Part shown: positions 1 through 64,000 of the stretch, one piece after another | Layout: the number at the start of each line of letters is the position of its first letter | Position numbering within the stretch: the stretch's first letter is position 1 | DNA from: Gammaproteobacteria bacterium Ga0077536 | GTDB lineage: Bacteria > Pseudomonadota > Gammaproteobacteria > Ga0077536 | Assembly: GCA_001464935.1 (NCBI GenBank) | Contig: LNEL01000055.1 | Coordinates: forward strand, 83,056 to 147,055 | Length of the DNA stretch: 64,000 nucleotides | Reading direction: 5' to 3' | Made by a program: the position numbers and the translations under genes | The notes under the pieces: model-generated | What the model was told of the DNA's origin: nothing | What the model saw: the letters and a program-made list of their open reading frames with translations, nothing else | Databases searched by the model: none

Positions 1-980
1 CTGCCGATGCAGCCGCGCAGTTCCCCGTCGAGCGTCAAGGTCACGAACACTGCGCCGTCGACGGCGAGACTCGCGTCCGCTGCCGGCCGGTGAGCAGGCA
101 GACCGAGCGCCTCGGCGATTGCCGCGCGCGCCAGCGCCAGCAGCGCCGGTCCCGGATCCGCGCCCGCAGCGGCCGCGTGCGCGCTGTAACCGACTGCGGC
201 ATAGCCGACGACGCGGTCGCGATCGCCGGCAGTGTCGCCGGAGTTGCGCAGATCGATCAGCGTCGGCGTCAGGCCGGTGCCGCGCAGGGCTTCGAGCAGA
301 CCGTTGACGGGCGTCGCGCCGCAGGCCTGGTCGTGGGTCAACGCGGCGTCGCCGCGCAGCACGCTGTCGAGCGTGGCGCGGTCGGTGGACACGGCCTCGC
401 GATACGGCAGGTAATGCGACAGGTCGGAACTGATGACGATCAGCGTTTCCGGCCCGCCCCAGACGGCGCGCAGCACCTGCGCGACCTCGGCGGGCGACGC
501 GTCGCCGACCACCAGCGGCAGCAATGTGAAGTCGTCGAGCACGCGCTGCAGAAACGGCAACTGCACTTCGAGCGAGTGTTCGGGTGCGTGGCAGCGATCA
601 TCGACACAGACTTGTGGCAGATGACGGACGCGCGCAACCAGCGACTGGTCGATCGCGATGTCGCCGAGCGGCGTCGAGAAGCTGCTCGCCGCCGGCAGCG
701 CGAGGCCGCGCACCGCGACCCGGTGGGCGGGCCCCAGCAGGACCACGCGGCGGATGCGCTCGCGCGCGGCGGCGACGGCGCGATAGGCGCCGGCGGCGAC
801 CGGGCCGGAGTACACATAGCCCGCATGCGGCACGATGATCGCCTTCGGCGACTCGCGCGCGGGCGCCGCCGCCGCCGCGAGCAGGCGATCGACGTCCCGC
901 GCCAGCGTGGCGGGGTCGCGTGGATAGAACGTGCCGGCCACTGCCGGTGGGCGCGCGGTGAGCGTCATCGGATGCTCCAT
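1..980 (-). CDS. MEMO1-family (AmmeMemoRadiSam system protein B) fused to AMMECR1 domain; 3' end beyond window start
   Basis: Minus-strand translation from ATG ~980 gives MEHPMTLTARPPAVAGTFYPRDPATLA (MEMO1 AGxFYP motif), later ...AVFVTLTLDGELRGCIG (AMMECR1 LRGCIG motif) at the window edge. It is missing from the ORF track because its stop lies outside the window. Confidence 0.7.
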   Translation of the reverse strand, partial: MEHPMTLTARPPAVAGTFYPRDPATLARDVDRLLAAAAAPARESPKAIIVPHAGYVYSGPVAAGAYRAVAAARERIRRVVLLGPAHRVAVRGLALPAASSFSTPLGDIAIDQSLVARVRHLPQVCVDDRCHAPEHSLEVQLPFLQRVLDDFTLLPLVVGDASPAEVAQVLRAVWGGPETLIVISSDLSHYLPYREAVSTDRATLDSVLRGDAALTHDQACGATPVNGLLEALRGTGLTPTLIDLRNSGDTAGDRDRVVGYAAVGYSAHAAAAGADPGPALLALARAAIAEALGLPAHRPAADASLAVDGAVFVTLTLDGELRGCIG

Positions 981-1226
981 GTCTGGGTCTCGGGCTGTCG
1001 ACCAGGCTTCGCCTCTTCCCTGAAGCGTGTGCGCTGGCCTTGTCCTCCAGATGGGGGGCGCCGGACGAAAACTCAAGACTGGAGTGCGGCGCCGGCGTTG
1101 CCGCAGCCCGTGAATTCAGTATAGTCGCGGCCCTGTTCGCAGCGCCGCGCCGGCGGGCTGTGCCGCGCCGGGAACACGCTTTCCGCGCGCCCCACCGCCT
1201 GCCGCCGACGCCCTGCTGCCGACCCG

Positions 1227-2900
1227 ATGCACGGACCGCACTCCGCGACCGCGCCACCATACGAGGATTATCCCGTGTCCGATTACCAGTTGAACCTCAA
1301 ACGCATCGTCGAACGTCCGGAAAAGTACTTTCCGCGCAATGAAATCCTGACGCGCGCCGATGACGGATCGACGTTCCGCTACACCTATCGCGACTACTGC
1401 GCGCGCGTGCGTCGCGTCGCCAGTGCGCTGGACCGCCTGGGGCTGGGCGCGAACGACCGGGTCGCCACGCTGTCGTGGAACACGCACCAGCACCTCGAGC
1501 TCTATTTCGCCGTCCCCTGCTCCGGCCGCGTGCTGCACACGGCGAACCTGCGGCTGTCCGACGAGCACCTCGCGTACACGATCAATCACGCCGAGGACAC
1601 CGCCATCTTCTTTTCGCCCGATCTGCTCGCGCAGGTCGAGAACATCGCGCCGCAGTTGAAGACCGTGCGCGCCTTTGTCGTGCTCGGCGACCGCGTGCCG
1701 GACACCACGCTGTCGCCAATCTTTGCGTACGAAGACCTCGTGGCGCAGGGCGATCCGGGCTTCGAGTTTCCGGACGTCGACGAGCGTGCACCGGCGTCGA
1801 TGTGCTTCACCTCGGCGACGACCGGCAATCCGAAATGCGTGGTCTACACCCATCGCGGCATCTACCTGCACTCGCAGGCGATCTGCAATGCGGACATCAT
1901 GGCCATCTCGGAGAAGGACACGATCCTGCCGATCTCGCCGATGTTCCATGTGAATTCATGGGGCGTGCCGTTCGCCGGCGTGTGGATGGGTTCGAAATTC
2001 GTGTTTCCGGGCCAGCGCCCGCATGCGCAGGATCTCCTGCAGCTGATAGAGACGCATCGGGCCACGTTCTGCTACGGCGCGGTCACGGTCGGCATCGACA
2101 TGATGAACCTGCTCGAGCAGCAGCCGCATGACATCAGCAGCCTGCGCGCCCTGATGCTCGGCGGCTCGGCGACGCCGGCGTCGGTGATGCAGTACTACCG
2201 CAAGGCGCACGGCGTCGTGATCTACACCGCGTGGGGGTCGACCGAGTGCGCGCCGATTGCCACCGCCGTGTGCATCAAGCGCGATCAGCAGGATCTCGAC
2301 ATCGACGGCGAAATTGCCATCCGCGTGCGGCAGGGCCTGCCGGTGCCGGGCGTCGAGATGAAGGTGCTCGACGACGACGGCAACGCGATTCCCTGGGATG
2401 ACAAGGCCGTCGGCGAGGTCTATGTCCGCGGCCCGTGGATCGCGACGAGCTACCTCAACGAGCCGCGCAGCCAGGAGAGTTTCATCGACGGCTGGTGGAA
2501 GAGCGGCGACATCGCGGCGGTCAACGAAGACGGCGTGCTGCGCCTCGTCGATCGCGCGAAGGACTTGATCAAGTCAGGCGGCGAATGGATCTCCTCGGTC
2601 GACCTCGAGAACACGCTGATGGCGCATCCCGCGGTGCGCGAAGCGACGGTCGTCGGCCAGCCGCACGAGAAATGGATCGAACGCCCGCTCGCCTTCCTCG
2701 TCATCGATCCGGCCGCCCCGCGCCCGGGCGATGCGGAGCTGCGCGCGCACCTGTCGGCCCACGGCATCGCCCGCTGGTGGCTGCCCGACAGCTTCGTCTT
2801 CCTCGACGCGCTGCCGAAGACGGGGGTCGGCAAGTTCGACAAGAAGCAGCTGCGACAACAGCTGGACGACTTCCTGGTGAAAGGGAGTGCCGCGGTTTAG
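1227..2900 (+). CDS. long-chain fatty acid--CoA ligase (AMP-dependent synthetase/ligase)
   Basis: 557 aa ORF with adenylate-forming enzyme architecture (TSATTGNPK, C-terminal GEWISS/KTGVGKFDKK). A GTG at ~1275 with an upstream GAGGA RBS is an alternative start (MSDYQLNL...). Confidence 0.85.
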   Translation: MHGPHSATAPPYEDYPVSDYQLNLKRIVERPEKYFPRNEILTRADDGSTFRYTYRDYCARVRRVASALDRLGLGANDRVATLSWNTHQHLELYFAVPCSGRVLHTANLRLSDEHLAYTINHAEDTAIFFSPDLLAQVENIAPQLKTVRAFVVLGDRVPDTTLSPIFAYEDLVAQGDPGFEFPDVDERAPASMCFTSATTGNPKCVVYTHRGIYLHSQAICNADIMAISEKDTILPISPMFHVNSWGVPFAGVWMGSKFVFPGQRPHAQDLLQLIETHRATFCYGAVTVGIDMMNLLEQQPHDISSLRALMLGGSATPASVMQYYRKAHGVVIYTAWGSTECAPIATAVCIKRDQQDLDIDGEIAIRVRQGLPVPGVEMKVLDDDGNAIPWDDKAVGEVYVRGPWIATSYLNEPRSQESFIDGWWKSGDIAAVNEDGVLRLVDRAKDLIKSGGEWISSVDLENTLMAHPAVREATVVGQPHEKWIERPLAFLVIDPAAPRPGDAELRAHLSAHGIARWWLPDSFVFLDALPKTGVGKFDKKQLRQQLDDFLVKGSAAV

Positions 2901-2916
2901 ACGGCTTCAGCTTCAG

Positions 2917-3066
2917 CCACCGAGAACACAGAGAACACCGAGACGGGAAACAGGGATCAGATCGGACGGCTCGAGATTGCACGCGTGTTTCGCGCGGCGC
3001 GCAGCCTTGTGAAAGCAACGAAATCCCGTCACCGCAATTCCTCTGTGTTCTCGGTGTTCTCGGTGG
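2917..3066. repeat. MITE-like element, copy 1: 26-bp terminal inverted repeats CCACCGAGAACACAGAGAACACCGAG / CTCTGTGTTCTCGGTGTTCTCGGTGG
   Basis: Perfect inverted 26-mers flank ~100 bp of unrelated sequence, between the convergent ligase and DUF2269 genes. Confidence 0.7.
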
Positions 3067-3079
3067 CCAAGCCCACTGA

Positions 3080-3562
3080 TCAAGGCGGAATGCCGAGCTT
3101 CGGTCGCCAGATCGCGATCACCACGTTCGCGATCGACAGCACCATGATCGTCCACATGCCGCCCCATTCACTGCTGAGAATTTTCTCCATCACCGCCGGA
3201 TCGCCGGTGCCTTCGGCGAGCCTGGCCGACATCGAGGCCGCGCGCGTTGCCTGCGACTGCACGGTCGCGAGCGTGCCTTCGAACATGCCGAGGCCGAGCA
3301 CGGCTTTCAGCAGCACCCAGCCCTGATGCAGATACGGCTTGTGAACGATCATCGCGATGAGACCGCTGAGCAGCACCAGCGCGAGCGACGGCAGCAGCAG
3401 CCACTTGCAGACCATCAGCATGCCCTGACGCATCGCCGCGAGTTCGGCCAGCCCGGCCGGTGCGTTGACCGCCAGCACCATGTTCGCTGCGATCGCGCCC
3501 ATCAGCCCCACCGCGCCGAGCGTATGCAGAATCTTCACGGCACGTTTCAAGCGTAAGGACAT
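3080..3562 (-). CDS. DUF2269-family small membrane protein
   Basis: Internal ATG (M116 of track ORF 3080..3907) preceded by a GGGGGTG RBS. Four predicted TM helices (MSLRLKRAVKILHTLGAVGLMGAIAANMVLAV...). The upstream part of the ORF is Arg/Ser-rich junk. Confidence 0.6.
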   Translation of the reverse strand: MSLRLKRAVKILHTLGAVGLMGAIAANMVLAVNAPAGLAELAAMRQGMLMVCKWLLLPSLALVLLSGLIAMIVHKPYLHQGWVLLKAVLGLGMFEGTLATVQSQATRAASMSARLAEGTGDPAVMEKILSSEWGGMWTIMVLSIANVVIAIWRPKLGIPP

Positions 3563-3695
3563 CGCCACCCCCGGGGCGTTCTCTGGGAAGTCCGGCCCGG
3601 TCCGCTGCCGGGCGCCGCGCGCATTGGCCTCACCGCCGCAGTTCAGGGCCCGGCTTCGTGATTCGAGCGTGCGCCCTGCAATACGTCCGACCCGC

Positions 3696-4220
3696 TCACA
3701 CCGGTTTGGCCAGGATCTCCTGCAGCGACTGGCCGCCGACGCCGGTGACGCTGAGATGGCCGTAGTAGCGCACCGAGATCCGCAGGAAGGCGAAACGCCA
3801 GCGATCGGGATCGCGCCGCATGCGGTGCTGATAGGTGCCGATGAGGACCAGGTCGTTGGCGAGGATCTCGAAGAAATAGGCCAGCGTCGTCGCCTCGTCG
3901 CCGGCAAGCGCGATCTGCATGTTGGTGCTCAGATGGCCGGTCGAGAACAGGCCCTTCGGGATATTCGCACCGGTATCGATCGCCGGCTTGTAGAAGCGCT
4001 CGATGATGTCCTGCCGCCCCCGATACACCCCGTCGATGCCGGGCGCCAGCGTCTCCAGACCCACCATCTCGAGTTCGCCGTCAGGGACGTAAACCTCCGC
4101 CAGTCCCGCCCAGTCCTCGGAGTCGAGCCGCTGGCAGTAATCGAGCCACGTGTCCCGCACGGCTTCCCGGTCCTCGAGCCGCTGCAGTCTTGCCAGTACT
4201 TCATCGAGCGTAATCGACAC
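3696..4220 (-). CDS. nuclear transport factor 2 (SnoaL-like) family protein
   Basis: GTG start (V24 of the track ORF) six nt after GGAGGAGG. The track ORF N-terminus reads into repeat copy 2 and is not real. Confidence 0.6.
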   Translation of the reverse strand: MSITLDEVLARLQRLEDREAVRDTWLDYCQRLDSEDWAGLAEVYVPDGELEMVGLETLAPGIDGVYRGRQDIIERFYKPAIDTGANIPKGLFSTGHLSTNMQIALAGDEATTLAYFFEILANDLVLIGTYQHRMRRDPDRWRFAFLRISVRYYGHLSVTGVGGQSLQEILAKPV

Positions 4221-4248
4221 GTCTCTGCCTCCTCCAACGTCGGTTTTG

Positions 4249-4379
4249 CCACCGAGAACACAGAGAACACCGGGAATGGAAGAGATCACGCAGTCGGAAG
4301 CCTCGCGCCTGACGTAAGCTGACGTCTGCCCGGTTCAGCTTCTCATGTTCTTCCTCTGTGTTCTCGGTGTTCTCGGTGG
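4249..4379. repeat. MITE-like element, copy 2, same 26-bp terminal inverted repeats as copy 1
   Basis: CCACCGAGAACACAGAGAACACCGGG ... CCTCTGTGTTCTCGGTGTTCTCGGTGG. The interior is unrelated to copy 1. Confidence 0.7.
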
Positions 4380-4385
4380 CCAGAA

Positions 4386-5456
4386 CTACCTGAATGCCGG
4401 CATGATCTCGTCCGCGAACTGATCAATCGTCGCGTCGGTGTCCAGGATCGGCTGCACTGCGACCTGGTGGACGCCGGCGGCGTGCATCTGGCGGATGGAG
4501 TCGATGACCTGCTCCTTGGTGCCGACCAGCGTCGTCGCGCGCATGATCTTCTCCGTCATCAGCGCTTCGTGCTCGGGACGGAGTTTCTGCAGGTAGCCGC
4601 TGTAGAGCTTCAGGTGGCGGGTCTCGACCGGCGCTTCGGGGTCCTTGTACACGTTCGTGAAGGCGACGAGCTCGTCGCGGAGATCGGCCGGCAGCAGGTT
4701 CGGGTCGTGGTGGGTGGACAGTGCGAAGATATTGCTCGACGACGCCACCATCGGACCGACGGCCTCACGCACTGCACGCGTCTCGATGTCCTTTTCGCTC
4801 TTCGTCAGGTAGAAGGCGGTCATCGACAGCACGTAGACCTTGTCCGGATCGCGGCCGGCCTTCTTCGCGCCGATCTTCACGTTGTCCACCATCCATTTGC
4901 AGATCGACGGATGCACCGCGCCGAAGAGAATCACGCCATCGGCGATTTCACCGGCCATCTGCGCGACTTTCGGACCGCTCGCGGAGATATAGATGGGGAT
5001 CGGATCCTTGATGTTGATGTAGCCCATGTCGGGATTCAGGAACTTGATCTTGCGGTGGCGATCGCCTTCGGCGTAGTCGGTGATCTGATCCTTGAACAGG
5101 CCCTGACAGACTTCGATGTGCTCGCGCAGTTCATCGAGGCGCGCGGCCGGCATGCCGAGCGTGCGACGCGTGGTGTTGCCGGTGCCGATGCCGAGGATCG
5201 CGCGGCCCGGCGCGATCTGGTTGATCGTCGCCATGCCGCAGGCGGTCAGTGGCGCGATGCGGGATTTCGGGTTGGTGACGCCGGGTCCCAGCTTGATCTT
5301 CTGCGTACCCGCCGCGCACAGCGCGAGCGATGCATAGACCTCGCTGCCGAGCATCTGCGAGTCATAGAGCCAGCCGTGCGAGTAGCCGCGGTCCTCGGCG
5401 TGCTTGACCTGCGGCGTGACCTGGCAGGAACCCATGAAGACGAATCCGAAGTCCAT
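4386..5456 (-). CDS. LLM class flavin-dependent oxidoreductase (luciferase-like monooxygenase)
   Basis: 356 aa with the TIM-barrel luciferase-like signature (GIGTGNT, ...AGVHQV...). Confidence 0.85.
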   Translation of the reverse strand: MDFGFVFMGSCQVTPQVKHAEDRGYSHGWLYDSQMLGSEVYASLALCAAGTQKIKLGPGVTNPKSRIAPLTACGMATINQIAPGRAILGIGTGNTTRRTLGMPAARLDELREHIEVCQGLFKDQITDYAEGDRHRKIKFLNPDMGYINIKDPIPIYISASGPKVAQMAGEIADGVILFGAVHPSICKWMVDNVKIGAKKAGRDPDKVYVLSMTAFYLTKSEKDIETRAVREAVGPMVASSSNIFALSTHHDPNLLPADLRDELVAFTNVYKDPEAPVETRHLKLYSGYLQKLRPEHEALMTEKIMRATTLVGTKEQVIDSIRQMHAAGVHQVAVQPILDTDATIDQFADEIMPAFR

Positions 5457-5531
5457 TGCAACCTCCCCTGGCTGTTGTACGCGTTGAGGGGCCTAGCATA
5501 GGAGACGCCGCAGCGCGCTGTCAGCTTTCGT

Positions 5532-7307
5532 TCAGTGGTTGAACTGCAGGGCGGCGAGCTTCGCGTACAGCCCGCCGTCGCGGGTCAGTGACGCATGCGT
5601 GCCGGATTCGACGATCCGGCCCTGGTCCAGCACGAGGATGCGGTCGGCATGCTGCACCGTGGCAAGACGGTGGGCGATGATCAGCGTCGTGTGATCGCGC
5701 ATCAGCGTGGCGAGCGCCTGCTGCACGAGATGTTCGGACTCGGCGTCGAGCGCGCTGGTCGCCTCGTCGAGCAGCAGCAACGGACGATCGGCCAGAATCG
5801 CGCGCGCAATCGCCAGGCGCTGGCGCTGGCCGCCGGACAGTTGCACGCCGCGCTCACCGAGGTTGGTCTCGAGCCCCTGCGGCAGGCGCTGGATGAACTC
5901 CCACGCGAACGCGGCGCGACAGGCTTCCTCGACCGCCGCGGCGTCCGCGTCGGGCTGGCCGTAGCGCACGTTGTCGAGCACGCTCGCGGCGAAGATCACC
6001 GGGTCCTGCGGCACCAGCGCGATCGCCGCGCGCAGCGCGCGCGGATCGACGTCGCGCGCGTCCACACCGTCGAGTCGCACCGCGCCGGCCTGCGGATCGT
6101 AATAGCGCAGCAGCAACTGGAAGACGGTGGTCTTGCCGCCGCCGGACGGCCCGACCAGCGCGACCTTCTCGCCGGCCGCGACGTCGAGCGTAAAGTCGCG
6201 CAGCGCCGGATCGGACAGGCGCGACGGATAGGCAAACGTCACGCCCTCGAAGCTCACCGCGCCGCGGGCCGGCGCCGGCAGGGGTCGCGGGTTCACCGGT
6301 GCCTCGATCGCGGGCCTGGTCTCGAGCAGTTCGAGCAGGCGTTCGGCGGCGCCGGCGGCGCGCTGGAGTTCACCCATGACTTCGGCCACCGCCCCCACCG
6401 CGCCCGCGACCAGCACCGCGTAGAACACGAAGGCGGACAGATTGCCCGGCGACAGGCGGCCGGCGACGACATCGTGCCCGCCAACCCACAGGATCGCGCC
6501 GATGGCGCCGAAGGCGAGCAGGATCACCGTCGACACCATCGCCGCTCGCACGAGAATGCGCCGCTGCGCGGTCGTGAAATGCGCCTCGACCCGCGCGCCG
6601 AAACTCCGACGGTCGGCCGCTTCATGGACATAGGCCTGCACGGTGCGGATTTCGTGCAGCGTCTCGTCGATGTAGGCGGCGACGTCCGCAATGCGGTCCT
6701 GGCTCGCGCGTGACAGCTTTCGCACGCGTCGCCCGGCCACGATGATCGGCAGGAACACCACCGGCACGCCTACCAGCACCAGCAGCGTCAGTTTCGCCGA
6801 CGTCAGCGCGAGCATCACGAAGGCGCCGATCATCAACAGCAGATTGCGCAGCGCGAACGACGCCGACGAGCCGACCACGGTTTCCAGCAACTGCGTGTCA
6901 TTGGTCAGCCGCGAGATCACTTCGCCCGTGCGCGTCTGCTCGAAGAAGCTCGGCGACAGATCGAGGATGTGGTCGAACACCGCGCGCCGGATGTCGGCGG
7001 TCACCCGCTCGCCGAGCCAGGTCACGAGGTAGAAGCGGCCGAAAGTGGCGCCCGCGAGCACGACGATGACGACGAACAGGCCAATCAGCGCTTCGTTCAG
7101 CAGGCCCGCGTTGCCGGCCGCGATGCCCCGATCGATCACGAGCTTCAGGCCCTGCCCGATCGCCAGCACGCTGCCGGCGGCGATCACCAGCGCCAGCGCC
7201 GCCCACGCGACGCGCACGCGGTAGGGGCGCACGAAGCGCCACAGGATCTTCAACTGCCGAAGGTTCTTCGAAGCCGGCCTGCGGGCCGCGTCATTGAAAG
7301 AGGCCAT
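5532..7307 (-). CDS. ABC transporter ATP-binding/permease fusion (type I exporter, MsbA-like)
   Basis: Six-TM domain followed by Walker A GPSGGGKTT, signature LSGGQRQRLAIARA and Walker B LLLLDEATSALD. Start moved to M33 (MASFND...) with an ACGGAG RBS. Confidence 0.85.
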   Translation of the reverse strand: MASFNDAARRPASKNLRQLKILWRFVRPYRVRVAWAALALVIAAGSVLAIGQGLKLVIDRGIAAGNAGLLNEALIGLFVVIVVLAGATFGRFYLVTWLGERVTADIRRAVFDHILDLSPSFFEQTRTGEVISRLTNDTQLLETVVGSSASFALRNLLLMIGAFVMLALTSAKLTLLVLVGVPVVFLPIIVAGRRVRKLSRASQDRIADVAAYIDETLHEIRTVQAYVHEAADRRSFGARVEAHFTTAQRRILVRAAMVSTVILLAFGAIGAILWVGGHDVVAGRLSPGNLSAFVFYAVLVAGAVGAVAEVMGELQRAAGAAERLLELLETRPAIEAPVNPRPLPAPARGAVSFEGVTFAYPSRLSDPALRDFTLDVAAGEKVALVGPSGGGKTTVFQLLLRYYDPQAGAVRLDGVDARDVDPRALRAAIALVPQDPVIFAASVLDNVRYGQPDADAAAVEEACRAAFAWEFIQRLPQGLETNLGERGVQLSGGQRQRLAIARAILADRPLLLLDEATSALDAESEHLVQQALATLMRDHTTLIIAHRLATVQHADRILVLDQGRIVESGTHASLTRDGGLYAKLAALQFNH

Positions 7308-7556
7308 GAGCTCCGTTCGGGATGGGGACGTGGCAGGAATGCCGCAGCGCATTGTAGCCCGCCGGGCACGGGCGGGCGGCATCGGATCCGGGACGCGCCG
7401 CATGCGCCGGGGGCGAAGACCACCGGTGTCGCTTCATCCCTGCCGCGTCGCCCGATATCATCGGTCCAGGTCAGCCTGGCGCCCGTGCGCCGCGCCGGCT
7501 AATCACGACAACGACAATCCGCATCCGCCCGCGGCTGCGATCAGAAGGAGGTCTCC

Positions 7557-8462
7557 ATGAGTATCCGTACCGCCCAGGACCTGCGCGACGCCTATCGCCA
7601 GTTCAACGAAGCCGCACTCAGCAATCCGAATGCGACGCTCGCCGACATGCGCGCGAACGCCGAAGGCTTCGGCGAAATGACCGCCGAACCGGCGGGCGTC
7701 AAGTACGAACAGGTCGATGCCGGCGGCGTGCCGGCGATCATGGTGACGCCGGACGGCGCCAGCACCGATCGCGTGATCCAGTACACGCACGGCGGCGGCT
7801 ATGTGTTCTGCTCGGCGAACAGCCACAAGCGCCTCGCCGGACATCTCGCGAAAGCCGTCGGCTGCCGTGCGCTCGTGCTCGACTACCGCCTCGCACCCGA
7901 GCACCCGCACCCGGCGCCGGTCAACGACGCCGTCACGGCGTTTCGCTGGCTGCTCGCGCAGGGCATCAAGGCCGAACACATCGCGGTCTCCGGCGATTCT
8001 GCCGGCGGCGGTCTCGCCGTCGCGACGCTGCTCAAACTTCGCGATGACGGGATTGCCCAGCCGGCCGGCGCGGTGCCGATCTCGCCGTGGGTCGACATGG
8101 AGGGGGCCGGTGAATCGATGCAGACCCGCGCCGCGGTCGACATGTGCGTGCAGAAACCCGCGCTTCAGCAGCTCGGAGGCCTGTTCCTCGCCGGCAAGAG
8201 CACGCGCGACCCGTACGCCTCGCCGGTGTACGCAGATCTGAAGGGCATCGCGCCGATGTACATCCAGGTCGGCGACGAGGAAACGCTGCTCGACGACTCC
8301 GTGCGCCTCGCGCATCGCGCGCTCGACGCCGGGGTCGAAGTCAAACTCGAGATCTACCCTGAGATGCAGCATATCTTCCAGATCTGCGCCGGCTACCTGC
8401 CGCAGGCCGATGTCGCGGTCCAGCGCGCCGCCGCCTGGCTCAAGCCACGCCTGGGGCTCTGA
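7557..8462 (+). CDS. alpha/beta hydrolase, HSL-family esterase/lipase
   Basis: HGGGYVFCS oxyanion motif and GDSAGGGLA nucleophile elbow. AGGAGG RBS. Confidence 0.85.
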   Translation: MSIRTAQDLRDAYRQFNEAALSNPNATLADMRANAEGFGEMTAEPAGVKYEQVDAGGVPAIMVTPDGASTDRVIQYTHGGGYVFCSANSHKRLAGHLAKAVGCRALVLDYRLAPEHPHPAPVNDAVTAFRWLLAQGIKAEHIAVSGDSAGGGLAVATLLKLRDDGIAQPAGAVPISPWVDMEGAGESMQTRAAVDMCVQKPALQQLGGLFLAGKSTRDPYASPVYADLKGIAPMYIQVGDEETLLDDSVRLAHRALDAGVEVKLEIYPEMQHIFQICAGYLPQADVAVQRAAAWLKPRLGL

Positions 8463-8472
8463 GCTCGCAGCG

Positions 8473-8497
8473 AACGCCGCGCCTCGTGCGGCGTTCG
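8473..8497 (+). terminator. hairpin GAACGCCGC-N7-GCGGCGTTC immediately after the esterase stop
   Basis: Perfect 9-bp stem and 7-nt loop followed by GTATTGG. Candidate intrinsic terminator. Confidence 0.4.
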
Positions 8498-8503
8498 TAT
8501 TGG

Positions 8504-8609
8504 CCACCGCGAACACCGCGATGGGTGGGTGCAGCCGGGTCGCTGCCGTGAGCGTGCCGTACCCGTTTCTCCACTCATCCTGACTCGGTGTTCTCGGTGT
8601 TCTCGGTGG
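8504..8609. repeat. MITE-like element, copy 3 (degenerate left end CCACCGCGAACACCGCG, intact right end ACTCGGTGTTCTCGGTGTTCTCGGTGG)
   Basis: Same family as copies 1 and 2. The right terminal repeat overlaps the last codons of the kinase gene (...TENTENTESG). Confidence 0.6.
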
Positions 8610-10389
8610 CTGATTTCCCCCCCGCCAACCGCGCAATGACCTCCCGCAGGCGCTCGAGCGACACCGGCTTCGTCAGGTAGTCGTCCATGCCGGCGGCGAG
8701 ACAGCTCTCGCGATCGCCGGCCACGGCGTTCGCGGTGAGGGCGACGATGGGCACATGCCCGCCGGCAAGACGCTCGTGCGTGCGCCACGCGGCGGTGGCC
8801 TCGAAGCCGTTCATGCCGGGCATCTGACAGTCCATCAGCACGAGGTCGTAGCGGTCGGCCATCAGTTCGACGAGCGCGGCCTGTCCGTTGCCTGCGATTC
8901 GCACCTCGCAGCCGAGTGTGAGCAACATCTCGGACGCGACGACCTGGTTGACGTCGTTGTCCTCGACGAGCAGCACGCGGCGGCCCGCGATGGCCCGGGC
9001 CGGCGGCGGCGCAGCGGCGAGAGGTGCCTGCGCCGCCGCAGCCGCGGCCACCGCGAGCGGCAACGTGACGACGAAGGTCGAACCCCGGTCGGGCGTGCTG
9101 TCGAGCGCGATCCGGCCCTGCATCAGATCGATCAGTTCGGCGGTGATCGCGAGTCCGAGTCCCGTGCCGCCGGCGGCCACGGCCGCGTCGTGGACCTGGC
9201 TGAACGGCTTGAACAGCAGGGCCTGGGCGTGCTCGGCGATGCCGATGCCGGTATCGGCGATCGTGAACTCGACCAGCGCCTGCGCCGCGTCGACCTCGCG
9301 CACGCGCGCGGCGAGCCGCACATGGCCCTCTTCGGTGAACTTCATCGCATTGCCGAGCAGGTTCACCAGCACCTGGCGCAGGCGCACCGGATCGGCGCCG
9401 ACCTGCACCGGCAGCGCGGCATCGAGTTCGACGCTGAACGCGAGGCCCTTGCGCGCGGCGACCGGCGCGAACATGTCGCCGATGTCACGCAACAGCGCCG
9501 GCAGATTGAAGGATTCCCGGCGCAGGCTCATACCGCCCGCTTCGATCCGGCTCAGGTCGAGCACGTCGTTGATGATGCCGAGCAGCGACAGCGCTGACTT
9601 GCGAATCGTCGCGGCGTGGCTCAGCGCCCGTGGATTGTCCGAGCTTTCCTGCAACAGCTCGCTGAGACCGACCACCGCGTTCAGCGGGGTTCGAATCTCG
9701 TGGCTCATGTTCGCGAGAAAGCTCGACTTCGCGCGATTGGCACTTTCGGCGGCGTCGCGCGCCTGGGCCAGCGATGCCGCAAGCCCGGCGAGTTCGAGCC
9801 GCTGCAGGATGTTCCGCCGCAGGACGCCCGCGTTGACCCAGCTCATGCGCAGCAGGAAGAAACCGAACACGAAGCCGGCGAGCCCGGCGAGCGCGAGGTG
9901 AGGGTCGGCGGCGAAAAGGAAACGCAGACTGAAGGGCAGCACCGAGAAGAGCATGTAGGCGACATACGCACGGAAGTACACGCCGAAACTCGAGATCGCA
10001 CCGGCCGGCATGCCGGTGAGCAGCGACGCCAGCAGGAAATGCAGGCCTTCATCGCCGAGCGGCACCAGCAGCAGGCACGCATACCCCCAGATCGCGCCGG
10101 AGGCGGCCCCGAGCACGACGGCGGCCAGCGGCCAGTGGCCGGGGTCGTCCGCAAAATTCGGGTGCCGCCGGACGCTGATCGTGGCACCGATGCGGCATAT
10201 CCCCACCAGCGCCGTCGCCACCAGCCAGGTCACGAGCGTCACGCGATCGACGAAGGGCCAGACCGCGATCGCATAGGCCGCGGCGACGACGAACACGGAA
10301 ACCGCGCCGACAAGGCCCTGCCGCAGCAGCGTTTCCACCTGCTCGGCGCGCACGCGCGCGTCGTGCTGGCGAGTTTCGCCCGGCGTCAC
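8575..10389 (-). CDS. hybrid sensor histidine kinase/response regulator with N-terminal polytopic membrane sensor domain
   Basis: HisKA box SHEIRTPLNAV, HATPase_c region, and a C-terminal receiver domain (VLLVEDNDVNQ...DLVLMDCQMPGMNG...). Start placed at a GTG (V37) downstream of the rlmJ stop; the alternative is 10497. Confidence 0.75.
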   Translation of the reverse strand: MTPGETRQHDARVRAEQVETLLRQGLVGAVSVFVVAAAYAIAVWPFVDRVTLVTWLVATALVGICRIGATISVRRHPNFADDPGHWPLAAVVLGAASGAIWGYACLLLVPLGDEGLHFLLASLLTGMPAGAISSFGVYFRAYVAYMLFSVLPFSLRFLFAADPHLALAGLAGFVFGFFLLRMSWVNAGVLRRNILQRLELAGLAASLAQARDAAESANRAKSSFLANMSHEIRTPLNAVVGLSELLQESSDNPRALSHAATIRKSALSLLGIINDVLDLSRIEAGGMSLRRESFNLPALLRDIGDMFAPVAARKGLAFSVELDAALPVQVGADPVRLRQVLVNLLGNAMKFTEEGHVRLAARVREVDAAQALVEFTIADTGIGIAEHAQALLFKPFSQVHDAAVAAGGTGLGLAITAELIDLMQGRIALDSTPDRGSTFVVTLPLAVAAAAAAQAPLAAAPPPARAIAGRRVLLVEDNDVNQVVASEMLLTLGCEVRIAGNGQAALVELMADRYDLVLMDCQMPGMNGFEATAAWRTHERLAGGHVPIVALTANAVAGDRESCLAAGMDDYLTKPVSLERLREVIARLAGGKSATENTENTESG

Positions 10390-10430
10390 CGCCGCGTCCG
10401 CCCGGTCCAGCGCCGCCCCGGCCGGTGGCC

Positions 10431-11258
10431 TCACTCGCCGACCGACCAGCGCACGCGCGCACGCGCCGCGCCGTCGTGCTTCTCGAGCGCCACACACAGG
10501 GCCGCGAGCTCCGTCTCGAGCGGGTAGGGTGGATTGACGATTACGACCCCGGATCCCTTGAGCCCGACCGTCGTGTCCTCGCCGAACGGCATGTATTCGA
10601 TCACGAGCTGGCGGCGGATGCCGGTCGCAGCGAGGCGCTCGACGAAGCGCTGGGCCGCGAGCCGCGTCAGGATGGGGAACCAGATCGCATAGATCCCGGT
10701 TGCCCAGCGCCGATGCGACTCCGTGAGCAGGTCGACGACCTGCGCCTCTTCCTTGCGCAGCTCATATGGGGGGTCGATGAACACGAGGCCACGCCGTTCG
10801 GGCGGCGGCAACCAGGCCTTCAGCCGCGCATGGGCGTCGGCACGCTCGACCTTGACCGCCGGATCGCCCTCGAACCCGGCCGCCAGCGCGGCGTAGTCCG
10901 TCGGGTGAAGTTCGAGCAGGGCCAGACGGTCTTCCGGGCGCAGCAGCATGCGCGCGATCAGCGGCGAACCCGGATACCAGCGCAGCGGCCCGTGCTCGTT
11001 CAGTGCGCGCACGCAGTCGAGGTAGGGCACGAGCACCGGGTCGGTCGAATGCCACCACCTGGCGATGCCCTGCTCGTACTCGTGGGTCTGCTGGGCCTTC
11101 GGGTCGGCGAGGTCGTAGCGCCCCGCGCCCGCGTGGGTGTCGATGCAGACGAAGGGTTTGTCCTTGCGTTTCAACGCGTTCAACAGCAGCACGAGAACCG
11201 CGTGCTTCAGGACATCGGCATGGTTGCCGGCATGGAAGGCGTGGCGATAGCTCAGCAC
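10431..11258 (-). CDS. rlmJ: 23S rRNA (adenine2030-N6)-methyltransferase
   Basis: MLSYRHAFHAGNHADVLKH... N-terminus characteristic of RlmJ; 275 aa. Confidence 0.85.
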   Translation of the reverse strand: MLSYRHAFHAGNHADVLKHAVLVLLLNALKRKDKPFVCIDTHAGAGRYDLADPKAQQTHEYEQGIARWWHSTDPVLVPYLDCVRALNEHGPLRWYPGSPLIARMLLRPEDRLALLELHPTDYAALAAGFEGDPAVKVERADAHARLKAWLPPPERRGLVFIDPPYELRKEEAQVVDLLTESHRRWATGIYAIWFPILTRLAAQRFVERLAATGIRRQLVIEYMPFGEDTTVGLKGSGVVIVNPPYPLETELAALCVALEKHDGAARARVRWSVGE

Positions 11259-11432
11259 GTCAGTTCTTCATCCCGTTCATCGTCACGTATCATCCTGTTA
11301 ATTCACTGCTTTGTTGCGGCGCACTAACGACTCCGTCGGCTTGCTGAATGCGCTACCGGAGTGTAACGTCGGGCCCCTTCGGACGACATCAATCCAACCA
11401 ATTCCAAAGACTGACGCGGGGAGAAAGAGCTG

Positions 11433-12470
11433 ATGGGTCTTCGATTCGGCGTACTGTGGCCATTCCGCAATCCGGCATTTGCGCGCGTGCCGTGGGAACA
11501 ACTGTACCGTACACACCTCGACCTGATCGTCGATTCCGAAGCGATGGGCTTCGATGACGCGTGGTTGACCGAACATCATTTCGTCGACGACGGCTACTCT
11601 CCGTCGCTGCTGCCGATCGCCGCCGCCGTCGCCGCGCGCACCAGCCGCATCCGCATCGGCACCTTCCTCGTGCTGCTCCCGATGCACAACCCGGTGCGCA
11701 TCGCCGAGGACACCGCGACCGTCGACCAGATCTCGAACGGCCGTTTCGAACTCGGCGTCGGTCTCGGTTACCGCCGCGAGGAGTTCGAGGACCAGGGCAT
11801 TTCGCACACCGAGCGCGGCGCCCGCCTGCAGGAAGGCATCGCCGTCGTGCAGCGCCTGCTGAGCGGCGAGTCCGTCACCCTCGACGGCAAGTTCAGCAAA
11901 CTCAAGAACATCCAGATCGTGCCGCCCGCGCTGCAGCGCCCGCACCCGCCGCTGTGGCTCGGCGCCCTCGCGCCGAAGGCGATCGAACGTGCCGCGCGCA
12001 TGGGCTTCCACTTCCAGGCCGTCGGCTCGACCGCGCTCGACAAGATCTACGACGAAGCGCTGGTCAAGCACGGACGCGATCCGCGCAACTTCAACATCGC
12101 GCAGCTGCGCGCGGTGTTCGTCGCGCCGAGTCGCGAGCAGGCGTGGGAACTCGCCGCGAAGCCACTGCACTACATGGCGACCTGCTACGCGAAGTGGTTC
12201 GCCGAAGCCGCCGACAAGCCGGGTGACGAAAAGGCGATGGAAGGCATTCCGACGGTCGACGAGATGATCAAGAAGCAGGCCTTCAGCTTCTTCGGCGAAG
12301 ACGCCATCGTCGGCACGCCGAAGGACGCGATTGAAATGATCGACGACTACCGCAAGCGCGGCCGCCTGACGCACATGGTGTGCGCGACGGCGCTGCCGGG
12401 TCTGGCGCCGCACAACGTGCGCGACAGCATGGCGCTGTTCGCCCGCGAGGTCATTCCGCGCTTCCGCTGA
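11433..12470 (+). CDS. LLM class flavin-dependent oxidoreductase
   Basis: 345 aa luciferase-like monooxygenase family protein. GGGGAG RBS. Confidence 0.85.
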   Translation: MGLRFGVLWPFRNPAFARVPWEQLYRTHLDLIVDSEAMGFDDAWLTEHHFVDDGYSPSLLPIAAAVAARTSRIRIGTFLVLLPMHNPVRIAEDTATVDQISNGRFELGVGLGYRREEFEDQGISHTERGARLQEGIAVVQRLLSGESVTLDGKFSKLKNIQIVPPALQRPHPPLWLGALAPKAIERAARMGFHFQAVGSTALDKIYDEALVKHGRDPRNFNIAQLRAVFVAPSREQAWELAAKPLHYMATCYAKWFAEAADKPGDEKAMEGIPTVDEMIKKQAFSFFGEDAIVGTPKDAIEMIDDYRKRGRLTHMVCATALPGLAPHNVRDSMALFAREVIPRFR

Positions 12471-12655
12471 ACAACACGACAATAACGACATTCCTAGTGA
12501 GACTGATGCCGAGGAGCCTGAAGCCCGGGCCCCTCGGTTTTTTTTGCCTGCGATTTGGCCAGCCGGCCCGCGCCGTCCACGCCTGACTTGCAATTACACG
12601 CAGCCGCCCGCATGTCTGTCCCAGGCGTGTCGCCCAGTCATTCGGAACCGTCCTC

Positions 12656-13090
12656 ATGAGCCAGCCCGTCCATGTCGTGTGCCCACACTGCGTCACCACC
12701 AATCGCGTGCCTGCGGCGAGGCTCGGCGAGCAGCCCAACTGCGGCCATTGCAGGAAGCCGCTGTTCAACCAGCATCCAATGACGCTGACCGGCGCCAATT
12801 TCGATCGCCATCTGAAGGTTGACGATCTGCCGCTGGTCGTCGACTTCTGGGCACCGTGGTGCGGCCCCTGCCGCACGATGGCGCCGGCCTTCGAACAGGC
12901 GGCGGCGCAGCTCGAACCGCACTTCCGGCTCGGCAAGCTGAACACCGACGAAGAGGTCGAGATCGCGGGCCGTTACGGCATCCGCAGCATCCCGACCCTG
13001 ATCGTCTTCAAGCTCGGCCGCGAAGTGGCCCGTCAGGCCGGTGCGATGCCGGCAGCGGCGATGGTGCAATGGATCCGGCAGGCGGGCTGA
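12656..13090 (+). CDS. trxC: thioredoxin 2 with N-terminal zinc-finger
   Basis: CPHC...CGHC zinc-finger followed by the WCGPC active site; 144 aa. Confidence 0.85.
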   Translation: MSQPVHVVCPHCVTTNRVPAARLGEQPNCGHCRKPLFNQHPMTLTGANFDRHLKVDDLPLVVDFWAPWCGPCRTMAPAFEQAAAQLEPHFRLGKLNTDEEVEIAGRYGIRSIPTLIVFKLGREVARQAGAMPAAAMVQWIRQAG

Positions 13091-13430
13091 ACGCCGCCAC
13101 GCCGGGCCTCGATGCATCACGCCATCCCGCTCGTCGCCCTCCTCGCCCACGCCCTGCTGCTCGCCTGCGCCCGTCATTTTTCCGACTCTGTCACGGCCGC
13201 CGTCGCCGGCACGGTATAAGCGCCGCTGTGGCCGGTGTCCGCCCGGCTGGGTGCTCGTCGCGATGAGATGGGATGCGGCGTGAACCCTCGTCGTCACTGC
13301 CCTCACGCGGCGTCACCGCTGACAGCGTCTGACCCGTCCGCGAACGCTCGACTGGACCACTCGACGGCGCAAGAATCGACACTCTCGCGTGCCGATGGTC
13401 GCGGCACGCGGCCCAACCCAGGTATCCGCC

Positions 13431-14216
13431 ATGTCTGCCGAACATCGAGTCGACTACACCGTTGAAGACCGCGTCGCCCGCATTGCGCTGAACCGTCCGC
13501 CGGTCAACGCCATCGATCACGCGATGATCGACGCGATACACGTTGCGCTGCGCCGCGCCGACGCCGATCCGGACGTGGGCGCGATCATCATCACGAGCGC
13601 CCTGCCCGGGATGTTCTGCGGCGGCATGGATCTGCGCATGGTGCTGGCAGGCGACACCTCGGATCTGCGCGCCTTCGTCTACAAGTTCTACCTGGACACG
13701 CTGAATCTCCAGTATGCGCTGACGAAGCCGACCATCGCCGCGATCAATGGCCCCGCGCGCGGCGCGGGCATGACGCTCGCGATTTCCTGCGACGTGATGC
13801 TTGCAGCAGACGATGTCGACGTCGGCTACCCCGAGATCGACATCGGACTCATTCCGGCGATTCATTACGTGCACCTGCCGCGCCAGATCGGTCGCCACAA
13901 GGCCTTCGACCTGCTGTTCGGCGGCAAGCCTGTCCCGGCGACGGAAGCCGCCGCGCTCGGCATCTTCAACGAAGTGGTGCCACGCGCGGCACTGGCCGAC
14001 CGCGCGACGGCGATGGCAAAGATTTACGCGGCCAAATCGCCGGCGATCATGGCGCTCGGCCGGCAGTCGTTCATGCGCGCGAACGATCTCGACTACCGGC
14101 GCAACGTCGAGAATCAGATCGAAACCCTGTGCAACGTGTTCTCCACGCCGGACGCGCGCGAAGGCCTCGCAGCGTTCCTCGAGAAGCGGCCACCGCGCTG
14201 GCAGCGGCCGGACTGA
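13431..14216 (+). CDS. enoyl-CoA hydratase/isomerase family protein
   Basis: Crotonase fold. Start set at M15 (MSAEHRVDYTVED...). Confidence 0.75.
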   Translation: MSAEHRVDYTVEDRVARIALNRPPVNAIDHAMIDAIHVALRRADADPDVGAIIITSALPGMFCGGMDLRMVLAGDTSDLRAFVYKFYLDTLNLQYALTKPTIAAINGPARGAGMTLAISCDVMLAADDVDVGYPEIDIGLIPAIHYVHLPRQIGRHKAFDLLFGGKPVPATEAAALGIFNEVVPRAALADRATAMAKIYAAKSPAIMALGRQSFMRANDLDYRRNVENQIETLCNVFSTPDAREGLAAFLEKRPPRWQRPD

Positions 14217-14256
14217 CCGCACATCGGGGACGCCCGGCGTCGGTGTGGGGCGCCCG

Positions 14257-14907
14257 TCACGCCGGATCGCGCGGTGTCAGTCCGAGCACGATGTCGAATC
14301 GGGCCTGCCATTCGCCGGGCGCCGTATCGCCGGCCGCGATGAACGGCACGATCACGGCGCGGCGCTGCGCCTCGTCGGCGATGTGATTGAGCAGCCAGTC
14401 GCGCGCGTTCAGGGCCTCGCCTGCGACATACAGCTGCGTTGTCAGCAGCGGCTGTCGCCGATGCCATACCCGGCAATGGATGTGCGGCGCGCGTCCCGGA
14501 TAAGCCACGGGCCGGAGGGTGCGAAACGCATATTCGCCGCGCGCATCGGTGCGGGTGTGGCCGTACCCCTGAAACCCGCGGTCGCGCCGCGCGGCGCGCG
14601 CACCCTCGGCCGGGTGCAGGTAAATGCCGTTGGCATCGACCTGCCAGATCTCGACCACGGCCTGTGCGAGCGGCCGGCCGTTCAAATCGAGCACCCTGCC
14701 GGTCAGGTGCGTGACCTCCCCCAGCGCCCGCGCTGCGGCAGCCCCAACCTGCACGAGATCGTGATCGCGTTCGGACGGCAGCGGGTCGGGATAGAACGGC
14801 CCTTCGGCCTGGCGCGGCGTCGCGACAAGCGCCGCGCCCATGGCGCCCGCCGGCACCAGCAGGCCGGCGGCACCCGCGATGAAGCGACGCCGGCTGAGCG
14901 GTATCAC
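14257..14907 (-). CDS. Tat-signal intradiol ring-cleavage dioxygenase-like protein
   Basis: GTG start overlapping the stop of the upstream gene (GTGA). N-terminal SRRRFIAGAAGLL twin-arginine motif. Dioxygenase-like core (EGPFYP...HIH...). 216 aa, embedded inside a 550-aa junk ORF of the track. Confidence 0.6.
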   Translation of the reverse strand: MIPLSRRRFIAGAAGLLVPAGAMGAALVATPRQAEGPFYPDPLPSERDHDLVQVGAAAARALGEVTHLTGRVLDLNGRPLAQAVVEIWQVDANGIYLHPAEGARAARRDRGFQGYGHTRTDARGEYAFRTLRPVAYPGRAPHIHCRVWHRRQPLLTTQLYVAGEALNARDWLLNHIADEAQRRAVIVPFIAAGDTAPGEWQARFDIVLGLTPRDPA

Positions 14908-15944
14908 GGTGTCGGCGGCGGCTCGGCGACGCCGAGATGGAACACCCCGTAGCCGGGCAACACGAACTGATTGCTCGCGAGGCCGAGGATGCGCGCCGGC
15001 ACGGTGGATGAGATCGGCTTTTCTTCCTCGGTCAGCGGATTGGCGATCACGCCGATGACCTCGCCTGCCGCGACCTCCTCGCCGATCAACTTGCGCGAAA
15101 TGAAGATGCCGCCGTGCTCGGTGCGGATCCAGAACGACTTGCGATACACCGGCTGCTCGGCGCGCCGTTTGTCGCCGGGCAGCATGTCGAGATTGACGAG
15201 TGCGAGCGTCAGGGCGCGCGACGCCTGTTCGACGTACGGCGTCTGCACGGTGGTCGCCTCGCCGAACTCGAAGCTGACGGCGGGAATGCCGGCCTCGGTC
15301 GCAACCCGTCGCAGCATCCGTCGACTGCCGCGCTTGAACATCACGGGCGTATCGCCGAAATGCCGTACGAAGCGGCGCACGCGCTTGTCTTCGAGATTCG
15401 CGCGCAACTGCGGCAAATTCGAGCGATTGAACGAGCCGGTGTGGAAGTCGACGAGGTAGTCGCAATGCGGCGTGACGATGTTCGTCCACAGCGCATTCGC
15501 GATGCGATCGGCAAAGCTGCCGTCGGGCCGCCCGGGGAAATAGCGATTCAGATCGCGTCGGTCGGGCGTTTCGCGCGCGCCGCGCGTGAAGGCCAGCAGA
15601 TTCACGACGGGCACGCCGATCAGCGTGCCCTTCAGCGCTTTGACATCGACACTGTGCAAGGTACGACGCACGACCTCGATGCCGTTCAGTTCGTCGCCAT
15701 GAATCGCGGCGGTGAGGCACAGCGTCGGGCCGGCGCTGGCGCCATGCGCGATCAGGACCGGCGTGCTCAGCGTGTCCCCCGCGTAGGACTCGCCGAGCGC
15801 GAGCTGGCGCTTGGCCAGCGTGCCGGGCGCCACCGTTCTGCCGAGCAGTTCCAGCGGCGCATTCGGTGCGTCGCCGGCCAGCACCGGCAACACCGCAACA
15901 GCCGCGCACATCGTCATCACCAGGGCCGTCAACCGCCGAAGCAT
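14904..15944 (-). CDS. succinylglutamate desuccinylase/aspartoacylase (AstE/AspA) family protein, secreted
   Basis: 346 aa with a signal-peptide-like N-terminus and the zinc carboxypeptidase-like AstE_AspA signature (HGDELNG...FHTG). Confidence 0.75.
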   Translation of the reverse strand: MLRRLTALVMTMCAAVAVLPVLAGDAPNAPLELLGRTVAPGTLAKRQLALGESYAGDTLSTPVLIAHGASAGPTLCLTAAIHGDELNGIEVVRRTLHSVDVKALKGTLIGVPVVNLLAFTRGARETPDRRDLNRYFPGRPDGSFADRIANALWTNIVTPHCDYLVDFHTGSFNRSNLPQLRANLEDKRVRRFVRHFGDTPVMFKRGSRRMLRRVATEAGIPAVSFEFGEATTVQTPYVEQASRALTLALVNLDMLPGDKRRAEQPVYRKSFWIRTEHGGIFISRKLIGEEVAAGEVIGVIANPLTEEEKPISSTVPARILGLASNQFVLPGYGVFHLGVAEPPPTP

Positions 15945-17740
15945 GCCTTCACCGCCTCCCGTCCGTCGCGACGGACCGCTTTGAATTTCCTGAAGAACGA
16001 TTCATCGATCTTGCGCAGCGCCGGCTTCGTGTCGGCCTTGCGATAGCGCGTCAGATGGCCCGGGCCGCCGTTGTAAACCGCGTAGGCGGCACGCGCAAGA
16101 TTGTCCGGATTGCCGGTCTTCTCATGCTCGCCGCGCTTGATCGCATAGTCGACCAGGTAGTGAACGAGGATCTCATTGCCGGCACGGGCGTTGTAGGCCG
16201 CGTCGCTGGCCAGTGCATTCAGATCGTAGACACCGCGCCAGACGTGTTTGTTGATCTGCATGATGCCGACCGAGCCGACCGACGACTGCAGCGTGTCGAT
16301 CTTGCCGTGGCGAATCTCGAACTGCCGCCAGCAGGTTTCCATGTAGGCTGTGGCCGGCAGCAGGGTTTCGTAGAGCTCGATGAACTCGCGCCGCACCTTG
16401 CCGCGCTTTTTCTCCGCCGCGGCGATCGCGTCGAGCAGCTTTTCGACCTGGCGGAGATAGGCGTCGAGGTCGTCCGCGCGCGGGACCCAGCCCTGCAGCT
16501 TCTGGCCCAGCGCCGGATCGACCGTCACCATCGCATGGGCGGGCGGCACGAGCAGGTCGAGCCAGTTCAGCTGCGGCACCACCGGGGTTTCGACTTCACG
16601 ATCGAAGCCGAGCAGTTCGCGCAGTTCAGGGTCCACGGCCGTGGTATAGGCGAGGCTGTCGTCGCTGACGGCCGGCAGCAGGGTGCGCGCGAGCCTGCGC
16701 AGCGTATCGCGATCGATGCGAAAGCCGAGCTGCGGCGCCACGCGGTCGATGCTCTCCAGCGCATCGGCGGCCGACACGAAACTCAACAGCTGCAGCGATT
16801 CCGCCGCCGGCAGATCGCGACCGAGCTCGCGCATCACGGGCCGCAGCCGCCGCCAGGATTGGCGGAAGAGTCCGCGCACCGGATCGCGCCCGGCGTCGCT
16901 CGCCAGCGCCGCCAGCAGATCGTGACGCGCATCGAGCAGGATCGCCGCCAGCGTCTCGCGCAGCGCAGGCGACCGCGTGAGCGCCAGTTGTTTCACGAGC
17001 CAGGTCGCGAAGACATCCCAGCTCTGCCAGGCGTCACGCCATTGTGCGAGTTCCTCGATCGTCAGCGCCGGCTCGGCGCCCGGCGCGGTCCAGCCGGGCG
17101 GCGGTGGCGGGGCCGTGACGCCGATATCGATGTTCAGCGCCTCGACGCTTGCCACGGCGGCGAGCACACGCACCGACGAGAGCACCGACTCGAGCTGCAC
17201 CGCGTCGGCGCCACTGTCACGCAGCAAGGTCTCCGCGGCGGCGAGCGGCGGGCCGAGATCGACTTTCAGCGTATCGAGGCGTGGATGCACGTTCTCCTTG
17301 ATCCAGCGCCACAGCACGCCCGGGACGGCACTCTTCTCGCCTTCCGCATTCAGAATCTTGGAATCGGTGACGCGGAAGCCGATCACGCGCTGGCCATCGA
17401 GCACCTGTGGTGCCTGCGTCGCCTCCAGCACACCGTTCCATTCGAACAGCGGCAGGCATCGCCCCTGCGTCAGCGGCGTACCGCTGCGCGAGACGACCCG
17501 TGTGCGAATGACGATCCGGCCGGCGCCGCCTTCGACTTCGGGATGGGACAGCGTCAGCACGTTGCAGGCGTTCTTGCCCTCGAGCACGCGCGCGGTCTGC
17601 TCGGGGCCGATGAAGATCTGTTCGATCAGTGCCGCGCGAACGAGGCCATAGTTGACGGGCAGATTGAGGACGAGCTCGTCGGCTGCGGCGCCCGCGGTCA
17701 CGCCGACCATCAACAGCGCGGTGGCGACGAAGCGGCGCAT
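15929..17740 (-). CDS. lytic transglycosylase domain-containing protein
   Basis: Signal peptide, long N-terminal domain, C-terminal SLT domain (ESSVGSVGIMQI...YN). Confidence 0.75.
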   Translation of the reverse strand: MRRFVATALLMVGVTAGAAADELVLNLPVNYGLVRAALIEQIFIGPEQTARVLEGKNACNVLTLSHPEVEGGAGRIVIRTRVVSRSGTPLTQGRCLPLFEWNGVLEATQAPQVLDGQRVIGFRVTDSKILNAEGEKSAVPGVLWRWIKENVHPRLDTLKVDLGPPLAAAETLLRDSGADAVQLESVLSSVRVLAAVASVEALNIDIGVTAPPPPPGWTAPGAEPALTIEELAQWRDAWQSWDVFATWLVKQLALTRSPALRETLAAILLDARHDLLAALASDAGRDPVRGLFRQSWRRLRPVMRELGRDLPAAESLQLLSFVSAADALESIDRVAPQLGFRIDRDTLRRLARTLLPAVSDDSLAYTTAVDPELRELLGFDREVETPVVPQLNWLDLLVPPAHAMVTVDPALGQKLQGWVPRADDLDAYLRQVEKLLDAIAAAEKKRGKVRREFIELYETLLPATAYMETCWRQFEIRHGKIDTLQSSVGSVGIMQINKHVWRGVYDLNALASDAAYNARAGNEILVHYLVDYAIKRGEHEKTGNPDNLARAAYAVYNGGPGHLTRYRKADTKPALRKIDESFFRKFKAVRRDGREAVKACFGG

Positions 17741-17793
17741 ACCGGTGAGGTGTCGGGAGTGCCGGCCCGCGCGGGGCGCGCCGGCGGGGCAGA

Positions 17794-18393
17794 TCAGCCC
17801 GACACGCCGAAGGCGCGGCGCTGGGCGAGAAAGGTGTCGACGTTGCAGGCCATGATCAGCAGATCGTGGTATTCGCCGTCGCGATCCTTCACTTCGTCCT
17901 TCAGCAGCGCCTCGGGCTGGAAGCCCAGTTCCTGGAACAGCGCCCGGGCGCCCTGTTGATCGGGCGTCATGCGGGCGACGACCTTCTCGATACCGAGCGC
18001 GAGCGCCATGTTGAACGCCTCGCGCGTCAGCAGGCGGCCGAGGCCGGCGCCGCGCGCCCGATCGGCTGTCGCGACCCGCAGATCGGCCACGTGCTTGGAC
18101 CAGTCGAGTTCGGTCAGATGCAGCGACGAGTAGCCGGCGATGCCGTGATCGTCCTCGCAGAGAATGGTGTACATCGCGCCACGCGTCACGGCATCGATCC
18201 AGCGTGCGAGGCCTTCGGGCTTGGTGATGTCACGTCGCATGAACAGCAGATCGTGTGGCGGCAGTTCCAGCGCGAAGTTGCGCAGGCGTTCGCCATCGTC
18301 GACGGTCATCGGACGCAGCGTGTAACCGACGCCCTTCAGTTTCATCTGCAGTGGATAGTTCTTCCACGCTTCGGCCACTTTCGCTTGCGCCAT
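17794..18393 (-). CDS. GNAT family N-acetyltransferase
   Basis: Start at M7, nine nt after GAGGAG. Acetyltransferase fold with an R/Q-x-x-G-x-G/A motif (RARGAGLGRLL). Confidence 0.7.
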   Translation of the reverse strand: MAQAKVAEAWKNYPLQMKLKGVGYTLRPMTVDDGERLRNFALELPPHDLLFMRRDITKPEGLARWIDAVTRGAMYTILCEDDHGIAGYSSLHLTELDWSKHVADLRVATADRARGAGLGRLLTREAFNMALALGIEKVVARMTPDQQGARALFQELGFQPEALLKDEVKDRDGEYHDLLIMACNVDTFLAQRRAFGVSG

Positions 18394-18460
18394 GATCGAA
18401 AGACTCCTCAAAAAACGGTGCGAAGGCGCGTGACCGGCGCTTGCGCGCCGGCCGCTACGC

Positions 18461-19591
18461 TCAGACGGATCGGGCGCCGAGCCATCGATCGAGCTGCGGC
18501 CACAGGCGATACACCGCGTTGCCGCCGGCGACCAGACTGACGTGTCCGCCCTTGATCACGATTTCCTGCTTGTCCGAACTGCCGACGAGACCGATCAGAT
18601 CCTTCGATGCCGCGGTCGGCACGATGTGGTCGTATTCGGCAGCCACGTGCAGGAAAGGCACGCGGATCTTACCCAGATCGACAACTTTGTCACCCACGGG
18701 GAAATCGCCCGAGATGAAGTGGTTGCCGCGCAGGAAGTCGCGGACGAAATCGCGCGCGAGCTCGCCCGGCAGCGGCAGCTGATCGGCGGCCCAGCGGTCG
18801 AAGCGCAGGTTCGCTTTGACGAACGCGTCGTTGTCGACGTTGTTCAACAGTTGCAACTGGTTCGCGCTCCGCTGCAGCGGCCGCAGCGCCTGGATGGACG
18901 CATTGATCAGGTCGCCGGGAATGATGCCGAGTTCCTCGACGAGACGGTCGATATCGAAGGACTTGCTCTCTGCCCACTGCTTGTAGAGCACCATGCCGTC
19001 GGCGTTGATCGGGGTCGTGAAGCACGCCAGGTTCTTGATGCCGCGATGCGGGTGCAGCGCCGTGTACAGCGAGGACAGCATGCCGCCCATGCAGTAACCG
19101 ACCAGCGTCAGCTCGGCCTCGCCGGATTCCACGCGAATGTGTTCGACGGCACCGTCGAGCATTTCATTGACGAAGGACCCGAGGCTGAGATGCGAGTGCT
19201 CGCGGCGCGGCGGCGCCCAGTCGGCCATGTAGACGTCATAGCCCTGCAGCAGCAGGTATTCGACGAGGCTCTGCCCCGGCGCGAGGTCGAGGATGTAGCC
19301 GCGCGCGACGGGTGACATCACGATCAGCAGCGGCACCCGGTAGATTTCATCGAGCACCGGCCGGTAGTGATAGAGCCGCAGCGTGTCGCGCGTGTAGACC
19401 AGTTCTTTCGGCGTCTGGCCAACTTCGAGATCGAGCTCCGGCGTCGGCACGTTCAGGCCCGGGATATTGCGGGCGAGCGTGCGCTCGATCGTCTTCTTGA
19501 CCCGCTGGTCGATTTCCTCGCGCGTCAGCCCGAGCGCCGGTGGTGGCGGCTGGTGTTTCGGCGTCGATTTGGGGGCCCGCTTCGTGGCCAT
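18461..19591 (-). CDS. phaC: poly(R)-hydroxyalkanoate synthase, class III/IV-type PhaC (about 376 aa)
   Basis: Start at M119 of the track ORF (MATKRAPK...). Lipase box GYCMGG. Alignable to class III PhaC (VPLLIV...DWG..., ...GGH.). The ATG sits two nt after the upstream gene's stop. Confidence 0.85.
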   Translation of the reverse strand: MATKRAPKSTPKHQPPPPALGLTREEIDQRVKKTIERTLARNIPGLNVPTPELDLEVGQTPKELVYTRDTLRLYHYRPVLDEIYRVPLLIVMSPVARGYILDLAPGQSLVEYLLLQGYDVYMADWAPPRREHSHLSLGSFVNEMLDGAVEHIRVESGEAELTLVGYCMGGMLSSLYTALHPHRGIKNLACFTTPINADGMVLYKQWAESKSFDIDRLVEELGIIPGDLINASIQALRPLQRSANQLQLLNNVDNDAFVKANLRFDRWAADQLPLPGELARDFVRDFLRGNHFISGDFPVGDKVVDLGKIRVPFLHVAAEYDHIVPTAASKDLIGLVGSSDKQEIVIKGGHVSLVAGGNAVYRLWPQLDRWLGARSV

Positions 19592-19593
19592 GG

Positions 19594-19980
19594 TCAAACC
19601 GGCTCCGGCGGACGCTTCGTGCGGGCCGGTTTCGCAACGCCGGCCTGCGGGCTCGCCGGCGCCACGCCCTGCGCGAGGCGCATGCGCAGTTCGCGCAGTT
19701 CGACCTGCACCGAGGCCAGCGCGTCCTCGACCTGGCCGAGGCGATCGCTGACGTCGAGCACGTCCTGGCGCGACGGCAGGTTCAGGTTCGCGAGGTACTG
19801 CGCCATCGATTCGCTGAACATCCGGTGCGAATGCAGGGCTTCCTGCATGTAGCGTCCCATGCCCTTCGAAAAGCGCTCGTCCCCCATCATGTCCGTCATC
19901 GCCTGGCTCCAGGCCTTCTCGGACTTCACGAACCACTCGCGCCACAGACGCACGGGGTTCAGTTGTTCGTCATCACTCAT
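19594..19980 (-). CDS. small coiled-coil protein translationally coupled to phaC (candidate PhaE/PhaR-like synthase partner)
   Basis: 128 aa with a strong GAGGAGGAG RBS. Its stop abuts the phaC start, and its start overlaps the hydrolase stop (ATGA). Confidence 0.5.
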   Translation of the reverse strand: MSDDEQLNPVRLWREWFVKSEKAWSQAMTDMMGDERFSKGMGRYMQEALHSHRMFSESMAQYLANLNLPSRQDVLDVSDRLGQVEDALASVQVELRELRMRLAQGVAPASPQAGVAKPARTKRPPEPV

Positions 19981-20816
19981 GGCTCCTCCTCGTTCCGCGC
20001 GCCGGCCGGGTGCACGCGCTGGGCGAGCCGCCGGGCTATCACGCGATACACCTCAGGGTGGAACACCATCCCGAGATGCGTGCATTTCACTTCGTTGTTG
20101 TGTCTTGAATCTTCTTCGATGCAACTCGACCATTCGGCCACGCCGTCCGTCTTCGAATAGACGGCGAACTGCGCCACCGGACGCGGCTGCGGCTGGAGCA
20201 TGTGGCGAACGAAACTGCACAGGCAGTGTCCGGTGCCGCAGGAGGCGTGCAAATTACGTCCGACCACGCCGCTCTGGTTCAGCTTCAACTTGTCCCAGAT
20301 CCCGACGACCGCCGGATGCGCCTTCACCATCGAGCGAAACGGCGACCCCAGCGTGATGATGCGGTCGAACAGCGCCGGCTGTTCCTGGATCAGGCTTTTC
20401 GCCAGCATGCCGCCGAGGCTGTGGCCGATCACGCGCACGCGCTGGCCGGACTCCTCGCGGATGCGTCGCGCCCGCTGCAGCAGCGCCCGCGCGGTGCGAT
20501 CGGGACAGTCATTGTTCCAGACGATGTTCGACAGATGCGACTGGTAGCCGATGCGCTTGAGCCACCGGTGCAGTTCGAGCATCAGGTAGTCGCCGGCCAT
20601 GAAGCCCGGGATCAGCAGCACCGGTTCGCCGGCACCGCGCTGACAGCCGATGCCGTAGAACACCGGCGAGAATCGCAGCTTCATCCAGTCCATCCCCCAC
20701 ACTGCTTCCCGCCACAGGGGCGTCAGCGTGTGCTGGACCGAAGGATCGTGGGCGAACGGATTGTCATAGTCATCGACCAGACCGTCCACCTCGAGGTTGT
20801 CGTTGGGCTTGTTCAT
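19977..20816 (-). CDS. alpha/beta hydrolase (lipase box GHSLGG)
   Basis: 279 aa; first gene of the phaC operon. Confidence 0.75.
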   Translation of the reverse strand: MNKPNDNLEVDGLVDDYDNPFAHDPSVQHTLTPLWREAVWGMDWMKLRFSPVFYGIGCQRGAGEPVLLIPGFMAGDYLMLELHRWLKRIGYQSHLSNIVWNNDCPDRTARALLQRARRIREESGQRVRVIGHSLGGMLAKSLIQEQPALFDRIITLGSPFRSMVKAHPAVVGIWDKLKLNQSGVVGRNLHASCGTGHCLCSFVRHMLQPQPRPVAQFAVYSKTDGVAEWSSCIEEDSRHNNEVKCTHLGMVFHPEVYRVIARRLAQRVHPAGARNEEEP

Positions 20817-20890
20817 GCATTCATTATGACGCGGGCGGCCCGCCGCGCACCGTCAGCCGGCACGCGACAGGCCACTGGTCACAATTGGTA

Positions 20891-21291
20891 TCAGGCGACT
20901 TTCGGCCAGAACGCGCTGAGCTTGCGCGCGGTCTCGCTGATGTCGCTCGAGGACTTCATCGCGCCATCGAACACCTTGCGGAATTCGGCGGCCACGTCGG
21001 CCTGTTCCTGGAACAGCGTCTTCGCGAGCGACATGCTGCGTTCCTGGGCCGCGGTGGCGGCTTCCATCATCGCCTTGACGTTCGCGCTGTAGTCGCTCGG
21101 ATTGGCGGCGATGCGCTTGCTGGTTTCGAGCGCTTCACGCTGGCTTTCGAGCAGCGCGCCGAGCAGGGTTTCGTTGACGCGGGTCGCGCGCTCGCGGGTT
21201 TCCTTGACCGAGGCGGCGAACTTTTCGTGCGCCGTGCTCAGGTAGTCGAGGTAGCTGCAAAGGGCTTCGCTGGGGTGTTCTGGGTCGTCAT
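20891..21291 (-). CDS. phasin family protein (PhaP); 5' end apparently frameshifted
   Basis: Phasin-like helical repeat region in the track ORF (YLDYLSTAHEKFAASVKETRE...). The only RBS-preceded ATG (~21291, AGAGGAAG upstream) is in the -1 frame and stops after 17 codons. The in-frame ATGs further upstream sit inside the promoter. See finding. Confidence 0.5.
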
Positions 21292-21367
21292 GTCGGTCTT
21301 CCTCTGGGCACCCGGGGTGCCGTTGGTTGGATAATGTGAGAGAATTTTTGCTGCACTGCAAACCTGG

Positions 21368-21402
21368 TTGACATATATATGCGGTTTGCATATAGGTGTC
21401 AA
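21368..21402. promoter_or_regulatory. interleaved face-to-face sigma70-type promoters for padR (+) and the phasin gene (-)
   Basis: TTGACA-TATATATGCGGTTTGCA-TATAGG-TGTCAA. The + strand carries TTGACA/17 nt/TATAGG; the - strand carries TTGACA/17 nt/TATATA. The spacers fully overlap and the stretch is near-palindromic. Confidence 0.5.
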
Positions 21403-21440
21403 CGCTCCAGGCGCTTTTTTTTTCCCATGACGAGGTGTCA

Positions 21441-21842
21441 GTGAACGAACAGACTTCAGCCGGCCCCGGCCTCAGGCCCAGCGGCGACATGCTGACAGCC
21501 CACCTCCTCGCCCTGCTGAAGGGCTGGTCGGCATATGGCTACGAATTGACCCAGCGGCTCGAAGCGGCCGGTTTCGGCGACCTCAACAAGGGCTCGGTGT
21601 ACCGCCTGTTGCGCCAGATGGAACGCAGCGGGCTGGTGTCCTCGAGCTGGGACACCTCCGCCGACGGCCCCGCGCGCCGCGTGTACTGCATGACCCAGGC
21701 TGGCAGCCTCTTTCTCAACAACTGGTTGATTTTCCTCGACGCGCACCGCCGCGGCCTCGAGCAACTGGCCGGCCTTGGCGGCGGCCCTGCCGCCAACAGC
21801 GACAGCCCGGGCGGCAGCGCCGGACGAAAGAAGACCTCATGA
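21441..21842 (+). CDS. PadR family transcriptional regulator
   Basis: MLTAHLLALLKGWSAYGYELTQRLE winged-helix N-terminus. Start is either GTG 21441 or ATG 21489. The stop overlaps the next gene (ATGA). Confidence 0.7.
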   Translation: MNEQTSAGPGLRPSGDMLTAHLLALLKGWSAYGYELTQRLEAAGFGDLNKGSVYRLLRQMERSGLVSSSWDTSADGPARRVYCMTQAGSLFLNNWLIFLDAHRRGLEQLAGLGGGPAANSDSPGGSAGRKKTS

Positions 21843-23572
21843 GCGTCATTGTCGAAAAGAATGTCGCCGTCGCCCTGCGCGACGGCATCACGCTGCGCGC
21901 CGACATCTACCGGCCGCAGGCCGAAGGCCGCTACCCGGTGCTCCTGCAGCGCACGCCCTATAACAAGGAGCTGTGGCCGATCACGGCGATGACGCTCGAC
22001 CCGATCCGGGCCGCCGCCGCGGGTTACGCGGTCGTGATCCAGGACGTGCGGGCGCGCTGGGCATCCGAAGGCGACGTGTTCTTCCCGTACCGCGACGAAG
22101 GCGACGACGGCTACGACACCCTCGGCTGGGCCGCGGCGCAACCGTGGTCCAGCGGCGTCGTCGGCTGCTACGGCCTGTCGTACATGGGCGGGACCTCGTG
22201 GCTGGCCGCGGCGTCGGGCCATCCCGCTTTGCGCGCGATTTCACCGACGACCGCGCCGAACGATTTCTACCACGATCACTTCTGGCGCGGCGGCGCGCTG
22301 AACATCGGCCTCCTGGCCATGTGGGCGATGCGCGCGATCGGTCCCGCGGCGCTGATCCGCTCGCGGCCCCAGCCGGCGGATTTCTTTCCGCTGCTCGTGC
22401 AGTTGATCGACGACATCGACGATTTCGAGGAAGTGCTGCGCGCCCTGCCGCTCGATCGCTTCGCGCCCGGCCGGCCGGACGACGACCGCTTCGTGCCGTT
22501 CTTCTATGAATTCATGCGCCACCCCGAGCCGGACGCGTGGACGCGCAGCCTGCTCGTCGCCGGCAGGCACCATCAGGTCAAAGTCCCGAGCCTGTCGATC
22601 GCGGGCTGGCACGATCTGCTGCTGAACGCGGATCTGCAGCATTTCCGCGCGATGCGCGACACTGCCGGCAGTGACGAGGCCCGGCGCGCGAGCCGGCTCG
22701 TGATCGGCCCGTGGGCGCACGCGATGTTCCACAATGTCGTCGGTGATCTCGACTTCGGGTTCCGGGCGAACGGGATGCTGCTCGACCTGAAGGAAGACCT
22801 CACGCGCTTTCAGCTGCGCTGGTTCGATCGCTGGCTCAAGGCGCAGCCGAACGGCATCGACGACGAAGCGCCGGTCAAAATCTTCGTGCAGGGCGCGAAC
22901 CGCTGGCGCGACGAACACGACTGGCCGCTGTCGCGCGCGCGCTATCGGCCGTGGTATCTGAATGGCGACGGCAGTTTCGCGCGCGAGCGGGGTCGCGACG
23001 ATGGGGAGGCGCGCAGTTTCGTCTATGACCCGGCCGATCCATGCCCGACCAGCGGCGGCGGCCTGCTGTTGCCGGCCCAGTACACGCCGGGACCGGTCGA
23101 CCAGCACCGCATCCTCGGCCGTCGCGATGTGCTCGACTACACCTCGGCTGTCCTCGCCCGCGATCTGGAGGTCACCGGCCCCGTGCGCGCCGTGCTGCAC
23201 GTGACGACCAGCGGGCGGGACACCGACTTCATCGTTAAATTGTGTGATGTGCATCCCGACGGACGCTGTTACAACGTCTGTGATGGCATCCTTCGCCTGT
23301 CGTTCCGCGATGGCCAGACGCGTCAGGCGGTGGAGCCCGGCGAGCGCCTGGCGATCGAGGTCGACCTGTGGTCGACGTCGATGGTGTTCAAGGCAGGCCA
23401 TCGCTTGCGCGTGCTCGTGACGTCCAGCGATTTTCCGCGCTACGACCGCAACCCGAACACGGGCGAGCCGGCGCATCGCGCGACACGCTTCGAACCCGCG
23501 CTGCAGCGCGTGTTCCACACGGCAGATGGCGCGTCGCACCTGATCCTGCCGGAGATTGAGTCGACAACCTGA
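21839..23572 (+). CDS. CocE/NonD family hydrolase (S15 X-Pro dipeptidyl-peptidase-like)
   Basis: 577 aa with N-terminal LLQRTPYNK... and GxSYxG (GLSYMGG) around the nucleophile. Confidence 0.85.
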   Translation: MSVIVEKNVAVALRDGITLRADIYRPQAEGRYPVLLQRTPYNKELWPITAMTLDPIRAAAAGYAVVIQDVRARWASEGDVFFPYRDEGDDGYDTLGWAAAQPWSSGVVGCYGLSYMGGTSWLAAASGHPALRAISPTTAPNDFYHDHFWRGGALNIGLLAMWAMRAIGPAALIRSRPQPADFFPLLVQLIDDIDDFEEVLRALPLDRFAPGRPDDDRFVPFFYEFMRHPEPDAWTRSLLVAGRHHQVKVPSLSIAGWHDLLLNADLQHFRAMRDTAGSDEARRASRLVIGPWAHAMFHNVVGDLDFGFRANGMLLDLKEDLTRFQLRWFDRWLKAQPNGIDDEAPVKIFVQGANRWRDEHDWPLSRARYRPWYLNGDGSFARERGRDDGEARSFVYDPADPCPTSGGGLLLPAQYTPGPVDQHRILGRRDVLDYTSAVLARDLEVTGPVRAVLHVTTSGRDTDFIVKLCDVHPDGRCYNVCDGILRLSFRDGQTRQAVEPGERLAIEVDLWSTSMVFKAGHRLRVLVTSSDFPRYDRNPNTGEPAHRATRFEPALQRVFHTADGASHLILPEIESTT

Positions 23573-23591
23573 GCGAAGAGGACCGATTGCC

Positions 23592-24503
23592 ATGCTTGCC
23601 TACCTGCTGCCCGGACTGTTCGCGCTGCTGGTGGCAGGCTACTTCATCGAGCCCACCCCCTACGTCAACACCGCGCTGCGCCTGCAGCGCCGGCTGGCCG
23701 GTCTGAAAACGAAGTCGGTCAGGATCGGCAGACATCATGTGGTCTACATGGAGGGCGGTCGCGGCGATCCGCTGCTGCTGCTGCACGGTTTCGGCGCGAC
23801 GCGCGACAACTGGCTGCTGCTCGCGAAGGAACTGACGCCGCACTTCCGGGTGATCGCACTGGACCTGCCCGGCTACGGCGAGAGCGACCGGCACCCGTCG
23901 GCGGTGTACTCGCTCGGCGCCCAACTGAAGCGGATCGATCGCTTCGTGCGCGCGCTCGGGCTCACGCGTTTTCACCTGGGCGGCAATTCGATGGGCGGCT
24001 ATCTGGCCGCGCATTACGCGCGCGAACACCCCGCCGAAGTGCAGAGCCTGTGGTTGCTGGCTCCGGCCGGTGTGGTCAGCGCCGAACCCAGCGAAGTGCT
24101 GAGCGCGCTGGAACGCGGTGAGAACCCGCTGCTCGTCAACAGCGAGGCTGATTTCGCCCGCGTCATCGACCTGTGCTTCGTGCGTCCGCCGTACACGCCG
24201 AAGGGGTTCCTCAAGGTGTTCGCCGCGCGCTCGATGGAGGACGCCGAATTCCACGCGCGACTGTTCGACGAACTGTTCCGCGACCCGCGCTCGTTCGAGG
24301 ACAGCCTGTCAGGGATGACGACGCCGACCCTCATCACCTGGGGCGAACGCGATCGCATCCTTCACGCCTCCGGCGCGCCGATCCTCCACGCCCTGCTCCC
24401 GGCCAGCGAACTGCACCTGATGCCCGACACGGGGCACGTGCCAATGGTCGAGAAACCGCGCGAATCCGCCGCCGCTTTCCTGAAATTTCAGCGCGGCGGC
24501 TGA
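23592..24503 (+). CDS. alpha/beta hydrolase
   Basis: HGFGA...GNSMGG motifs. Start at M13 after GAGGAC. Confidence 0.8.
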   Translation: MLAYLLPGLFALLVAGYFIEPTPYVNTALRLQRRLAGLKTKSVRIGRHHVVYMEGGRGDPLLLLHGFGATRDNWLLLAKELTPHFRVIALDLPGYGESDRHPSAVYSLGAQLKRIDRFVRALGLTRFHLGGNSMGGYLAAHYAREHPAEVQSLWLLAPAGVVSAEPSEVLSALERGENPLLVNSEADFARVIDLCFVRPPYTPKGFLKVFAARSMEDAEFHARLFDELFRDPRSFEDSLSGMTTPTLITWGERDRILHASGAPILHALLPASELHLMPDTGHVPMVEKPRESAAAFLKFQRGG

Positions 24504-25216
24504 AGCATTTCCTGCAGTCGCCGCGCGACGCCATCACCGACTTCGCGCAGCTGTGCGCTGATAGCGGCACCCGCGGCGTCGCCGTCGCCGTCGATTATCG
24601 CGCGCCGGATCCTCGCGTGCGCCTGCTTCACGGGCCGGCTGAAATACAGCGAACCGAATGCGATGCGGATGAAGAAATCGCTGCGATCCCACATCCCGGC
24701 CGCGACCGCGCAGGCGAGCGGCGCGCGCGCATAGCGATGGATCGCGGTGTGGAACTCGAGATTAAGGCGGCGGTAAGCGGGATCGCGCGCCGCCGGTGAG
24801 CCGGCCCCGCGCAGCGCGCGATCGATGTCGGCGCACAGGGCCTTGAACTCGACGACGTCGGCGTCCGTGCGGCGCAGGGCCGCCAGCCGTGTGACACAAC
24901 CCTCGACCGCGGCAAAGAGTTCGAAGAAGTCGCGGACCTCCTCCGGCTGCGGCCGCGCCACGCGGCAGCCGACCTGCGGGATGATCTCGACGAAACCCTC
25001 GGCATCCAGCCGCTTCAATGCTTCCATCACCGGCACGCGGCTGCAGGAGAGATCTGCCGCGATGTCGACCACCGACAGCCGCTCGCCCGGCGCGAGTTCA
25101 CCCTCCAGCAGGAGCTGCATCAGATGGCTGTAAGCCGCCTGCGCCAGCGCGGCAACCGGCGCGCCACCGCGCCGCGTGGGACGAATGGGAAAGCGTGTAC
25201 CGACCGCGCGCGTCAT
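24488..25216 (-). CDS. GntR family transcriptional regulator (FCD domain)
   Basis: N-terminal wHTH (LSVVDIAADLSCSRVPVMEALKRL) plus FCD-like helical C-terminal domain. Divergent from the monooxygenase cluster. Confidence 0.75.
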   Translation of the reverse strand: MTRAVGTRFPIRPTRRGGAPVAALAQAAYSHLMQLLLEGELAPGERLSVVDIAADLSCSRVPVMEALKRLDAEGFVEIIPQVGCRVARPQPEEVRDFFELFAAVEGCVTRLAALRRTDADVVEFKALCADIDRALRGAGSPAARDPAYRRLNLEFHTAIHRYARAPLACAVAAGMWDRSDFFIRIAFGSLYFSRPVKQAHARIRRAIIDGDGDAAGAAISAQLREVGDGVARRLQEMLQPPR

Positions 25217-25322
25217 GAGCGTGCTCCGTGTCTTGCGTTCGTCAGCGACCCGATGATTTAATCTGCATACTAATATATTAGTTCCCGATCGGGGAACATG
25301 TCATCACAGGAGAGCCTTCATC

Positions 25323-26591
25323 ATGAAAATCCGTCTCGGCGCCTTCATTCTGCCGAGTGCCGGCGCGCCGCCTGCTGCCTTCGAACGGGGTTTCGCCGGC
25401 CAGAATCCGAACTATTACCAGGCGGCGCTGCGCGACTGCAGCCGGCTGCTGACGCAGCTCGATGACCTGGGCTTCGACTTCGCCGCCTTCTCCGAGCATC
25501 ACTTCCATCTCGAGGGACTCGAGGTGTCGAACAACCCGGTGATGCTCGGCGCATGGGCGGCGATGCTGACGAAGCATCTGCGCATCGGCCAGATGGGCAA
25601 CGTGCTGCCGGCCCGCAATCCACTGCTGCTCGCCGAAGACCTCGCGATGCTCGATCACTTCAGCGAAGGCCGCATGATGGCCGGTTTCGCACGCGGCTAT
25701 CAGGCACGGCATGTCGCGACGATCGGGCAGAAGCTCAACGCCCATTCGACCGCCGCCAACGACCCGCAGTACGCCGAGCACGATCGCGTGAACCGCGAAC
25801 TGTTCGTCGAACACTACGAGATCATTCGCAAGGCGTGGGCCGAGCCGCTGTTCAGCCATCAGGGCAAACACTGGAAGCTGCCGCCCCCGGGCATCCAGTG
25901 GAACCATCCGGCCACTCGCCACATGGCGCCCGGCATGATCGACGACGACGGCCAGCTGGTGAAGATCGGCATCGCGCCGCAGCCACTGCAGGACCCTTCG
26001 ACGATCGAGGTCTGCATCCCGTTCACGATGAGCCCGGCGACGATCGAATGGTCCGCGCAGCAGGGCGTCACGCCGATCATTTTCACGCCGATCGAGCCGC
26101 TCGCGAAGGGCTGCCTGGACCTCTACCACAGCGCCGCGCAGCAGGCCGGACGCAATCTCGCCTGGGGCAAGGGCGTCGGTCACTTCCGCGAGATCGTCGT
26201 CGCCGACACGGACGCCGAGGCCATCGCCGTCATGGAACGCGGCCTCGGCTACATCTGGACACGCTGGCACGACTGGTTCGGTTTCAACGAGGCACTGCGC
26301 TACCCCGGCGAGACAGGCGACATTCCGAACACGCCGGCCTGCGTCCGCGAGCGCGGCTACTCGCTGTGCGGCTCGGTCGACACCGTGGCCCGCGCGCTCG
26401 AGCACATGATCGAGACCCTGTCCCCCGAGATGATCGTGCCGTGGATCTCGGCGGGTCCGGCGCCGATCGACGCGCTGCTGAAAAGCAACGAACTGCTCGT
26501 GCAGAAAGTGCTGCCCAAAATAGGCATCGAGCTGACCCGATTCAAACCCACCCTGCGCGGTGACGTCACCGCGCCCACCTGGCGTCGCTAG
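25323..26591 (+). CDS. LLM class flavin-dependent monooxygenase (422 aa)
   Basis: Luciferase-like monooxygenase family. Confidence 0.85.
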   Translation: MKIRLGAFILPSAGAPPAAFERGFAGQNPNYYQAALRDCSRLLTQLDDLGFDFAAFSEHHFHLEGLEVSNNPVMLGAWAAMLTKHLRIGQMGNVLPARNPLLLAEDLAMLDHFSEGRMMAGFARGYQARHVATIGQKLNAHSTAANDPQYAEHDRVNRELFVEHYEIIRKAWAEPLFSHQGKHWKLPPPGIQWNHPATRHMAPGMIDDDGQLVKIGIAPQPLQDPSTIEVCIPFTMSPATIEWSAQQGVTPIIFTPIEPLAKGCLDLYHSAAQQAGRNLAWGKGVGHFREIVVADTDAEAIAVMERGLGYIWTRWHDWFGFNEALRYPGETGDIPNTPACVRERGYSLCGSVDTVARALEHMIETLSPEMIVPWISAGPAPIDALLKSNELLVQKVLPKIGIELTRFKPTLRGDVTAPTWRR

Positions 26592-26617
26592 TCGACGCCG
26601 CCCAGGAGACAGACATC

Positions 26618-28069
26618 ATGGCAGTCCGCACCGGACAACAATTCATCGAGGGCCTGCGCGACGGACGCGAGGTCTGGTACAACGGCGAGCGCATCGCGGA
26701 CGTCACGCGGTTCGCGCCGTTCGAAGCATCGATCAAGGCGCTCGCCAATCTCTACGACCTGCAGCACGACCCGAAGTATCGCGACATCCTCACCGTCGAC
26801 TGCCCGGAGTTCGGCGAGCGCATCGCGCGCCCCTTCGAAATGCCCCGCACACGTGAACAGCTGGCGCTGAAGCGCGAATCCTATCGAATCTGGGCCGAGG
26901 CGACCTGCGGCATGATGGGCCGCAGCCCCGACTTCCTGAACGTGATGATGGCTTCGCTGGCCGCGAAACGCAGCTTTTTTGCCGAATTTTCGCCCGCCAG
27001 AGCCGAGGCGATGGTGAACTACTACCGGCATGTCGCGAAGCACGATCTCTTCCTCACGCACGCGCTGCTCGACCCGCAACTCGATAAGGGCAAGGCACGC
27101 CACCAGCAGAGCGAGCCTGACATCTGCCTGCGCGTGATCGATCGCAACCAGGACGGCCTGATCCTCCACGGCATCAAGCGCATCGCGACCGCAGCGCCAT
27201 ATGCCGACGAGATTCTCGTGTGGCCATTCCCGCCGACCTTCCAGCCCGGCGAAGAACCCTATGCGAACGTGTTCGCGATCCCGATGAACACGAAGGGGCT
27301 CAAAACGCTGTGTCGTCCTTCGTTCGCGCATCCGGGTGCCCGTCACGACTATCCCCTGTCCTCGCAGTTCGACGAAATGGATGCGACGGTGGTCTTCGAT
27401 CACGTGCTCGTGCCCTGGGATCGCGTGTTCCTGCACGAGGACATCCGCTTCCTGAATCGCATGTACAAGGACTCGCGAATGCGCGAGCTGACGGCGCATC
27501 AAACCAATGCGCGCCTCGAGACGAAGCTCGGGTTTCTCTATGCGGTCATTCTTCGCATGGCAGAAGTTTCCGGTATTGCCTCAAGACCGGATATCATGGA
27601 GCTGCTGGGGGAGGCGGTCGCCTGTGTCGAGGTTATCCGCAGCACCACACGGTCGGCCGAAGAGCAGGCGACCGCCGACCCCGATAATGGTGTGCTGTAT
27701 CCGGATCTGTTCGCGCTGCAGGCAGGGCGCGCACTGGGTCCGGTGTTCTATCCTAAGCTCGTGGGCATGTTGCGTCGTCTCGGTGGCGGCGGCCTGATCC
27801 AGATGCCGGTGAGTCTCTCCGAATTCGATTCCCCGATTGCGCGCGAGCTCGAACGTTCGCTGCGCGGCGCCGATGTCTCCGGCCTCGACAAGGCCCAACT
27901 GTTCAAGCTCGCCTGGGATCTCTGCGGCACCGAGTTCGGTGCGCGGCATGAGCTCTACGAAATGAACTACGCGGGCGATCGCAGCGTGCTGATGGCGGGC
28001 ATCCAGCGTGAATACGGCCGCAAACAGTATTACCTGGACCATCTCGATCGCTTCATGAGGGCGCTATGA
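26618..28069 (+). CDS. 4-hydroxyphenylacetate 3-monooxygenase oxygenase-component (HpaB) family protein
   Basis: 483 aa with N-terminal TGQQFIEGLRDGREVWYNGERI typical of HpaB/4-hydroxybutyryl-CoA-dehydratase-like enzymes. Confidence 0.85.
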   Translation: MAVRTGQQFIEGLRDGREVWYNGERIADVTRFAPFEASIKALANLYDLQHDPKYRDILTVDCPEFGERIARPFEMPRTREQLALKRESYRIWAEATCGMMGRSPDFLNVMMASLAAKRSFFAEFSPARAEAMVNYYRHVAKHDLFLTHALLDPQLDKGKARHQQSEPDICLRVIDRNQDGLILHGIKRIATAAPYADEILVWPFPPTFQPGEEPYANVFAIPMNTKGLKTLCRPSFAHPGARHDYPLSSQFDEMDATVVFDHVLVPWDRVFLHEDIRFLNRMYKDSRMRELTAHQTNARLETKLGFLYAVILRMAEVSGIASRPDIMELLGEAVACVEVIRSTTRSAEEQATADPDNGVLYPDLFALQAGRALGPVFYPKLVGMLRRLGGGGLIQMPVSLSEFDSPIARELERSLRGADVSGLDKAQLFKLAWDLCGTEFGARHELYEMNYAGDRSVLMAGIQREYGRKQYYLDHLDRFMRAL

Positions 28070-28178
28070 ACGCACTCGCAAACGCGAACTGCCGGGGCAC
28101 AGGGGGAATTCGCGCCGGGCGGGCGCCGTTCGCTGGCGCACCGTTCGTGTGCGTGGCGCGCAGCGCGGCGAGTCACCG

Positions 28179-29117
28179 ATGAGCCTCTACGCCATCTGCG
28201 CATCGCATACGCCGCTGAAGAGCCATCATTCGCCGGGCGACGCGGTCCAGGCCGCGGTCGACGGTTGTTTCGCGCGGCTGCGACACGCCGTCGCCGACTT
28301 CGCGCCCGAGCTCGTGATCGTGTTCGGGCCGGATCACTTCAACGGCTTCTTCCATCGCCTGATGCCGCCGTTCTGCGTCGGCGCGCAGGCGGAGTCGGTC
28401 GGCGACTGGGCAACGCCAGCGGGCCCGCTGCCGACCGATCCCGATCTCGCAGAGCGCTGCGCTCAGCATGCCTTCGCCTGCGGCGTCGATGTCGCGGTGT
28501 CGCACCGGATGGAGGTCGACCACGGTCTGACGCAGACCCTCGACATGCTGTGCGACTGGGCGAGCCTGCCGCCGGTGCTGCCGATTTTCATCAACTGCGT
28601 CGGCGCTCCGCGACCGCCGCTCGCGCGCGTGGCCGCGCTGGGCCGTGCCGTCGGCGAATTCGCCGCGAGTCTCGGACGTCGCGTGTTGATCATCGGCTCC
28701 GGCGGGCTGTCGCACGATCCGCCGGTGCCGGCGCTCGCAAGTGCACCACCGGAAGTGCGCAAACGCCTGATCGCCGGCGGCACGCTGTCCGCCGACGCGC
28801 GCGCGGCGCGCCAGGCACGGGTGATTGACGAAGGCCTCAGGCAGGCCAACGGCACCAGCGACTGCACGCCGCTGAACGCCGCCTGGGATCAGGCGTTTCT
28901 CGATGCGCTGCTCGCGCAGGACTTCGCCGCGCTGACGCGCTACACGGACGAGGAGATCACGCGCGAAGGGGGCCGCGGCGGGCACGAGATCCGAAGCTGG
29001 GTGGCGACCGCCGCCGCGATGCACGCCGCCGGGGCGTCCGCGCCGCGGCTCGAGTACTACGCCCCGATCGCGGTGTGGGTGGCAGGCTTCGGCGTCGTCT
29101 CGCAGGGACCGGTCTGA
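28179..29117 (+). CDS. class III extradiol ring-cleavage dioxygenase (LigB family)
   Basis: MSLYAICASHTPL... plus the conserved His ligands characteristic of LigB-type dioxygenases. Confidence 0.8.
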   Translation: MSLYAICASHTPLKSHHSPGDAVQAAVDGCFARLRHAVADFAPELVIVFGPDHFNGFFHRLMPPFCVGAQAESVGDWATPAGPLPTDPDLAERCAQHAFACGVDVAVSHRMEVDHGLTQTLDMLCDWASLPPVLPIFINCVGAPRPPLARVAALGRAVGEFAASLGRRVLIIGSGGLSHDPPVPALASAPPEVRKRLIAGGTLSADARAARQARVIDEGLRQANGTSDCTPLNAAWDQAFLDALLAQDFAALTRYTDEEITREGGRGGHEIRSWVATAAAMHAAGASAPRLEYYAPIAVWVAGFGVVSQGPV

Positions 29118-29125
29118 GCGTCGCG

Positions 29126-29629
29126 GTGGGCGATGGATTTCTCGATGGCTACGACGGGCAGACCACCGCCGGGCTGCTCGCGCTGCGCGATCGCTATCGC
29201 AGCGACTCGCTCGTGCTCGCGTTCGAACTCGGACTGCAACTGAAGGCGGAGCACTCGGCGCTGTCACGCGCCGAGCAATATGTGCTCGCGATCGAAGCGC
29301 TGGAGCGCGAGGTCAACAACGGCGGTTACGGGCAGTTCTTCCTGAATGCGTCGAACACGTACGCAGCGATAGTCGTCGAGGCGCTGTTCGCCATCGACTG
29401 CCCGAAGACCGCGCGCGTCACGCGCGGCGCAATCGCCGCCCTCAAGCTGCCCGAGCCGATGACGCCGGCCGGCCTCGAAGCGCGCATCCTCGCCGACGAC
29501 CTCACGCTGCGCCGGGCGCTGCACGCCTGCGACGAACGCTATCTCGCCACCGGTGAGGCGATCGCCGACCGGCTCCTCGCCTGGATCGCAGCCCACGCGG
29601 CCGACATCGTCATCCCCAGCCGCGGCTGA
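29126..29629 (+). CDS. DUF4375 (DMP19-like) domain protein
   Basis: VNNGGYGQFFLN motif. GTG start just after the dioxygenase stop; start uncertain. Confidence 0.45.
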   Translation: MGDGFLDGYDGQTTAGLLALRDRYRSDSLVLAFELGLQLKAEHSALSRAEQYVLAIEALEREVNNGGYGQFFLNASNTYAAIVVEALFAIDCPKTARVTRGAIAALKLPEPMTPAGLEARILADDLTLRRALHACDERYLATGEAIADRLLAWIAAHAADIVIPSRG

Positions 29630-29684
29630 ACAGCAACGTGCGGATATCGAGCACTGGTCAAGGTCTCGGGCGGAAGATCCTGGT

Positions 29685-29848
29685 CACTGCGTAGGTTGGG
29701 CTGACGAAGGAAGCCCAACGCGTGCGCCCTCACGGCACCACCGGCAGGTACTCGGATACGCCCCCTGCCGGGGCCTGTGGCCAGACTTGTCGGTAGCCAA
29801 CAGAGACGCCGATGTTGGGCTTCCTTCGTCAGCCCAACCTACCAGTGG
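29685..29848. repeat. inverted pair of ~35-bp repeat copies, each with hairpin GTTGGGCT-N9-AGCCCAAC, flanking ~94 bp
   Basis: CACTG(C/G)GTAGGTTGGGCTGACGAAGGAAGCCCAAC at 29685..29719 and its reverse complement at 29814..29848. Confidence 0.6.
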
Positions 29849-29986
29849 AGCGCTTTGACGCTCAGCCGTATCGCGCCTTCGAGGGGGCGCCGGTTACGCG
29901 GCGATGCCGGGGAACGGCGCACCGGGTGGCGGCGCCCGAAGCAGATGCGAAGCACCTGCCTGACGCATCGTCCGGCGCGCCCGGGC

Positions 29987-30325
29987 TCAGCAGCGCCCTT
30001 TCTTCGCCTGTCCCGGCGGACAGAATCCACCGTTCTGATGCGGCACGCCTGGCGGATGTCCGGCGCCGTCGTAGTAGTACACGTTGTGTCGCGGCGGCGG
30101 CGGCGCCGCATATTCCTGCGTGTTCAGCGCAGCGCCTGTGGCGGCCCCGACGCCCGCGCCCACGATAGCGCCCTGTCGGCCCCCGAGTTCGGCACCCACC
30201 GCGCCCCCGAGGGCACCGCCAATGGCGCCGCCGATCGCCGCATCACGCGTCAGTCCTTCGGCCATCGCGGCGCCGGCAGTCCCGAGCAGCACACTCAAAA
30301 CCCAAGCCTGGTGTCGTTGCATCAA
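29987..30325 (-). CDS. glycine-zipper secreted/outer-membrane small protein
   Basis: Signal peptide MMQRHQAWVLSVLLGTAGAAMA, GxxxG repeats, Cys-containing C-terminus. CAGGAGAA RBS. Confidence 0.6.
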   Translation of the reverse strand: MMQRHQAWVLSVLLGTAGAAMAEGLTRDAAIGGAIGGALGGAVGAELGGRQGAIVGAGVGAATGAALNTQEYAAPPPPRHNVYYYDGAGHPPGVPHQNGGFCPPGQAKKGRC

Positions 30326-30795
30326 TGTTCTCCTGGTTTGATTGTCGGGCCGCGCCGAATCCGCGATTCGCGCAGGGCCAAGTGCACGGCGCGTGTCTCC
30401 GGGTCACGCGGGCGCCTCATAGGCCACCACTGTAACCGTTCGTCATGCGCTGTCCCGACGGCATGCCGGGAACGTGAGCGAAGTCTCAATGATGATGACC
30501 GCCGCGCGTGCAGGCGAACCATCGCAAGACGCATCGCGACGCGGCCAGTCGTGTGCGTCCTACACCGGGTCGGCCCGAAGCGCTGGCGACGCTTGCCGAT
30601 TACGGGCGCTGCCACGATGCACATTCGGCCGCCGGGATCAGGACACCGCCGCGCGCCGCAAGGGCCTCGAGCGGCCCGCTGTTGCACGCTGTTGCAGATG
30701 CACATCAATGGCTCGCGCAATACTGCTGCCGGGGTGTCCGGCCAGCGTCCGCCAGCCGGCGGCTCAATCATCACATTATCAATGGAGGCGCGAAC

Positions 30796-31962
30796 ATGTT
30801 CGTAGCGACGAAGGACAAGATGCTGCCGACCGCCATGGTCGGCTCGTTTCCGAAGCCCAGCTGGTTCAATCAGAACCTGCAGGGGCGGCCGTTCAAGGTC
30901 GCGATGGGCGACTCGATGTATCGCGAGCAGTATCTCGACGCCGTCGCCTGCTACATCAGTGAACAGGAACGCGCCGGCCTCGACATCCTCGTCGACGGCG
31001 ACACCCGCTTCGACCTCGAGGTCGGCGGCCGATCGTGGTTCTTCTATACGATCGAGCGTCTGCACGGCATCACGGGCTTCCGCGACAGCTCGCATTTCCT
31101 CGACTATGGCGACATGAAGCCCGGCCACATCCTGTACGAAGTGCAGGAATCGTGGACCCCGCCGACGGTGAGCGGCCCGATCTCGCGTGGCCCGCTGCAC
31201 TTCAGCGCGATCTGGAAGACCGCGCAAAAGATGAGCGATCGCCCGGTCAAGTTCGGCTCGATCTGCGCGACCTGCCTGCCGATGATGCTGTGGAACGAAC
31301 ACTACGCGAACGATCGCGACATGGTGATGGCCATCGCCGCGGCGATGAACGAGGAGTACATCGAACTCGCCGACGCCGGTTGCCCGGTGATCCAGATCGA
31401 GGAACCGGTGCATCACTTCAACTGCAACGCCCACCCGCCGTGCACGGACAAGGATCTCGAGTTCTACACCGAGGCCTTCAATCGCCAGGTGCAGGGCGTG
31501 AAGACCGAGATCTGGGCCCACACCTGCTGGGGCAATCCCAATCAGCAGAGCTTCTATTGGGAGCGCCCGAGCTACGAGCGGCCGCTGCCCTACTTCCTCG
31601 CGATGAACTGCGACGTGGTGATGCTCGAAGGCGGCAGCAATCAGGCGCGCGACATCGCGCTGCTGAAGCACCACAAGACCGACAAGAAGATCGGCATCGG
31701 CGTCGTCGATCACACGCGCACGACCGTCGAGTCGCCCGATCAGGTCGCCGCGACGATTCGCCATGCGCTCGAGTTCGTGCCGCCGGAGAGGCTGATCATC
31801 ACCGCCGACTGTGGGTTCGGGCGCGAAGGCCTGTCGCGCCGCATCGCGCACTACAAGTGCGTGTCGCTGGTGCTCGGCACGAATATCGTCCGGCGCGAAC
31901 TCGGGCTCGACGAGGTGCCCGTGCGCGTCGCCGACCCGCGCTACGCTTTCAATCAGGGGTAA
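30796..31962 (+). CDS. cobalamin-independent methionine synthase (MetE C-terminal domain) family protein
   Basis: 388 aa starting MFVATKDKMLPTAMVGSFPKPSWF; GGAGG RBS. About 470 nt of untranslated leader upstream. Confidence 0.85.
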   Translation: MFVATKDKMLPTAMVGSFPKPSWFNQNLQGRPFKVAMGDSMYREQYLDAVACYISEQERAGLDILVDGDTRFDLEVGGRSWFFYTIERLHGITGFRDSSHFLDYGDMKPGHILYEVQESWTPPTVSGPISRGPLHFSAIWKTAQKMSDRPVKFGSICATCLPMMLWNEHYANDRDMVMAIAAAMNEEYIELADAGCPVIQIEEPVHHFNCNAHPPCTDKDLEFYTEAFNRQVQGVKTEIWAHTCWGNPNQQSFYWERPSYERPLPYFLAMNCDVVMLEGGSNQARDIALLKHHKTDKKIGIGVVDHTRTTVESPDQVAATIRHALEFVPPERLIITADCGFGREGLSRRIAHYKCVSLVLGTNIVRRELGLDEVPVRVADPRYAFNQG

Positions 31963-32099
31963 GCACTGCGTTCCAGGTCAGGGCGCCGGCCCCCTGTGCG
32001 ACGACACGCAGGGGGCCGGCGACGGCCGCCGCCCTCGACCCCGCGCGTGCCGCCATTGAGCTGTGTGTGCGCTGCCCGATTGACGCGATAATCGCGGCC

Positions 32100-34007
32100 A
32101 TGTGCGTTCTTCTCCGGCTCCCGGCTGCCGCCCTGCTGTGGCTCCTGATGCTTGCCCCTGCCAGCGCAGTGCGGGCCGACGCGGCTGAAGGCGCGCTGCT
32201 GATCCTGCTGTCCGATCAACCGGACGCGCCGTCACTGACCGACCGGCACCGCGCGCGACACACGGCGTTTCTGGCGCGGGCAGCGCGCAGCGAAGCCGCG
32301 ATTCGCCAGGCATTGCCGGCCGCTGTGCGCAAGCCGGCGCGGTTCGAAGCCCTGCCGGCCTTGAATGCCTGGCTGCTGCATGCGCCGGAGCACTCGCTAG
32401 CCGGGGCCTACGCCGCAATCAATGCTGCCAGCGCGCGCCTGGGGATCGTGCATGTCGCGCGCCATGGGCTGAACCTGTCACCGCCCGATGCACTGCCCAC
32501 TGCAGGCACCGCGCCGCTCGGGGCCGCCGCCGCCCTCTCGCCACGCCGCACACTCGGCATCATCGATCTCGGCGCCGATCTCTCGCACCCGCTGCTGCAA
32601 CGGGCACTGGGCCGCGTGCATGTCCAACCCGGCACGCCGGGGGCGGGCGCCGACGGACGACTCATTCGCTCGCACGGCACCGCAATGGCGGGCGTCTATG
32701 CGCAACTGCTGCAGGGCCAGCCGCTGCGCGCGGGCGGTGTCGACCTGCCGTGGCTCCGACTGCCGCGCGCGATCGCGCTGACCGACACCCTGGTCGCACA
32801 CGCCGGCCCCGAGACGCGGGCCGGCCGCAGCGATCTCGCGCGCGCACTGAACTGGATGCTGACGCCGACGCCCGATCGCCCGCTGCCGGATGTGATCAAC
32901 TACAGCCAGGGCAACGGCCGCCTGTGCGCGAGCGGCACGCCCGACTGTGATCCCGCGACCTGGGCCGGCGTGACGCGCGTGATTGATCGCCTCATCGACG
33001 AACTGGGCGTGACGGTGGTGAAGTCGGCCGGCAATCGCGGGGATCGCGACGACAACACGATGACGGTGCCGGGCGAGACCTTCAACGGCATCACCGTCGG
33101 CAACATGCATGCCTTCGACTGGCAGGCCTGCGCCGCAAGCGCCGAGCGTCGAGCGCACAAGATCTATCGCACGAGCAGCGTCGCGCCGGCGGCGCCCGCG
33201 CCGCGCCTGCTCGATGTCGTCGCGCCCGGCGTGCGCATCGACACCACGGGCGTGAATCCTGCGTACTGCCGGACCGTGTGCGATCGACGCTCCGATCTGC
33301 CGTGCAGCTTCTGCCCGCGGCTAGGCCGCTTCGAGGCCGCGCGCCAGAGCTACTGGAAGGTGAACTCGGGCACGAGTCCCGCCGCAGCGGTGGTCGGCGC
33401 GCTCGCGCTGTCCGTGATCGACGAGGGGCTTCGCGATCCGCGTGCCGTGAAGGCGCTGCTGATCAACAGCGCCGACACCTGGACCAGCGCAGACACCCCG
33501 CATCCGCGCGTGCGCGGCAACGGCGGCGGCTGCGAGGCGGACGTCACGGCCGCCCGGCACGCGCCGTACCCTTATGGCGCACATTACGATCGCCGCTACG
33601 GCTGGGGTTACGTGAACCCGGCTCGCCTGGCGCGGGAGCGCGCGCACACAGTCGTCGACTCGGCCGATGGGCCGCGCTGTTACGCGGCGACGCTCGAAGC
33701 CTGGGACAAGATAACGCTCGTCTGGCATCGACACGTGCGCAGCTGCGCTGGCTGCGAAATGGATGCGTCGTCCGCGCTGACCCGCCTGCACCTGGACCTC
33801 GTGTCGGTGCAGGACGCACGCACGATCGACAGCGACCGGGGCCAGAGTCCGCTCGACAACGTGCTGCAGGTATCGAACGGTCGCGGCCCGGCGGCTGCGC
33901 CGCGCGCGCAGGCCGTCATCGTGCGGGTCGACGCTGCCGCGGCGGAGTCCTATGCGCTCGCGAGTCCGCGCGCGCTGACGCGCCTGCCGTCGTGCCCGAC
34001 GCCGTGA
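32100..34007 (+). CDS. S8 family serine peptidase (subtilisin-like), secreted
   Basis: Signal peptide, then the Asp (IIDLGAD), His (HGTAMAG) and Ser (SGTSPAAAVVGA) catalytic motifs. Start at M356 of a 990-aa track ORF whose 5' part is antisense junk. Confidence 0.8.
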   Translation: MCVLLRLPAAALLWLLMLAPASAVRADAAEGALLILLSDQPDAPSLTDRHRARHTAFLARAARSEAAIRQALPAAVRKPARFEALPALNAWLLHAPEHSLAGAYAAINAASARLGIVHVARHGLNLSPPDALPTAGTAPLGAAAALSPRRTLGIIDLGADLSHPLLQRALGRVHVQPGTPGAGADGRLIRSHGTAMAGVYAQLLQGQPLRAGGVDLPWLRLPRAIALTDTLVAHAGPETRAGRSDLARALNWMLTPTPDRPLPDVINYSQGNGRLCASGTPDCDPATWAGVTRVIDRLIDELGVTVVKSAGNRGDRDDNTMTVPGETFNGITVGNMHAFDWQACAASAERRAHKIYRTSSVAPAAPAPRLLDVVAPGVRIDTTGVNPAYCRTVCDRRSDLPCSFCPRLGRFEAARQSYWKVNSGTSPAAAVVGALALSVIDEGLRDPRAVKALLINSADTWTSADTPHPRVRGNGGGCEADVTAARHAPYPYGAHYDRRYGWGYVNPARLARERAHTVVDSADGPRCYAATLEAWDKITLVWHRHVRSCAGCEMDASSALTRLHLDLVSVQDARTIDSDRGQSPLDNVLQVSNGRGPAAAPRAQAVIVRVDAAAAESYALASPRALTRLPSCPTP

Positions 34008-34037
34008 GGCCGGACTGAACGCCTTCGCCGACCTCGC

Positions 34038-34679
34038 TCACCAGCGCAGCACGCGCGGGCCGACGAGCGCCCCGACGACGGCGGGCAGCAGCATCCCGAG
34101 CACGTACCACACGCCGATGAAGGGCGCTGCGAGTTCGGGACAGTGGAGCGCGTAGACGCCGGCCGCGGCCGCGCCTGACAGCAGACCGGCCGCAGCGCCG
34201 GCAAGACGCAGGCGGGTCGGCGCCAGCCCACGCAGCGCCCACAGCGTGGCCAGCAGCATCGGCACCGACAGGCTCCCGATATACAGCGGACAGACCCGCC
34301 AGGTTTCGCCGAACAGCAGCGCCGGACGCGTCGCGGGTGCGGCGCCCAGCAGCGCGAACGCGGCGACGCTCCAGATCACGGCCACCGGGATCACGAGCCA
34401 CACCGCGCTGGCGCCGAGCGTCGCCCCGGGACGGGCGAGCCTGGCCGCCACGCGCAGCGCCCCGGCGCACAGCGCCAGCGGCAGCGCGAGCTTCAGCCAG
34501 AACATCGGCAATGTTGCGACCTGCAACAAATCAGGCTGCAATCCCAGCGTGGTCAGCATCTGGCACGCGGCCACCGGCACGCTTGCGGCGAGGGCCAGCG
34601 TCCAGCGCCGCTGCGCGACGCCCGGCGGCGTCGGCTCGAGTCCGCGCGCGAGCATCTGGACCAGCTCATCGGTGTTCAT
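34038..34679 (-). CDS. nrsF: NrsF-family anti-sigma factor (DUF1109, six TM helices)
   Basis: Membrane protein directly downstream of and overlapping the ECF sigma gene. Confidence 0.75.
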   Translation of the reverse strand: MNTDELVQMLARGLEPTPPGVAQRRWTLALAASVPVAACQMLTTLGLQPDLLQVATLPMFWLKLALPLALCAGALRVAARLARPGATLGASAVWLVIPVAVIWSVAAFALLGAAPATRPALLFGETWRVCPLYIGSLSVPMLLATLWALRGLAPTRLRLAGAAAGLLSGAAAAGVYALHCPELAAPFIGVWYVLGMLLPAVVGALVGPRVLRW

Positions 34680-35190
34680 CGCGACCTCCCAACAGGCTGC
34701 GCGCGAGGGCCTTCATGCCGCGGTGGATGCCGATCTTGACCGCCGACGCGGACATGCCCGTGCGGGCTGCCGCCTCCTCCACCGACAAACCTTCGAGTTT
34801 GACCTGCTCGATCGGCAACCTGAAACGGGGCGGCAGTTCAGCCAGCAGCCTGCCCAGATCCCGGCGCGCGGTCGCGGCGTCGTGCAGGCTGTCTTCGACG
34901 AGGGCGTGGCCATCGTCTTCGGGCAACGGATCTTCCGCGCGGCGCGTGTCGCGACGCAGGTGATCGATCAGTTTGTACTTCGCAATCGCATGCACCCACG
35001 GCGTGAACGGCTCCTCCGGCAGCCAGGTATGGCGTTGGTTGTGCACGGCGATCAGGGTTTCCTGCACGAGATCCTCTCCGCTGTCCGGGTCGCCACTGAG
35101 CCGGCGACGGAAAAATGCCCGCAGATGGCCGCTCAGCGCGAGCAGCAGCGCCTGGTAGGCCGCCGCGTCACCGCGCTGGGCCTCGATCAT
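34666..35190 (-). CDS. ECF RNA polymerase sigma factor (sigmaF-like)
   Basis: Sigma-70 regions 2 and 4 (LVQETLIAVHNQRHTW...EQVKLEGLSVEEAAARTGMSASAVKIGIHRG). Start set at M31, downstream of the autoregulatory promoter. Confidence 0.75.
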   Translation of the reverse strand: MIEAQRGDAAAYQALLLALSGHLRAFFRRRLSGDPDSGEDLVQETLIAVHNQRHTWLPEEPFTPWVHAIAKYKLIDHLRRDTRRAEDPLPEDDGHALVEDSLHDAATARRDLGRLLAELPPRFRLPIEQVKLEGLSVEEAAARTGMSASAVKIGIHRGMKALARSLLGGRDEHR

Positions 35191-35242
35191 CAGGGCCTTG
35201 AACTTCGCTTCGACCGTATCCAATGCGGTGTTACTCGGTGAG

Positions 35243-35268
35243 TTCGCTGGCGGCGGTCCGCCGGTTAC
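35243..35268 (-). promoter_or_regulatory. ECF-type promoter GTAACC-N16-CGAA driving the sigma/anti-sigma operon
   Basis: The minus strand reads GTAACC GGCGGACCGCCGCCAG CGAA about 45 nt upstream of the proposed sigma start. Confidence 0.6.
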
Positions 35269-35313
35269 AGCACGGTGCAAAAGATTTCGTTCCGCCTATT
35301 TTCGCACGCCGAT

Positions 35314-35339
35314 GTAACCGGTAGCGATAACGCGACGAA
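35314..35339 (+). promoter_or_regulatory. ECF-type promoter GTAACC-N16-CGAA driving the bufferin operon
   Basis: GTAACC GGTAGCGATAACGCGA CGAA about 75 nt upstream of bufA. Same motif as the divergent promoter above. Confidence 0.65.
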
Positions 35340-35413
35340 CTAGCTCCTCGACCGCCAGCCGCCAGCCCGGTGCGGCGCCTGGCCCCCCATCCACCTCGAG
35401 GAGTTTGACCATC

Positions 35414-35686
35414 ATGAAGGATCATTCAATTACCCTGACCGCGATTGCCCTCAGTGCGCTGGTGTCCGGTGCCGCGATGGCGGCCGATACCGCCCCGGCC
35501 AAGGAGAAATGCTACGGCGTGTCACTCGCCGGCCAGAACGACTGCGCGGCCGGTGCGGGCACTTCGTGCGCCGGCACGTCGAAGGTCGATTACCAGGGCA
35601 ACGCCTGGAAATATGTGCCGGCCGGCACCTGCACGACAATGAAGACGCCGAGCGGCATGGGTTCGCTGACGCCGGTCGAAGGCTGA
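35414..35686 (+). CDS. bufA: bufferin-type RiPP precursor (DUF2282), Sec signal peptide, four Cys
   Basis: [23 protein letters not shown]|[52 protein letters not shown]...; GAGGAG RBS. Confidence 0.8.
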
Positions 35687-35698
35687 GGTCAGGCCGCC

Positions 35699-36547
35699 AT
35701 GAGACTGTCCGCGGGCTTGAGTCTGAAGCCGGCCCACCTCGCCGCTGCGGAGGAGAGCGACGCGGACGGTCTCTGGTTCGAAGTGCATCCCGAGAACTAC
35801 ATGGTCGACGGCGGGCCGCGCGCGGCCTGCCTCGATCGCCTGCGGGCGCGCTACCCGCTGTCATTGCACGGTGTCGGCCTGTCGCTCGGGGCCTGCGCCA
35901 CGCCCGATACGGCGCATCTGCGCCGTCTGCGACAACTGTGCGAGCGACTCGAACCGGCGCTGGTGTCCGAACACCTCGCGTGGTCACGCTGGGACGACTT
36001 CTGCCTGCCCGATCTGCTGCCAGTGCCACGGACCGCCGAGGCGCTGGCCTGCGTGTGTCGCAACGTGTCGATCGTGCAGGACGCGCTCGGCCGCGCGATC
36101 GCAATCGAGCACCCCTCGCACTACCTGCACATTGCCGAGCACGAAATCGATGAACCGGCGTTTCTCGCCGAACTCTGCGCGCGCACCGGCTGCGGCCTGC
36201 TCGTCGACGTCAACAATGTTCACGTCAGTGCCCACAATCTCGGCCTCGATGCGGCAGCTTGGCTCGACGCCATCCCGGCCGCCGCCGTGCACGAAATCCA
36301 CCTCGCCGGACACAGCGCGGATCCCGTGCTCGGCCCGGCACTGCTGATCGACAGCCACGACACGCCCGTCAGTGCCACCGTGTGGACGCTGTATCAGCGC
36401 CTGCTCACCCGCATCGGACCCCGCCCGACGCTGATCGAGCGCGACGATCGGCTGCCCGGGTTCGAGGTCCTGATGCAGGAGCGCGGCACCGCCGCCGCGC
36501 TGCTGGCCGCGGCCGTCGTCCCGGCACGCGCGATGCAGCACGCATGA
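35699..36547 (+). CDS. bufB: MNIO (DUF692/UPF0276) multinuclear non-heme iron oxidase
   Basis: 282 aa TIM-barrel DUF692 (LHGVGLSLG, EHLAW, HLAGH). Confidence 0.85.
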   Translation: MRLSAGLSLKPAHLAAAEESDADGLWFEVHPENYMVDGGPRAACLDRLRARYPLSLHGVGLSLGACATPDTAHLRRLRQLCERLEPALVSEHLAWSRWDDFCLPDLLPVPRTAEALACVCRNVSIVQDALGRAIAIEHPSHYLHIAEHEIDEPAFLAELCARTGCGLLVDVNNVHVSAHNLGLDAAAWLDAIPAAAVHEIHLAGHSADPVLGPALLIDSHDTPVSATVWTLYQRLLTRIGPRPTLIERDDRLPGFEVLMQERGTAAALLAAAVVPARAMQHA

Positions 36548-37299
36548 GCCTGCACGCATTCCAGCAGCAGTTCCACGCGGCACTGTGGCACGACGCGTCG
36601 ACGGCATTGAGCGCGCAGCCCGGCTTCGCCGTGTATCGCAATACGGTGATGAAGGGCTGTATCGATGCGCTGGTGGCCAACTATCCGGCCGTGGTCTCGC
36701 TCGTCGGTGAAGACTGCGTGCGCGCGGCGGCCGCCGTGCATGTGCGTGCAGCGCCGCCCACGCAACCGATGCTGCTGCAGTACGGCGCAGGCTTCGCCGA
36801 TTTTCTCGCGCACTTTCCGCCGGTCGCGGCGTGGCCGTGGTTGCCGGCCGTGGCCCGGCTCGATCGGCACTGGACCGAAGCGCATGTGGCCGCCAATGCG
36901 CCCTGCGCCGACGCCGCCCTGCTCGCGACCTGCGCGCCCGATGTGCTCGGCGCGCGCTGCCTGCAACCGCATCCCGCCGCGCGCTGGCTATGGTGTGGCG
37001 AGGCACCGGCCCTGAGCCTGTGGCAGATCAATCGCGGCGAGCGCCCGCTGCCGGCCGCCGGGCTGTCGTCGCTGCCGTGGCACGGCGAAGGCGCCCTGAC
37101 GACGCGCCCGTTCGACACCGTGCGCGTGAGCGCGCTGCCCGCGGCGGGCTGCGTGCTGCTCGACGCCTGCGCGCAAGGCGCGACGCTGGCGGCCGCGGTC
37201 ACCGCGGCACTGGCCGTCGCACCGACGCTCGATATCGCCGCGCTGTTCGCACAGCTGCTGACGATGGGCGCCTTTGCGGCCAGCGATCCGGCTGCATGA
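36544..37299 (+). CDS. bufC: DUF2063 partner protein of the MNIO
   Basis: [17 protein letters not shown]... typical DUF2063 N-terminus. ATGA overlap with bufB. Confidence 0.8.
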
Positions 37300-37322
37300 A
37301 CACCTCAACAAAGGAGCATACG

Positions 37323-37790
37323 ATGTCGTACCAGACCAGGCCGGACATCGGCGTCCCGGCCATCGCTGCGTTCAGGGACACCGTGAACGCTTTGCTCGAA
37401 CGCATTCCGGAGGCGTTGATCGGTCTTGCGGCGCGGCTCGGGGTGGCCGCGATCTTTTTTCTGTCCGGCCGCACGAAGGTCGAGGGCCTGATCTCGCTGA
37501 AGGACACCACGTACCTGCTGTTCGCGGAGGAATATCGTGTGCCGCTGCTGCCGTCGGACATCGCAGCGCACCTCGCGACCTATGCCGAGCACCTGCTGCC
37601 CGTGCTGCTCGTGCTGGGACTCACGACCCGGTTTGCCGCGCTCGGCCTGCTCGGCATGACGGCCGTGATCCAGGTGTTCGTCTACCCCGACGCGTGGCCC
37701 ACCCACCTGACCTGGGCGGCGCTGCTGCTCTATCTCGTCGCGCGCGGCGGCGGTGCCTGGTCACTCGACCGCTGGCTCCGCCTCGGCTGA
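37323..37790 (+). CDS. DoxX family membrane protein
   Basis: 155 aa with four TM helices. Perfect AAGGAG RBS. Confidence 0.85.
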
Positions 37791-37803
37791 GCCGCCGGCG
37801 CGA

Positions 37804-39009
37804 TCAGATCAGCGGCGAGTTCTGCGGCAGGCCGAGCAGGATGCGGCCGTACATCTCGAGGTTCGTGCGGTGCGTGAGAATGCCGTGCAGGCTCGAAGTG
37901 TTGATGTCGCGCCAGATCCGCTGCAGGGGGTTCGACTCCCCGAACGCCGAGCCGCCGCTCGCCGACACCAGCAGGTTCACCGCTTCGCGCGCGTAGTGCA
38001 CGGCGCGACTGCAGTCCATTCGCATGCGCGCGCGGGCCGCGAGATCCGGATAGGAGCCAGCCGCGGCGAGGCTGTCGATGTCGTCCGCGGCGCGATACGC
38101 ATGCAGGTGCGCGGAGTCGATCAGCATCGCGGCCTCGGCAATCTGTTCGTGTGTGACGGGCGCGTCGATCTGGCGATCGTAGGAGGTGTAGATGATGCCG
38201 CGCGAGGGCATCTGCTCACCGAAACAGTCGAGCGCCGCGCGCGCGAGGCCGAGCGGCGGGCCGACGAGGATCATCACCAGCACCGGCATGAAGCCGGCAC
38301 GATACAGCGCCTCGTCCTTGTGTTCGGTCAGGTAACGGCCTTCGATCGCCCCGGTCAGCGACATCACCCGGTGATCGGGCACGAAGACTTCCGTGCCGAC
38401 GAGCGTATTGCTGCCCGTGCCGCGCATGCCAACGGAGAACCAGCTGTCTTCGATCGCAAGTTCGCTCATCGGGATCAGCGCAAAGCCCTGATCGACGACC
38501 GCGCCTGCGTCATCGACGACGGGGATACCCACCGCCGCCCACTGCGCGTGCAGGCACGCTGACGCCCACGGCCACTTGCCGGTGACGACGTATCCGTCGG
38601 CGACCCTGCGCGTGGTGGCGCGCGGCGCGACCACGGCACAGACGCGGGCATCCGGATCGGCGCCGAAAATCTCGGCCTGCACGCGCGCTGGGTACAGGCC
38701 AATCACCCACGAGCACATGTTCAACAGCGCCGTGACCCAGCCGGTCGAGCCGCAGGCGCGCGCGATCTCGCCCGAGATCGTGATCGTCGTGCGCAGATCG
38801 GCCTCTGCGCCGCCGTAGCGACGCGGCGTCGACACCCGCAGCAGGCCGGCCGCGCGCAGCGCGTCGATGTTCGCGTCGACGACGCGCCGCCCTGCCTCCG
38901 TCGCGGCGGCGTTGTCGCGAATCAGGGGAAACAGTTCGCGCGCCCTTTCGATCAGCGGGCCGGCCTCGAGCGGGGCACTGTGGCTGCGATACGGCAGGGC
39001 CTGCGACAT
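37804..39009 (-). CDS. acyl-CoA dehydrogenase family flavin-dependent monooxygenase
   Basis: 401 aa from M44 (AGGAG RBS); ACAD fold. Confidence 0.8.
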   Translation of the reverse strand: MSQALPYRSHSAPLEAGPLIERARELFPLIRDNAAATEAGRRVVDANIDALRAAGLLRVSTPRRYGGAEADLRTTITISGEIARACGSTGWVTALLNMCSWVIGLYPARVQAEIFGADPDARVCAVVAPRATTRRVADGYVVTGKWPWASACLHAQWAAVGIPVVDDAGAVVDQGFALIPMSELAIEDSWFSVGMRGTGSNTLVGTEVFVPDHRVMSLTGAIEGRYLTEHKDEALYRAGFMPVLVMILVGPPLGLARAALDCFGEQMPSRGIIYTSYDRQIDAPVTHEQIAEAAMLIDSAHLHAYRAADDIDSLAAAGSYPDLAARARMRMDCSRAVHYAREAVNLLVSASGGSAFGESNPLQRIWRDINTSSLHGILTHRTNLEMYGRILLGLPQNSPLI

Positions 39010-39253
39010 GGTGCGTGTCTCCTGGCAACGATGTTCAAACGGTTGAGGCCGGCGTGCATCGGGCCGCCGCTGCAGAGCGGTTGGCGGCGCGCACGGAAGG
39101 ACCGCTGCATTGTCGATGCAGGACCGCGGCGGAAACAATGGTGAGCCGTCTCTGCGCTGCAGCGCATCATTGCTCTCGCATCGTTCGCGCCGGTGTCGCG
39201 ATGCCTGCTGCTTTGCTTATGATTGCCCCTCCCCCACGACGGAGACGCGCGCC

Positions 39254-40936
39254 ATGGCCCACGACCTCATCATCCGCAACGGCACCGTGGTCGACGGCAC
39301 CGGTGCCCCGCGCATCCGCGCCGACGTCGCGATCAGCGACGGCATCATCACCGAAGTGGGCCAGATCAGCGGCAGCGCGAAACGCACGATTGACGCCTCC
39401 GATCTGATCGTCGCGCCCGGCTTCATCGATCCCCACACGCATTACGACGCGCAGATCTGCTGGGACAGCCTGCCGACGTCCTCGTGCTGGCACGGCATCA
39501 CCACGGTCGTGATGGGCAACTGCGGCGTGGGCCTCGCGCCGTGCCGCCCGGAGGCGCGCGAGATTGCGGCATGGGATCTCGTCAACGTCGAAGCAATTCC
39601 GTTCGACGTGCTGAGCAAGGGCGTGACCTGGGACTGGGAGTCCTTTCCCGAATACATGGATGCCGCCGCGCGCCGCAGGCCCGGGCTCAATCTCGCGTTC
39701 TATGCCGCGCTGACACCGTTCCGTCACTACGTGCTCGGCGAAGACTCGATGTCGCGCGCCGCCACCGCCGACGAGACCTCGCAGATCGCGCGCCTGCTGC
39801 GCGAAGCGATGGACGCGGGCGCGCTCGGCTTCACCACCACCAACGCCGCGCAGCACATCGGTTACCAGGGCCGTCCGCTGGCCTGCCGCAACGCGAGCCG
39901 CGACGAACTGAAGGCGTACGCGAACGTGCTGCGCGATCTCGGCCGCGGCACGATCGAAGTGTCGCTGACGAACGAAGTGTCGGTCGTCGACGATGCCGAG
40001 TACGAGCTGATGGATCTGCTGCTGCGCGAGAGCAACCGGCCGGTGACCTGGCTTGCGCTGCTGAACCGCGTCGACAACCCCGAGGCACCGCTGCGCACGC
40101 TCGATCGCATGGCGCCGCTGCACGCGCGCGGCGCGGTGCCGCAGGTGTCGTGCCGGCCGCTGATCGTGCAGCTCGACATGCGCAAGCCCTTCATGTTCGC
40201 GAACATGGCGTGCTGGAACCCGGTGTTCAACCGCAGCGTCGAGGAGCAGGCGGCGATCTATCGCCAGAGTGCCTTCCGCGATCAGTTCAGGGACGCGCTG
40301 AAGAATGCGAACATCTTCACCGGCGACTGGTCGCTGATGATCATCCATGAAGTCGAGAATGCCGCGCTGACGCCGCTGATCGGCCGCAGCGTCGCCGACA
40401 TCGCACGCGAGCGCGGTCGCGATTCGATCGACGTCTTCTTCGAGCTGACGCTCGAGGACAATCTCGCGATGCAGTTCACCTACGAGCTGTTCAATTCCGA
40501 CGAAAGCCGCACGCCGGACCTGATCTGCGATCCGCGCACGATGATCGGCTTCTCCGACGGCGGCGCGCACGTCGACATGTTCTGCGACGCCGGCTACGCG
40601 ACCTACCTGCTCGGCACCTGGGTGCGCGACAAGGCCGCGCTGTCGCTCGAACAGGCGGTCAAACGCATGACGACCGAACCCGCCGCGTTCTTCGGCATCA
40701 CGCAGCGCGGCCGGATCGCACCCGGCCTCGCGGCGGACTTCGCGATCTTCGACCTGTCACGCGTCGGCTCCAAGAAGCGCGGCGAGATGGCACACGACCT
40801 GCCCGGCGGCGGACGCCGCCTCGTCGTGCCGTCCACCGGCATCGAGTACACCATCGTCAACGGCGTCCCGCTGTTCGAGCGCGGCAAGGATTCCGGCGCC
40901 CGCCACGGCCAGGTGCTCCGCTCCGGACGCGCCTGA
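39254..40936 (+). CDS. N-acyl-D-amino-acid deacylase (D-aminoacylase) family amidohydrolase
   Basis: MAHDLIIRNGTVVDGTG...GFIDPHTHYD metal-dependent hydrolase motifs. Confidence 0.85.
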   Translation: MAHDLIIRNGTVVDGTGAPRIRADVAISDGIITEVGQISGSAKRTIDASDLIVAPGFIDPHTHYDAQICWDSLPTSSCWHGITTVVMGNCGVGLAPCRPEAREIAAWDLVNVEAIPFDVLSKGVTWDWESFPEYMDAAARRRPGLNLAFYAALTPFRHYVLGEDSMSRAATADETSQIARLLREAMDAGALGFTTTNAAQHIGYQGRPLACRNASRDELKAYANVLRDLGRGTIEVSLTNEVSVVDDAEYELMDLLLRESNRPVTWLALLNRVDNPEAPLRTLDRMAPLHARGAVPQVSCRPLIVQLDMRKPFMFANMACWNPVFNRSVEEQAAIYRQSAFRDQFRDALKNANIFTGDWSLMIIHEVENAALTPLIGRSVADIARERGRDSIDVFFELTLEDNLAMQFTYELFNSDESRTPDLICDPRTMIGFSDGGAHVDMFCDAGYATYLLGTWVRDKAALSLEQAVKRMTTEPAAFFGITQRGRIAPGLAADFAIFDLSRVGSKKRGEMAHDLPGGGRRLVVPSTGIEYTIVNGVPLFERGKDSGARHGQVLRSGRA

Positions 40937-40961
40937 GTTCCGGTAGCGGGTGGCTGCTGCG

Positions 40962-41014
40962 TAATTGGGGACAGATCTATTTAATCGCCAAAAATAGATC
41001 TGTCCCCATTTTCG
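40962..41014. repeat. REP doublet: TAATTGGGGACAGATCTATTTAATCG abutting its inverse CCAAAAATAGATCTGTCCCCATTTTCG
   Basis: Minimal element made of the left and right REPs of the RAYT unit with nothing between them. Confidence 0.7.
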
Positions 41015-41122
41015 CCCGTGTCAACCGCTGAGCTGGAGCCGCTGGTGCGCGGCGCCCCTGTAAGCAACCCATCGACCTTGCCTGGACGCTGTCGTGGGAC
41101 GGACATGGCCAGTTCATCTTCC

Positions 41123-41163
41123 AAATGGGGACAGATCTATTTTCTTGAATATATCTGTCCCGA
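41123..41163. repeat. degenerate REP doublet (CCAAATGGGGACAGATCTATTTTCTTGAATATATCTGTCCCGAGG)
   Basis: Same GGGGACAGATCT core, decayed. Confidence 0.5.
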
Positions 41164-41305
41164 GGACTCGCGCCCCGACTCAATCCACGCGGCGGCGGCG
41201 CGAGGCGAGCAGCGCGGTGGCGCCGGCCATCAGCCACAAAGCGCCCGGGACGGGTACCGGCTGCGGGGCGGTGAGGCCCTGCAGATCGAACGCGATGCCG
41301 GAGTC

Positions 41306-42055
41306 CTAGGCCTCGTCGCCAAAGTTCACGACGCCCACTTCCAACTGGTAGGTGCCGGCGCCCGGCGTGACCAGTGACTGCAGCCAACCGGTGAAACCGC
41401 AACCTTCGGCGTTGTCGCGCCAGCAGGTGCCGTTCCACTCGCCGAGCGGCGACCAGTCGATGGGGTCGAAGTCACTGGACTTGGTGGTGCGCGTGTTGAA
41501 CTCGAACTCGTCGTAATTGACGATCACCGTGTCCACGTCGAAGTCCACGGTGTTGTTGTCGGCCTTGCTCAACGCATTGCCGGGCACGACGTTCTGCTTG
41601 TTGCCATTGGTGCTGCGCGCGGTGAAGAGCCACGCCGCCGTGTCGCCGGCGCTGTCGATGAGCCGAGCCCATGCGTAATCGTCGAACCCCTTGCCATCGG
41701 TCGAGACGTAGTTGAAATACGCCGCGACGGACTCGCCGGCCGCGAGCGTGAAGGGCGCCGACGTGTACGAGGAGCCATTGGTCTGGGTGAAATCCGCGCC
41801 GCCACCGCCGCTCTCGACGATGTGCAGCGGCGAGACGTTGTGGGCGGTCGAGCTGTTGGTCGTCAGGTAGGCATAGCCGGGGCTGCCGAACGGCGACAAG
41901 GTGATATCGCCGTCGGCGCCGAGCACGCCGCAACTGCCGACACAGGTCCAGGTGGCGAGATCCGGGCTGACACCGGCCGCGGCAACCGATGTACTGGCCA
42001 GGCCAGCGGCAGCCGCCGCCAGGCCGGCGAGGAGTTTCAGGTTCTTTTTGTTCAT
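41306..42055 (-). CDS. secreted hypothetical protein
   Basis: Start at MNKKNLKLLAGLAAAAAGLASTSVAAAG (Sec signal). No recognisable catalytic motif. Sits between REP copies. Confidence 0.55.
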   Translation of the reverse strand: MNKKNLKLLAGLAAAAAGLASTSVAAAGVSPDLATWTCVGSCGVLGADGDITLSPFGSPGYAYLTTNSSTAHNVSPLHIVESGGGGADFTQTNGSSYTSAPFTLAAGESVAAYFNYVSTDGKGFDDYAWARLIDSAGDTAAWLFTARSTNGNKQNVVPGNALSKADNNTVDFDVDTVIVNYDEFEFNTRTTKSSDFDPIDWSPLGEWNGTCWRDNAEGCGFTGWLQSLVTPGAGTYQLEVGVVNFGDEA

Positions 42056-42192
42056 CAAGGCGTCCTTCAGGGGTGATTGAACGGGCGGAAAGTGCGGCCC
42101 TGCCGTCTGTCTGGCGCCGCCGGTTGTAGTACCCGTTAATCCAGCCGGCACGACAGATGGTTCAAAGCCAGGAAGTGGCGCTTGTGAACACG

Positions 42193-43095
42193 TAATTGGG
42201 GACAGATCTATTTAATCTGTTTAATCGCATCAACAGTCGCGCTCGAGCCGCGGTCCGCGCGGCCGGCCGCGGGGCCTGAGCTCGATTCGCCGGCCTAAAA
42301 TCGACGCCACTTCTTCCGTAAATCGTTCGCCTCCCGTCAGATGGCCCCGTTGTATCCCCATTAGAATCAAGTCCCCCTCGGCCGGTGGTAGCGGCTCACG
42401 CAGGTAGTCGCGCCACGCTTGCACGAGCGGCGGTGAATTGGAGGACCATGCGTCGTCCAGGAGCTGCGGCTCAATCAATCCAAGGCGTTCCTGGCAGCTC
42501 GACCAGGGATAATCCTCTGGCGCGACGGCGATACCGGCGCGCACCGGGTTCAGTTCGATGTAGCGGCAGCAGGCATGGAGATAGGCCTCGCTCTGGACGA
42601 CGCTCGACTTGTAGCGGCCGTCCCAAAGCGTGCCGGTGCGACGCTCCTGTGCGTTGTGATAACGCGTTTGGCGCCCGGCCAGGCGCTTCATCAAACGCGC
42701 CAGGCTGTCCTTGCGCGCCGGCACGAGCAGTAGATGCACGTGATTGGTCATCAGGCACCAGGCGAACACCCGAACTTCGCATTCGGCCTTCAGTGCAGAA
42801 AGCGAATCGAGATATCGTAAATAGTCGGCAGCCTCCGCAAACGTGGCCTGTCGATTGTGTCCGCGCTGGACCACGTGGTGGGGATACCCCGGCATGACAA
42901 TACGTGCCATCCGTGGCATCGCTTGCGTCCTCTGTGACTGGAAACTGCACCCGTTGAAGGATGCCTGGAGGCTGCATTAAAGAACAGTCGTCGCGCCTGC
43001 GCTTTTCGCGGGGCGGAGCGGCATGCGGCGTGGGCGATAAAGCGGGGCTCGAAGTCAAAAATCGAAGTCAAAAACAGATCCGTCCCCTTTTTTCG
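42193..43095 (-). mobile_element. complete REP-RAYT-REP unit
   Basis: Left REP TAATTGGGGACAGATCTATTTAATC (42193..42217), the tnpA-like gene, and right REP CAAAAACAGATCCGTCCCCTTTTTTCG (43069..43095) in inverted orientation. Confidence 0.8.
42230..42919 (-). CDS. REP-associated tyrosine transposase (RAYT; IS200/IS605 Y1 TnpA-like)
   Basis: PGYPHHVVQRGHNRQ, HxH motif in CLMTNHVHLLL, catalytic Tyr region RYIELNPVRAG. Confidence 0.85.
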   Translation of the reverse strand: MPRMARIVMPGYPHHVVQRGHNRQATFAEAADYLRYLDSLSALKAECEVRVFAWCLMTNHVHLLLVPARKDSLARLMKRLAGRQTRYHNAQERRTGTLWDGRYKSSVVQSEAYLHACCRYIELNPVRAGIAVAPEDYPWSSCQERLGLIEPQLLDDAWSSNSPPLVQAWRDYLREPLPPAEGDLILMGIQRGHLTGGERFTEEVASILGRRIELRPRGRPRGPRLERDC

Positions 43096-43180
43096 CGGTT
43101 GCCGGTCGGGTCGAGAAGAGGCGGTTGCTCGCCGCCGAGGTCTGGGTGGTAAGCCGGCTCATGTTGTCGTAACCGCACTT

Positions 43181-43205
43181 GAATAGATCTGTCCCGGATT
43201 TTCCG
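43181..43205. repeat. solo REP (GAATAGATCTGTCCCGGATTTTCCG)
   Basis: Matches the right-REP consensus. Confidence 0.5.
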
Positions 43206-43254
43206 ATTTCTTGCTGGCCACCGCGGCGCAATGCTGGCGCCGAACATCTGGGCA

Positions 43255-43407
43255 TAATTGGGGACAGATCTATTTAATCGGCTCAAAAGTCGCGCTCGAG
43301 TCGAGATCCGAGCGACCGGCCAAGGGCCCCGAGCTCGACTCGTCGGCCTAGAATCGACACAACTTCCTCCGTAATTCAGCCGAAAATAGATCCGTCCCCT
43401 TTTTCAG
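43255..43407. mobile_element. RAYT-deletion MITE: left REP + ~120 bp homologous to the 3' end of tnpA + right REP
   Basis: The interior aligns with 42219..42330 (the C-terminal codons of the RAYT and its downstream flank). Confidence 0.7.
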
Positions 43408-43557
43408 ATGTACGTGGAACCGAGGCAAGGTCACAATTCCAGGCGTCGCGCGAAAAGACTCGATTCTCGACGTCCGCTTCAGCAATGCCGATTCAGTAAC
43501 CCTTTCATCCAGCCTATAATCAGTGTCTCAATCACCTTCCCCCCCAACGGAGACCAC

Positions 43558-43680
43558 ATGGCCAAGCCACCCAACTACAAACAAGAGAAAAAGCGCCGCG
43601 AAGATGCGCAAAAGAAAAAGAAGGAACTGGAGCAGCAGCAAAAAGTCGCCCGCAAGAATTCGCCCGTCATTCCTCAGTGA
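43558..43680 (+). CDS. small Lys/Glu-rich protein (40 aa; DUF2986-like)
   Basis: MAKPPNYKQEKKRREDAQKKKKELEQQQKVARKNSPVIPQ with a GGAG RBS. GTGA overlap with the next gene. Local GC clearly lower than the surroundings. Confidence 0.4.
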   Translation: MAKPPNYKQEKKRREDAQKKKKELEQQQKVARKNSPVIPQ

Positions 43681-44279
43681 ATGGCGCGCTCGAGCTGGAA
43701 TGTGACAGGGCACCAGACACTGACACTGAGGAGCCGATTCTTGCTGCAACTAAAAAGTGGCTGGAACGCGCTGTAATCGGACTGGGCCTTTGTCCTTTCG
43801 CCGCAAACGTGCTTCTGCGCGATCAAATCCGCTATCGAGTCAGCACGCAGGATTCGACAACTGGTTTGCTGCAGGATCTCTCCTGCGAGCTACAGTTTCT
43901 TCGCGATACAGACCCGCAGCGCTGTGAGACGAGTTTGCTGATTCACCCTCACGTGCTCAGCAATTTTTTTGACTATAACGAATTCCTGAACGAGGCTGAT
44001 GAAGCCGTTTTTGAGCTGGGGCTCACGGGTGAACTGCAAATCGCCAGCTTTCATCCGGCTTATCAGTTTGCTGGATGCGCGCCGGACGACATTGAGAACT
44101 ACAGCAACCGCTCGCCCTACCCGATGTTGCATCTCCTGCGAGAAGCGAGCGTCGCGCGCGCGGTGGCGACTTTCCCCGGTATCAACGAAATAGGCAGCAA
44201 CAACATCTCGACCTTGCGTCGCTTGGGGAAAGCCGGTTGGCAACGATTAGATCTGAACCCCTCCCCAACGTCGACGTAA
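43677..44279 (+). CDS. DUF1415 domain protein
   Basis: GLCPFA motif; 200 aa; low-GC region. Confidence 0.7.
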   Translation: MNGALELECDRAPDTDTEEPILAATKKWLERAVIGLGLCPFAANVLLRDQIRYRVSTQDSTTGLLQDLSCELQFLRDTDPQRCETSLLIHPHVLSNFFDYNEFLNEADEAVFELGLTGELQIASFHPAYQFAGCAPDDIENYSNRSPYPMLHLLREASVARAVATFPGINEIGSNNISTLRRLGKAGWQRLDLNPSPTST

Positions 44280-44307
44280 AGCACAGATCAATGGCTGATC
44301 CCCGGGC

Positions 44308-44416
44308 TAATTGGGGACAGATCTATTTAATCGCCTTTCGCGGGGCAAAGCGGCACGTGGCGCGGGCGACAGGACAAAGCTCGAAGCCAAAAATAGATCT
44401 GTCCCCTTTTTCTCGG
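44308..44416. repeat. RAYT-derived MITE: left REP + ~55 bp homologous to the RAYT 5' flank + right REP
   Basis: CCTTTCGCGGGGCAAAGCGGCACGTGGCGCGGGCGACAGGACAAAGCTCGAAGCCAAAAATAGATCTGTCCCC aligns with 42990..43090 upstream of tnpA. Confidence 0.65.
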
Positions 44417-44500
44417 TTTCATTTCGTTATACCCGGACTACCCGGAGGCGCAATATCCGCCGGAAGCGGCGAGTCATTCAGCTTCTTGCGCGACCGGTGG

Positions 44501-44992
44501 CTATGCTGGTTTTGCCTGTTCGAAGCGGGCCACGAGCAGCGCGAGTGCCTCGGGCGGCAGCTGATCGCGAGGGAAGACGATGAAGATTTCGGCGTCGCGC
44601 GGTTTGCGGCGGAGCAGGAGGCAGGGCTCGAGGTATTCGAGGCCATCGAAGGCGGCCCAATACGCTTCGATGTTTCCCAGTGCCGACTGTTCACGCAGCA
44701 CGGACTCGCCAATCTCGTAGCGCAGTGGCTCGGTGCCGAGCACGTCGAGTTGCAGCTGCGCGATCCGCACGGCGTTCGCGCGCATCGAATCCAGGAAGGC
44801 CATCACCAGCACGCTCGCAGTCGTCAGGGCGACGGCCGGCCACGGTGCGGCGCGCATCAGGAACATCGCCAGCACGCTGCCGGCGCCGATGACGCCGGCG
44901 ATGTAGTAGGGTCGCCGGAAACGGCGCTGCCACCACGCGGTATAGGCTGCCCGCAGCGTCTCCGGCGTATGCCGGATGTCAAAGGCGATCAC
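44501..44992 (-). CDS. YcxB-like membrane protein (start uncertain)
   Basis: Two TM helices (VIGAGSVLAMFLMRAAPWPAVALTTASVLVMAFL). Tentative GTG start; the Arg-rich upstream part of the track ORF is discounted. Confidence 0.4.
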   Translation of the reverse strand: MIAFDIRHTPETLRAAYTAWWQRRFRRPYYIAGVIGAGSVLAMFLMRAAPWPAVALTTASVLVMAFLDSMRANAVRIAQLQLDVLGTEPLRYEIGESVLREQSALGNIEAYWAAFDGLEYLEPCLLLRRKPRDAEIFIVFPRDQLPPEALALLVARFEQAKPA

Positions 44993-45078
44993 GCTGCCGG
45001 CCCTGTGCTGCGCGAAACTCGCGCGCAGCCACCCGTGTCGCGCGGATTCGCAGCGCCGGTGACGGCCGGCCGCCGCAT

Positions 45079-45453
45079 TCAGGCGTGCGTTTCGGCCATG
45101 TAGACCTTCTGCGCGATCTGCCAGCGGCCGTCGATCTTCAGGAACGACAGGATGTCGGTGAAGTAACGCGGCGGCACCGCGCATTTCAGTTTCACGTGCG
45201 CCATCGTCGGGCCGATCAAATCGATGCTGAGGATGTGGTCGTCGCGCTGCTTGCCGGCGGCCTTCGGGGATTCCCGATTCTTCACCATCTCGCACCACTG
45301 GTCGCGTGGAATGATCTTCAGCTCGCCGTCGAGTACGGCGGTCAGCGCGCAGGTCTGGTGAAAGACGGCGGCGAGCTTCGCCGCATCGCCTTCGTAGAGC
45401 CCGTCGAGATAGGTCTGCGTCGCGGCGCGAATCTCATTCAGATCGTTGGACAT
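45079..45453 (-). CDS. NTF2-like (SnoaL/DUF4440) protein
   Basis: 124 aa; last gene of the LLM-ADC operon. Confidence 0.6.
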   Translation of the reverse strand: MSNDLNEIRAATQTYLDGLYEGDAAKLAAVFHQTCALTAVLDGELKIIPRDQWCEMVKNRESPKAAGKQRDDHILSIDLIGPTMAHVKLKCAVPPRYFTDILSFLKIDGRWQIAQKVYMAETHA

Positions 45454-45486
45454 CGCAATCTCTCCTGGTGTGGGCGGGCGGTAGGA

Positions 45487-46248
45487 TCAGCGGGCGATTT
45501 TCTTCGCGCCGCCCTGTTCGGCCGGCACGACGAAGTCAGCGGTGAAACGCGGCGCGTGCAGCGTGGCGTCGACCAGCGCGTGTGTGCCGGACATCGGGTA
45601 CTTCGGTGTGATGCGGGCGTCGCCGAGGCCGGCGGCGTCGAATGTCAGCAGCTGCGGCGTGCCGCGAATCACGCGCTTGAATGAGTAGCCCGCTTCCATC
45701 TGCACCATCATCGGCTGGTCGCCGACGCGCGCGGGATTCAGGGCCGGCGAATACTTCACCGCGGCACCCGCCCCGACGACCGGCTGCATGTGCGTGGTGA
45801 CGGTGTCGAGCAGCGTGCGGCCGTTCTGGACGATGCGGCCCTGCAGGCGATCGTAGTTCTCGCGGTAGTGCACGTCCGCGACCTCATAGTTGAAGCCGTA
45901 GCGTCGCTGCAGCCACTCGCCGACGTCCGCGCGTGTCACGTAAGCCGCATGAATCAGATGGCGCGGCTTGATGCCGGTGCGGCACGCCAGGCCGAGCCAC
46001 GCGCATTCGAAGGCGCCCAGCGGCCCGCCGTCGCAGCGCCAGAAGGTGACGCCGAGATGGGCGGGAATCGCCGGGTGCAGGCTCGCGGGCAGGCATTCGA
46101 GCGCGGCCTCCATCGGCACTTCGAACAGCGCGTAGTGCACCTGCAGATTCTCGAGCGTGAGGTCTTCGGTCAGGCTGATATCGAGGCGGGCCGTGACCTC
46201 ACGCCAGTCAGCGGCGGGGCGATGGCCATACAGCAGTTCGGCTTTCAT
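45487..46248 (-). CDS. acetoacetate decarboxylase (ADC) family protein
   Basis: Start at an internal ATG that overlaps the stop of the upstream LLM gene (ATGA). 253 aa ADC-like beta-cone fold sequence. The N-terminal 225 aa of the track ORF are junk. Confidence 0.8.
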   Translation of the reverse strand: MKAELLYGHRPAADWREVTARLDISLTEDLTLENLQVHYALFEVPMEAALECLPASLHPAIPAHLGVTFWRCDGGPLGAFECAWLGLACRTGIKPRHLIHAAYVTRADVGEWLQRRYGFNYEVADVHYRENYDRLQGRIVQNGRTLLDTVTTHMQPVVGAGAAVKYSPALNPARVGDQPMMVQMEAGYSFKRVIRGTPQLLTFDAAGLGDARITPKYPMSGTHALVDATLHAPRFTADFVVPAEQGGAKKIAR

Positions 46249-47354
46249 CGTGCCCCTACCGCCGCGCGGGCCGGCTTGTGCTCGCTGAAATGCGGCATCA
46301 CTTCGCGCGCGAAGAGCCGCAGGCTGTCCATCACTTCCTCGTGCGCGATCACTTCGCGCGCCTGCACCATGAACACCAGCTGGTCGGCACCGGCGGCTTC
46401 CCAGCGCCGCACGGTGTCGATCAAGGTCGCCGGATCGCCGAAGCACAGCCCGCTCGGCGGCAGCTTGTGTTCGCCCGGCGCATGCGGGTCGGGCCGCAGC
46501 GTGCCGAGCAGGCCGATCGCAGTGTAGTTGCTGGCCGGATAGGCTTCGGAGATCTCGACGGTCTGGCCGGCCATGTAGCCGAAGGTCGATACCATCTCTT
46601 CGCCGCGTTGCCGCGCGTAGCTGCCGTCCTTGTGACAGAACAGCCAGTTCGCGACTGCAATCTGATCGTTGACGAAGGCGCCGACGGGCTCGCATTTCTT
46701 CACGCGTTCGCGATAGGCCTCGAAGCGCGGGATGTTGCGCTCGACGTCCGCGATCGAGAGGATCAGCGCGCCCATGCCGCGGTCGGCGGCATCGAGTTCG
46801 GTGCCGTGGCCCGTCACCGCGACCCACAGCGGCGGATGCGGATCCTGCCAGGGTTTCGGCAGCACGTTGCGTTCCGGCATCGTGTGGTAGGTGCCTTCGT
46901 AGCCGTAGCGCTCGTTCATCCACATCTGTGGAATCACGCGGCAGTATTCGTCCCAGTTGCGCTTGGTGTCGTCGACGCTCGCATTGAAGCCGGCGAGTTC
47001 ATTCCACGTCGACGAGCGGCCGGTGCCGAACTCGACGCGGCCGCCGGACAGCATGTCGAGGAACGCGGCCTTCTCGGCGAGGCGAATAGGGTGGTGCAGC
47101 GCCGGTACGCAGGTCGCGATGCCGAAGCCGAGGCGGATGCGGGTGGTCTCGCGCGCTATCGCGGCGAGGAACATCTCGGGGCAGCTGGCGTGGCTGTACT
47201 CCTCGAGGAAGTGATGCTCGACGCACCACACGCTCGAAAACCCGAGTTCATCGGCCAGCACCGCCTGCGCGATGGCGTTCTCGTAGACCGCCTTCTGCGT
47301 GTCGCGCGTGAACGGGCGCGGCGTCGACAATTCATAAAAGAGACCGAACTTCAT
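46245..47354 (-). CDS. LLM class flavin-dependent oxidoreductase
   Basis: Start at M40 (MKFGLFYELSTP...) seven nt after GGAGGG. Confidence 0.85.
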   Translation of the reverse strand: MKFGLFYELSTPRPFTRDTQKAVYENAIAQAVLADELGFSSVWCVEHHFLEEYSHASCPEMFLAAIARETTRIRLGFGIATCVPALHHPIRLAEKAAFLDMLSGGRVEFGTGRSSTWNELAGFNASVDDTKRNWDEYCRVIPQMWMNERYGYEGTYHTMPERNVLPKPWQDPHPPLWVAVTGHGTELDAADRGMGALILSIADVERNIPRFEAYRERVKKCEPVGAFVNDQIAVANWLFCHKDGSYARQRGEEMVSTFGYMAGQTVEISEAYPASNYTAIGLLGTLRPDPHAPGEHKLPPSGLCFGDPATLIDTVRRWEAAGADQLVFMVQAREVIAHEEVMDSLRLFAREVMPHFSEHKPARAAVGAR

Positions 47355-47490
47355 CGCGAACCCTCCTGCAGGTCCGCCCGAGTGTGCCATAGCGGGGCGC
47401 GTGGCTGGAAGGCGGCAAGGGTCGGCGCCATGCCGGGCCCGCCTCCGCCCTGCCATGTGGCACTCCGGCAAACAGCAGCCCCGCCGGCAG

Positions 47491-47536
47491 CCACCTCAGA
47501 AAATACAGAAAATAGATCTGTCCCTATTTTTCTGAA
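47491..47536. repeat. hybrid solo repeat CCACCTCAGAAAATACAGAAAATAGATCTGTCCCTATTTTTCTG
   Basis: The 5' half resembles the CCACC-GAGAACAC family and the 3' half is a right-REP (AAATAGATCTGTCCC). Confidence 0.45.
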
Positions 47537-47548
47537 TTCAAAAACCGT

Positions 47549-48958
47549 TCAAGCGGCACCAACGGCAGGCGTCCACCCCGGCGACGCCCCACCCTGCTCC
47601 GGCTTCGGCGGCGGCGGCAGTTTGCGCTTCTCGTCGCCGACCGGTGCCGGTGGTTCGCCAGGAATCGGCATGCCGGCGAGGTAGCCGACGACTTCGCGCG
47701 CGCGGGGTGCGTCGAGGTAGGCAGCGTCGAGGCAGGCGTCGAGATCGGCCGGCTGTTTGGCGGCGGCGGCGATCAGCGCATGGGCGGCGACGGATTCTTC
47801 CTTCGGCGAGTACTGCGGCATCTCCGCATCCACGCCGCTGCGCAGCGTGTTCGCCGGAATGCGTTCACGCTGCCGGCGCGCGAGGCGCTGCAGGATGTTC
47901 CAGGCTTTCTTGTTCTGCTCGATCGGCCACACCTCGACCTGGCCGCTCGCTTCGAAGTCGCGCCAGATGTCGACGGCCTTCTGCGTGCGCAGCACGACGA
48001 TCGTCGCGCGATCGGTGCCGACGCCGCCGCAGGCGATGTCGGCCATCTCCGCGGAGAAGTCGCCGCAGTGGCGGCATTCGGGGCGCTGGTACTCGTGCAT
48101 CGCCTCTTCGAGCGGGATGGTCTCGATGCCGCCACTCTTCTTGTAGATCAGCACTTCGCCCTTGACGTTGAACTTCGAGACTTCGGTCAGCGGAATGCCC
48201 ATCTGCTGTTCGATGCGCTCGGTCATCAGTTCAGGGCGAAACACTTCCGTGCAGAACAGACCGATGCTGAACGCGATGCGCTCCTGGTAACCCTTCAGGA
48301 AGCCGCGCTGGCGGGCGACGATCTGCGGCTTCTTCTTCGCCGCGAGCAGGATGCTCGGGTCGATGTATTCCATCTTGCGCAAAGGCGTGATCTGGCACGG
48401 CACGCCGACGAAAGCCACCTGCTTCAGATCCTGTTCCTTGACCTGCTCGAGTGCGAGCGGGTTCGGACAGTAGGTGTACCAGCTCGCGGCGCTCGCCTTG
48501 ATCTGCTCGACACTCGTCGCGACCTTCGGCGTCGGGAAGCACGGGTCGTCGCCCTCGCCGACCGCCGACACCACGGCGCCGTCGATGCGGCCGGTCTCGC
48601 GCGCCCACGCCATCAGCGCAGTGACGATGCCGCCGTCCTGTGCGCGTTCGAGCACGTCCTCGTGTTTGGTGCGCGCGACGAAGATGTGGCGGTAGACGCC
48701 GAAGATGCCTTCGTAGGCCTGGTCCTCGCCGAAGGTCACGCCCTTCAGGTGCGGCTCGCGCGGCCACAGGCGCGGGCAGACTGCCGCGCAGACATCGCAG
48801 CCGACGCCTTCGCTGATCCCGCAGTAGTCGAACGACGCCGATTCCTTCGCGGTCTGCTTCGGTTTGCCGTCGACATATTCGATGACGTTGTGCGGACACA
48901 CGAGCACGCAGCTGCCGCATTCGCAGCAGCTGCCGCCGGCGACGACGTCATTCATCAT
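47549..48958 (-). CDS. coenzyme F420 hydrogenase/dehydrogenase beta-subunit family protein with N-terminal 2x[4Fe-4S] ferredoxin domain and Pro-rich C-terminal tail
   Basis: Start MMNDVVAGGSCCECGSCVLVCP (AAGGA RBS). Two CxxCxxCxxxCP clusters, then FrhB/FdhB-type N and C domains. Confidence 0.75.
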   Translation of the reverse strand: MMNDVVAGGSCCECGSCVLVCPHNVIEYVDGKPKQTAKESASFDYCGISEGVGCDVCAAVCPRLWPREPHLKGVTFGEDQAYEGIFGVYRHIFVARTKHEDVLERAQDGGIVTALMAWARETGRIDGAVVSAVGEGDDPCFPTPKVATSVEQIKASAASWYTYCPNPLALEQVKEQDLKQVAFVGVPCQITPLRKMEYIDPSILLAAKKKPQIVARQRGFLKGYQERIAFSIGLFCTEVFRPELMTERIEQQMGIPLTEVSKFNVKGEVLIYKKSGGIETIPLEEAMHEYQRPECRHCGDFSAEMADIACGGVGTDRATIVVLRTQKAVDIWRDFEASGQVEVWPIEQNKKAWNILQRLARRQRERIPANTLRSGVDAEMPQYSPKEESVAAHALIAAAAKQPADLDACLDAAYLDAPRAREVVGYLAGMPIPGEPPAPVGDEKRKLPPPPKPEQGGASPGWTPAVGAA

Positions 48959-49168
48959 GTCCTTGAAGCTGTGGTGATAGAGCGAGTCCAAGGCGATCTC
49001 CTGGCAGGGATTCAGCGGGGGTCGCGGGTCGCGACCATACGTTGGCGTATGGTAAAGCATTTGCCGGCGGCACGGACAGTCGCACCGCCGGCCGGCTGTC
49101 CATCATCTGGGGGAAACCGGCCTGGGGAGAGAATCGGGGACGGACCCCGATTTCAGGCGTTCACGCCG

Positions 49169-49747
49169 TCAACGGCCGATCCCGCGCCAACCCGCCTCCT
49201 TGAGGCAACCGATCATCGCGCGGGTGACTTTCGTGCCGGCCGGATCGGGCCGATGCGCGTTGCCGAGGGTCGCGACACAACGATCCTGCGCCGCCTTCAG
49301 CTGATCCGGCGAACCACCGAGCTTCCACCAGCTCGCGACATCGACCTGCTCGAGCGGATCGAGCGTGACCGGTGGCGCGGCAGGCGCGGGCACCGCGGCC
49401 GGCGCGCTCTGCACCGCCGCCGGCGCCGCGGCGGGCGCGGGCACGGCAGCGGCCGGCGGCGCCGATTTCGCGGGCACGAACAGCGCGTCTCCCAGTGACT
49501 TGCCGACACCGCCCGCCGTCTCGTCGTTGTCGACGAACACCGAGTCCTGGCTGCCCTTCACCAGGTAGCCCTTGCTCTGCATGCATGCGACGTAAGCCGT
49601 TTCGTCCTGCGTGTCGGCACGACAGGCGGACTGCGCGCTGGCCATCGAGCCGGGATCGGCGCCGCGCTTGAACACCATTTCACCGCAACCGGTGATCGCG
49701 AGCGTCGCGCTCAGGCATGCGACGCGAAAATAGCCTGTACCGTTCAT
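49169..49747 (-). CDS. lipoprotein with Ala/Pro-rich linker
   Basis: Lipobox LAITGC after a signal peptide. GGAG RBS. Confidence 0.6.
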   Translation of the reverse strand: MNGTGYFRVACLSATLAITGCGEMVFKRGADPGSMASAQSACRADTQDETAYVACMQSKGYLVKGSQDSVFVDNDETAGGVGKSLGDALFVPAKSAPPAAAVPAPAAAPAAVQSAPAAVPAPAAPPVTLDPLEQVDVASWWKLGGSPDQLKAAQDRCVATLGNAHRPDPAGTKVTRAMIGCLKEAGWRGIGR

Positions 49748-49776
49748 GAGCACTCCTGGGTGGGGCAACCGCGCGC

Positions 49777-50403
<627 letters not shown>

Positions 50404-50413
50404 GTTCAAGTCC

Positions 50414-51094
50414 TCATGATCTGAAGAGTCGCGTGTACTGGGTTTCGTGGCGCGCGCTCGCAATCGCGAGCGCCGGCAGCGCGCCACCAATGTCGTCGTC
50501 GGCGAGCGCGAGTCCGTGCGCCACCGCCGTCGGCATGTCGCTCGCCAGCGCATACAGCAGCCGCTGGCCGGCTGCCTGACCCAGGGGCACGAGCTTGACG
50601 CCTGCAATGACCTGGCCTTCGAGCCAGGCCCAGGCATACCCGTGGGCGGCCGCCTGCAGCGGTATCGCCCAGTGCACCGCCGCCAGCGCATGGGCCGTCG
50701 CCTGCGCCACATCGCCGTCGAGCGTCGCCGGCCTGCGCACCTGGAACTCGCGCAACAGCCGCAACAGCGCGGCCCCGCGATCGCGGTCGTCGGCGCGCAG
50801 CTCACTCGTTTCGCGATGCGCGAGCAGGAGATCGTTCCAGCGCCCGACCGCCGCGTCATCGCCCGTCGCCACCGCCGTGTGCAGTCGCGCGTAGACCGCG
50901 ATGTCGAGCGGCCCGAGCGAACACGTCAACTGCTCGGCAAGCCAGTCGCGCAGCGTCTGTTCGCTGGTGACCCAGCCCGCTTCGACCGCCCACTCGAGCC
51001 CCTGCGAGTAGGAGTACGCGCCAATCGGCAGGCCCGGGCTCGACAGCTGCAGGCAGCGCAACAGTGCGAGCGAATCAGCGCCGGCGATGTTCAA
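50414..51094 (-). CDS. ureF: urease accessory protein UreF
   Basis: 226 aa UreF family. Confidence 0.85.
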
Positions 51095-51612
51095 TGCGAA
51101 TGTCCGTGCCCGTGGCCATGATCGTGGGCGTGGTCATGACCGTGGGCTGACTCATCAGGCGCGTGCTCGTGCGCATGGCCATGCCGATGCCCGCCGGCAT
51201 AGGCCCCGGCCTCGGGTTCGAACGGCGCGCTTTCGACCGTCACCGGCAGGCCCATCTGGCGCAGCATGTCGTCGAGCACGTGATCGTGCGCGTAGCGCAC
51301 CCAGCCCGCGCCGATCTGCACCGGCACGTGCCGGTTGCCGAGGTGATAGCTCGCACGCGCGAGCTGCAGCGCATCGGCGCTGCGCGCGGTCGATAAATCC
51401 TCGATGGCCGCACACACGCGCACGCGCTCGCCGCTCTCCGCGCGCAGCACGTCACCGTCGTGCAGGCGGGTGCCGGGCGTGAGCAGGATGCCGGCCTCGC
51501 GACCGCTCGCCAGGGTCACGCGCTGACGGCTTTTCTGGCGCTGTTCGAACGGCAGCGTCAGCGTGTCATGGACGGGTGCTTCGGGGTCTGCCCGGTCGAT
51601 CAGATGCAGCAT
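51091..51612 (-). CDS. ureE: urease accessory protein UreE with His-rich C-terminus
   Basis: C-terminal [30 protein letters not shown] nickel-binding tail. Confidence 0.85.
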   Translation of the reverse strand: MLHLIDRADPEAPVHDTLTLPFEQRQKSRQRVTLASGREAGILLTPGTRLHDGDVLRAESGERVRVCAAIEDLSTARSADALQLARASYHLGNRHVPVQIGAGWVRYAHDHVLDDMLRQMGLPVTVESAPFEPEAGAYAGGHRHGHAHEHAPDESAHGHDHAHDHGHGHGHSH

Positions 51613-51621
51613 CGCGTGTGC

Positions 51622-53325
51622 TCAGAACAGGAAATAGCGCTGCGCGAGCGGCAGCTCGACCGCCGCGTCGCAGACCAGCAGTTCGCCGTTCGCCCGAACT
51701 TCGTAGGTCTGCGGATCGACTTCCATCGTCGGCTGCCAATGATTGTGGATCATGTCGGCCTTGCCGATGGTGCGCGTGCCCTTGACGGTGCCGATCAGCC
51801 GCCGCAGGCCGAGCCGCTCGACGATGCCGGCTTCGCGCGCCGCACGTGACAGGAAGGTCATGCAGGTCGCATGGCGGGCGCCGCCGAGCGCGCCGAACAT
51901 CGGGCGGTAATGCACGGGCTGCGGGGTCGGGATCGACGCATTCGGATCGCCCATCGGCGCGGCGACAATCATGCCGCCCTTGAGGATCAGCGACGGCTTC
52001 GCACCGAAGAACGCTGGCGACCACAACACGAGATCGGCGAGCTTGCCGGCCTCGACGGATCCGACCTCGTGCGCGATGCCGTGCGTGATGGCGGGATTGA
52101 TCGTGTACTTCGCGATATAGCGCTTGATCCGCGCATTGTCGTGACGCGACGGATCGCCGGCGAGGCTGCCGCGCTGCATTTTCATCTTGTGCGCGGTCTG
52201 CCAGCTGCGCGTGATCACCTCGCCCACGCGGCCCATCGCCTGGGAGTCGGAGGAGATCATCGAGAACGCGCCGAGGTCGTGCAGGATGTCTTCGGCGGCG
52301 ATGGTCTCGCGCCGGATCCGCGATTCGGCGAATGCAACGTCTTCGGCAATCGACGGCGACAGGTGATGGCAGACCATCAGCATGTCGAGGTGCTCGTCGA
52401 TCGTGTTGACGGTATAGGGGCGCGTCGGATTGGTGCTCGACGGCAGCACGTTCGGTTCGCCGCAGACCTTGATGATGTCCGGCGCGTGCCCGCCGCCCGC
52501 GCCTTCGGTGTGATAGGTGTGGATCGCGCGGCCCTTGAACGCGGCGACGGTGTGCTCGACGAAGCCCGATTCGTTCAGCGTGTCGGTGTGGATCGCGACC
52601 TGCACGTCGTGCCGGTCGGCGACAGTCAGGCAGTTGTCGATCGCCGCCGGCGTCGTGCCCCAGTCCTCGTGCAGCTTGAGCCCGATCACGCCCGCCGCGA
52701 CCTGCTCTTCGAGCGCGTGCGGCAGACTCGCATTGCCCTTGCCGGTGAAGCCTAGATTCATCGGCAGCGCTTCGGCGGCCTGCAGCATGCGGTGGATGTT
52801 CCACGGGCCGGGCGTGCAGGTCGTCGCGTTGGTGCCGGTCGCCGGGCCGGTGCCGCCGCCGATCATCGTCGTCACGCCCGACATCAACGCCTCTTCGACC
52901 TGCTGCGGGCAGATGAAATGGATGTGCGCGTCGATACCACCGGCGGTGACGATCTTGCCTTCGCCGGCGATGATCTCGGTGCCAGGGCCGATGATGATGT
53001 CGACGCCCGGCTGGATGTCCGGATTGCCCGCCTTGCCGATGCGGAAGATGCGACCGGCACGCACGCCGATGTCGGCCTTGACGATGCCCCAGTGATCGAC
53101 GATCAGCGCATTCGTGATCACGAGATCGACCGCTTCGTTGTTGCCGCGCTGGCTCTGGCCCATGCCGTCGCGGATGACCTTGCCGCCGCCGAAGCTGACT
53201 TCTTCACCGTAAATCGTATAGTCGCGCTCGACTTCGAGCACGAGCGCGGTATCGGCCAACCGCACGCGATCGCCGGTCGTCGGGCCATACAGTTCCGCGT
53301 AGGCGGCGCGCGAGATTCGGCTCAT
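51622..53325 (-). CDS. ureC: urease subunit alpha
   Basis: 567 aa; [26 protein letters not shown]... and a His-rich active-site region. Confidence 0.9.
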
Positions 53326-53954
53326 GGCGCGCGCTCCAGCGGGCCCATCACCTGGCCCTGGAAACCGTAGACCTCGCGGCCGCCGCCAAGCTCGACGAGG
53401 CTCACGGTCCGCGTCTGGCCGGGTTCGAAGCGCACCGCCGTACCGGCCGGGATGTCGAGCCGGAAGCCGCGCGCAGCGGCCCGATCGAAATCGAGCGCCG
53501 GGTTCGTTTCGAAGAAGTGATAGTGCGAGCCGACCTGGATCGGCCGGTCGCCGGTGTTGGCGACCGTGAGGCTGACCGTGGCGCGACCCGCGTTGAGTTC
53601 GATGTCGCCGTCGGCCGGCAACACTTCACCCGGCACGAGACCGCCACCGCCGTCGGCGATCGGCTGATGCACGGTGACGAGCTTGGTGCCGTCCGGAAAT
53701 GTCGCCTCGACCTGCACGTCGTGAATCATCGCCGCCACGCCGTCCATGACGTCGTCGGCCGCCAGCACGCTGCGGCCGGCCGCCATCAGTTCGGCGACGG
53801 AGCGACCGTCGCGGGCGCCCTCGATAATCGCCGCGCTGATCAGCGCGACGGCTTCCGGGTGGTTGAGTTTGACGCCGCGTTCGCGGCGCCGCTCGGCGAG
53901 CAGCGCGGCGCTGAACAGCAGCAGTTTGTCGCGTTCGCGTGGCAGCAGATCCAT
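53322..53954 (-). CDS. ureAB: fused urease gamma/beta subunit (UreA-UreB)
   Basis: [13 protein letters not shown]...VTVHQPI (gamma) continues without a stop through an ADGGGG linker into [18 protein letters not shown]...[17 protein letters not shown] (beta). AAGGGGA RBS. Confidence 0.8.
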
Positions 53955-53967
53955 CGATGTCCCCTTC

Positions 53968-54804
53968 TCAGGTGGCCCAGATGCGCGGCGCGCACGCCGG
54001 GCGTCCGAGCAGATGCGGACGCAGCAGCGTCCAGAGCCGTTCAAACCAGTCGCGCACCGGGGCCGTGAGGGCCGCCAGCGCGCGGCAGACGATCACATCG
54101 CCCAGCAGCGTCACACCGCCGAGGACGGCCGCCGCGTCGACCTCGCGCAGTCGTTCGAGCAGCGCGCGATCGGCGCCGGTGGCGATGAGGCTCGCGCTGA
54201 CGGCGTGTCCCCGCAGCGCGGCGCCGCCGGCCGGTGACGTGCCGTCGACGCGCAGTCGATCGAGCAGCAGCGGCCGGCCGTCGCGGTACAGTTCGAAACC
54301 GACGTCGGCGCGCCCGCGACCGAAATGCTCGGCGCAGGCGGGCCGGCCGAAACAGGTGATCTCCCAGCCGATGAAGCGCGCCGATCCGTGCAGTTCGATG
54401 CGCGTGTTGAGCCAGGCGCGCGCGCCGTCGAACAGGATGTTCTCCTGCGGCAGCCACTCGCCCGCCGCCCCGTCCGCGAGTTCGAGCGTCTGCTGCAGCC
54501 GGGCGGTAGGCCCGGCGCTGCGGTAGAACTTGGTCGCCGCCGGTGTCGTCAGCAACACCTGCGAGCCGGCGCCGAGGCGCGCACGCAACTGGAGCTGATC
54601 GCCACCCACGAGACCTGACGGCGGGTGCAGCAGGTAACTGTGGCAGATCCCGCCCGGTTCCGGATGAAACGCGCGTTGCACGAGCAGTGGGCCCGTGTGC
54701 TGCCAGTGCTTCAGGTAAGTGCGCGCCGCGCCCGCCGCATACTCGAGTTCGAGCGTCGCCTGCCAGCGCGCGCTGTTGGCGACGGGCACGCCCGGGGCAT
54801 TCAC
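53968..54804 (-). CDS. ureD: urease accessory protein UreD
   Basis: GTG start overlapping the ureJ stop (GTGA). 278 aa UreD family. Confidence 0.8.
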
Positions 54805-55382
54805 GCGACGAGCAGCCAGCCGCCACAGACCGCCAGCACCGAGCCGGCAAGCCGCAGGCCGCACGGCGCCAGCGCGCGCAGTCGCGCACCGGCGGCATAA
54901 CCCGCGAGGTGCAGCAGCGCGGTGCCCGCGACGAACGCGCCGAGCGGCGCGAGGCCGGGCAACCCGGGGATCTCGAGTCCATGTGCATTGCCATGCCAGG
55001 CGCCGATCACGGCGGTGAGCATCAGTGCAGCCGCGGCCGACAGACCACGGCGTGCCATCAGCACCAGGCCCAGCGCGAGCACCGACGCGGCGAGCATGCT
55101 TTCGAGCGCCGGCAAGGCGATGCCGAGCACGGCCGGCACCACCCCGAGCAGCGCGCCGGCGATGAACACGATCGGCAGCGCGCGCGCCTGACGCTGTCCG
55201 CTGGCTGCCCATGCGCCAACCGCCAGCATCGCGAGCAGGTGATCGAGACCGCTGAAAGGGTGCATGAACGCACTGACGGCCCCCGCCTCCTGCAGGCCCG
55301 GATGGGCCAGTGCGCTGCCACTGGCGGCGAGCAGGGCCAGCGCGCCCGCGCCCCGTGTCACGAATGTGCTCGATGAATTCAT
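54801..55382 (-). CDS. ureJ: HupE/UreJ family nickel transporter
   Basis: Start at M21 (MNSSSTFVTRGAGALALLAASGSALA) after a GAGGAG RBS. TM protein with His-containing motifs (AWHGNAHG). Confidence 0.8.
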   Translation of the reverse strand: MNSSSTFVTRGAGALALLAASGSALAHPGLQEAGAVSAFMHPFSGLDHLLAMLAVGAWAASGQRQARALPIVFIAGALLGVVPAVLGIALPALESMLAASVLALGLVLMARRGLSAAAALMLTAVIGAWHGNAHGLEIPGLPGLAPLGAFVAGTALLHLAGYAAGARLRALAPCGLRLAGSVLAVCGGWLLVA

Positions 55383-55452
55383 GCGGATCTCCTCGGTGAA
55401 CTCAGTGTGATTCGAATCGCGATGCGCCGACAAGCCCGCCACGCGCCACCGC

Positions 55453-56148
55453 TCAGACGGCCAGGTACTGGCGCACCAGGTCGTCCGTCAGTTCATTCAT
55501 CGCGCCGTTGGCGACCACGCGCCCCTTGTCCATCACGCAGAAGCGATCGGCGATGCGCCGCGCAAACGGCAGCTTCTGTTCGACGAGCAGCACAGTGATG
55601 CCGCGTTCGCGGTTCAGGCGGTTGATGACCTCGCCGATTTCCTGCACCACGTTCGGCTGGATGCCTTCGGTCGGTTCATCGAGGATCAGCAGCTTGGGCT
55701 CGAGCACCAGCGCGCGCCCAATGGCGAGTTGCTGCTGCTGGCCGCCGGACAGATCGCCACCGCGCCGGCGCAGCATTCGCTTCAGCACCGGAAACATCTC
55801 GAAAATCGGATCCAGCGCGCCGCGCGACTGCCCGCCGCGCGTCGACAGGCCGATGCGCAGGTTCTCTTCGACCGTCAGCCGCGGGAAGATCTCGCGGCCC
55901 TGCGGTACATAGCCGATGCCGAGCGGCGCACGGCGTTCGGCCGGCAGCTTCACGAGATCCTGGCCTTCGAAGAGGATTTCGCCGGCCCGCACGGGCAACA
56001 GGCCCATCACGCATTTGAGCAGCGTGGTCTTGCCGACGCCGTTGCGCCCCATCAGGCAGGTGCAGGCACCGGCCGGCACGTCGATCGCGAGTTCCCACAG
56101 GGTGTGGCTCTCGCCGTAAAAGTGTTCAAGTCCTTGCGCGCGCAGCAT
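55453..56148 (-). CDS. urtE: urea ABC transporter ATP-binding protein UrtE
   Basis: Walker A GRNGVGKTT, signature LSGGQQQQLAIGRA. Confidence 0.85.
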   Translation of the reverse strand: MLRAQGLEHFYGESHTLWELAIDVPAGACTCLMGRNGVGKTTLLKCVMGLLPVRAGEILFEGQDLVKLPAERRAPLGIGYVPQGREIFPRLTVEENLRIGLSTRGGQSRGALDPIFEMFPVLKRMLRRRGGDLSGGQQQQLAIGRALVLEPKLLILDEPTEGIQPNVVQEIGEVINRLNRERGITVLLVEQKLPFARRIADRFCVMDKGRVVANGAMNELTDDLVRQYLAV

Positions 56149-56993
56149 CAGGCCCCCAGATAGACTTCGATGACGCGCGGATCGCTCTGGATGCGATCCA
56201 TGTCGCCCTCGGCGAGCACGCTGCCTTCATGCAGCACGGTGACCTTGCGCGCGATGGAGCGCACGAACTCCATGTCGTGCTCCACGACCACCACCGAGCG
56301 CTCGCCGGCCAGCGACACCAGCAGTTCCGCGGTGCGTTCGGTTTCCTCGTGCGTCATGCCGGCGACGGGTTCATCGATCAGCAGCAGACGCGGTTCCTGC
56401 ATCAGCAGCATGCCGATTTCCAGCCACTGCTTCTGCCCGTGCGACAGCGCGCCGGCCCGCTGCAGACGTTGTGCGGAAAGACCGATCAGGTTGAGCGTCG
56501 AGTCGATCCGGTCGCGCTCCTCGCTCGAGAGGCGCGCCCCCAGCGTGCGCCACACGCCGCGTGGCCCGCGGCACGCGAGTTCGAGGTTGACGAACACCGG
56601 CAACTGCTCGAACACCGTCGGCTTCTGGAACTTGCGGCCGATGCCGGACTGCGCGATCTCGGGTTCCGAGAGCTTCAACAGGTCGAGCTGGTGGCCGAAG
56701 AAGGCGACGCCCTTGTCCGGGCGTGTCTTGCCGGTGATCACATCCATCATCGTGCTCTTGCCGGCGCCGTTCGGCCCGATGATGCAGCGGAGTTCGCCCG
56801 GCTCGATGTAGAGCGTCAGTTCGTTCAGCGCTCGAAAGCCGTCGAAGCTGACCGTGATGTCCTCGAGGTACAGCATCGCGCCCTGGCTCGGGTCGGGGCC
56901 GGCGGCGTGACGCGGCGCATAGGCCGAGTTCTCGCTGACGAATGCCTCCCACCAGGTCGACGCGTCGAGGGGCGTGTCGGGCGTCGTGCTCAT
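56148..56993 (-). CDS. urtD: urea ABC transporter ATP-binding protein UrtD
   Basis: Start at M31 after GGAGAAG. Walker A GPNGAGKST, signature SHGQKQWLEIGM. Confidence 0.85.
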   Translation of the reverse strand: MSTTPDTPLDASTWWEAFVSENSAYAPRHAAGPDPSQGAMLYLEDITVSFDGFRALNELTLYIEPGELRCIIGPNGAGKSTMMDVITGKTRPDKGVAFFGHQLDLLKLSEPEIAQSGIGRKFQKPTVFEQLPVFVNLELACRGPRGVWRTLGARLSSEERDRIDSTLNLIGLSAQRLQRAGALSHGQKQWLEIGMLLMQEPRLLLIDEPVAGMTHEETERTAELLVSLAGERSVVVVEHDMEFVRSIARKVTVLHEGSVLAEGDMDRIQSDPRVIEVYLGA

Positions 56994-58081
56994 GCGGCTT
57001 CTCCGCGCTTGAGCAGGCCGGCAATGCCACGCGGCAACAGCAGGGTCACGAGCACGAACATCGCGCCGAGCACGAACAGCCACAGTTCGGGCAGTGCGCC
57101 GGTGAACAGGGTCTTCGCGAAATTCACCGTCAGCGCGCCGATGATCGCGCCGTACAGCGTGCCACGGCCGCCGACCGCGACCCAGATCACGAGTTCAATG
57201 GAGTTCAGCGGCGAGAACTCGCCCGGATTGATGATGCCGACCTGCGGCACGTACAGCGCACCGGCGATGCCGGCGAGCACCGCCGACAGCGTGAAAATCC
57301 AGACTTTGAAGTGCTCGACGCGGTAGCCGATGAAGCGCGCGCGATCCTCGGCGTCGCGGATCGCGACGACCACGCGGCCCAGCTTGGAGTTGACGATCGT
57401 CCGGCACAGCGCGTAGCCGCCGAGCAGCGCGAGCGCCGAGGCCGCGAACAGCGCGCAGCGCGTGCTGTCGGCCTTCAGGTCGAAGCCGAGCAGATCCTTG
57501 AAATCGGTCAGGCCGTTGTTGCCGCCGAACCCCATTTCATTGCGGAAAAAGGCCAGCAGCAGGGCATAGGTCAGGGCCTGGGTGATGATCGACAGGTAGA
57601 CGCCCGTCACCCGCGAGCGAAACGCGAACCAGCCGAACACGAAGGCGAGCAGCCCCGGTACCAGCAGCACCATCGCCATCGCGAACGGAAAATGCTCGAA
57701 GCCGTGCCAGTACCAGGGCAGCGAGTCCCAGTTCAGGAACACCATGAAATCGGGCAGGTCGGCATTGCCGTAGACACCCCGGTCGCCAATCTGGCGCATC
57801 AGGTACATGCCCATCGCGTACCCGCCGAGCGCGAAGAACGCGCCGTGACCGAGGCTCAGGATGCCGCAGTACCCCCACACCAGGTCGACCGCGAGCGCGA
57901 GCAGCGCGTAGCACAGGTACTTGCCGACGAGCGTGACGGTGTAGGTCGACAGATGCAGCGGCGAATCGACGGGCGTCAGCAGGTTCAGCAGCGGCACGAG
58001 CACGCCGACGAGCACGATCAGCCCACCGACCAGCACATCGGCGCGCCGGTCGAACCGGCTGCTCAGCGGACCGGCACTCAT
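56990..58081 (-). CDS. urtC: urea ABC transporter permease UrtC
   Basis: 363 aa branched-chain-type permease. Start at an internal ATG overlapping the urtB stop. Confidence 0.85.
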   Translation of the reverse strand: MSAGPLSSRFDRRADVLVGGLIVLVGVLVPLLNLLTPVDSPLHLSTYTVTLVGKYLCYALLALAVDLVWGYCGILSLGHGAFFALGGYAMGMYLMRQIGDRGVYGNADLPDFMVFLNWDSLPWYWHGFEHFPFAMAMVLLVPGLLAFVFGWFAFRSRVTGVYLSIITQALTYALLLAFFRNEMGFGGNNGLTDFKDLLGFDLKADSTRCALFAASALALLGGYALCRTIVNSKLGRVVVAIRDAEDRARFIGYRVEHFKVWIFTLSAVLAGIAGALYVPQVGIINPGEFSPLNSIELVIWVAVGGRGTLYGAIIGALTVNFAKTLFTGALPELWLFVLGAMFVLVTLLLPRGIAGLLKRGEAA

Positions 58082-59694
58082 GCTTCCGCCGATCGGCCGC
58101 GTTGCGGAAACAGCCCGCGCGGACGCTTCTGGATGAACAGGATGATGAACACCAGCACCAGGATCTTGGCGAGCACGGCGCCTGAGTAGGGCTCGAGGAA
58201 CTTGTTCGCGATGCCGAGGCCGAGCCCGGCAACGAGCGTTCCCCACAGATTGCCGACGCCGCCGAACACCACGACCATGAAGGAGTCGATGATGTAGGCC
58301 TGACCGAGGTTCGGGCCGACGTTCGTCAGCTGGCTCAGGGCCACGCCGGCGAGGCCGGCGACACCCGAGCCGAGACCGAAGGTCATCGCGTCTATCCAGC
58401 CGGCGCGCACACCCATCGCGCGCGCCATGGCGCGGTTCTGCGCGACCGCGCGCACCTGCAGGCCCAGCGGCGTGAAGCGCAGCAGCGCAAGCAGCGCGGC
58501 GAACACGAGCACACTGAAGACGATGATATAGAGGCGGTTGGCCGTCAGCGCGAGCGCGTCGCTGATGACCACCTGCCCGCTCATCCATTCCGGCGTCGCG
58601 ACGGCGCGGTTCAGCGGCGAGAAGATGCTGCGCACCGTCTGCTGTAGGAACAGGCTGATGCCGAAAGTCGCGAGCAGCGTCTCGAGCGGTCGGCCGTAGA
58701 GGAAGCGCACGACGCCACGCTCGATCAGGATGCCGACGAGGCCCGCGACGATGAACGCGAGCGGAATGGCGACGGCAATCGACCATTCGAGGTGGTTCGG
58801 CATCAACTGCTGCACGACATACACGGTATAGGCACCGAGCATCATCAGCTCGCCGTGGGCCATGTTGATCACGCCCATCACGCCGAAAGTGATCGCGAGC
58901 CCCGTCGCCGCCAGCACCAGCACGAAGCCGAGGCTGAGGCCGAAGAACAGGGTTTCGATGAATTCGTAACGCGCACGGGCCGCGTCGATGTCGCGGATCG
59001 CGGCACCGGCGGCGGCCCGCACCGCTGCGTCCGGTTCGACCGGGCTGCCGTCGGCATTTTCCTCGACCAGCGTCGCGAGCCGGTTGCGGACCTCGCCGAG
59101 CATGCTGCCGCGCACGGTCTCGACGGCGGCGAGGCGCGCGGCGGGTGATTCGTCATCGAAGTCGGCGAGCGCGGCGACGACGGCCATCGCGCGCTTCACG
59201 CGTTCATCGGTCTCCGTCTTCTGCGCGTCGCGCAGCATCACCTGGGTCTGTTCGCTGGGGGCGGCGATGAGGGCGTGCACGGCGGCGAGGCGGGCATCGG
59301 GGTCGGGGTCGCCGAGGCTCAGCCGTGCGAGTGAGGCGCGCAGGCCCAGTCGCATCTGGTTGTTGATTGCGATTTTCTTGAGATCGGACTTGGCGGCCGT
59401 GCCCAGTGCGGCACCGGTCGCGGCATCGAGTAATTCTGTGGTGGCCGCATTGTCGGCGACGATGACCACGAGCTGGTCGGCGCGGCGGATGTAGAGCCGG
59501 CCGTCGAGGAGCGCCTGCAGGATCTGGGCACCGCGCGCGTCGCCGCTGTCGGCAACGAGTGTCACCGCTTCGGCTTTGTGCTTGAAATTACTGCTCTTGA
59601 GCTTGTCGAGACCTTCGGCGAGGTCCGCTGCCGCGTCGGCGATCATCGCGAGCAGCATGCAGAGCAGTGGGAGGATTCGGCGCAGACGCATCAT
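58078..59694 (-). CDS. urtB: urea ABC transporter permease UrtB with ~250-aa N-terminal periplasmic extension
   Basis: 538 aa; signal peptide, helical N-terminal domain, then a LivH-like permease. Confidence 0.85.
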   Translation of the reverse strand: MMRLRRILPLLCMLLAMIADAAADLAEGLDKLKSSNFKHKAEAVTLVADSGDARGAQILQALLDGRLYIRRADQLVVIVADNAATTELLDAATGAALGTAAKSDLKKIAINNQMRLGLRASLARLSLGDPDPDARLAAVHALIAAPSEQTQVMLRDAQKTETDERVKRAMAVVAALADFDDESPAARLAAVETVRGSMLGEVRNRLATLVEENADGSPVEPDAAVRAAAGAAIRDIDAARARYEFIETLFFGLSLGFVLVLAATGLAITFGVMGVINMAHGELMMLGAYTVYVVQQLMPNHLEWSIAVAIPLAFIVAGLVGILIERGVVRFLYGRPLETLLATFGISLFLQQTVRSIFSPLNRAVATPEWMSGQVVISDALALTANRLYIIVFSVLVFAALLALLRFTPLGLQVRAVAQNRAMARAMGVRAGWIDAMTFGLGSGVAGLAGVALSQLTNVGPNLGQAYIIDSFMVVVFGGVGNLWGTLVAGLGLGIANKFLEPYSGAVLAKILVLVFIILFIQKRPRGLFPQRGRSAEA

Positions 59695-59741
59695 GTGGGT
59701 TCGTCATCCGTCCAGATCAGGGGACACGGGGAGCCGCACTC

Positions 59742-59775
59742 GCCGCGACCGAAGGCGTCTGACTTCGATCGCGGC
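59742..59775 (-). promoter_or_regulatory. intercistronic hairpin between urtA and urtB
   Basis: GCCGCGACCGAAG-N8-CTTCGATCGCGGC; 13-bp stem with one mismatch, 8-nt loop. Confidence 0.4.
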
Positions 59776-59807
59776 GGCACGGACGGGGTTACCCGTTCAG
59801 ACAGGCC

Positions 59808-61106
59808 TTACTCGTAGTTCTGGCCGGAACACTTCTTGGTGACAGTATTGTAATTGCCACAGTTCAGCTTGTCGGTCCAGTCGGCTTCGATGATCTTGCT
59901 GTCCGGCAGGAAGTCGGACCATGCGTCGCCGGGCACCAGACCTTCGGTCTGCCACACGGTTTCGAACTGGCCGTCTTCCTGGATTTCACCGATCAGCACG
60001 GGCTTCGTGATGTGGTGGTTGGCCAGCATCTTCGACGTGCCACCCGACAGGTTCGGGGCTTCGACGCCGATGATCGCCTTCTGCACGGCGGTGGAATCGG
60101 TGGAACCCGCCGCTTCGACCGCCTTGACCCACATGTTGAAGCCGATGTAATGGGCTTCCATCGGGTCGTTCGTGACGCGCTTGTCGTTCTTGATGAACGT
60201 CTTCCACGACTTGATGAACTCGGCATTGACCGGCGCATCGACGCTCATGAAGTAGTTCCACGCGGCGAGGTGGCCGACGAGCGGCTTGGTGTCGATACCG
60301 GACAGCTCTTCTTCGCCGACCGAGAATGCGACGACCGGGATGTCGGCCGCGGACACGCCCTGGTTGCCCAGTTCCTTGTAGAACGGCACGTTGGCGTCAC
60401 CATTGATGGTGGACACCACCGCGGTCTTCTTGCCGGCCGAGCCGAACTTCTTGATGTCTGCCACGATGCTCTGCCAATCCGCATGGCCGAACGGCGTGTA
60501 GTTGATCATGATGTCTTCTGCCGCGACGCCCTTGGCCTTCAGGTAGGCTTCGAGAATCTTGTTGGTGGTCCGCGGATAGACGTAGTCCGTGCCCGCGAGC
60601 ACCCAGCGCTTGACCTCGAGATCGTTCATCAGGTAATCGACCGCCGGGATCGCCTGCTGGTTCGGCGCCGCGCCCGTGTAGAACACGTTCTTCGAGGACT
60701 CTTCACCCTCGTACTGCACCGGGTAGAACAGCAGGCCGTTCAGTTCCTCGAACACCGGCAGCACCGACTTGCGCGAGACGGACGTCCAGCAGCCGAACAC
60801 CGCGGCGACCTTGTCCTTCTCGAGCAGTTCACGCGCCTTTTCGGCGAACAGCGGCCAGTTGGAGGCCGGGTCGACGACCACCGCCTCGAGCTTCTTGCCG
60901 AGCAGACCGCCCTTCTTGTTCTGCTCGTCGATCAGCATGAGCATCGTGTCCTTCAGCGTGGTTTCGCTGATGGCCATCGTGCCCGACAGCGAATGGAGGA
61001 CGCCGACCTTGATGGTGTCCTCGGCCCGGACAGGCGTTACCGACACCACCAAGGCGGCGACCAAGCCGGCGCACAGGGAGCGTGCGTTCAGTAAGGTGTG
61101 CTTCAT
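59808..61106 (-). CDS. urtA: urea ABC transporter substrate-binding protein UrtA
   Basis: 432 aa; signal peptide, then ...DTIKVGVLHSLSGTMAISE characteristic of UrtA. Confidence 0.9.
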   Translation of the reverse strand: MKHTLLNARSLCAGLVAALVVSVTPVRAEDTIKVGVLHSLSGTMAISETTLKDTMLMLIDEQNKKGGLLGKKLEAVVVDPASNWPLFAEKARELLEKDKVAAVFGCWTSVSRKSVLPVFEELNGLLFYPVQYEGEESSKNVFYTGAAPNQQAIPAVDYLMNDLEVKRWVLAGTDYVYPRTTNKILEAYLKAKGVAAEDIMINYTPFGHADWQSIVADIKKFGSAGKKTAVVSTINGDANVPFYKELGNQGVSAADIPVVAFSVGEEELSGIDTKPLVGHLAAWNYFMSVDAPVNAEFIKSWKTFIKNDKRVTNDPMEAHYIGFNMWVKAVEAAGSTDSTAVQKAIIGVEAPNLSGGTSKMLANHHITKPVLIGEIQEDGQFETVWQTEGLVPGDAWSDFLPDSKIIEADWTDKLNCGNYNTVTKKCSGQNYE

Positions 61107-61156
61107 TGGAATAATTCCCCTCGTCGTTTTGCGTTTATGTATGAGTGTCGGTGACG

Positions 61157-62362
61157 TCAGATCTGGATCTGGAACGCGAGCTTGATCGCGCTCAGATCGT
61201 CGCCAGCGACGCCCGGCGCAAAGTTCGTGATGCCTTCGCTCAGGATGTCGCCGTACTGGTAGAACAACGAGACGCGGGCGTTGTGGCCGTCGATGATGTA
61301 GTTCAAACCGCCTTCGATCTCGTCACGGTCGGAGCTGTCGTCCGGGTTGATTTCGTTGTAACGGACGTACGGCTGGAACTTCCCGATGCCGACAGTCTGC
61401 GGGAACATGTAGAGGGCATTGACCCAGTAGGAGTTGCCATTGAACATGCAAAAGCAGTCGCCATCGGCAAACGCTGCGATGTTGTAGTCGGAATCGAAGG
61501 TCTTGTACTCGCCGTTGAATGTGAACACGCCTTTGTTGGCGAGCACCTTCTCGAAGATCGCGTCCACGCTCACGCCCGTGTAGTCGCCCCGGTTGTTGAA
61601 GGACCCTACGCCGTCTTCCTGGTGCTGGACGGTGACGGCCAGCGACAGGATGTCGCCCGCCGTGCCGTAGTAGGTGCCGCTCGTGTAGTAGCCGGGATTC
61701 TTCTCGACGTTCAGGAAGTTGTAGGTGAAGCGGCCGGCGTACATCAGGTTGTCGTCCTGGTTCGGCCCGCGGCCTGCGGCCGATTCCAGGCCGTTGTAGA
61801 CGCCCACCACGTACTGCAGCGCGCCGCGCGGTCCGAGGTTACCCCACACGCTGACGCCGTGGTCACGTGCATAGACGCCGGCGCCGCCAGCCCCGAAGTC
61901 AACCGAGAAGTCGGCCGGAATGAACGGCGTGCGATACGCGTCATAGGTGGTCGAGTAATAGGGGCCGTTCAGTTCCTGACGCTCGGCCGGCACCAGCAGG
62001 CGGCCCGCCCAGACGTTCAGTTCCGGCGTGAATTCGAACTTCGCGATCGCGTCCAGCAGCACGAACTCTTCGAGGTTGCTGTTGCCGCAGAACACGCATT
62101 CGGTGTTCAGTTCGAACTTGATGTACTTGTGAATCTGGCCGTTGACATAGATACGGGCGCTGTCGGCGTTGAAGTCCGACGACCAGTCGTTCGCGTTCGG
62201 AGCGCTATCCTCGATGGCAGAGAACGAGGCGCGGGCACCGGCGCCGATGCTGATCCACTTCGTATCGTCGATTGAAATCTTGCCGCCGGCCTGGACAGTA
62301 GCCGCCGTCATCAAAAGGCCCGCGGTAGCCAAGGCCGCGACTGGCCGCTTCCACTGCATCAT
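61157..62362 (-). CDS. outer-membrane porin (candidate short-chain amide/urea porin, FmdC-like)
   Basis: Signal peptide MMQWKRPVAALATAGLLMTAATVQA (GAGGAG RBS). Aromatic-rich beta-strand pattern with C-terminal ...KLAFQIQI. Located between fmdB and urtA. Confidence 0.65.
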   Translation of the reverse strand: MMQWKRPVAALATAGLLMTAATVQAGGKISIDDTKWISIGAGARASFSAIEDSAPNANDWSSDFNADSARIYVNGQIHKYIKFELNTECVFCGNSNLEEFVLLDAIAKFEFTPELNVWAGRLLVPAERQELNGPYYSTTYDAYRTPFIPADFSVDFGAGGAGVYARDHGVSVWGNLGPRGALQYVVGVYNGLESAAGRGPNQDDNLMYAGRFTYNFLNVEKNPGYYTSGTYYGTAGDILSLAVTVQHQEDGVGSFNNRGDYTGVSVDAIFEKVLANKGVFTFNGEYKTFDSDYNIAAFADGDCFCMFNGNSYWVNALYMFPQTVGIGKFQPYVRYNEINPDDSSDRDEIEGGLNYIIDGHNARVSLFYQYGDILSEGITNFAPGVAGDDLSAIKLAFQIQI

Positions 62363-62419
62363 GGAAAGTCTCCTCAAAATTGTCATAGGGGTTCGATGCC
62401 TGTCCGGGCATAGCTCAAT

Positions 62420-62436
62420 AGCGAGTTTCGTACCAA
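62420..62436 (-). promoter_or_regulatory. sigma54-type promoter (TGGTAC-N5-TCGCT; GG/GC spacing as in TGGCAC-N5-TTGC) upstream of the porin-urt operon
   Basis: Minus strand TTGGTACGAAACTCGCT. Palindromes upstream at 62474..62489 (TGTCTGCGAACAGACA), 62498..62514 (GCGCACTGTTTGTGCGC) and 62510..62535 could be enhancer/NtrC-type sites. Confidence 0.4.
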
Positions 62437-62722
62437 TTATTGAAACTGATGACGATCAAAGAGTTGGAGTGCGTGTCTGCGAACAGACAGCCGCCACGCG
62501 CACTGTTTGTGCGCATGCACACGTCGCGTGCGCGAAATCGGTATTCATTCGGTGCGAAAGGCTGGAAAGCAGCGCAAATGGGGGAAGTGAACGTGGACAT
62601 CACCAGCCACCATCGCTGACGATGGCAGCTCACGGTGGTCGTGAGCCGACGCTCGTTCGACGATGTTCAGGCGGCGATGATTGATGCTGCGCGCGGGTGG
62701 CGCGAGCGCGGGAAATAGAGGT

Positions 62723-62755
62723 CCGCGCAGCGGCTAAGCAGTTGCCGCTGCGCGG
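62723..62755 (-). terminator. hairpin CCGCGCAGCGGC-N9-GCCGCTGCGCGG immediately downstream of fmdB
   Basis: 12-bp GC stem followed (minus strand) by TCTATTTCC. Confidence 0.4.
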
Positions 62756-62773
62756 AAAGCGAGGGGATCGTGA

Positions 62774-63076
62774 TCAGTGGCCGAGCATCCAGGGCCGACC
62801 CTGATGGTGATGGTGTGAGCAGGCCGCTGCCTGCTTCCTGACCGGCTCCTCGGCCGGTGCCGGACGCGTATAGCGACGCGGCTCGTGCGCACTCTTTTCA
62901 TTGCGCTCATGCGCACGGCGATTGGTCGCCGACAGCACTGCGAGACGCGGCGCGGACACGGCGCGCACCGCCGGTGCACCACAGCGATCGCAGTCGACGG
63001 CGTCGTCGCGCACCGCGATCGGGCGCAACAGATTCTGGCTGCTGCCACAGGTACATTGATATTCGTAGAGCGGCAT
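62774..63076 (-). CDS. fmdB: FmdB family zinc-ribbon regulatory protein
   Basis: MPLYEYQCTCG...CDRCG CxxC...CxxC zinc ribbon; 100 aa. Confidence 0.8.
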   Translation of the reverse strand: MPLYEYQCTCGSSQNLLRPIAVRDDAVDCDRCGAPAVRAVSAPRLAVLSATNRRAHERNEKSAHEPRRYTRPAPAEEPVRKQAAACSHHHHQGRPWMLGH

Positions 63077-63149
63077 ACGCCTTTACTCCTGATGATGAGA
63101 GCAGGTGGCGCACCGCACCGGTGCGCCACGGTTCCGTGGCCTGAAGCGA

Positions 63150-64000
63150 TCAGCTCGTGACGGCCAGGTCGATCCCCGTCGGCACCTTGCGCGACGGCCC
63201 TTCCGGGGTGATCCGGATGTCGAAGTCGAAGATCCCGGTCGGCAGCCACAGGGTGGCGCACGCGTTCGGAATGTCGACGATGCCGCTGATATGCCCTTCG
63301 ACGGGCGCAGTGCCGAGAATCGCGTAGGCCTGTTCGCCGGTGTAGCCGAACTTCTTCAGGTACTCGATCGCGTTCATGCAGGCGCGGCGATACGCGACAT
63401 GCGCATCGAGGTAGTGCTGCTTGCCGGACTCGTCGACCGAGATGCCTTCGAAGATCAGGTAGTCGTTGTAGCGCGGCTCCATCGGGCTCGGCTTGAAGAT
63501 CGGGTTGGTGACCCCGTACTTCGCGACGCCGCCCTTGATGATGTCGACGCTCAGTTCAATCCAGCCCGCCATTTCGATCGCGCCGCAGAAGGTGATTTCA
63601 CCGTCGCCCTGCGAGAAGTGCAGGTCGCCCATCGACAGACCACCCCCCTTCACATAGACCGGGAAGTAGACGGTCGAGCCGCGCGACAGGTTCTTGATGT
63701 CGCAGTTGCCGCCATGTTCGCGCGGCGGCACCGTGCGCGCACCGTACTTCGCGGCTTCGGCCGCGGCGCTGCCGGAGAGTTTGCCCATCAGCGCCGTATC
63801 GGCGTAGGGCAGCGCGGCCAGCGGCGGCACCCGGTTCGGGTCGGTCGCAACCAGCGCGGATTCACGCTCGTTCCAGGTCTTCAGCAGTTCCGCCGACGGC
63901 AGGCAGCCGATGAGGCCGGGGTGCATGATGCCGGCAAAGCGCGTACCCGGGATGTGCCGGGACTTGGCGAAGATGCCTTCGAAATCCCAGCACGCCTTGC
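63150..64000 (-). CDS. fmdA: formamidase/acetamidase (FmdA_AmdA family), 5' end beyond window
   Basis: C-terminal 283 codons present. The frame stays open to the window end, and the track shows only the part from an internal Met. Confidence 0.85.
   Translation of the reverse strand, partial: KACWDFEGIFAKSRHIPGTRFAGIMHPGLIGCLPSAELLKTWNERESALVATDPNRVPPLAALPYADTALMGKLSGSAAAEAAKYGARTVPPREHGGNCDIKNLSRGSTVYFPVYVKGGGLSMGDLHFSQGDGEITFCGAIEMAGWIELSVDIIKGGVAKYGVTNPIFKPSPMEPRYNDYLIFEGISVDESGKQHYLDAHVAYRRACMNAIEYLKKFGYTGEQAYAILGTAPVEGHISGIVDIPNACATLWLPTGIFDFDIRITPEGPSRKVPTGIDLAVTS

Follow-up and report, generated by a model that had tools for sequence, protein, structure and literature searches.

The question raised by this locus is why three short elements with shared inverted arms should enclose unrelated interiors. 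The elements are located at 2917-3066, 4249-4379 and 8504-8609 of the window, i.e. the whole 64,000-nucleotide stretch of DNA analysed here, and their arms have the form CCACC(GAGAACACN)2GAG. When up to three mismatches were allowed, the 26-mer was found at five places in the window (2917-2942 and 4249-4274, their respective inverted partners at 3041-3066 and 4354-4379, and 8584-8609), as compared with none in 100 shuffled sequences. An earlier note on this DNA had described three such elements with arms built from a tandem GAGAACAC(A/C) 9-mer, and both statements were borne out. All three copies lie within 5.7 kb, and the remaining 55 kb of the window contain none.

Element 1 separates two convergent genes, whose stops are at 2900 and 3080. 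Its left arm (2917-2942, forward strand; CCACC GAGAACACA GAGAACACC GAG) is preceded by a 16-nt head directly 3' of the TAG stop codon (2898-2900) of an AMP-binding gene; its 98-nt centre (2943-3040) is unique sequence and is no more structured than shuffled sequences (z +0.15); and its right arm (3041-3066, reverse strand; reverse complement CCACCGAGAACACCGAGAACACAGAG) is 13 nt from the stop codon (3080-3082) of a convergent gene of 160 aa. The arms are 26-27 nt long and 93% complementary. Element 2, with extended arms of 32 nt that are 84% complementary, contains a left arm at 4249-4274 (forward strand; CCACCGAGAACACAGAGAACACCGGG), a unique 79-nt centre at 4275-4353, whose structure is at the chance level (z -0.30), and a right arm at 4354-4379 (reverse strand). 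It is intercistronic, because the right arm is located 6 nt past the stop codon (4386-4388) of a luciferase-like monooxygenase gene and a SnoaL_4 gene on the same strand has its start codon (4218-4220, minus strand) 29 nt downstream of the left arm. The genes on either side of element 3 are again convergent, their stops being at 8462 and 8575. A short GC hairpin follows the first of these stop codons (8460-8462) and precedes the left arm (8504-8521, forward strand), which is a degenerate and shortened variant (CCACCGCGAACACCGCGA). The right part of the 62-nt centre (8522-8583) codes for the end of a hybrid histidine kinase (8575-10434, minus strand), and the right arm (8584-8609, reverse strand) gives this gene its final codons (...ATENTENTESG) and its stop, exactly as previously claimed.

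Smith-Waterman scores between the three centres in the window were at the level of shuffled sequences in either orientation (p 0.2-0.9), and thus the interiors are indeed mutually unalignable. The proposal that the elements always reside at gene 3' ends is correct for the three copies in the window, each of which adjoins one, but does not apply to the family as a whole; outside the window, copies also occur within operons, immediately 5' of genes or as in-frame parts of coding termini. A fourth, 'hybrid' copy had been proposed at 47491-47536, but this site shares only GCCACC with the CCACC-arm family, a hexamer that occurs 74 times in the window, and is a regular member of the window's other repeat family, AAATAGATCTGTCCC. 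The suggested interaction between the two repeat systems is therefore not supported.

The arms in the window represent one variant (N = C/A and NN = AA) of a family core of ~26 nt, CCAC-N-GAG-NN-CAC-N-GAG-NN-CAC-N-GAG. In a position profile, this core of three phased 9-mers is embedded in a module of ~45-60 nt, being preceded by a loose head ending in TTNR and followed by a C-poor, purine-rich tail. Carriers of the core comprise metagenome-assembled genomes (MAGs), isolates and viral contigs, and at least 10 phyla are represented among them. An exact 22-mer is present in more than 94 genome stretches of Gamma- and Betaproteobacteria, Planctomycetota, Chlamydiota, Chloroflexota, Acidobacteriota, Cloacimonadota and UBP9, and a generic 19-base pattern is present in more than 120 viral contigs; confinement of the motif to this locus, which had been named as a possible refutation, is thus not observed. 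Among isolates, Gemmatirosa carries the motif at 18 and 15 places on two replicons, and further carriers are Pseudoalteromonas, Bacteroides ovatus/finegoldii and Nostoc/Anabaena. No match to the core was obtained in 5,426 genomes of E. coli, and convincing copies were not found in cultured phages. Because these searches demanded fixed positions, the family-wide conservation of those positions is partly a matter of ascertainment, a bias from which the comparison of orthologous sites described below is free. A literature search by sequence and keyword returned no description of the motif, and neither the papers on REP/RAYT systems nor the 2026 Minerva preprint deals with it; much of the subscription literature was beyond reach, so that an earlier description is possible.

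The arms mostly form convergent pairs with a spacing of 70-450 nt. Of 68 neighbouring convergent arms, 63 are <500 nt apart (median, 136), and the other five are separated by 546-5,989 nt; the other three orientations account for just 8, 8 and 12 cases within 500 nt. A single strict arm was found in 126 of the 217 loci, and such arms point either way with respect to gene direction (53 versus 34, with strands taken from crude ORF heuristics). Partner arms do not covary, the identity at N positions being 0.49-0.71 for true partners and 0.33-0.68 for shuffled partners. Whole elements fold much better than shuffled sequences on both strands (z -3.4 to -6.9), whereas the centres are no more structured than shuffled sequences. 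Among 59 sampled interiors, three related pairs were identified (a tandem duplication in L095, L031/L066 and L020/L026, the latter two comprising one Hydrogenophaga pair and one pair from two MAGs), and the others share only nested foreign REPs, which supports the earlier view that simple copy-paste of whole elements is insufficient. Both other repeats and extra copies of the CCACC-arm family are nested within centres.

In L219, a relative with 82-88% identity to the window, an element is present at all three orthologous sites. Across the six arms, 72 of the 78 fixed core positions are identical between the two sequences (92%), as compared with 16 of the 24 N positions (67%; Fisher p 0.004), and the latter proportion matches that at four-fold degenerate sites (0.68). 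At sites 1 and 2, the centres cannot be aligned with those of L219, nor can the centre of element 2 with that of its L058 ortholog, and the centre of element 3 is the sole one that can be aligned with its L219 counterpart (Smith-Waterman score 31, p<0.002). The histidine kinase ortholog of L219 contains one 9-mer fewer (ATENTESG*). The same pattern of conserved arms and drifting centres is repeated in L058 and between L033 and L050. The more distant L218, L220 and L221 lack the element at site 2, at site 3 or at both. Variation at the strain level was uninformative, because the only other contigs that encode this protein show identities of 100% and 99.96%. The retention of fixed positions, the neutral drift of N positions and the lack of covariation between partner arms are compatible with a sequence-specific reader of the ends, as the earlier note had suggested; an alternative to selection as the cause of the conserved fixed positions is gene conversion among the many copies.

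Modules and doublets differ between relatives as whole units, by either insertion or precise deletion. A single module of 50 nt is present in L197 and L136 and absent from L099, L188, L192 and L104; it sits beside a stop codon, which is replaced by the inserted sequence. A doublet of 134-136 nt is present in L130 and absent from L124, at a site between an adjacent stop codon and ATG, and L124 contains a related copy 850 nt away, with identical arm variants and a different centre. Target-site duplications were found neither at 55 pairs, whose flanks extend the inverted repeat, nor at two clean filled/empty sites. No autonomous element with CCACC-arm ends was detected among ~260 loci, nor any IS-like spacing with a shared ORF. 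Clustering of 2,611 ORFs from the loci revealed no recurring neighbour gene but only SDR dehydrogenases and ABC ATPases, and no binding protein or mobilising enzyme for the arms was found in the loci examined. The description as a repeat family with conserved inverted ends and unrelated interiors is supported, but that as MITEs in the strict sense is not, since target-site duplication and homogeneous copies are lacking and the ~260 loci yielded no autonomous element.

An explanation at the RNA level is that the arms pair within 3' UTRs or intercistronic RNA and serve the host, in the manner of REP, ERIC or Correia repeats, by conferring protection from exonucleases, by providing an RNase III site or by acting as a terminator without a U-tract. 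The strong folding of whole elements, their location directly after stop codons and within operons, and the fact that an inverted pair yields the same RNA from either transcribed strand are all in favour of such a role. Since the N and NN positions do not covary, however, about half of them are mismatched, and changes compatible with G-U pairing are not in excess on the transcribed strand (8 versus 8 with respect to transcription direction, strands again being derived from crude ORF heuristics). Furthermore, single modules are common and occur in both orientations, and the stability of a stem does not require a fixed sequence that is common to ten phyla. The way in which the arms are conserved is not accounted for by pairing at the RNA level, and we regard a host-serving hairpin as unlikely. 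The terminator-binding role that had been considered for the ends is not supported by the arrangement of the sequence, in which a T-run precedes the stem on its 5' side and an A-run is located on its 3' side; a terminator scan detected nothing at the elements of the window, and copies reside within nuo and gmd-fcl operons. Searches of Rfam 15 at the gathering score yielded no match in the window or in 15-18 loci; under relaxed conditions, sub-threshold generic microRNA-precursor hairpins were reported at elements in the loci, and three chance matches, none of which overlaps an element, were reported in the window.

Three further explanations invoke known kinds of mobility. In a classical MITE, a DDE transposase would bind the 26-bp terminal repeats, and the interiors would be independent internal-deletion derivatives of a larger parent. 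Conserved inverted ends with the position-specific conservation typical of transposase contacts, presence/absence polymorphism, and the spread over phyla and into viral contigs are to be expected from such elements, but duplications of the target are lacking, no arm pair in the loci examined surrounds a shared ORF at an IS-like distance, no neighbour gene recurs there, single modules act as units, the inverted repeat fades outward gradually rather than ending sharply, and the copies have no common internal sequence (most matches among the 59 interiors being nested foreign REPs); this origin is thus very unlikely. Mobilisation of single-stranded DNA, as in REPINs, by a tyrosine transposase (HUH/Y1, RAYT-type) whose single-copy gene lies at another genomic site would account for the doublet architecture, the lack of target duplication and the long vertical persistence at orthologous sites. 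The conserved short flank TTNR could then be a cleavage or target tetranucleotide, and single-copy genes of the Y1/RAYT type are easily missed. The window does contain one Y1 transposase gene (42230-42919), the only one present, but it is flanked by repeats of the other family, GGGGACAGATCT, rather than by CCACC arms, and a tblastn search with its product identified two distant homologues (in L003 and L011), which are unflanked and located 1.8-4 kb from the nearest arms. Moreover, the module is not itself a hairpin and carries no GTAG/CGTC tag, unlike REPs, and RAYT-REP pairs are lineage-specific, whereas the CCACC core is common to several phyla. A REPIN-like mechanism therefore appears distinctly improbable. 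Finally, common inverted repeats around unrelated interiors are the signature of invertons, in which a master invertase would recognise the repeats and flip the interiors, and Bacteroides, which are rich in invertons, carry the CCACC-arm family. The interiors are, however, only 40-100 nt long and contain no promoter match in the window, the sites lie between convergent stops or within coding ends, single modules exist, and no recombinase gene recurs near the elements in the loci examined. Inversion is thus an extremely remote explanation.

The reading that we prefer on the basis of these sequence comparisons, and to which we assign about an even chance, is that the elements in the window are orphan copies of a foldback-type (inverted-doublet) repeat, the arms of which are held by a putative sequence-specific reader acting in trans. 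The repeated unit is the single ~45-60-nt module rather than the whole element, two facing modules making an element, and the interior is not cargo but the unconstrained centre of an imperfect palindrome, probably remodelled by indels, instability at the hairpin tip and nested insertion of other repeats. Each module or doublet is gained or lost as a whole, with no duplication of the target; such units survive where insertion is tolerated, i.e. at stop codons, at intercistronic junctions and in frame at gene termini, and thereafter persist at orthologous sites. The phased CCAC/GAG/CAC positions may be held by a sequence-specific constraint, presumably exerted by a DNA-reading protein that is not encoded beside the elements and could either mobilise them as an enzyme or bind DNA as a factor of the host. 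More tentatively, and with a clearly smaller likelihood, the phased core may be a pan-bacterial recognition module for a widespread candidate protein or machinery that inserts ~50-nt units at stop/start junctions and duplicates no target sequence, these units being kept by purifying selection at orthologous sites in more than 10 phyla and in phages. If so, it would define a so far undescribed class of elements as general as REPs and common to phyla.

Among known repeats, the REP/REPIN/BIME elements of Proteobacteria, which are mobilised by RAYTs, are similar to the CCACC-arm family in being short extragenic repeats, often paired in inverted orientation across a spacer of lower conservation, that generate no target duplication, reside after stop codons and in operons, persist for long periods at orthologous sites and form mosaic or nested clusters. 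A REP is, however, an imperfect palindrome of 20-40 nt, whereas the CCACC-family module consists of three phased direct 9-mers without self-complementarity and without the GTAG/CGTC tag; no RAYT gene flanked by CCACC arms was found in the sequence examined, and the core is common to at least 10 phyla rather than lineage-specific. The foldback (FB) elements of Drosophila and other eukaryotes have inverted arms composed of tandem repeats, a heterogeneous or absent centre and mostly non-coding sequence. The inverted arms of short tandem repeats and the heterogeneous centres of the CCACC-arm family are analogous to these features, homology not being implied; FB arms differ in that they are hundreds of bp long with many repeats, are eukaryotic and are associated with target duplications. 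Correia (NEMIS), ERIC, BOX and RPE elements are likewise palindromic repeats, of 70-170 nt, that are co-transcribed with their neighbours, and individual features recur in the present family: 26-bp terminal repeats (Correia), a variable number of internal modules (BOX) and, for some copies, an in-frame location within genes (RPE). Each of these is, however, limited to one genus or family and has interiors that are common to its copies, none shows the CACNGAGNN phasing, and Correia elements generate a TA duplication that is lacking here. Dispersed TIR repeats, which occur as singles, dimers or groups around TIRYT tyrosine-transposase genes and are not classical REPs, have also been reported (Di Nocera et al. 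2013, PMC3733652). Their motif, GGGGWSAS (PMC3733652), fits the other family of the window (GGGGACAG), which flanks the Y1 gene, and does not fit the CCACC-arm family.

The same 19 fixed bases are found in Bacteroides, Nostoc, Planctomycetes, Chlamydiae, Chloroflexi, Proteobacteria and viral contigs. By contrast, REP, ERIC, Correia and other small palindromic repeats are considered specific to particular lineages. A common reader, if there is one, could be an enzyme or a host factor, and it would constitute a new and very widespread DNA-protein system and a new route by which tiny DNA units spread without a nearby transposase. The family breaks assemblies, is currently invisible to Rfam-based annotation, and gives rise to short ORFs that are spurious and to changes at the ends of genes, for example TENTENTE tails and MKITTEDTE heads. 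Because carrier isolates are available (Bacteroides ovatus, Pseudoalteromonas shioyasakiensis and Gemmatirosa kalamazoonensis), the question is open to experiment.

Several other likenesses of the core were considered and set aside. A likeness to the DnaA box (TTAACCACA versus TTATCCACA) was rejected, because T at position 4 is conserved in known boxes and never occurs at that position in the CCACC-arm family. Mimicry of Shine-Dalgarno or anti-Shine-Dalgarno sequences is unlikely, because the subfamily in the window has GAGAA units and the family is present in Bacteroidota, and the likenesses to integron attC, CIRCE and phage T3/SP6 promoters are merely superficial. Small ORFs within elements, with ATG after GAGG, are frequent in one MAG but absent from copy 1 of the window and not general. 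A coding origin of the 9-nt phase was likewise rejected, because the third codon position is fixed and the first two are variable, which is no coding signature. The core in the window contains no stop codon in any of the six frames, and the T-E-x frame is enriched at the starts of ORFs in viral contigs (15 of 151, as compared with 1-2 in the other frames).

The 26-mer CCACCGAGAACACAGAGAACACCGAG has five matches in the window (at most three mismatches): both arms of element 1 (2917-3066; arms at 2917-2942, plus strand, and 3041-3066, minus strand), both arms of element 2 (4249-4379; 4249-4274, plus strand, and 4354-4379, minus strand) and the right arm of element 3 (8504-8609; 8584-8609, minus strand). 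At 8504-8521, the left arm of element 3 has the shortened form CCACCGCGAACACCGCGA. No match was found in 100 dinucleotide-preserving shuffles of the window. The earlier note had described the arms as a tandem 9-mer, GAGAACAC(A/C), and the three interiors as mutually unrelated, and both descriptions were borne out in the window, the Smith-Waterman scores between interiors being at shuffle level in both orientations. All three elements of this family (the CCACC family) lie within 5.7 kb in the first 9 kb of the window (1-9000), and none was found in the remaining 55 kb (9001-64000). A supposed fourth, hybrid copy at 47491 has only GCCACC in common with the family, a hexamer occurring 74 times in the window, and is a normal member of a separate repeat family, AAATAGATCTGTCCC.

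Gene calls around the elements were obtained from an identical metagenome contig (JGI sample 3300002461). Element 1 separates two convergent genes, one for an AMP-binding enzyme (stop 2900) and one for a 160-aa protein (stop 3080). Element 2 lies 6 nt past the stop (4386) of a luciferase-like monooxygenase gene, and the start (4220) of a SnoaL_4 gene on the same strand follows 29 nt further on. Element 3 has a hydrolase gene (stop 8462) on one side and the gene of a hybrid histidine kinase on the other; its right arm does supply the end of the kinase, as proposed earlier, with the last residues (ATENTENTESG) and the stop codon inside the arm.

In a scan of one genome per species, CCACCGAGAACACNGAGAACAC was found in at least 94 stretches. 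Some matches, from actinomycetes and Caulobacter, fall in low-complexity coding sequence; the remaining ones share the architecture of the window elements. The hosts listed include Gammaproteobacteria MAGs (tens of copies each), Hydrogenophaga, Burkholderiales, Planctomycetota, Chlamydiota, Chloroflexota, Acidobacteriota, Cloacimonadota and UBP9. In the other phyla, the partner arm is usually another variant of the core, CCAC-N-GAG-NN-CAC-N-GAG-NN-CAC-N-GAG. This generic phased pattern (19 specified bases) occurs in at least 120 stretches in viral contigs, against a roughly estimated chance expectation of ~1. Cultured carriers, found by BLAST against plasmid and chromid records, are Gemmatirosa kalamazoonensis (18 and 15 places on two replicons), Pseudoalteromonas shioyasakiensis, Bacteroides ovatus, B. 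finegoldii, Nostoc and Anabaena. The most frequent form is TT(A/G/C)A-CCAC(A/G)GAGGACAC(A/G)GAG(A/G)ACACGGAGG. None of 5,426 Escherichia coli genomes contains a match, and cultured phages yielded no match of note. No Rfam family matches the elements, and no prior description was found in Rfam or the searchable literature, most subscription journals lying outside the search. The CCACC family can be placed among the small palindromic extragenic repeats, from which it is distinguished by its phased 9-mer core, modular single unit and cross-phylum distribution.

The positional profile of the ~50-nt module has three parts: first a head that ends in TT-N-purine, then the invariant core, and last a purine-rich, C-depleted tail of 12-15 nt. 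Among convergent neighbouring arms, 63 of 68 are <500 nt apart (median 136 nt), compared with 8, 8 and 12 cases at this distance for the three other orientations. The stop codon of the adjacent gene is typically 0-20 nt outside the core. Copies were also found within operons, namely between nuoC and nuoD and between nuoI and nuoJ in Burkholderiales MAGs and in the gmd-fcl operon of B. ovatus. Single modules are frequent in viral contigs, where they often directly precede a ribosome-binding site and its ATG; others open an ORF in frame, its first residues then reading M(K)(I/L)TTEDTENTE. This frame, with an ATG close by and a long ORF downstream, was seen in 15 of 151 viral arms, against 1-2 for each alternative frame.

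On conservation, comparison of orthologous sites is the most informative; a single metagenome scan, queried with the monooxygenase protein, supplied syntenic relatives. One relative, L219 (DNA identity 82-88%; 0.68 at four-fold degenerate sites), carries an element at each of the three sites. Fixed core positions are identical at 72 of 78 places and N positions at 16 of 24, the latter equalling the neutral rate (fixed versus N, Fisher p 0.004). The number of 9-mers differs, the kinase tail ATENTENTESG being ATENTESG in L219. Of the three centres, only that of site 3, which is partly coding, still aligns, and those of sites 1 and 2 cannot be aligned; centre turnover is faster than that of four-fold sites. 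This pattern is repeated in L058 (site 2) and between L033 and L050. In L222, a related genome, an element with arms of the GGAGGACACGGAG variant lies downstream of the same AMP-binding gene, the two intervening genes being missing from the junction. In the more distant relatives L218, L220 and L221, site 2, site 3 or both are empty.

Three cases among related viral contigs point to the gain or loss of units. A single module of 50 nt (CTAAATCCTCCCTCCGTGTCCTCTGTGTTCTCTGTGGTTAATCCCCTCCC, in L197) or 49 nt (a variant in L136) is cleanly missing from four relatives; the site has no duplication, and the upstream stop was replaced by inserted sequence (TAT TGA to TAC TAA). A doublet of 134-136 nt is present in L130 and missing from L124, the empty allele having stop and ATG 1 nt apart and the stop being regenerated (TAA to TAG). 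At a distance of 850 nt, L124 contains a related copy; it has identical arm variants and similar tails, and its centre is different. Nested repeats, including GTAG-type REPs and further copies of the family, are frequent in centres. Sequence in common among 59 sampled centres was mostly nested foreign REPs, with three pairs as exceptions (one local tandem duplication, one pair in Hydrogenophaga and one pair from two different MAGs). In Hydrogenophaga, two CCACC-type elements are enclosed by a MITE with IS4/Tn5-like ends; this ~430-nt repeat, in L031 3661-4084, L066 5903-6328 and L089 (Hydrogenophaga intermedia MAG), has outer inverted ends, CTGTCTCTTGGTCACATTTGAA, resembling the Tn5/IS4 mosaic end. 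The window itself carries a GTAG-tagged REP doublet at 29691-29842 (GTAGGTTGGGCTGACGAAGGAAGCCCAAC; 29-nt arms, 100% complementary, 94 nt apart), and this REP is also nested within CCACC-type elements of a Gammaproteobacteria MAG (L023, L050).

These data fit a non-autonomous repeat of foldback type, whose unit is one ~50-nt module, in most cases paired into an inverted doublet. On this reading the interior would be a palindrome centre free of constraint. Palindrome centres are generally unstable, and turnover here is likely to proceed by hairpin-tip indels and by nested insertions, the latter directly seen. The main rival is an RNA hairpin serving as an mRNA stabiliser or processing site. Whole elements are predicted to fold into a long hairpin (z -3.4 to -6.9), and centres folded alone do no better than shuffles. 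The stems have a T-run before and an A-run after, the reverse of terminator order, and a consensus scan found no terminator at the elements. Partner-arm identity at N and NN positions is 0.49-0.71, versus 0.33-0.68 for randomly re-paired arms. Because partner arms show no covariation and G-U-compatible differences on the transcribed strand are not in excess (8 versus 8, with crude strand calls), perfect arm pairing is not what is maintained.

Conserved phased positions beside neutral N positions, partner arms without covariation and single modules in both orientations point to a sequence-specific DNA reader in trans, which may be either a mobiliser or a host factor. The protein-recognised end suggested in the earlier note agrees with this reading; no such protein was found, and gene conversion among copies is an alternative source of arm conservation. 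The only ORF families recurring beside arms were SDR dehydrogenases and ABC ATPases, and no arm pair at IS-like spacing surrounds a recurring ORF. A RAYT-driven REPIN is a less likely reading, and arms flank neither of two distant Y1 homologues among the retrieved loci. A classical MITE and an inverton are likewise less likely. Target-site duplications are absent, and the flanks instead form an inverted repeat fading outward (TTTTG...CAAAA).

The window contains a Y1_Tnp gene (IS200-like, RAYT/TIRYT-type; 42230-42919, minus strand; Pfam PF01797, E 9e-14) flanked by the separate repeat family, TAATTGGGGACAGATCTATTTAATC, with nine copies in 6.5 kb (40968-47514). Its GGGGACAG fits GGGGWSAS, the motif of TIRYT-associated repeats (PMC3733652), and together the gene and repeats resemble a complete transposase-plus-repeat unit. 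All copies of the GGGGACAG family in the window lie within 40.9-47.5 kb. A match to Rfam 5_ureB_sRNA at 52890-53176 (plus strand; 117 bits, gathering score 40) probably reflects the conserved coding sequence of ureB and not an sRNA. In viral contigs, small ORF cassettes are inserted between two phage genes (L105 7583-7803, L187, L122 and L167, compared with L136 8529-8536), with junction microhomology of 8-9 nt (AAATGAAAT), and each opens with an in-frame module, MKITTEDTENTE or MTTEDTEDTE. Beside the module, an ~85-nt segment is present in L099 and L136 and absent from L104; all three contigs carry tandem ~10-nt repeats (GGGACTAAAC / GGGCACTAAC ...) directly upstream of it.

Follow-up and report, generated by a model that had tools for sequence, protein, structure and literature searches.

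PhaQ-type control of phasins has been described in Bacillus and Priestia only, in which PhaQ represses both phaQ and phaP and responds to PHB (reviewed in PMC9049629 and PMC8390425). PhaQ has also been reported to bind its own promoter and to interfere with the binding of RNA polymerase at that site (PMC9049629). In the searchable literature, we found no description of PhaQ-type control, or of a link between PadR and phasins, in Gram-negative bacteria. The stoichiometry of phasin and repressor is thought to be solved in Bacillus by selective mRNA decay.

In E. coli, the facing and overlapping promoters of bioA and bioBFCD are under the control of one operator, bioO, that covers both. The facing promoters of the Ecl18kI R-M system compete directly (PMC2760811), and ca. 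14% of the E. coli promoters overlap an opposite promoter (PMC3167631). As to operators of the PadR family, the AphA box of Vibrio reads ATATGCA-N6-TGCATAT (PMC3440409), and the PadR operator of B. subtilis is an 18-bp dyad, CNTGNA-N6-TNCANG, that is read via the major and minor grooves (PMC5728393).

The padR and phasin-like genes and their surroundings

The window examined here (i.e. the whole 64-kb stretch of DNA that was analysed) carries a padR or phaQ-like repressor gene on its plus strand (21441 to 21842), encoding 133 aa from a GTG start with a GAGG Shine-Dalgarno sequence 5 nt upstream. Its product scored 67.3 bits against the Pfam PadR model (PF03551; cut-off of 27), placing it within the PadR family, and matched 45 PDB chains of the PadR type (best match 2esh, TM0937). 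The best NCBIfam model was TIGR02719 (repress_PhaQ), with 87.9 bits against 37 bits for the next model, and TIGR02719 was also the best model for all 32 of the 32 homologues tested. Because the TIGR02719 score of the window protein is below the cut-off of 139.35, however, functional equivalence to PhaQ is not assured. Upon a tblastn search of a plasmid collection, the top-scoring match of the PadR protein was the annotated phaQ of Priestia megaterium, with 43% identity over the whole winged-helix and dimerisation region (E 3e-30). The recognition helix (G-x-VYR-x-LRQ-x-E) and the wing (WDTSA-x-GPARR-x-Y) are near-identical in both proteins.

A profile of PadR homologues subsequently yielded 43 loci from species-representative genomes, 42 of which include upstream DNA. 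Nearly all of these loci stem from uncultured Gammaproteobacteria, including Pseudohongiella. In roughly half of them padR is followed by cocE, as it is in the window, where the CocE/NonD-family hydrolase gene (21839 to 23572, plus strand; TIGR00976, 445 bits) overlaps the padR stop codon by an ATGA (21839 to 21842) and is translationally coupled to it. The alpha/beta hydrolase encoded after cocE (region 21839 to 24503) weakly resembled intracellular short-chain PHA depolymerase (81 bits vs a cut-off of 300), and the repressor's own operon may carry PHA-related hydrolases.

Divergently from padR, the minus strand carries a phasin-like gene (20891 to 21291) that is disrupted in the window near 21273/21274 by a 40-bp deletion. 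Its ATG at 21291 is followed by 17 codons and a stop, and the main frame runs to 20891 without a start of its own. Comparison with the closest relative (L044, of which the PadR is 95% identical to that of the window and the palindrome discussed below is identical) revealed that 40 bp (GGGCGCGTTCCGGGGAGGGCACGGCGCCAAGCTTGGACTT) are missing just after codon 7, out of frame; with these 40 extra bases, L044 has a called product of 146 aa. Homologues of the phasin-like protein are likewise intact and start with M[ST]T... Either the 40-bp loss is genuine, having disrupted the gene between short GG repeats, or it stems from an error in the assembly. Immediately upstream of the Shine-Dalgarno sequence of the phasin-like gene, an inverted repeat GGCACCC/GGGTGCC (21307 to 21321), identical in L044, could form a hairpin in the 5' UTR.

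The window's phasin-like protein matched neither Pfam nor NCBIfam models, and matches to Phasin_2 were sub-threshold and confined to 3 of 12 homologues. It has no relative in the PDB and is unrelated to Bacillus PhaP. The name "phasin gene", as used in the preliminary description, is therefore not supported as stated, since it draws on context and on sub-threshold Phasin_2 similarity, and the window's copy is frameshifted.

Downstream of the phasin-like gene, and also on the minus strand, lie genes for an alpha/beta hydrolase (19977 to 20816), a PhaR_Bmeg/PhaE-like synthase subunit (19594 to 19980) and a class III/IV-like PhaC (18461 to about 19600), the latter two scoring below the NCBIfam cut-offs. 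The order of phaC, phaR-like gene, hydrolase, phasin-like gene and divergent padR is kept in nearly all loci with enough DNA. The gene context of PhaQ, in which a phasin and a two-subunit PhaR/PhaC-type synthase lie alongside the regulator, is thus found here as well, with the identity of the "phasin" being contextual. Some of the metagenome bins concerned bear the record titles Hydrogenophaga intermedia (L003) or Klebsiella pneumoniae (L005 and L027); their pha/padR loci group with those of uncultured Gammaproteobacteria, which suggests that these bins are mislabelled or contaminated.

The dyad between the divergent genes

In the gap between the phasin-like gene and padR, the window contains a 35-bp sequence, TTGACATATATATGCGGTTTGCATATAGGTGTCAA (21368 to 21402), that can be read as TTGACA TATATA TGCGGTTTGCA TATAGG TGTCAA. 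Reading the window sequence directly bore out the preliminary description as to this sequence, its two TTGACA hexamers and the 17-bp spacers on both strands, and also as to the position of each -10 directly beside the -35 of the opposite promoter (21374 to 21379 beside 21368 to 21373, and 21391 to 21396 beside 21397 to 21402). The sequence forms an inverted repeat with 16-nt arms (21367 to 21382 and 21388 to 21403), in which 14 of 16 positions are complementary across a gap of 5 nt, and the region is AT-rich, with a GC content of 0.38 vs 0.665 for the whole window. The 26-position palindrome pattern occurs once in the window, vs 0 occurrences expected from shuffled sequence.

Other inverted repeats with 16-nt arms (at least 14 of 16 positions paired, gap of at most 10) are located near 31983, 40967, 41126, 59741 and 62721. 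Including the palindrome at 21385, this amounts to 12 matches at six places, vs ca. 1.3 expected from simulated sequence, and the five other places are probably terminators or other sites. The inverted repeat TGCAAACC/GGTTTGCA (21357 to 21364 and 21383 to 21390) was dropped as a candidate, as close relatives keep merely TGCAA/TTGCA.

Across the related loci, conservation centred on a 27-bp dyad, CA-N2-TA-N2-TGC-N5-GCA-N2-TA-N2-TG (21372 to 21398, with its centre at 21385), which is the proposed site of a PhaQ-like PadR dimer. Its 19-bp core (21376 to 21394) reads TATATGC-GGTTT-GCATATA in the window and TAKRTGC-N5-GCAYMTA as a family consensus, and matched this consensus at all 10 fixed positions in 40 of the 42 loci and at 9 of the 10 in the other two. 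Every locus of ca. 12 kb carries exactly one copy of the dyad, each time in the gap between the phasin-like gene and padR and with no second copy elsewhere, and the 19-bp core likewise has a single perfect copy in the window. A copy of the core with one mismatch (TAAATGCCGTTGGCATCGA; 14621 to 14639) lies inside overlapping long ORFs, and was rejected as a further operator copy because a single such copy is consistent with the 0.35 per window expected by chance.

Among the 38 non-redundant loci, positions -9, -8, -5, -4, -3, +3, +5, +8 and +9 of the dyad were invariant and positions +4 (36/38) and +2 (35/38) nearly so, with symmetric conservation reaching further outwards to an A at -12 (33/38), a T at +12 (37/38), a C at -13 (21/38) and a G at +13 (34/38). 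The outermost TTGA/TCAA bases are weakly conserved across the family (0.2 to 0.9 bits), and the TTGA bases are perfect on both flanks in all six members of the window's clade (the window, L001 to L004 and L044). The conserved unit is thus the 27-bp dyad including the inner CA of each TTGACA, and part of the apparent conservation of the -35 elements is operator conservation. Moreover, the invariant TGC/GCA triplets fall in the promoter spacer and would not be kept by promoter function alone, which supports the presence of an operator.

The length and complementarity of the palindrome arms, together with a T9 run 13 nt downstream on the plus strand, might also hint towards a nucleic-acid structure (hairpin, terminator or cruciform) instead of a protein site. 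However, conservation is base-specific, and those arm positions that vary do so without compensatory changes and lose their complementarity (±6 being paired in 13 and ±7 in 12 of the 43 sequences). Furthermore, the palindrome has no match in Rfam, and the T-run is not conserved even in L044, the closest relative. A known RNA family or hairpin was therefore rejected, and we regard the chance that the palindrome acts as a structure as negligible. The unpaired variable arm positions and the lack of an Rfam match instead argue for a site that is bound by a dimeric protein.

With its base-specific conservation beside a regulator gene, the 19-bp core has the properties of a PadR-type operator (a dyad of ca. 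18 to 20 bp), and its size falls within the range known for the PadR family (PMC5728393). The proposal in the preliminary description that a PadR operator is located here is consequently supported, but its choice of CATATATATG (21372 to 21381) as the palindromic core did not hold: this decamer corresponds to the left half of the 27-bp dyad, of which the centre is at 21385 and the invariant bases are TA..TGC-N5-GCA..TA.

Dyads of the same type were found in the phaQ promoters of two Bacillaceae loci, namely TAGGTGT-AAATT-ACACATA in P. megaterium (L045; chance expectation of 0.03 per locus) and TAGGTGT-AAATT-GCACTTA in Bacillus sp. N5-665 (L046; chance expectation of 0.07 per locus). Both are exact instances of TANNTGY-N5-RCANNTA, each being the sole exact match in ca. 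7 kb, and both lie on the -10 of a TTGACA-N17-TAAATT promoter, 36 to 47 bp upstream of the phaQ start codon. Specifically, TAGGTGTAAATTACACATA is located at 3372 to 3390 of the P. megaterium locus, 39 to 57 nt upstream of the phaQ start codon (the CDS running from 3429). The gene order in both loci is phaC, phaB, phaR and then the divergent phaQ-phaP. Together, the 42 proteobacterial loci (exact matches in 40, a single mismatch in the other 2) and the two Bacillaceae loci fit a testable operator consensus, TAKRTGY-N5-RCAYMTA. On the basis of these sequence comparisons, the dyad is most likely a PhaQ-type operator.

A second palindromic box, CTGCACTGCAA (21351 to 21361; family consensus YTGCR-N-YGCAV), would lie within the phasin-ward transcript at roughly +7 to +17, and is a candidate PhaR/AniA-type site. 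It fits the published PhaR/AniA motifs of Alphaproteobacteria, i.e. CTGCNNNGCAG and YGCRNYGCR (PMC12542648). The box occurs at fixed offsets from the dyad (-34/-35 and -39 to -43), with a second copy at +26 to +28 in some loci, and besides the window is carried by L001-L003, L005, L007-L008, L012, L015, L021-L024, L026-L027, L031, L033-L034, L036, L038-L041 and L043. It is absent in the Pseudohongiella clade. A tblastn search for a PhaR gene in the 64-kb window and the loci, using an approximate C. necator PhaR query, revealed nothing convincing, which is weak negative evidence. A second, PHB-sensing control through this PhaR-type box is only a lead.

The PhaR-like box, 24 bp to the left of the dyad, and a GntR gene located 3 kb away in several loci might point to a different factor (of the PhaR/AniA type, or the nearby GntR type) binding the dyad itself, with PadR acting elsewhere. 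Nevertheless, the dyad deviates from the PhaR motif, is kept in the Pseudohongiella clade, where neither a PhaR-like box nor a neighbouring GntR gene is present, and is found again in front of genuine phaQ genes of Bacillaceae, making it highly improbable that another factor is the one that binds it.

Proposed promoter elements facing each other across the dyad

The phasin-ward promoter elements on the minus strand consist of a -35 TTGACA (21397 to 21402), of which the inner CA is shared with the operator, and a -10 TATATA (21374 to 21379) at a 17-bp spacing, of which the first four bases belong to the left operator half-site; the inferred start is near 21367. In the opposite direction, the padR-cocE-ward elements on the plus strand consist of a -35 TTGACA (21368 to 21373) and, again after a 17-bp spacer, a -10 TATAGG (21391 to 21396) that overlaps the right half-site, with an inferred start near 21403. 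Both -35 elements match the consensus at 6/6 positions, and both -10 elements match TATAAT at 4/6 positions without its conserved final T. A strict sigma-70 consensus scan called no promoter at 21368 to 21402, both -10 elements lacking the final T, and was replaced by a PWM scan combined with comparative co-variation. In the PWM scan, each strand scored 9.3 bits, slightly more than the 9.0 bits that mark the 99th percentile of 181-bp pieces drawn at random from the window. Of the "good -10" that had been claimed for each strand, this PWM score is in support, but the 4/6 match without final T and the negative strict scan are not. TATAGG in particular, without its final T, is predicted to be an intrinsically weak -10.

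A T9 run (21415 to 21423; A9 on the minus strand) is located 13 to 21 bp upstream of the phasin-ward -35, and could boost the phasin-ward promoter as an UP-element-like A-tract. The corresponding T-runs are shorter in L002-L004 and interrupted in L044.

According to the PWM scan of the 43 sequences, the phasin-ward promoter overlaps the dyad in every locus, and does so in two fixed registers. In register 1, found in 29/43 sequences including the window, the -35 TTGACA is at +17 to +12 and the -10 lies in the left half-site; five loci (L013, L028, L029, L032 and L039) have TATAGT at this phasin-ward -10 and score 15.5 bits. In register 2 (14/43), the promoter appears to use a -35 TTGCAY within the dyad and a TAnnnT -10 at -24 to -29. 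The register-2 loci are L021-L024, L031, L033, L034, L036, L038, L040-L043 and L006, and their TTGACACC-TAGGTGC...GCATATA module has the opposite orientation compared to loci with only a phasin-ward TTGACA (e.g. L005, L008 and L026). The mirror-image padR-ward promoter, in the register of the window, is found in 18/43 sequences, its TTGACA being carried by the window's clade, by L011, L016, L025, L030 and L035, and by 8 loci from the second main PadR clade of the neighbour-joining tree described below. It seems that promoter elements were rebuilt while the operator stayed fixed. In ca. three quarters of the related loci the operator is kept and the face-to-face pair is absent, indicating that the pair itself is not the conserved function.

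The half-sites co-vary with the promoter elements. A half-site read TATA in 39 of 45 cases in which a TTGACA (at least 5/6) is present 17 bp upstream on the same strand, vs 0 of 37 cases without it (Fisher test, 2e-17, a value that ignores phylogeny). More specifically, TATA in the left half-site is confined to sequences with the right-hand TTGACA, and GCATATA in the right half-site to sequences with the left TTGACA. A rough neighbour-joining tree built from the PadR core indicated at least 4 independent switches of this association. All members of the window's clade carry TTGACA on both flanks and TATA in both half-sites, arguing that both facing promoters are used. The two overlapping, opposed sigma-70-type promoters that had been proposed earlier are thus plausible, and the co-variation supports that both are real in the window's clade.

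It could nevertheless be that only the phasin-ward promoter is active in the window, with the left TTGACA and the TATAGG being by-products of a symmetric operator and padR being read from elsewhere or at a very low level. Consistent with this, TATAGG lacks the final T and was missed by the strict scan, the CA/TG at ±12-13 are operator bases, and in about half of the related loci a padR-ward promoter cannot be recognised in the window's register. However, the operator does not need the outer TTGA bases, given their low information content across the family, yet these are perfect on both sides in 6/6 members of the window's clade, and the GCATATA right half-site appears only together with a left TTGACA through repeated independent switches. 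We therefore deem it unlikely that the padR-ward elements are mere by-products.

Predicted co-repression and comparison with known systems

The sequence, its conservation across genomes, its match to the phaQ dyad of Bacillaceae and the co-variation of -35 and TATA elements together point to what is probably a PhaQ-like PadR operator within two facing promoters, which would be co-repressed until PHB titrates the repressor away. A PhaQ-like PadR dimer would bind the 27-bp dyad at 21385 through the TATATGC/GCATATA half-sites and the outer CA/TG contacts, and in this clade the TTGA on both dyad flanks would create a facing pair of sigma-70-type promoters. Of this pair, one is predicted to drive the phasin-like gene, probably together with the downstream PHA synthase genes, and the other to drive padR-cocE. 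Since the operator would cover both -10 elements, the spacer common to the two promoters and the two innermost bases of each -35, a bound repressor would be expected to keep RNA polymerase off both promoters simultaneously, resulting in autoregulation of padR-cocE as well as control of the phasin-like gene. Such an operator in the regulator's own promoter is consistent with the overlap between the dyad and the inferred padR promoter, and with the occurrence of this dyad type in the two Bacillaceae phaQ promoters. By analogy with PhaQ of Bacillus and Priestia, PHB granules would probably titrate the repressor away and thereby derepress both directions.

The preliminary description had instead proposed a toggle-like architecture, in which the orientation of RNA polymerase makes transcription in both directions mutually exclusive and anticorrelated. 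The two promoter footprints do overlap completely, and competition of facing or overlapping promoters has been documented elsewhere (PMC2760811 and PMC3167631). However, a toggle needs mutual repression or a factor with a one-sided bias, whereas the sole conserved site is symmetric, covers both promoters equally and is not paired with a second regulator gene. In addition, the facing pair is absent from most loci (ca. three quarters) while the operator is invariant, and the regulator and phasin genes of Bacillus share a transcript, which makes them positively correlated. Having one operator over both -10 elements makes co-repression with autoregulation likely instead, and we consider it very unlikely that mutually exclusive transcription is the main function of this site. 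In the derepressed state of the co-repressed arrangement, only one polymerase would fit at a time, and relative promoter strength would then set the ratio of phasin to repressor. Such polymerase competition would be a secondary effect that is physically reasonable and has precedent.

A broader scenario, which we put forward tentatively as a possibility, is that the PhaQ-type operator serves as a fixed anchor in both Bacillota and Gammaproteobacteria, around which promoters have repeatedly been rebuilt in at least three registers: with the -10 on the dyad centre (Bacillaceae), with the -35 inside the dyad, or with the -35 outside the dyad and a half-site holding the -10. For the clade of the window, the facing pair and the PhaR-type box might then place the phasin/synthase operon under two PHB-sensing repressors, with polymerase competition at the derepressed site yielding high phasin and low repressor/hydrolase levels. 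The loci offer a naturally occurring series of promoter elements shifted around a fixed operator, and a compact model of how constraints are shared between operator and promoter sequence. They moreover point to a gammaproteobacterial lineage, mostly uncultured and with Pseudohongiella among its members, in which a class III/IV-like PHA synthase cluster is under predicted PhaQ-type control; no such cluster under PhaQ-like control was found in the searchable literature. The consensus could be of use in the annotation of PHA regulons and the engineering of PHB-responsive promoters.

When compared to other described systems, the half-site ATATGC(A) is identical to that of the Vibrio AphA box, which is a dyad bound by a PadR-family dimer, as is proposed for the dyad here. 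The spacing is three bases shorter here (ATATGCA-N3-TGCAYMT), however, and AphA is a two-domain PadR protein with a role in quorum sensing and no link to PHA. With the PadR operator of B. subtilis, the dyad shares a palindrome of 18 to 20 bp and the (here predicted) symmetric reading by a winged-helix dimer, but the half-site differs, and B. subtilis PadR responds to phenolic acids and controls padC. Comparison with PhaR/AniA boxes concerns the neighbouring box and not the palindrome: this box agrees with the motif and follows shortly after the inferred phasin-ward start, where PhaR is positioned at some of its targets, although the approximate PhaR query detected no such gene in the window or the loci and the box is missing from one whole clade. 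The overlapping promoters resemble those of Ecl18kI, where a bound protein or polymerase excludes the other and promoter competition contributes to the output; the Ecl18kI operator blocks one promoter only, whereas the symmetric operator here covers both, as bioO does in E. coli.

The closest resemblance is to PhaQ and phaQP of P. megaterium. In both cases a PadR-family repressor gene lies beside a phasin or phasin-like gene and a PhaR/PhaC-type synthase cluster, and a 19-bp dyad with a 7-5-7 layout lies over the regulator's own promoter (a predicted one here), so that autoregulation is to be expected. In Bacillaceae, however, phaQ and phaP form one operon with a single promoter and the dyad is centred on its -10, whereas the phasin-like gene and the regulator are divergent here and would share one operator via two facing promoters. 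At position ±3, the dyad has C/G here, T/A in P. megaterium phaQ and T/G in Bacillus sp. N5-665. Further differences from P. megaterium are the proteobacterial host, the phasin-like protein that is unrelated to Bacillus PhaP, and a PadR that scores below the TIGR02719 cut-off. Judged from its sequence, the locus thus appears to be a divergent, proteobacterial form of a known PHB-responsive repressor circuit rather than a new regulatory principle.

Follow-up and report, generated by a model that had tools for sequence, protein, structure and literature searches.

A Probable Canonical Buf1-Type Bufferin Cluster with a Divergent ECF16 Sigma Factor/NrsF Pair in Gammaproteobacteria Bacterium Ga0077536

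Gene content and organization of the locus

Within the window (the whole 64,000-nucleotide stretch of DNA analyzed, from contig LNEL01000055.1 of Gammaproteobacteria bacterium Ga0077536), positions 34038 to 37790 hold six genes: nrsF and a gene for an ECF16-type sigma factor on the reverse strand and, on the forward strand, bufA, bufB, bufC, and doxX. Each of the six gave a strong match to a Pfam family in profile searches, and the reading frames of the cluster are all open. A preliminary description had placed a four-gene operon and two divergent regulators here, an arrangement that we recovered almost to the base, and the HMM searches that it proposed, with DUF2282, DUF692, DUF2063, DoxX, and DUF1109/NrsF models, all returned matches. 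Translational coupling is readable in the sequence at two points: bufB and the DUF2063 gene bufC share an ATGA at 36544 to 36547, as had been described, and nrsF starts 14 nt inside the 3′ end of the sigma factor gene. The same six-gene layout was found in 54 of the 80 relatives fetched, and no other layout is as frequent among these beta-, gamma-, and alphaproteobacterial loci as the module of six genes and two promoters. BufB of this high-GC host finds its best matches, none above 67% identity, mostly in Burkholderiales and other betaproteobacteria.

The bufferin precursor

The gene bufA (35414 to 35686, forward strand) encodes a bufferin-1 precursor of 90 amino acids that matches Pfam DUF2282 (PF10048) at 92.3 bits (cutoff, 22.4; E value, 1.8e-26) over model positions 1 to 51 of 53. 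Its start is most likely the ATG at 35414 rather than the TTG at 35405. Judged by a simple rule only, BufA has the features of the Sec-type signal peptide attributed to it earlier: a predicted 23-residue signal whose n-region carries one Lys, whose hydrophobic core runs for 15 residues (mean hydropathy, 1.89), and which has Ala at positions −3 and −1 of the predicted cut, which falls between AMA and AD. Twelve displayed aligned relatives likewise begin with a hydrophobic stretch and have small residues ahead of the predicted cleavage site. The remaining 67-residue core contains exactly four Cys, in agreement with the preliminary description, at positions 10, 21, 29, and 50 in the contexts K-C-Y, D-C-A, S-C-A, and T-C-T. 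In precursor numbering these are Cys33, Cys44, Cys52, and Cys73, each invariant in 79 of 79 relatives. [quoted passage not shown] The unmodified 67-residue core has a monoisotopic mass of 6630.02 Da. No EGKCG repeat was found in BufA.

Maturation and membrane proteins

The product of bufB (35699 to 36547, forward strand) is a 282-amino-acid multinuclear non-heme iron oxidase (MNIO, DUF692) that matches Pfam MbnB_TglH_ChrH at 319 bits and NCBIfam NF050167, “MNIO family bufferin maturase” (MNIO_BufB), at 355 bits (cutoff, 310). Its nearest solved structures are 3BWW, 8HCI, and MbnB. BufB residues H57, H92, E137, D170, N173, H201, D218, H220, and E247 correspond to MbnB ligands H54, H90, E133, D163, N166, H192, D208, H210, and E239; seven of these correspondences come from direct mapping to 7TCR, the MbnB structure sequence, and the other two from motifs. 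All nine are invariant in 80 of 80 relatives.

The adjoining bufC (36544 to 37299, forward strand) encodes a DUF2063 partner protein of 251 amino acids, matching PF09836 at 79.6 bits (cutoff, 27.2) over residues 6 to 88; a search by sequence found no solved relative. BufC departs from its family at residue 58, a Cys (TGC, 36715 to 36717) at a position occupied by Trp in 78 of 79 relatives and by Phe in the other. The residue that follows is Val, and the displayed relatives have Phe, Leu, or Met there. A near-identical strain also carries Cys58 and differs elsewhere in BufC (Ser19/Pro19). The Cys-Val pair could weaken or alter the partnership between BufB and BufC.

The last gene, bufD/doxX (37323 to 37790, forward strand), encodes a DoxX-family membrane protein of 155 amino acids (PF07681, 62.4 bits) and is preceded by a good ribosome site, AAAGGAG. 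Its residues His83, His90, and His128 are kept in 63 to 68 of 68 relatives. A doxX gene, common though not obligatory in Buf1 clusters, occurs in 70 of 80 related loci.

The sigma factor and its putative anti-sigma factor

The gene nrsF (34038 to 34679, reverse strand) encodes a 213-amino-acid membrane protein of the DUF1109/NrsF anti-sigma family, matching the Pfam NrsF model at 226 bits over 204 of 204 positions. Some six hydrophobic segments were recognized in the protein; Cys130 and Cys180 lie at their predicted periplasmic edges. These two Cys, which correspond to the functional C131 and C181 of Caulobacter NrsF (PMC3511200), do not vary across the 61 relatives compared, and the remaining two Cys are not conserved. 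The window’s proteins keep every one of the Cys and iron-ligand positions of BufA, BufB, and NrsF that are invariant across 61 to 80 relatives. The NCBIfam equivalog model for NrsF scored 127 bits, below its threshold of 300. Because the NCBIfam equivalogs NrsF, HvfC, and HvfX were not reached, the assignments of NrsF, BufC, and DoxX rest on Pfam.

The sigma factor gene (34666 to 35223, reverse strand) encodes 185 amino acids with matches to Pfam Sigma70_r2, Sigma70_r4_2, and Sigma70_ECF and to NCBIfam PRK12539 (207 bits; cutoff, 171), and is of the ECF16, SigF-like type. As in ECF16 SigF/NrsF pairs, the sigma factor has regions 2 and 4, and the 14-nt overlap points to cotranscription of its gene with that for the DUF1109/NrsF membrane protein. 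The preliminary description had started this gene at 35280, which appears to be an overextension: the sigma-facing promoter falls inside that longer frame, homologue N termini and their start codon align at the TTG at 35223, and the 185-residue gene is called in two independent assemblies. On these grounds TTG 35223 is most likely the start. An ATG at 35190 is an alternative start codon.

Divergent promoters

The 191-bp region between the two transcription units contains two exact matches, arranged back to back, to the published promoter of SigF, TGTAACC-N16-CGAA (PMC3511200, PMC8315932). In the whole window the exact motif occurs twice, against 0.10 occurrences expected by chance, both times within the divergent region and in the proper orientation. 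Both also satisfy the ECF16 promoter pattern (T/C)GTAAC-N17-CGAA. The sigma-facing copy (35243 to 35269, reverse strand) has a −10 element that ends just 19 nt before the TTG start, and we therefore predict autoregulation with a very short sigma leader. Of 81 loci scanned, 61 have an exact GTAACC-N16-CGAA on the strand facing sigma, mostly about 41 to 49 nt before the sigma start. In the bufA-facing copy (35313 to 35339, forward strand), the GTAACC −35 hexamer begins 100 nt before the bufA ATG, which gives a predicted leader of about 65 to 70 nt. Exact bufA-facing copies were likewise found in 61 of the 81 loci, mostly 85 to 150 nt upstream of bufA, and the motif is conserved in relatives as a pair. 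In Caulobacter, transcription of CC3254 starts at −61 from the start codon (PMC3511200).

A candidate RNA hairpin in the bufA leader

Near the 5′ end of the predicted bufA leader, the minimum-free-energy fold contains a hairpin (35350 to 35384, forward strand) whose base pairs a conserved box, GACCG, with a CGGTC-like 3′ arm. Among 30 related leaders, which were picked by hand, this base helix was 86.7% paired, versus 20 to 55% when the partner was slid; it had 13 double-sided changes, versus 5.5 in shuffles, and its covariation score exceeded those of all 500 shuffles. When all 54 leaders were examined with anchored-helix and swap controls, the hairpin received moderate support, and the window’s own copy forms four of the five base pairs. 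We tentatively suggest, as a possibility that is still the less probable one, that Buf1 bufA leaders carry an undescribed conserved cis-acting RNA hairpin with a GACCG...CGGTC base and a loop of variable length. Beginning a few nucleotides into the transcript, such an element could stabilize the stress-induced mRNA or tune translation. In the same reading, a second, lineage-specific helix in the window covers the bufA ribosome-binding site.

Comparison with characterized systems

Because family searches, conserved residues, and promoter motifs agree, we conclude that the locus is very probably a complete, canonical Buf1-type bufferin cluster, bufABCD, with a divergent cognate ECF16 sigma/NrsF switch. 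Its closest described counterpart is the buf1 cluster of Caulobacter vibrioides, described in PMC3511200 and PMC11626156 as bufA1B1C1D1 (CCNA_03363 to CCNA_03366, or CC3254 to CC3257) adjoining sigF (CC3253) and nrsF (CC3252). The two share six gene families, an adjacent sigma/anti-sigma pair, GTAACC-N16-CGAA upstream of both the operon and sigF, and a four-Cys precursor with a Sec signal, the core being 67 amino acids here and 68 there. Cys II and Cys III are spaced 8 residues apart here, and the spacing appears to be the same in Caulobacter, to judge from the residues that flank the heterocycles (PMC11626156). The NrsF Cys align (130/180 here, 131/181 in Caulobacter), and the leaders are about 65 to 70 nt here and 61 nt in Caulobacter. 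Unlike Caulobacter, the present locus lies in a high-GC host with betaproteobacterial-leaning BufB matches and encodes a BufC with Cys58 instead of the conserved Trp. Also in contrast to Caulobacter, the 64-kb window shows neither a buf2 cluster nor any further SigF target.

The Buf1 class now also takes in the gig (“gold-induced genes”)-like operons, known from Cupriavidus metallidurans and further Pseudomonadota, which are described as stress induced and have the same DUF2282, DUF692, DUF2063, and DoxX core (PMC11626156); a Cupriavidus Buf1 serves as the structural example in PMC12452194. On the regulatory side, the ECF16 systems SigF/NrsF of Azospira suillum and BcrS/AbcS-bcrXQP of Brucella melitensis have, as here, a divergent sigma-nrsF pair beside a single target operon, (T/C)GTAAC-N17-CGAA promoters in both directions, and two conserved anti-sigma Cys. 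Their cargo is a methionine-rich peptide with a methionine sulfoxide reductase (msrPQ-mrpX) and their signal is reactive chlorine, whereas the cargo here is a bufferin cluster. More distantly, the HvfABC/oxazolin-type (Buf_EGKCG) system of Haemophilus influenzae and MbnABC also use an MNIO and a partner, with a shared iron-ligand set, to turn peptide Cys into copper-binding heterocycles. The HvfABC/oxazolin type was rejected for this locus on model scores (HvfB, 206.6 bits versus a cutoff of 360; HvfC, 21.7 versus 142) and the lack of EGKCG repeats. Methanobactin MbnABC was rejected on an MbnB score of 66 bits versus 325, a DUF2063 partner with no MbnC, and a precursor with a Sec signal. No export or uptake machinery was found at the locus; export is predicted to proceed by Sec.

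Proposed function and alternatives

We infer the function, inducing signal, and peptide chemistry of this locus by homology only. At rest, the six-helix membrane protein NrsF would hold the sigma factor, and periplasmic stress acting through Cys130 and Cys180 would free it. The trigger may be copper or other thiol-reactive metals, as in Caulobacter, or oxidants, as in some relatives. The freed sigma factor would then guide RNA polymerase to the two back-to-back promoters, the sites themselves being read in the sequence. Transcription of sigma-nrsF would give positive feedback and resetting, and the other promoter would drive bufABCD behind its short leader. In the cytoplasm, BufB and BufC would oxidize core residues Cys21 and Cys29 of BufA to 5-thiooxazoles; Sec would export the precursor, cleavage after Ala23 and a disulfide between core Cys10 and Cys50 would follow, and the 67-residue product would sequester periplasmic Cu(I)/Cu(II). 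DoxX would be an accessory membrane protein, dispensable for modification in the model organism. The thiooxazoles, copper affinities, requirement for BufB and BufC, and dispensability of DoxX have been described for the Caulobacter bufferin, with a mass shift of −10 Da (PMC11626156), in agreement with the −4 Da per thiooxazole plus one disulfide quoted in the preliminary description. The Caulobacter SigF/NrsF pair, its promoter, and C131/C181 genetics are also published (PMC3511200).

The inducing signal here is uncertain because ECF16 systems answer different stresses in different bacteria. To name copper would be an extrapolation from a sensor family that answers Cr/Cd, hypochlorite, or reactive oxygen elsewhere. 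With the same parts, NrsF might sense mainly reactive chlorine or oxygen species, the bufferin then being part of an oxidant response. We regard this as unlikely, although homologues of SigF/NrsF that share the two Cys and the promoter motif respond to chlorite/hypochlorite in Azospira (PMC4436054) and to HOCl in Brucella (PMC8315932), and those of Caulobacter and Bradyrhizobium are called reactive-oxygen-responsive in PMC4436054. The exact proteins of this locus were also found in activated-carbon and related JGI metagenome samples, a habitat that may, by assumption, be chlorinated. However, the operon controlled by the oxidant-sensing Azospira and Brucella pairs is msrPQ/mrpX, not bufABCD, and in Caulobacter, where bufABCD is the cargo, the inducers are Cu, Cr, and Cd, whereas reactive-oxygen generators do not induce it (PMC3511200, PMC11626156).

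It is very unlikely that the enzyme pair instead makes a methanobactin-like oxazolone-thioamide on the two central Cys. Oxazolone-thioamides and thiooxazoles have equal mass and are hard to distinguish, and MNIOs that are close relatives of one another have been credited with one chemistry or the other (10.64898/2025.12.15.693703, 10.64898/2026.06.05.730506). Nevertheless, nuclear magnetic resonance and labeling of bufferin favor thiooxazoles (PMC11626156, 10.64898/2025.12.15.693703), and BufB scores as a BufB (355 bits) and not as MbnB (66 bits; cutoff, 325). Slimmer still is the chance that the near-invariant position 58 of BufC (Trp in 78 of 79 relatives, Phe in the other), being Cys in this lineage and followed by Val, marks an impaired cluster with a disabled BufB-BufC complex and BufA exported un- or partly modified, since the frames are open, the promoters and every other conserved residue checked are intact, and the sharing of Cys58 with a second strain whose BufC differs elsewhere suggests that the change is tolerated.

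Implications for annotation

The Buf1-type cluster with its sigma/NrsF switch is a typical copy of an already described cluster type, real but not new. Condensation of the whole regulon into one module, which the preliminary description had singled out, is not special to this locus: the genes are likewise adjacent in Caulobacter, the 2025 MNIO survey counts sigma and NrsF genes among the components of Buf1 clusters (PMC12452194), and most of the relatives fetched are arranged alike. The view that such systems are rarely annotated holds for the JGI names of the 90%-cluster relatives, “uncharacterized membrane protein” and “hypothetical protein” (the exact window sequences have no source name), but does not hold for current Pfam and NCBIfam models. 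There are only two modest leads, the conserved bufA leader hairpin and the loss of the near-invariant BufC Trp. The value of the finding lies largely in correct annotation, as the locus can be labeled confidently as a bufferin-1 (periplasmic copper-chelating RiPP) cluster with a SigF/NrsF switch.

Gene content and family assignment

The region at 34038 to 37790 had been described from sequence alone as a bufferin-type RiPP operon with a divergent sigma/NrsF pair. ORF mapping and direct reading of the sequence agree on six genes within those limits, and a Pfam profile search places each of the six proteins in the family assigned to it by the preliminary description. The minus strand carries nrsF (34038 to 34679; Pfam NrsF, 226 bits) and an ECF16-type sigma factor gene (Pfam sigma regions 2 and 4), whose ORF was first drawn at 34666 to 35280. 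The plus strand carries bufA (35414 to 35686; DUF2282, 92 bits), bufB (35699 to 36547; MbnB_TglH_ChrH/DUF692, 319 bits), bufC (36544 to 37299; DUF2063, 80 bits), which has an ATGA in common with the end of bufB, and doxX (37323 to 37790; DoxX, 62 bits). The module is bounded by convergent unrelated genes, one for a peptidase S8 (ending at 34007) and one for an acyl-CoA dehydrogenase (ending at 37804). BufB passed the NCBI curated equivalog "MNIO family bufferin maturase" with 355 bits (cutoff, 310) and fell below the cutoffs of the NCBI curated HvfB, MbnB, ApyH, and ChrH models. BufA begins with a signal-like stretch of 23 residues ending in AMA, followed by a 67-residue core with exactly four cysteines, in the sequence contexts that had been claimed for them. 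Since the gene map, the Pfam and NCBI matches, and the signal-like N terminus and cysteines of BufA all agree, the original observation is confirmed; judged by its sequence, the locus is real and its identification as a bufferin cluster with a sigma/NrsF pair is correct. No paralogs of the six module proteins were found elsewhere in the window, and neither BufA nor BufC had a meaningful sequence match among solved structures.

Two start codons needed attention. The sigma ORF as first drawn is too long, since the promoter motif facing this gene (35243 to 35269) falls within it. A 185-aa product starting at TTG 35223 was called in two independent assemblies, and the N termini and start codons of homologs line up with this position in an alignment. 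For bufA, the ORF opens at TTG 35405, and ATG 35414 is the best candidate for the start.

Conservation of defining residues

We aligned translated relatives from 80 genome loci, obtained by scanning one genome per species. All four BufA cysteines are invariant (79/79 relatives), as are Cys130 and Cys180 of NrsF (61/61), while the remaining two NrsF cysteines vary. Cys130 and Cys180 are predicted to sit at the periplasmic edges of helices 4 and 6 and are the counterparts of C131 and C181 in Caulobacter NrsF, substitution of which derepresses the regulon (PMC3511200). Seven of the nine iron ligands listed for MbnB (PMC9060507) were mapped by sequence alignment with 7TCR (H90, E133, D163, N166, H192, D208, and H210), and their BufB counterparts are, in the same order, H92, E137, D170, N173, H201, D218, and H220. 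The other two ligands were matched to H57 and E247 of BufB on the basis of motifs. Each of the nine BufB residues is conserved in all 80 relatives.

BufC departs from its relatives at residues 58 and 59 (36715 to 36720, plus strand). Residue 58 is Cys here and Trp in 78 of 79 relatives, and residue 59 is Val here and Phe, Leu, or Met in the relatives displayed. A near-identical second strain carries the same Cys58-Val59 pair, so it is not a sequencing error.

Promoters and the bufA leader

According to published work, SigF recognizes GTAACC-N16-CGAA (PMC3511200); for ECF16 sigma factors, the notation (T/C)GTAAC-N17-CGAA is also used (PMC8315932). The form with a leading T has exactly two matches in the 64-kb window, where 0.10 would be expected, and both copies lie, correctly oriented, within the 191-bp divergent region. 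The bufA-facing copy (35313 to 35339, plus strand) is exact, and its GTAACC hexamer begins 100 nt 5′ of the bufA ATG; the sigma-facing copy (35269 to 35243, minus strand) is likewise exact and ends 19 nt short of the sigma TTG. Of the 81 scanned loci that had a BufA match, 61 carry an exact GTAACC-N16-CGAA on each strand. At ~65 to 70 nt, the predicted bufA leader is similar in length to the 61 nt mapped in Caulobacter (PMC3511200). A third match, GTAACC-N17-CGAA at 11745 to 11771 (minus strand), was considered as an additional regulon member and rejected; it lies antisense within a 345-aa ORF (11433 to 12470), has the less common N17 spacing, lacks the leading T, and is probably due to chance.

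Directly 3′ of the bufA promoter, relatives have in common a box, (C/T)TA(G/C)C, followed by GACCG. The GACCG box lies ~11 nt past the promoter −10 element and makes up the base of a hairpin in the 5′ leader (35350 to 35384, plus strand), the loop of which varies. Variants of this base are compensatory in the leaders of the comparison loci (L002 to L080), including GATCG/CGATC, GACTG/CAGTC, and GCCG/CGGC. Among 30 hand-picked leaders, the five base pairs were paired in 86.7% of cases, compared to 20 to 55% with a slid partner, and double-sided changes numbered 13, compared to 5.5 in shuffles. In the full set of 54 leaders, box-anchored helices had a mean length of 5.76 bp, versus 4.79 bp in shuffles, and a swap control gave 0.30 versus 0.13. 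A search of Rfam over 33800 to 38000, with E values up to 1, found no family, for the hairpin or otherwise. These results give moderate support to a conserved 5′ stem-loop in the bufA leader. A second structure, a 10-bp helix pairing 35342 to 35351 with 35396 to 35405 (plus strand), covers the GGAG ribosome-binding site of bufA with a fold z-score of −2.9. As a conserved feature this helix was rejected, since the site is paired to the 5′ end in only ~20% of 59 related leaders (median z-score, −0.55); it is lineage specific.

Genomic context and assemblies

Exact copies of the module proteins also occur in a 188-kb NCBI contig and in metagenomes from JGI and ENA, including one labeled an activated-carbon metagenome. 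Close relatives (90% clusters) are entered in JGI under the names "hypothetical protein" or "uncharacterized membrane protein"; no source name is attached to the exact window sequences. Host GC content is high (~68%), and a very GC-rich stretch within nrsF (34143 to 34223) is where two further public assemblies of this organism break. In one of these (L081), whose contig is identical to the window, a run of Ns at 4458 to 4525 marks a scaffold gap, and nrsF appears truncated to 152 aa; in the other (L082), positions 1 to 144 are a chimeric inverted join at the same spot. Given the N run in the gap and the chimera at the same site, a natural anti-sigma knockout is dismissed as an assembly artifact, and nrsF is intact in the window.

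No tRNA or rRNA was found in the window. A strong Rfam match to 5_ureB_sRNA (52890 to 53176, plus strand; 117 bits) most likely reflects nothing more than the 5′ portion of the urease gene ureB. Gene calls on the identical L081 contig place a gene encoding a Y1 (IS200-type) transposase domain at ~42230 to 42547 (minus strand), ~4.5 kb downstream of the module.

Proposed mechanism

All parts of the module and both promoters are present and intact, and we infer every functional step from homology with the Caulobacter system (PMC11626156, PMC3511200). By this analogy, NrsF would hold the sigma factor until a stress in the periplasm acts through the two NrsF cysteines, and the released sigma factor would then activate both promoters. 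BufB and BufC would convert Cys21 and Cys29 of the BufA core to 5-thiooxazoles, the peptide would be exported by Sec with removal of its signal, and Cys10 and Cys50 of the core would form a disulfide. The resulting bufferin would bind Cu(I)/Cu(II) in the periplasm. In Caulobacter, modification does not require DoxX (PMC11626156). The chemistry, thiooxazole or oxazolone-thioamide, has been debated (10.64898/2025.12.15.693703, 10.64898/2026.06.05.730506), and recent reports favor thiooxazole (10.64898/2025.12.15.693703). The inducing signal is the weakest inference in this scheme; the ECF16 pairs of Azospira and Brucella sense chlorite or hypochlorite (PMC4436054, PMC8315932). These pairs resemble the one described here in their NrsF cysteines and promoter but differ in the operon they control.

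Distribution among related loci

The 80 related loci have BufB identities of 59 to 67%, with no GTDB representative above 67%, and span Burkholderiales, Pseudomonas, Xanthomonadales-type genera, Phenylobacterium, and many metagenome-assembled genomes. The best BufB matches are mostly from Burkholderiales and other betaproteobacteria, and the single best is from an alphaproteobacterial MAG. A DoxX gene is present at 70 of these loci, a divergent sigma-nrsF pair at 62, and the same six-gene layout at 54.

Several loci vary on this arrangement. At one Herbaspirillum locus (L017), a second NrsF-like gene (3786 to 4451, minus strand) separates the sigma gene from its promoter, the sigma-facing one, so that two anti-sigma paralogs flank the sigma gene. 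Five further loci from Herbaspirillum and Collimonas (L029, L030, L034, L042, and L062) have the same ~1-kb gap between sigma and bufA, and the extra NrsF-like gene is probably there too. In a Dyella MAG (L053, 4005 to 5825), nrsF lies directly 5′ of bufB, and neither a sigma gene nor a bufA match was detected at the locus, which may be rearranged or decayed.

The preliminary description had presented the condensation of the whole regulon into one module as special. As to "whole," a 64-kb window leaves room for other targets. As to "special," the layout recurs in 54 of the 80 relatives and is the same in Caulobacter (CC3252, nrsF; CC3253, sigF; CC3254 to CC3257, bufABCD) (PMC11626156, PMC3511200), and a 2025 survey of MNIO clusters includes genes for the sigma factor and NrsF among the constituents of Buf1 clusters (PMC12452194). 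A condensed regulon is therefore the norm and not a distinguishing feature. The family to which the locus belongs is already known, characterized, and cataloged, and the locus is a textbook example of it.

Follow-up and report, generated by a model that had tools for sequence, protein, structure and literature searches.

Divergent ECF16-type promoter motifs between a sigma-nrsF gene pair and a bufferin operon in Gammaproteobacteria bacterium Ga0077536

Gene content of the locus

The window analyzed here is a 64-kb stretch of contig LNEL01000055.1 from Gammaproteobacteria bacterium Ga0077536. Near its center, two divergent sets of genes face each other across a short intergenic region, as follows.

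34038..34679, - strand: nrsF, encoding a DUF1109 six-transmembrane anti-sigma factor (213 aa; Pfam NrsF 4.3e-67, profile positions 1-204 of 204)
34666..35223, - strand: putative ECF16 sigma factor gene (185 aa when counted from TTG 35223, the best call for a reassigned start; Pfam Sigma70_r2, r4_2, ECF)
35414..35686, + strand: bufA, encoding a DUF2282 bufferin precursor (90 aa, signal peptide, 4 Cys; Pfam DUF2282/BufA1 1.8e-26)
35699..36547, + strand: bufB, encoding an MNIO (DUF692) modification enzyme (Pfam MbnB_TglH_ChrH 2e-95)
36544..37299, + strand: bufC, encoding a DUF2063/HvfC_N partner protein (251 aa; Pfam DUF2063 3.4e-22; gene call in L081)
37323..37790, + strand: bufD, the last gene of the operon, encoding a DoxX family membrane protein (155 aa; Pfam DoxX 1.6e-16; gene call in L081)

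These Pfam matches confirmed the gene identities assumed in the first-pass annotation (ECF sigma, NrsF, DUF2282/BufA, MNIO, DUF2063 and DoxX). The sigma factor is of the group 4 type, having regions 2 and 4 only, and gave matches to Sigma70_r2 (2.7e-11), Sigma70_r4_2 (3.5e-11) and Sigma70_ECF (3.4e-8) without other domains. Its 185-aa sequence is identical to P0001, a gene call in a JGI metagenome, and the metagenome contig carries the identical sigma gene together with the same bufferin operon. The closest named relatives of the protein are from Burkholderiaceae (MAGs; 59-62% identity), and it shares 54.6% identity with Cupriavidus metallidurans RpoQ over 94% of its length.

The last 14 nt of the sigma gene also belong to nrsF, and the two genes are therefore probably cotranscribed. 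As a member of its family, NrsF is predicted to have six transmembrane segments. Two of its cysteines are highly conserved among homologues, namely, Cys130 (90/92) and Cys180 (88/88), and the remaining ones (39 and 71) are not conserved. Cys130 and Cys180 are the counterparts of C129 and C179 of OsrA, which are functionally required (PMC3420878), and conserved anti-sigma cysteines were shown to have a role in function and signal release (PMC3420878, PMC8315932). Judged by the sigma domains, the adjacent nrsF, the two cysteines, the promoter described below and the similarity to RpoQ, the pair is assigned to the ECF16 (SigF-like) group on sequence grounds.

On the other side, the bufA product has a hydrophobic N-terminus, judged by eye to be a signal peptide, and its 4 Cys lie in the core; a Shine-Dalgarno sequence (GAGGAG) is located at 35398-35403. 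The gaps bufA-bufB, bufB-bufC and bufC-bufD measure 12 nt, -4 nt and 23 nt, the start of bufC overlapping the stop codon of bufB (ATGA). The set bufA-bufB-bufC-doxX corresponds to the bufferin buf1ABCD set of Leprevost et al. 2024, and the precursor together with the MNIO, DUF2063 and DoxX proteins identifies it as a predicted bufferin (BufA1/DUF2282) cluster.

Two divergent GTAACC-N16-CGAA motifs and their conservation

The intergenic region between the sigma gene and bufA contains the following features.

35243..35268, - strand: predicted ECF16 promoter of the sigma-nrsF operon (-35 GTAACC 35268-35263, -10 CGAA 35246-35243)
35269..35313, no strand: shared core between the -35 hexamers (45 bp), with mirror-image upstream elements TTTTGCACCGTGC (-) and TTTCGCACGCCGA (+)
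35314..35339, + strand: predicted ECF16 (SigF/RpoQ-type) promoter of the bufferin operon (-35 GTAACC 35314-35319, 16-nt spacer, -10 CGAA 35336-35339)

The first-pass annotation had pointed out two divergent copies of GTAACC-N16-CGAA at 35243-35339, and we indeed found exact copies on both strands, GTAACCGGTAGCGATAACGCGACGAA at 35314-35339 (+) and GTAACCGGCGGACCGCCGCCAGCGAA at 35268->35243 (-). These were the only 2 exact matches on either strand of the 64-kb window. In 100 dinucleotide-preserving shuffles of the window, the mean was 0.03 exact matches per window, and none of the 100 contained 2. The two CGAA elements have their outer edges at 35243 and 35339, giving 97 bp from CGAA to CGAA, and 45 bp separate the two -35 hexamers. 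On the + strand, 74 nt separate the end of CGAA from the bufA ATG (35414), in agreement with the earlier estimate of about 75 nt. From the end of the - strand CGAA, there are 19 nt to TTG 35223 and 52 nt to ATG 35190; the figure of about 45 nt previously given for the latter distance is slightly off for the motif itself and fits instead the 44- to 48-nt leader that would extend from the predicted transcription start. With its flanks, the sigma-side motif reads cTGTAACC-N16-CGAAC (35269->35242). The upstream elements in the 45-bp core are T-rich and UP-element-like and are candidates for a function, and a 22-nt inverted repeat (arms 35261-35282 and 35300-35321, 77% complementary) spans the core and both hexamers.

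The motif had been recognized as the signature of sigmaF-type ECF promoters, and it matches the published ECF16/SigF-type promoter (PMC3511200, PMC3420878). GTAACC-N16-CGAA was described as the SigF-binding sequence on the basis of 5'RACE and lacZ data (Kohler 2012, PMC3511200), and tGTAACc-N16-CGAA was quoted as the ECF group 16 promoter in a study that showed autoregulation of ecfF (Masloboeva 2012, PMC3420878).

We then scanned GTDB species representatives with the sigma alignment and obtained 80 loci with 49-62% sigma identity (best, 62%) from Burkholderiales, Pseudomonas, Luteibacter and others. The nrsF gene was located downstream in nearly all of them, and a divergent bufA-bufB was present in about half. 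The exact motif was found on the sigma strand in 68/80 loci, on the divergent strand in 51/80 (for the divergent-side exact motif, 30 of 51 loci with divergent bufA) and on both in 48/80. Within the 500 nt that precede sigma, it occurred at a density of 2.96 per kb, versus 0.074 per kb elsewhere in the loci; the latter value is itself far above random, which suggests that there are more regulon promoters nearby. The internal spacing was 16 nt in all but one motif, although 15-17 nt was allowed. The distance from CGAA to the start-codon column had a mode of 17 nt (range, 14-23; 19 in the window), that between the -35 hexamers was 33-132 nt (mostly 33-63; 45 in the window), and that from CGAA to bufA was mostly 55-131 nt (74 in the window).

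On both sides, a wider consensus emerged, ttTTt-N9-gcTGTAACC-N16-CGAA(c/t)TAcc, with the ttTTt-N9-gcTGTAACC portion derived from the logos of 68 and 52 promoters of the two sides. The window fits this consensus on both strands, which explains its 22-nt mirror symmetry. Among nine closer relatives, with 66-90% protein identity, both the spacers and the DNA between the promoters have diverged freely, and TGTAACC, CGAACT and the start codon (TTG/GTG) stay fixed. The bufA-side motif is kept, as CTGTAACC...CGAACTA, in 6/6 close relatives that have bufA. The motifs are thus real: they far exceed the chance expectation, and their sequence, spacing and register are all conserved.

Several other candidates in the window were rejected. 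A third copy with one mismatch, GTAACA-N16-CGAA (35234->35209), lies 18 nt before ATG 35190, and it seemed to be a tandem promoter because its geometry relative to this ATG resembles that of the real promoter relative to TTG 35223. However, GTAACA is kept in the closest relative (L086) only, and the CGAA is a Val-Glu codon pair that reads GTC-GAG in other relatives. A variant with N17 spacing at 11745-11771 (-) lies antisense within a luciferase-like monooxygenase gene and was thus considered a chance match. An 8-bp perfect pairing between 35344-35351 and the bufA Shine-Dalgarno region (35396-35403) would form a leader hairpin (-30.2 kcal/mol, z = -2.4), part of the 5' arm of which may sit upstream of the transcription start. 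Related leaders do not conserve this hairpin, since only 8/40 of them pair the Shine-Dalgarno region with the 5' end. An Rfam search of 34900-35800 yielded nothing relevant.

Predicted regulation and comparison with characterized ECF16 systems

Very probably, the region harbors two divergent ECF16 promoters, one of which autoregulates sigma-nrsF while the other drives the bufferin operon, with NrsF acting as membrane sensor and brake. That a single sigma factor autoregulates and drives the bufferin operon was also the proposal of the first-pass annotation, and the published ECF16/SigF-type motif, together with a two-sided arrangement conserved in register, makes it the best reading.

In unstressed cells, six-transmembrane NrsF would hold the sigma factor at the membrane, and metal or oxidant stress, sensed via Cys130 and Cys180, would free it. 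RNA polymerase loaded with this sigma factor, encoded next to the 97-bp stretch 35243-35339, would then bind TGTAACC (-35) and CGAA (-10) on both strands. Rightward transcription of bufA-bufB-bufC-doxX, predicted to start at about 35344-35348 (+) with a bufA leader of about 66-70 nt, would lead to a periplasmic copper-chelating bufferin peptide. Leftward transcription of sigma-nrsF from about 35234-35238 (-) would constitute a positive feedback checked by NrsF, and the sigma factor would be translated from TTG 35223 (185 aa) behind a leader of 11-15 nt. The starts were predicted 5-9 nt after each CGAA because the corresponding distance is 9 nt in C. metallidurans and 6 bp in Bradyrhizobium (PMC3420878). 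We infer the same regulation for this organism by analogy with such systems, along with the precise transcription starts and the signal that triggers induction; sigma-dependent transcription from the motif and its repression by the anti-sigma factor are known from the homologues in Caulobacter, Bradyrhizobium, Brucella and, for the rpoQ promoter, Cupriavidus. Copper-inducible, SigF-controlled expression is likewise a candidate property here, with the promoter sequence as support.

The closest parallel is Caulobacter crescentus/vibrioides, in which sigF-nrsF (CC3253-CC3252) and CC3254-CC3257 (buf1ABCD) show the same gene set, order and divergence as the window, with GTAACC-N16-CGAA before both units. 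The CC3254-57 and CC2907-05 promoters were mapped by 5'RACE and are highly similar to the sigF promoter, and lacZ fusions showed that the CC3254 and sigF promoters both need these elements and SigF (PMC3511200). CC3252 (NrsF) antagonizes SigF, and sigF is only weakly autoregulated and also needs a second regulator (PMC3511200). The C. vibrioides bufferin is copper inducible and SigF controlled, and the modified peptide chelates copper (Leprevost 2024, PMC11626156). The mapped Caulobacter start lies at -61, compared to about -66 to -70 predicted for bufA in the window. Caulobacter is an alphaproteobacterium, whereas the host of the window is beta-/gammaproteobacterium-like.

In Bradyrhizobium japonicum, EcfF-OsrA resembles the window in combining an ECF16 sigma factor, a DUF1109 anti-sigma factor with two conserved cysteines and GTAAC-type autoregulation, the ecfF transcript starting 6 bp after the -10 box. 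In both cases, too, the annotated sigma start codon had to be corrected to a downstream one. The EcfF motif is less strict, GTAAC(g/a)-N14-15-(c/t)CG(t/a); the regulon consists of oxidative-stress genes, and an adjacent bufferin operon is not described. In Brucella melitensis, BcrS-AbcS is also an ECF16 sigma/anti-sigma pair with a divergent target operon, bcrXQP, directly upstream of the sigma gene. The bcrXQP promoter, TGTAAC ... GCGAAA, was mapped by 5'RACE (PMC8315932); unlike the bufferin cluster, the operon encodes MsrPQ-type methionine sulfoxide repair proteins and is HOCl responsive.

C. metallidurans CH34 provides a further case, and its RpoQ was assigned to ECF16 (PMC13492112). The rpoQ-rsqA/gigPABT locus shares the divergent layout of the window, and we found exact motif copies on both strands of the chromid, 34 bp apart, at 1315203-1315228 (+, rpoQ side) and 1315168-1315143 (-, gigP side). 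A 2026 study reported TSS_1315237 (+) and a promoter fragment that was metal induced and inactive in a delta-rpoQ mutant (PMC13492112); in the homologous motif, the last A of CGAA precedes this start by 9 nt. In CH34, about 150 nt separate the sigma-side promoter from the homologous start column, compared to 19 nt in the window, so that the CH34 gene must have a long leader or else the N-terminal extension of 42 aa that is annotated for it. According to the same study, neither rpoQ nor gig has an ECF16 motif, and RpoQ dependence of gig could not be shown; its Table 4 gives the ECF16 consensus as -35 XAATTCG and -10 XXGGTTAC (PMC13492112). Reverse complementing these elements gives CGAATT and GTAACC; apparently, then, the consensus used in the ECF16 search was that of the wrong strand.

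We consider it rather unlikely that the bufA-side promoter alone is physiologically important, with sigma-nrsF mainly under another promoter or regulator and little autoregulated. Such an arrangement would fit the observations that Caulobacter sigF lacks strong metal induction and that its second regulator acts on -37 to +37 (PMC3511200), that bcrS promoter activity in Brucella stays high in a delta-bcrS mutant (PMC8315932), and that the sigma-side transcript expected in 17/59 related loci has no canonical start upstream of an invariant Glu. However, it is the sigma-side motif that is better conserved (68/80 versus 51/80), in a fixed register with the coding sequence; the rpoQ promoter of C. 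metallidurans is metal induced and loses its activity in the delta-rpoQ mutant (PMC13492112); and Bradyrhizobium ecfF is autoregulated (PMC3420878). Moreover, a scan of 33900-38000 for sigma-70 promoters gave no match, a result that also weighs against the two-promoter reading because it offers no source of basal sigma expression. Since autoregulation is weak in Caulobacter and basal bcrS expression is sigma independent in Brucella (PMC8315932), autoregulation from the two-promoter region may be modest here and perhaps supplemented by another regulator, as in those two organisms.

Start codon of the sigma factor and remaining alternatives

The first-pass annotation had argued that TTG 35280, used by the open reading frame track, is wrong, and this was borne out: TTG 35280 is located upstream of the -35 hexamer and therefore cannot be the start on this transcript, and the 19 residues that it adds are not conserved. 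Its own choice of ATG 35190 was not upheld. We compared the codons of 90 homologous loci anchored on a conserved GD motif, with residues numbered according to the 185-aa protein, and observed that the residues encoded by 35211-35191, upstream of this ATG, are under purifying selection at the protein level. Residue 5 is Glu in 89/90 loci (GAA in 51 and GAG in 38), residue 8 is Leu in 87/90 (encoded by CTG, CTC, TTG or CTT), residue 11 is Leu in 84/90, and residues 7 and 9 are Arg or Lys, via both CGN and AGG/AAG. Residue 12, which corresponds to ATG 35190 in the window, is Leu in 39 loci, Phe in 28 and Met in 23 (n = 90).

The column of residue 1 (TTG 35223) is a start codon in 40/90 loci, versus 4-6/90 in neighboring columns. 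TTG or GTG occupies it in 8/9 close relatives, the ninth having GTG one codon upstream. Seven loci (L030, L032, L050, L063, L068, L076 and L046) have an in-frame stop at CGAA or immediately behind it, which leaves the residue-1 codon as the sole possible start, and the Acidovorax loci have a strong GGGAGA Shine-Dalgarno sequence ahead of an ATG at this position. From these comparisons, the sigma factor most likely starts at TTG 35223 (185 aa), replacing both TTG 35280 and ATG 35190.

A start at ATG 35190, which would leave the promoters as described and give a 174-aa protein behind a leader of 44-48 nt, is unlikely. As a start codon, ATG is stronger than TTG, and here it has AAGG 5 nt upstream; TTG 35223, a weak codon, is preceded by only a weak Shine-Dalgarno-like GAG 10 nt upstream, and this weak ribosome-binding site leaves room for some initiation at ATG 35190. 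The shorter form also has precedents: Bradyrhizobium ecfF was re-annotated downstream to a distal start, as forced by the mapped transcription start, giving 170 aa (PMC3420878); Brucella BcrS has 174 aa (PMC8315932); start codons at residues 11-13 are fairly common in relatives (24, 27 and 21 of 90); and some gene callers chose the 174-aa form (e.g., P0007). Nevertheless, residues 5-11 upstream of the Met are selected as protein, the Met position is Leu or Phe in 67/90 loci, and the 174-aa protein would keep just 6 residues before the GD motif.

The 17/59 loci whose sigma-side transcript lacks a canonical start before the invariant Glu raise a related, and quite improbable, reading. For 13 of these 17 loci, an ATG that always occupies the same place within the promoter spacer is the sole in-frame canonical start; examples of such loci are L038, L042 and L054 from Betaproteobacteria MAGs and L041 and L043 from Paraburkholderia. 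The sigma-side promoter may thus yield a transcript that is unable, or poorly able, to encode full-length sigma, with two isoforms made from two transcripts: a basal one, starting upstream, for the full-length protein, and the autoregulated one for a form shortened at its N-terminus. In the window, the autoregulated transcript would carry the weak TTG on an 11- to 15-nt leader along with the internal ATG 35190, use of which would give a protein without the conserved N-terminal helix. If true, this would be a built-in brake or switch on ECF16 positive feedback.

Very improbably, the motifs are not two promoters at all but half-sites of one long inverted-repeat operator for a dimeric DNA-binding protein. 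The copies are inverted, and their symmetry extends to 22 nt per arm. Yet the half-sites are anywhere from 33 to 132 nt apart in different genomes, whereas the N16 inside each is essentially fixed, with one exception; 20 loci have the sigma-side motif alone, and many more single copies precede other genes. The variable distance and the many single copies thus led us to exclude a single palindromic operator. Moreover, the two blocks of each copy are arranged as in an ECF promoter, and the mapped C. metallidurans transcription start is 9 nt downstream of one copy. Finally, the specified sequence is short (10 bases), but that both motifs arose by chance has a negligible probability, given 0.03 expected per window versus two found 45 bp apart in the sole intergenic region adjoining the cognate sigma gene and their conservation in >60 genomes.

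The motif, sigma group, anti-sigma factor, target operon and divergent layout were all published already, and the divergent promoter pair is in this respect real but ordinary, with nothing conceptually new. What it provides is a functional annotation of the window as a putative copper/oxidant stress module composed of an ECF16 sigma factor, NrsF and a bufferin operon, along with two promoters, the transcription starts predicted for them and a correction of the sigma start codon. Genomes from Burkholderiales, Pseudomonas and other groups use the Caulobacter motif without change, and its presence at the rpoQ start and before gigP in CH34 is a reason to re-examine RpoQ control of the gig (bufferin) operon.

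Promoter motif copies at rpoQ/gigP and in the window

In Cupriavidus metallidurans, the ECF16 sigma gene rpoQ lies divergent to the gig (bufferin) operon, of which gigP is the first gene. A 2026 paper reported that no ECF16 motif was found at rpoQ/gigP (PMC13492112). That paper lists the ECF16 consensus as -35 AATTCG and -10 GGTTAC, which corresponds to the real motif, GTAACC-N16-CGAA, in reverse complement. We observed that the rpoQ/gigP intergenic region of the CH34 chromid (L091) is bordered by two exact copies of this motif:

L091 1256-1281 (NC_007974.2 1315143-1315168), minus strand: exact GTAACC-N16-CGAA, gigP side
L091 1316-1341 (NC_007974.2 1315203-1315228), plus strand: exact GTAACC-N16-CGAA, rpoQ side

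The published RpoQ-dependent transcription start TSS_1315237 (PMC13492112) lies 9 nt downstream of the rpoQ-side CGAA. Since an exact copy is also present on the gigP side and the published consensus was reverse complemented, the gigP side is predicted from its sequence to carry a promoter as well.

In the window, the two promoters mirror each other up to 14 nt past the -35 hexamer (TTTyGCAC...TGTAACCGG). In the family-wide logo, this T-rich block recurs on both sides, some 10-14 nt before TGTAACC, and it may be an UP-like element or the site of a second regulator. The symmetry and two further motif-like matches are located as follows:

35261-35282 and 35300-35321: arms of an imperfect inverted repeat of 22 nt
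35209-35234, minus strand: GTAACA-N16-CGAA, third copy with one mismatch, overlapping the TTG at 35223
11745-11771, minus strand: GTAACC-N17-CGAA, antisense within a luciferase-like monooxygenase gene (11433-12470, plus strand)

The third copy ends 18 nt before the ATG at 35190. It is probably fortuitous as a further promoter, since its conservation reaches the closest relative and no further and its CGAA is part of a Val-Glu codon pair. The match at 11745-11771, being antisense inside a gene, most likely arose by chance.

Start codons within sigma-side promoters

The called sigma frame of 185 aa contains an invariant Glu at residue 5, and in 17 of 59 related loci a canonical start codon was absent between the predicted transcription start and this Glu. 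In 13 of these 17 (L008, L014, L016, L022, L028, L038, L041, L042, L043, L054, L059, L062 and L070), the sole in-frame start was an ATG located within the promoter spacer, at precisely 9 nt upstream of the final A of CGAA, and the frame was closed upstream by the TAA inside GTAACC. Among the related loci, ATGCA at that spacer position was the majority state in sigma-side promoters and was absent from bufA-side promoters. The window sigma-side promoter (35243-35268) lacks the spacer ATG.

The bufA leader

Most bufA-side promoters of the related loci carry a conserved box, (C)AGACCG, about 9-15 nt downstream of CGAA, which is absent from sigma-side promoters and would be placed at the extreme 5' end of the predicted bufA transcript. 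The window has a counterpart of this box and a potential leader pairing:

35348-35354, plus strand: counterpart of the box, reading TCGACCG
35344-35351 with 35396-35403, plus strand: perfect 8-bp pairing of CTCCTCGA with TCGAGGAG

The 3' arm, TCGAGGAG, contains the bufA Shine-Dalgarno sequence, and the 5' arm may lie partly upstream of the transcription start. Folding of the leader gave -30.2 kcal/mol (z = -2.4). Pairing of this type was not conserved in most of the related bufA leaders compared.

Genes surrounding the sigma gene

Just downstream of nrsF, the window carries a convergent gene:

31035-34007, plus strand: Peptidase_S8 (subtilase) gene

A Peptidase_S8 gene is likewise convergent to nrsF and just downstream of it in two related contigs with 66-71% sigma identity (L084 and L089), which may represent conserved synteny. 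L081, a metagenome contig (JGI 3300002461), has a sigma gene identical to that of the window and the same buf operon. Its register with the window is lost below approximately 34224, with mismatches at 1847 of 6558 positions that begin at the end carrying nrsF and the peptidase gene, and this suggests an indel between the two sequences. In L081, nrsF was called as a truncated protein of 152 aa without a Pfam hit, versus an intact NrsF of 213 aa in the window.

In loci without a divergent bufA (L038, with L022, L042, L054, L058, L062, L065, L066 and L077; L008; L064; L027; L047, with L004 and L072; and L025), the ECF16 motif faces, by Pfam, genes for cytochrome b561 family proteins (PF01292), MsrB/SelR, MsrA/PMSR, a thioredoxin-like protein, DoxX or DUF1223. 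These loci show that bufferin genes and genes of methionine-sulfoxide or redox repair replace one another as the sigma-proximal target in ECF16 systems.
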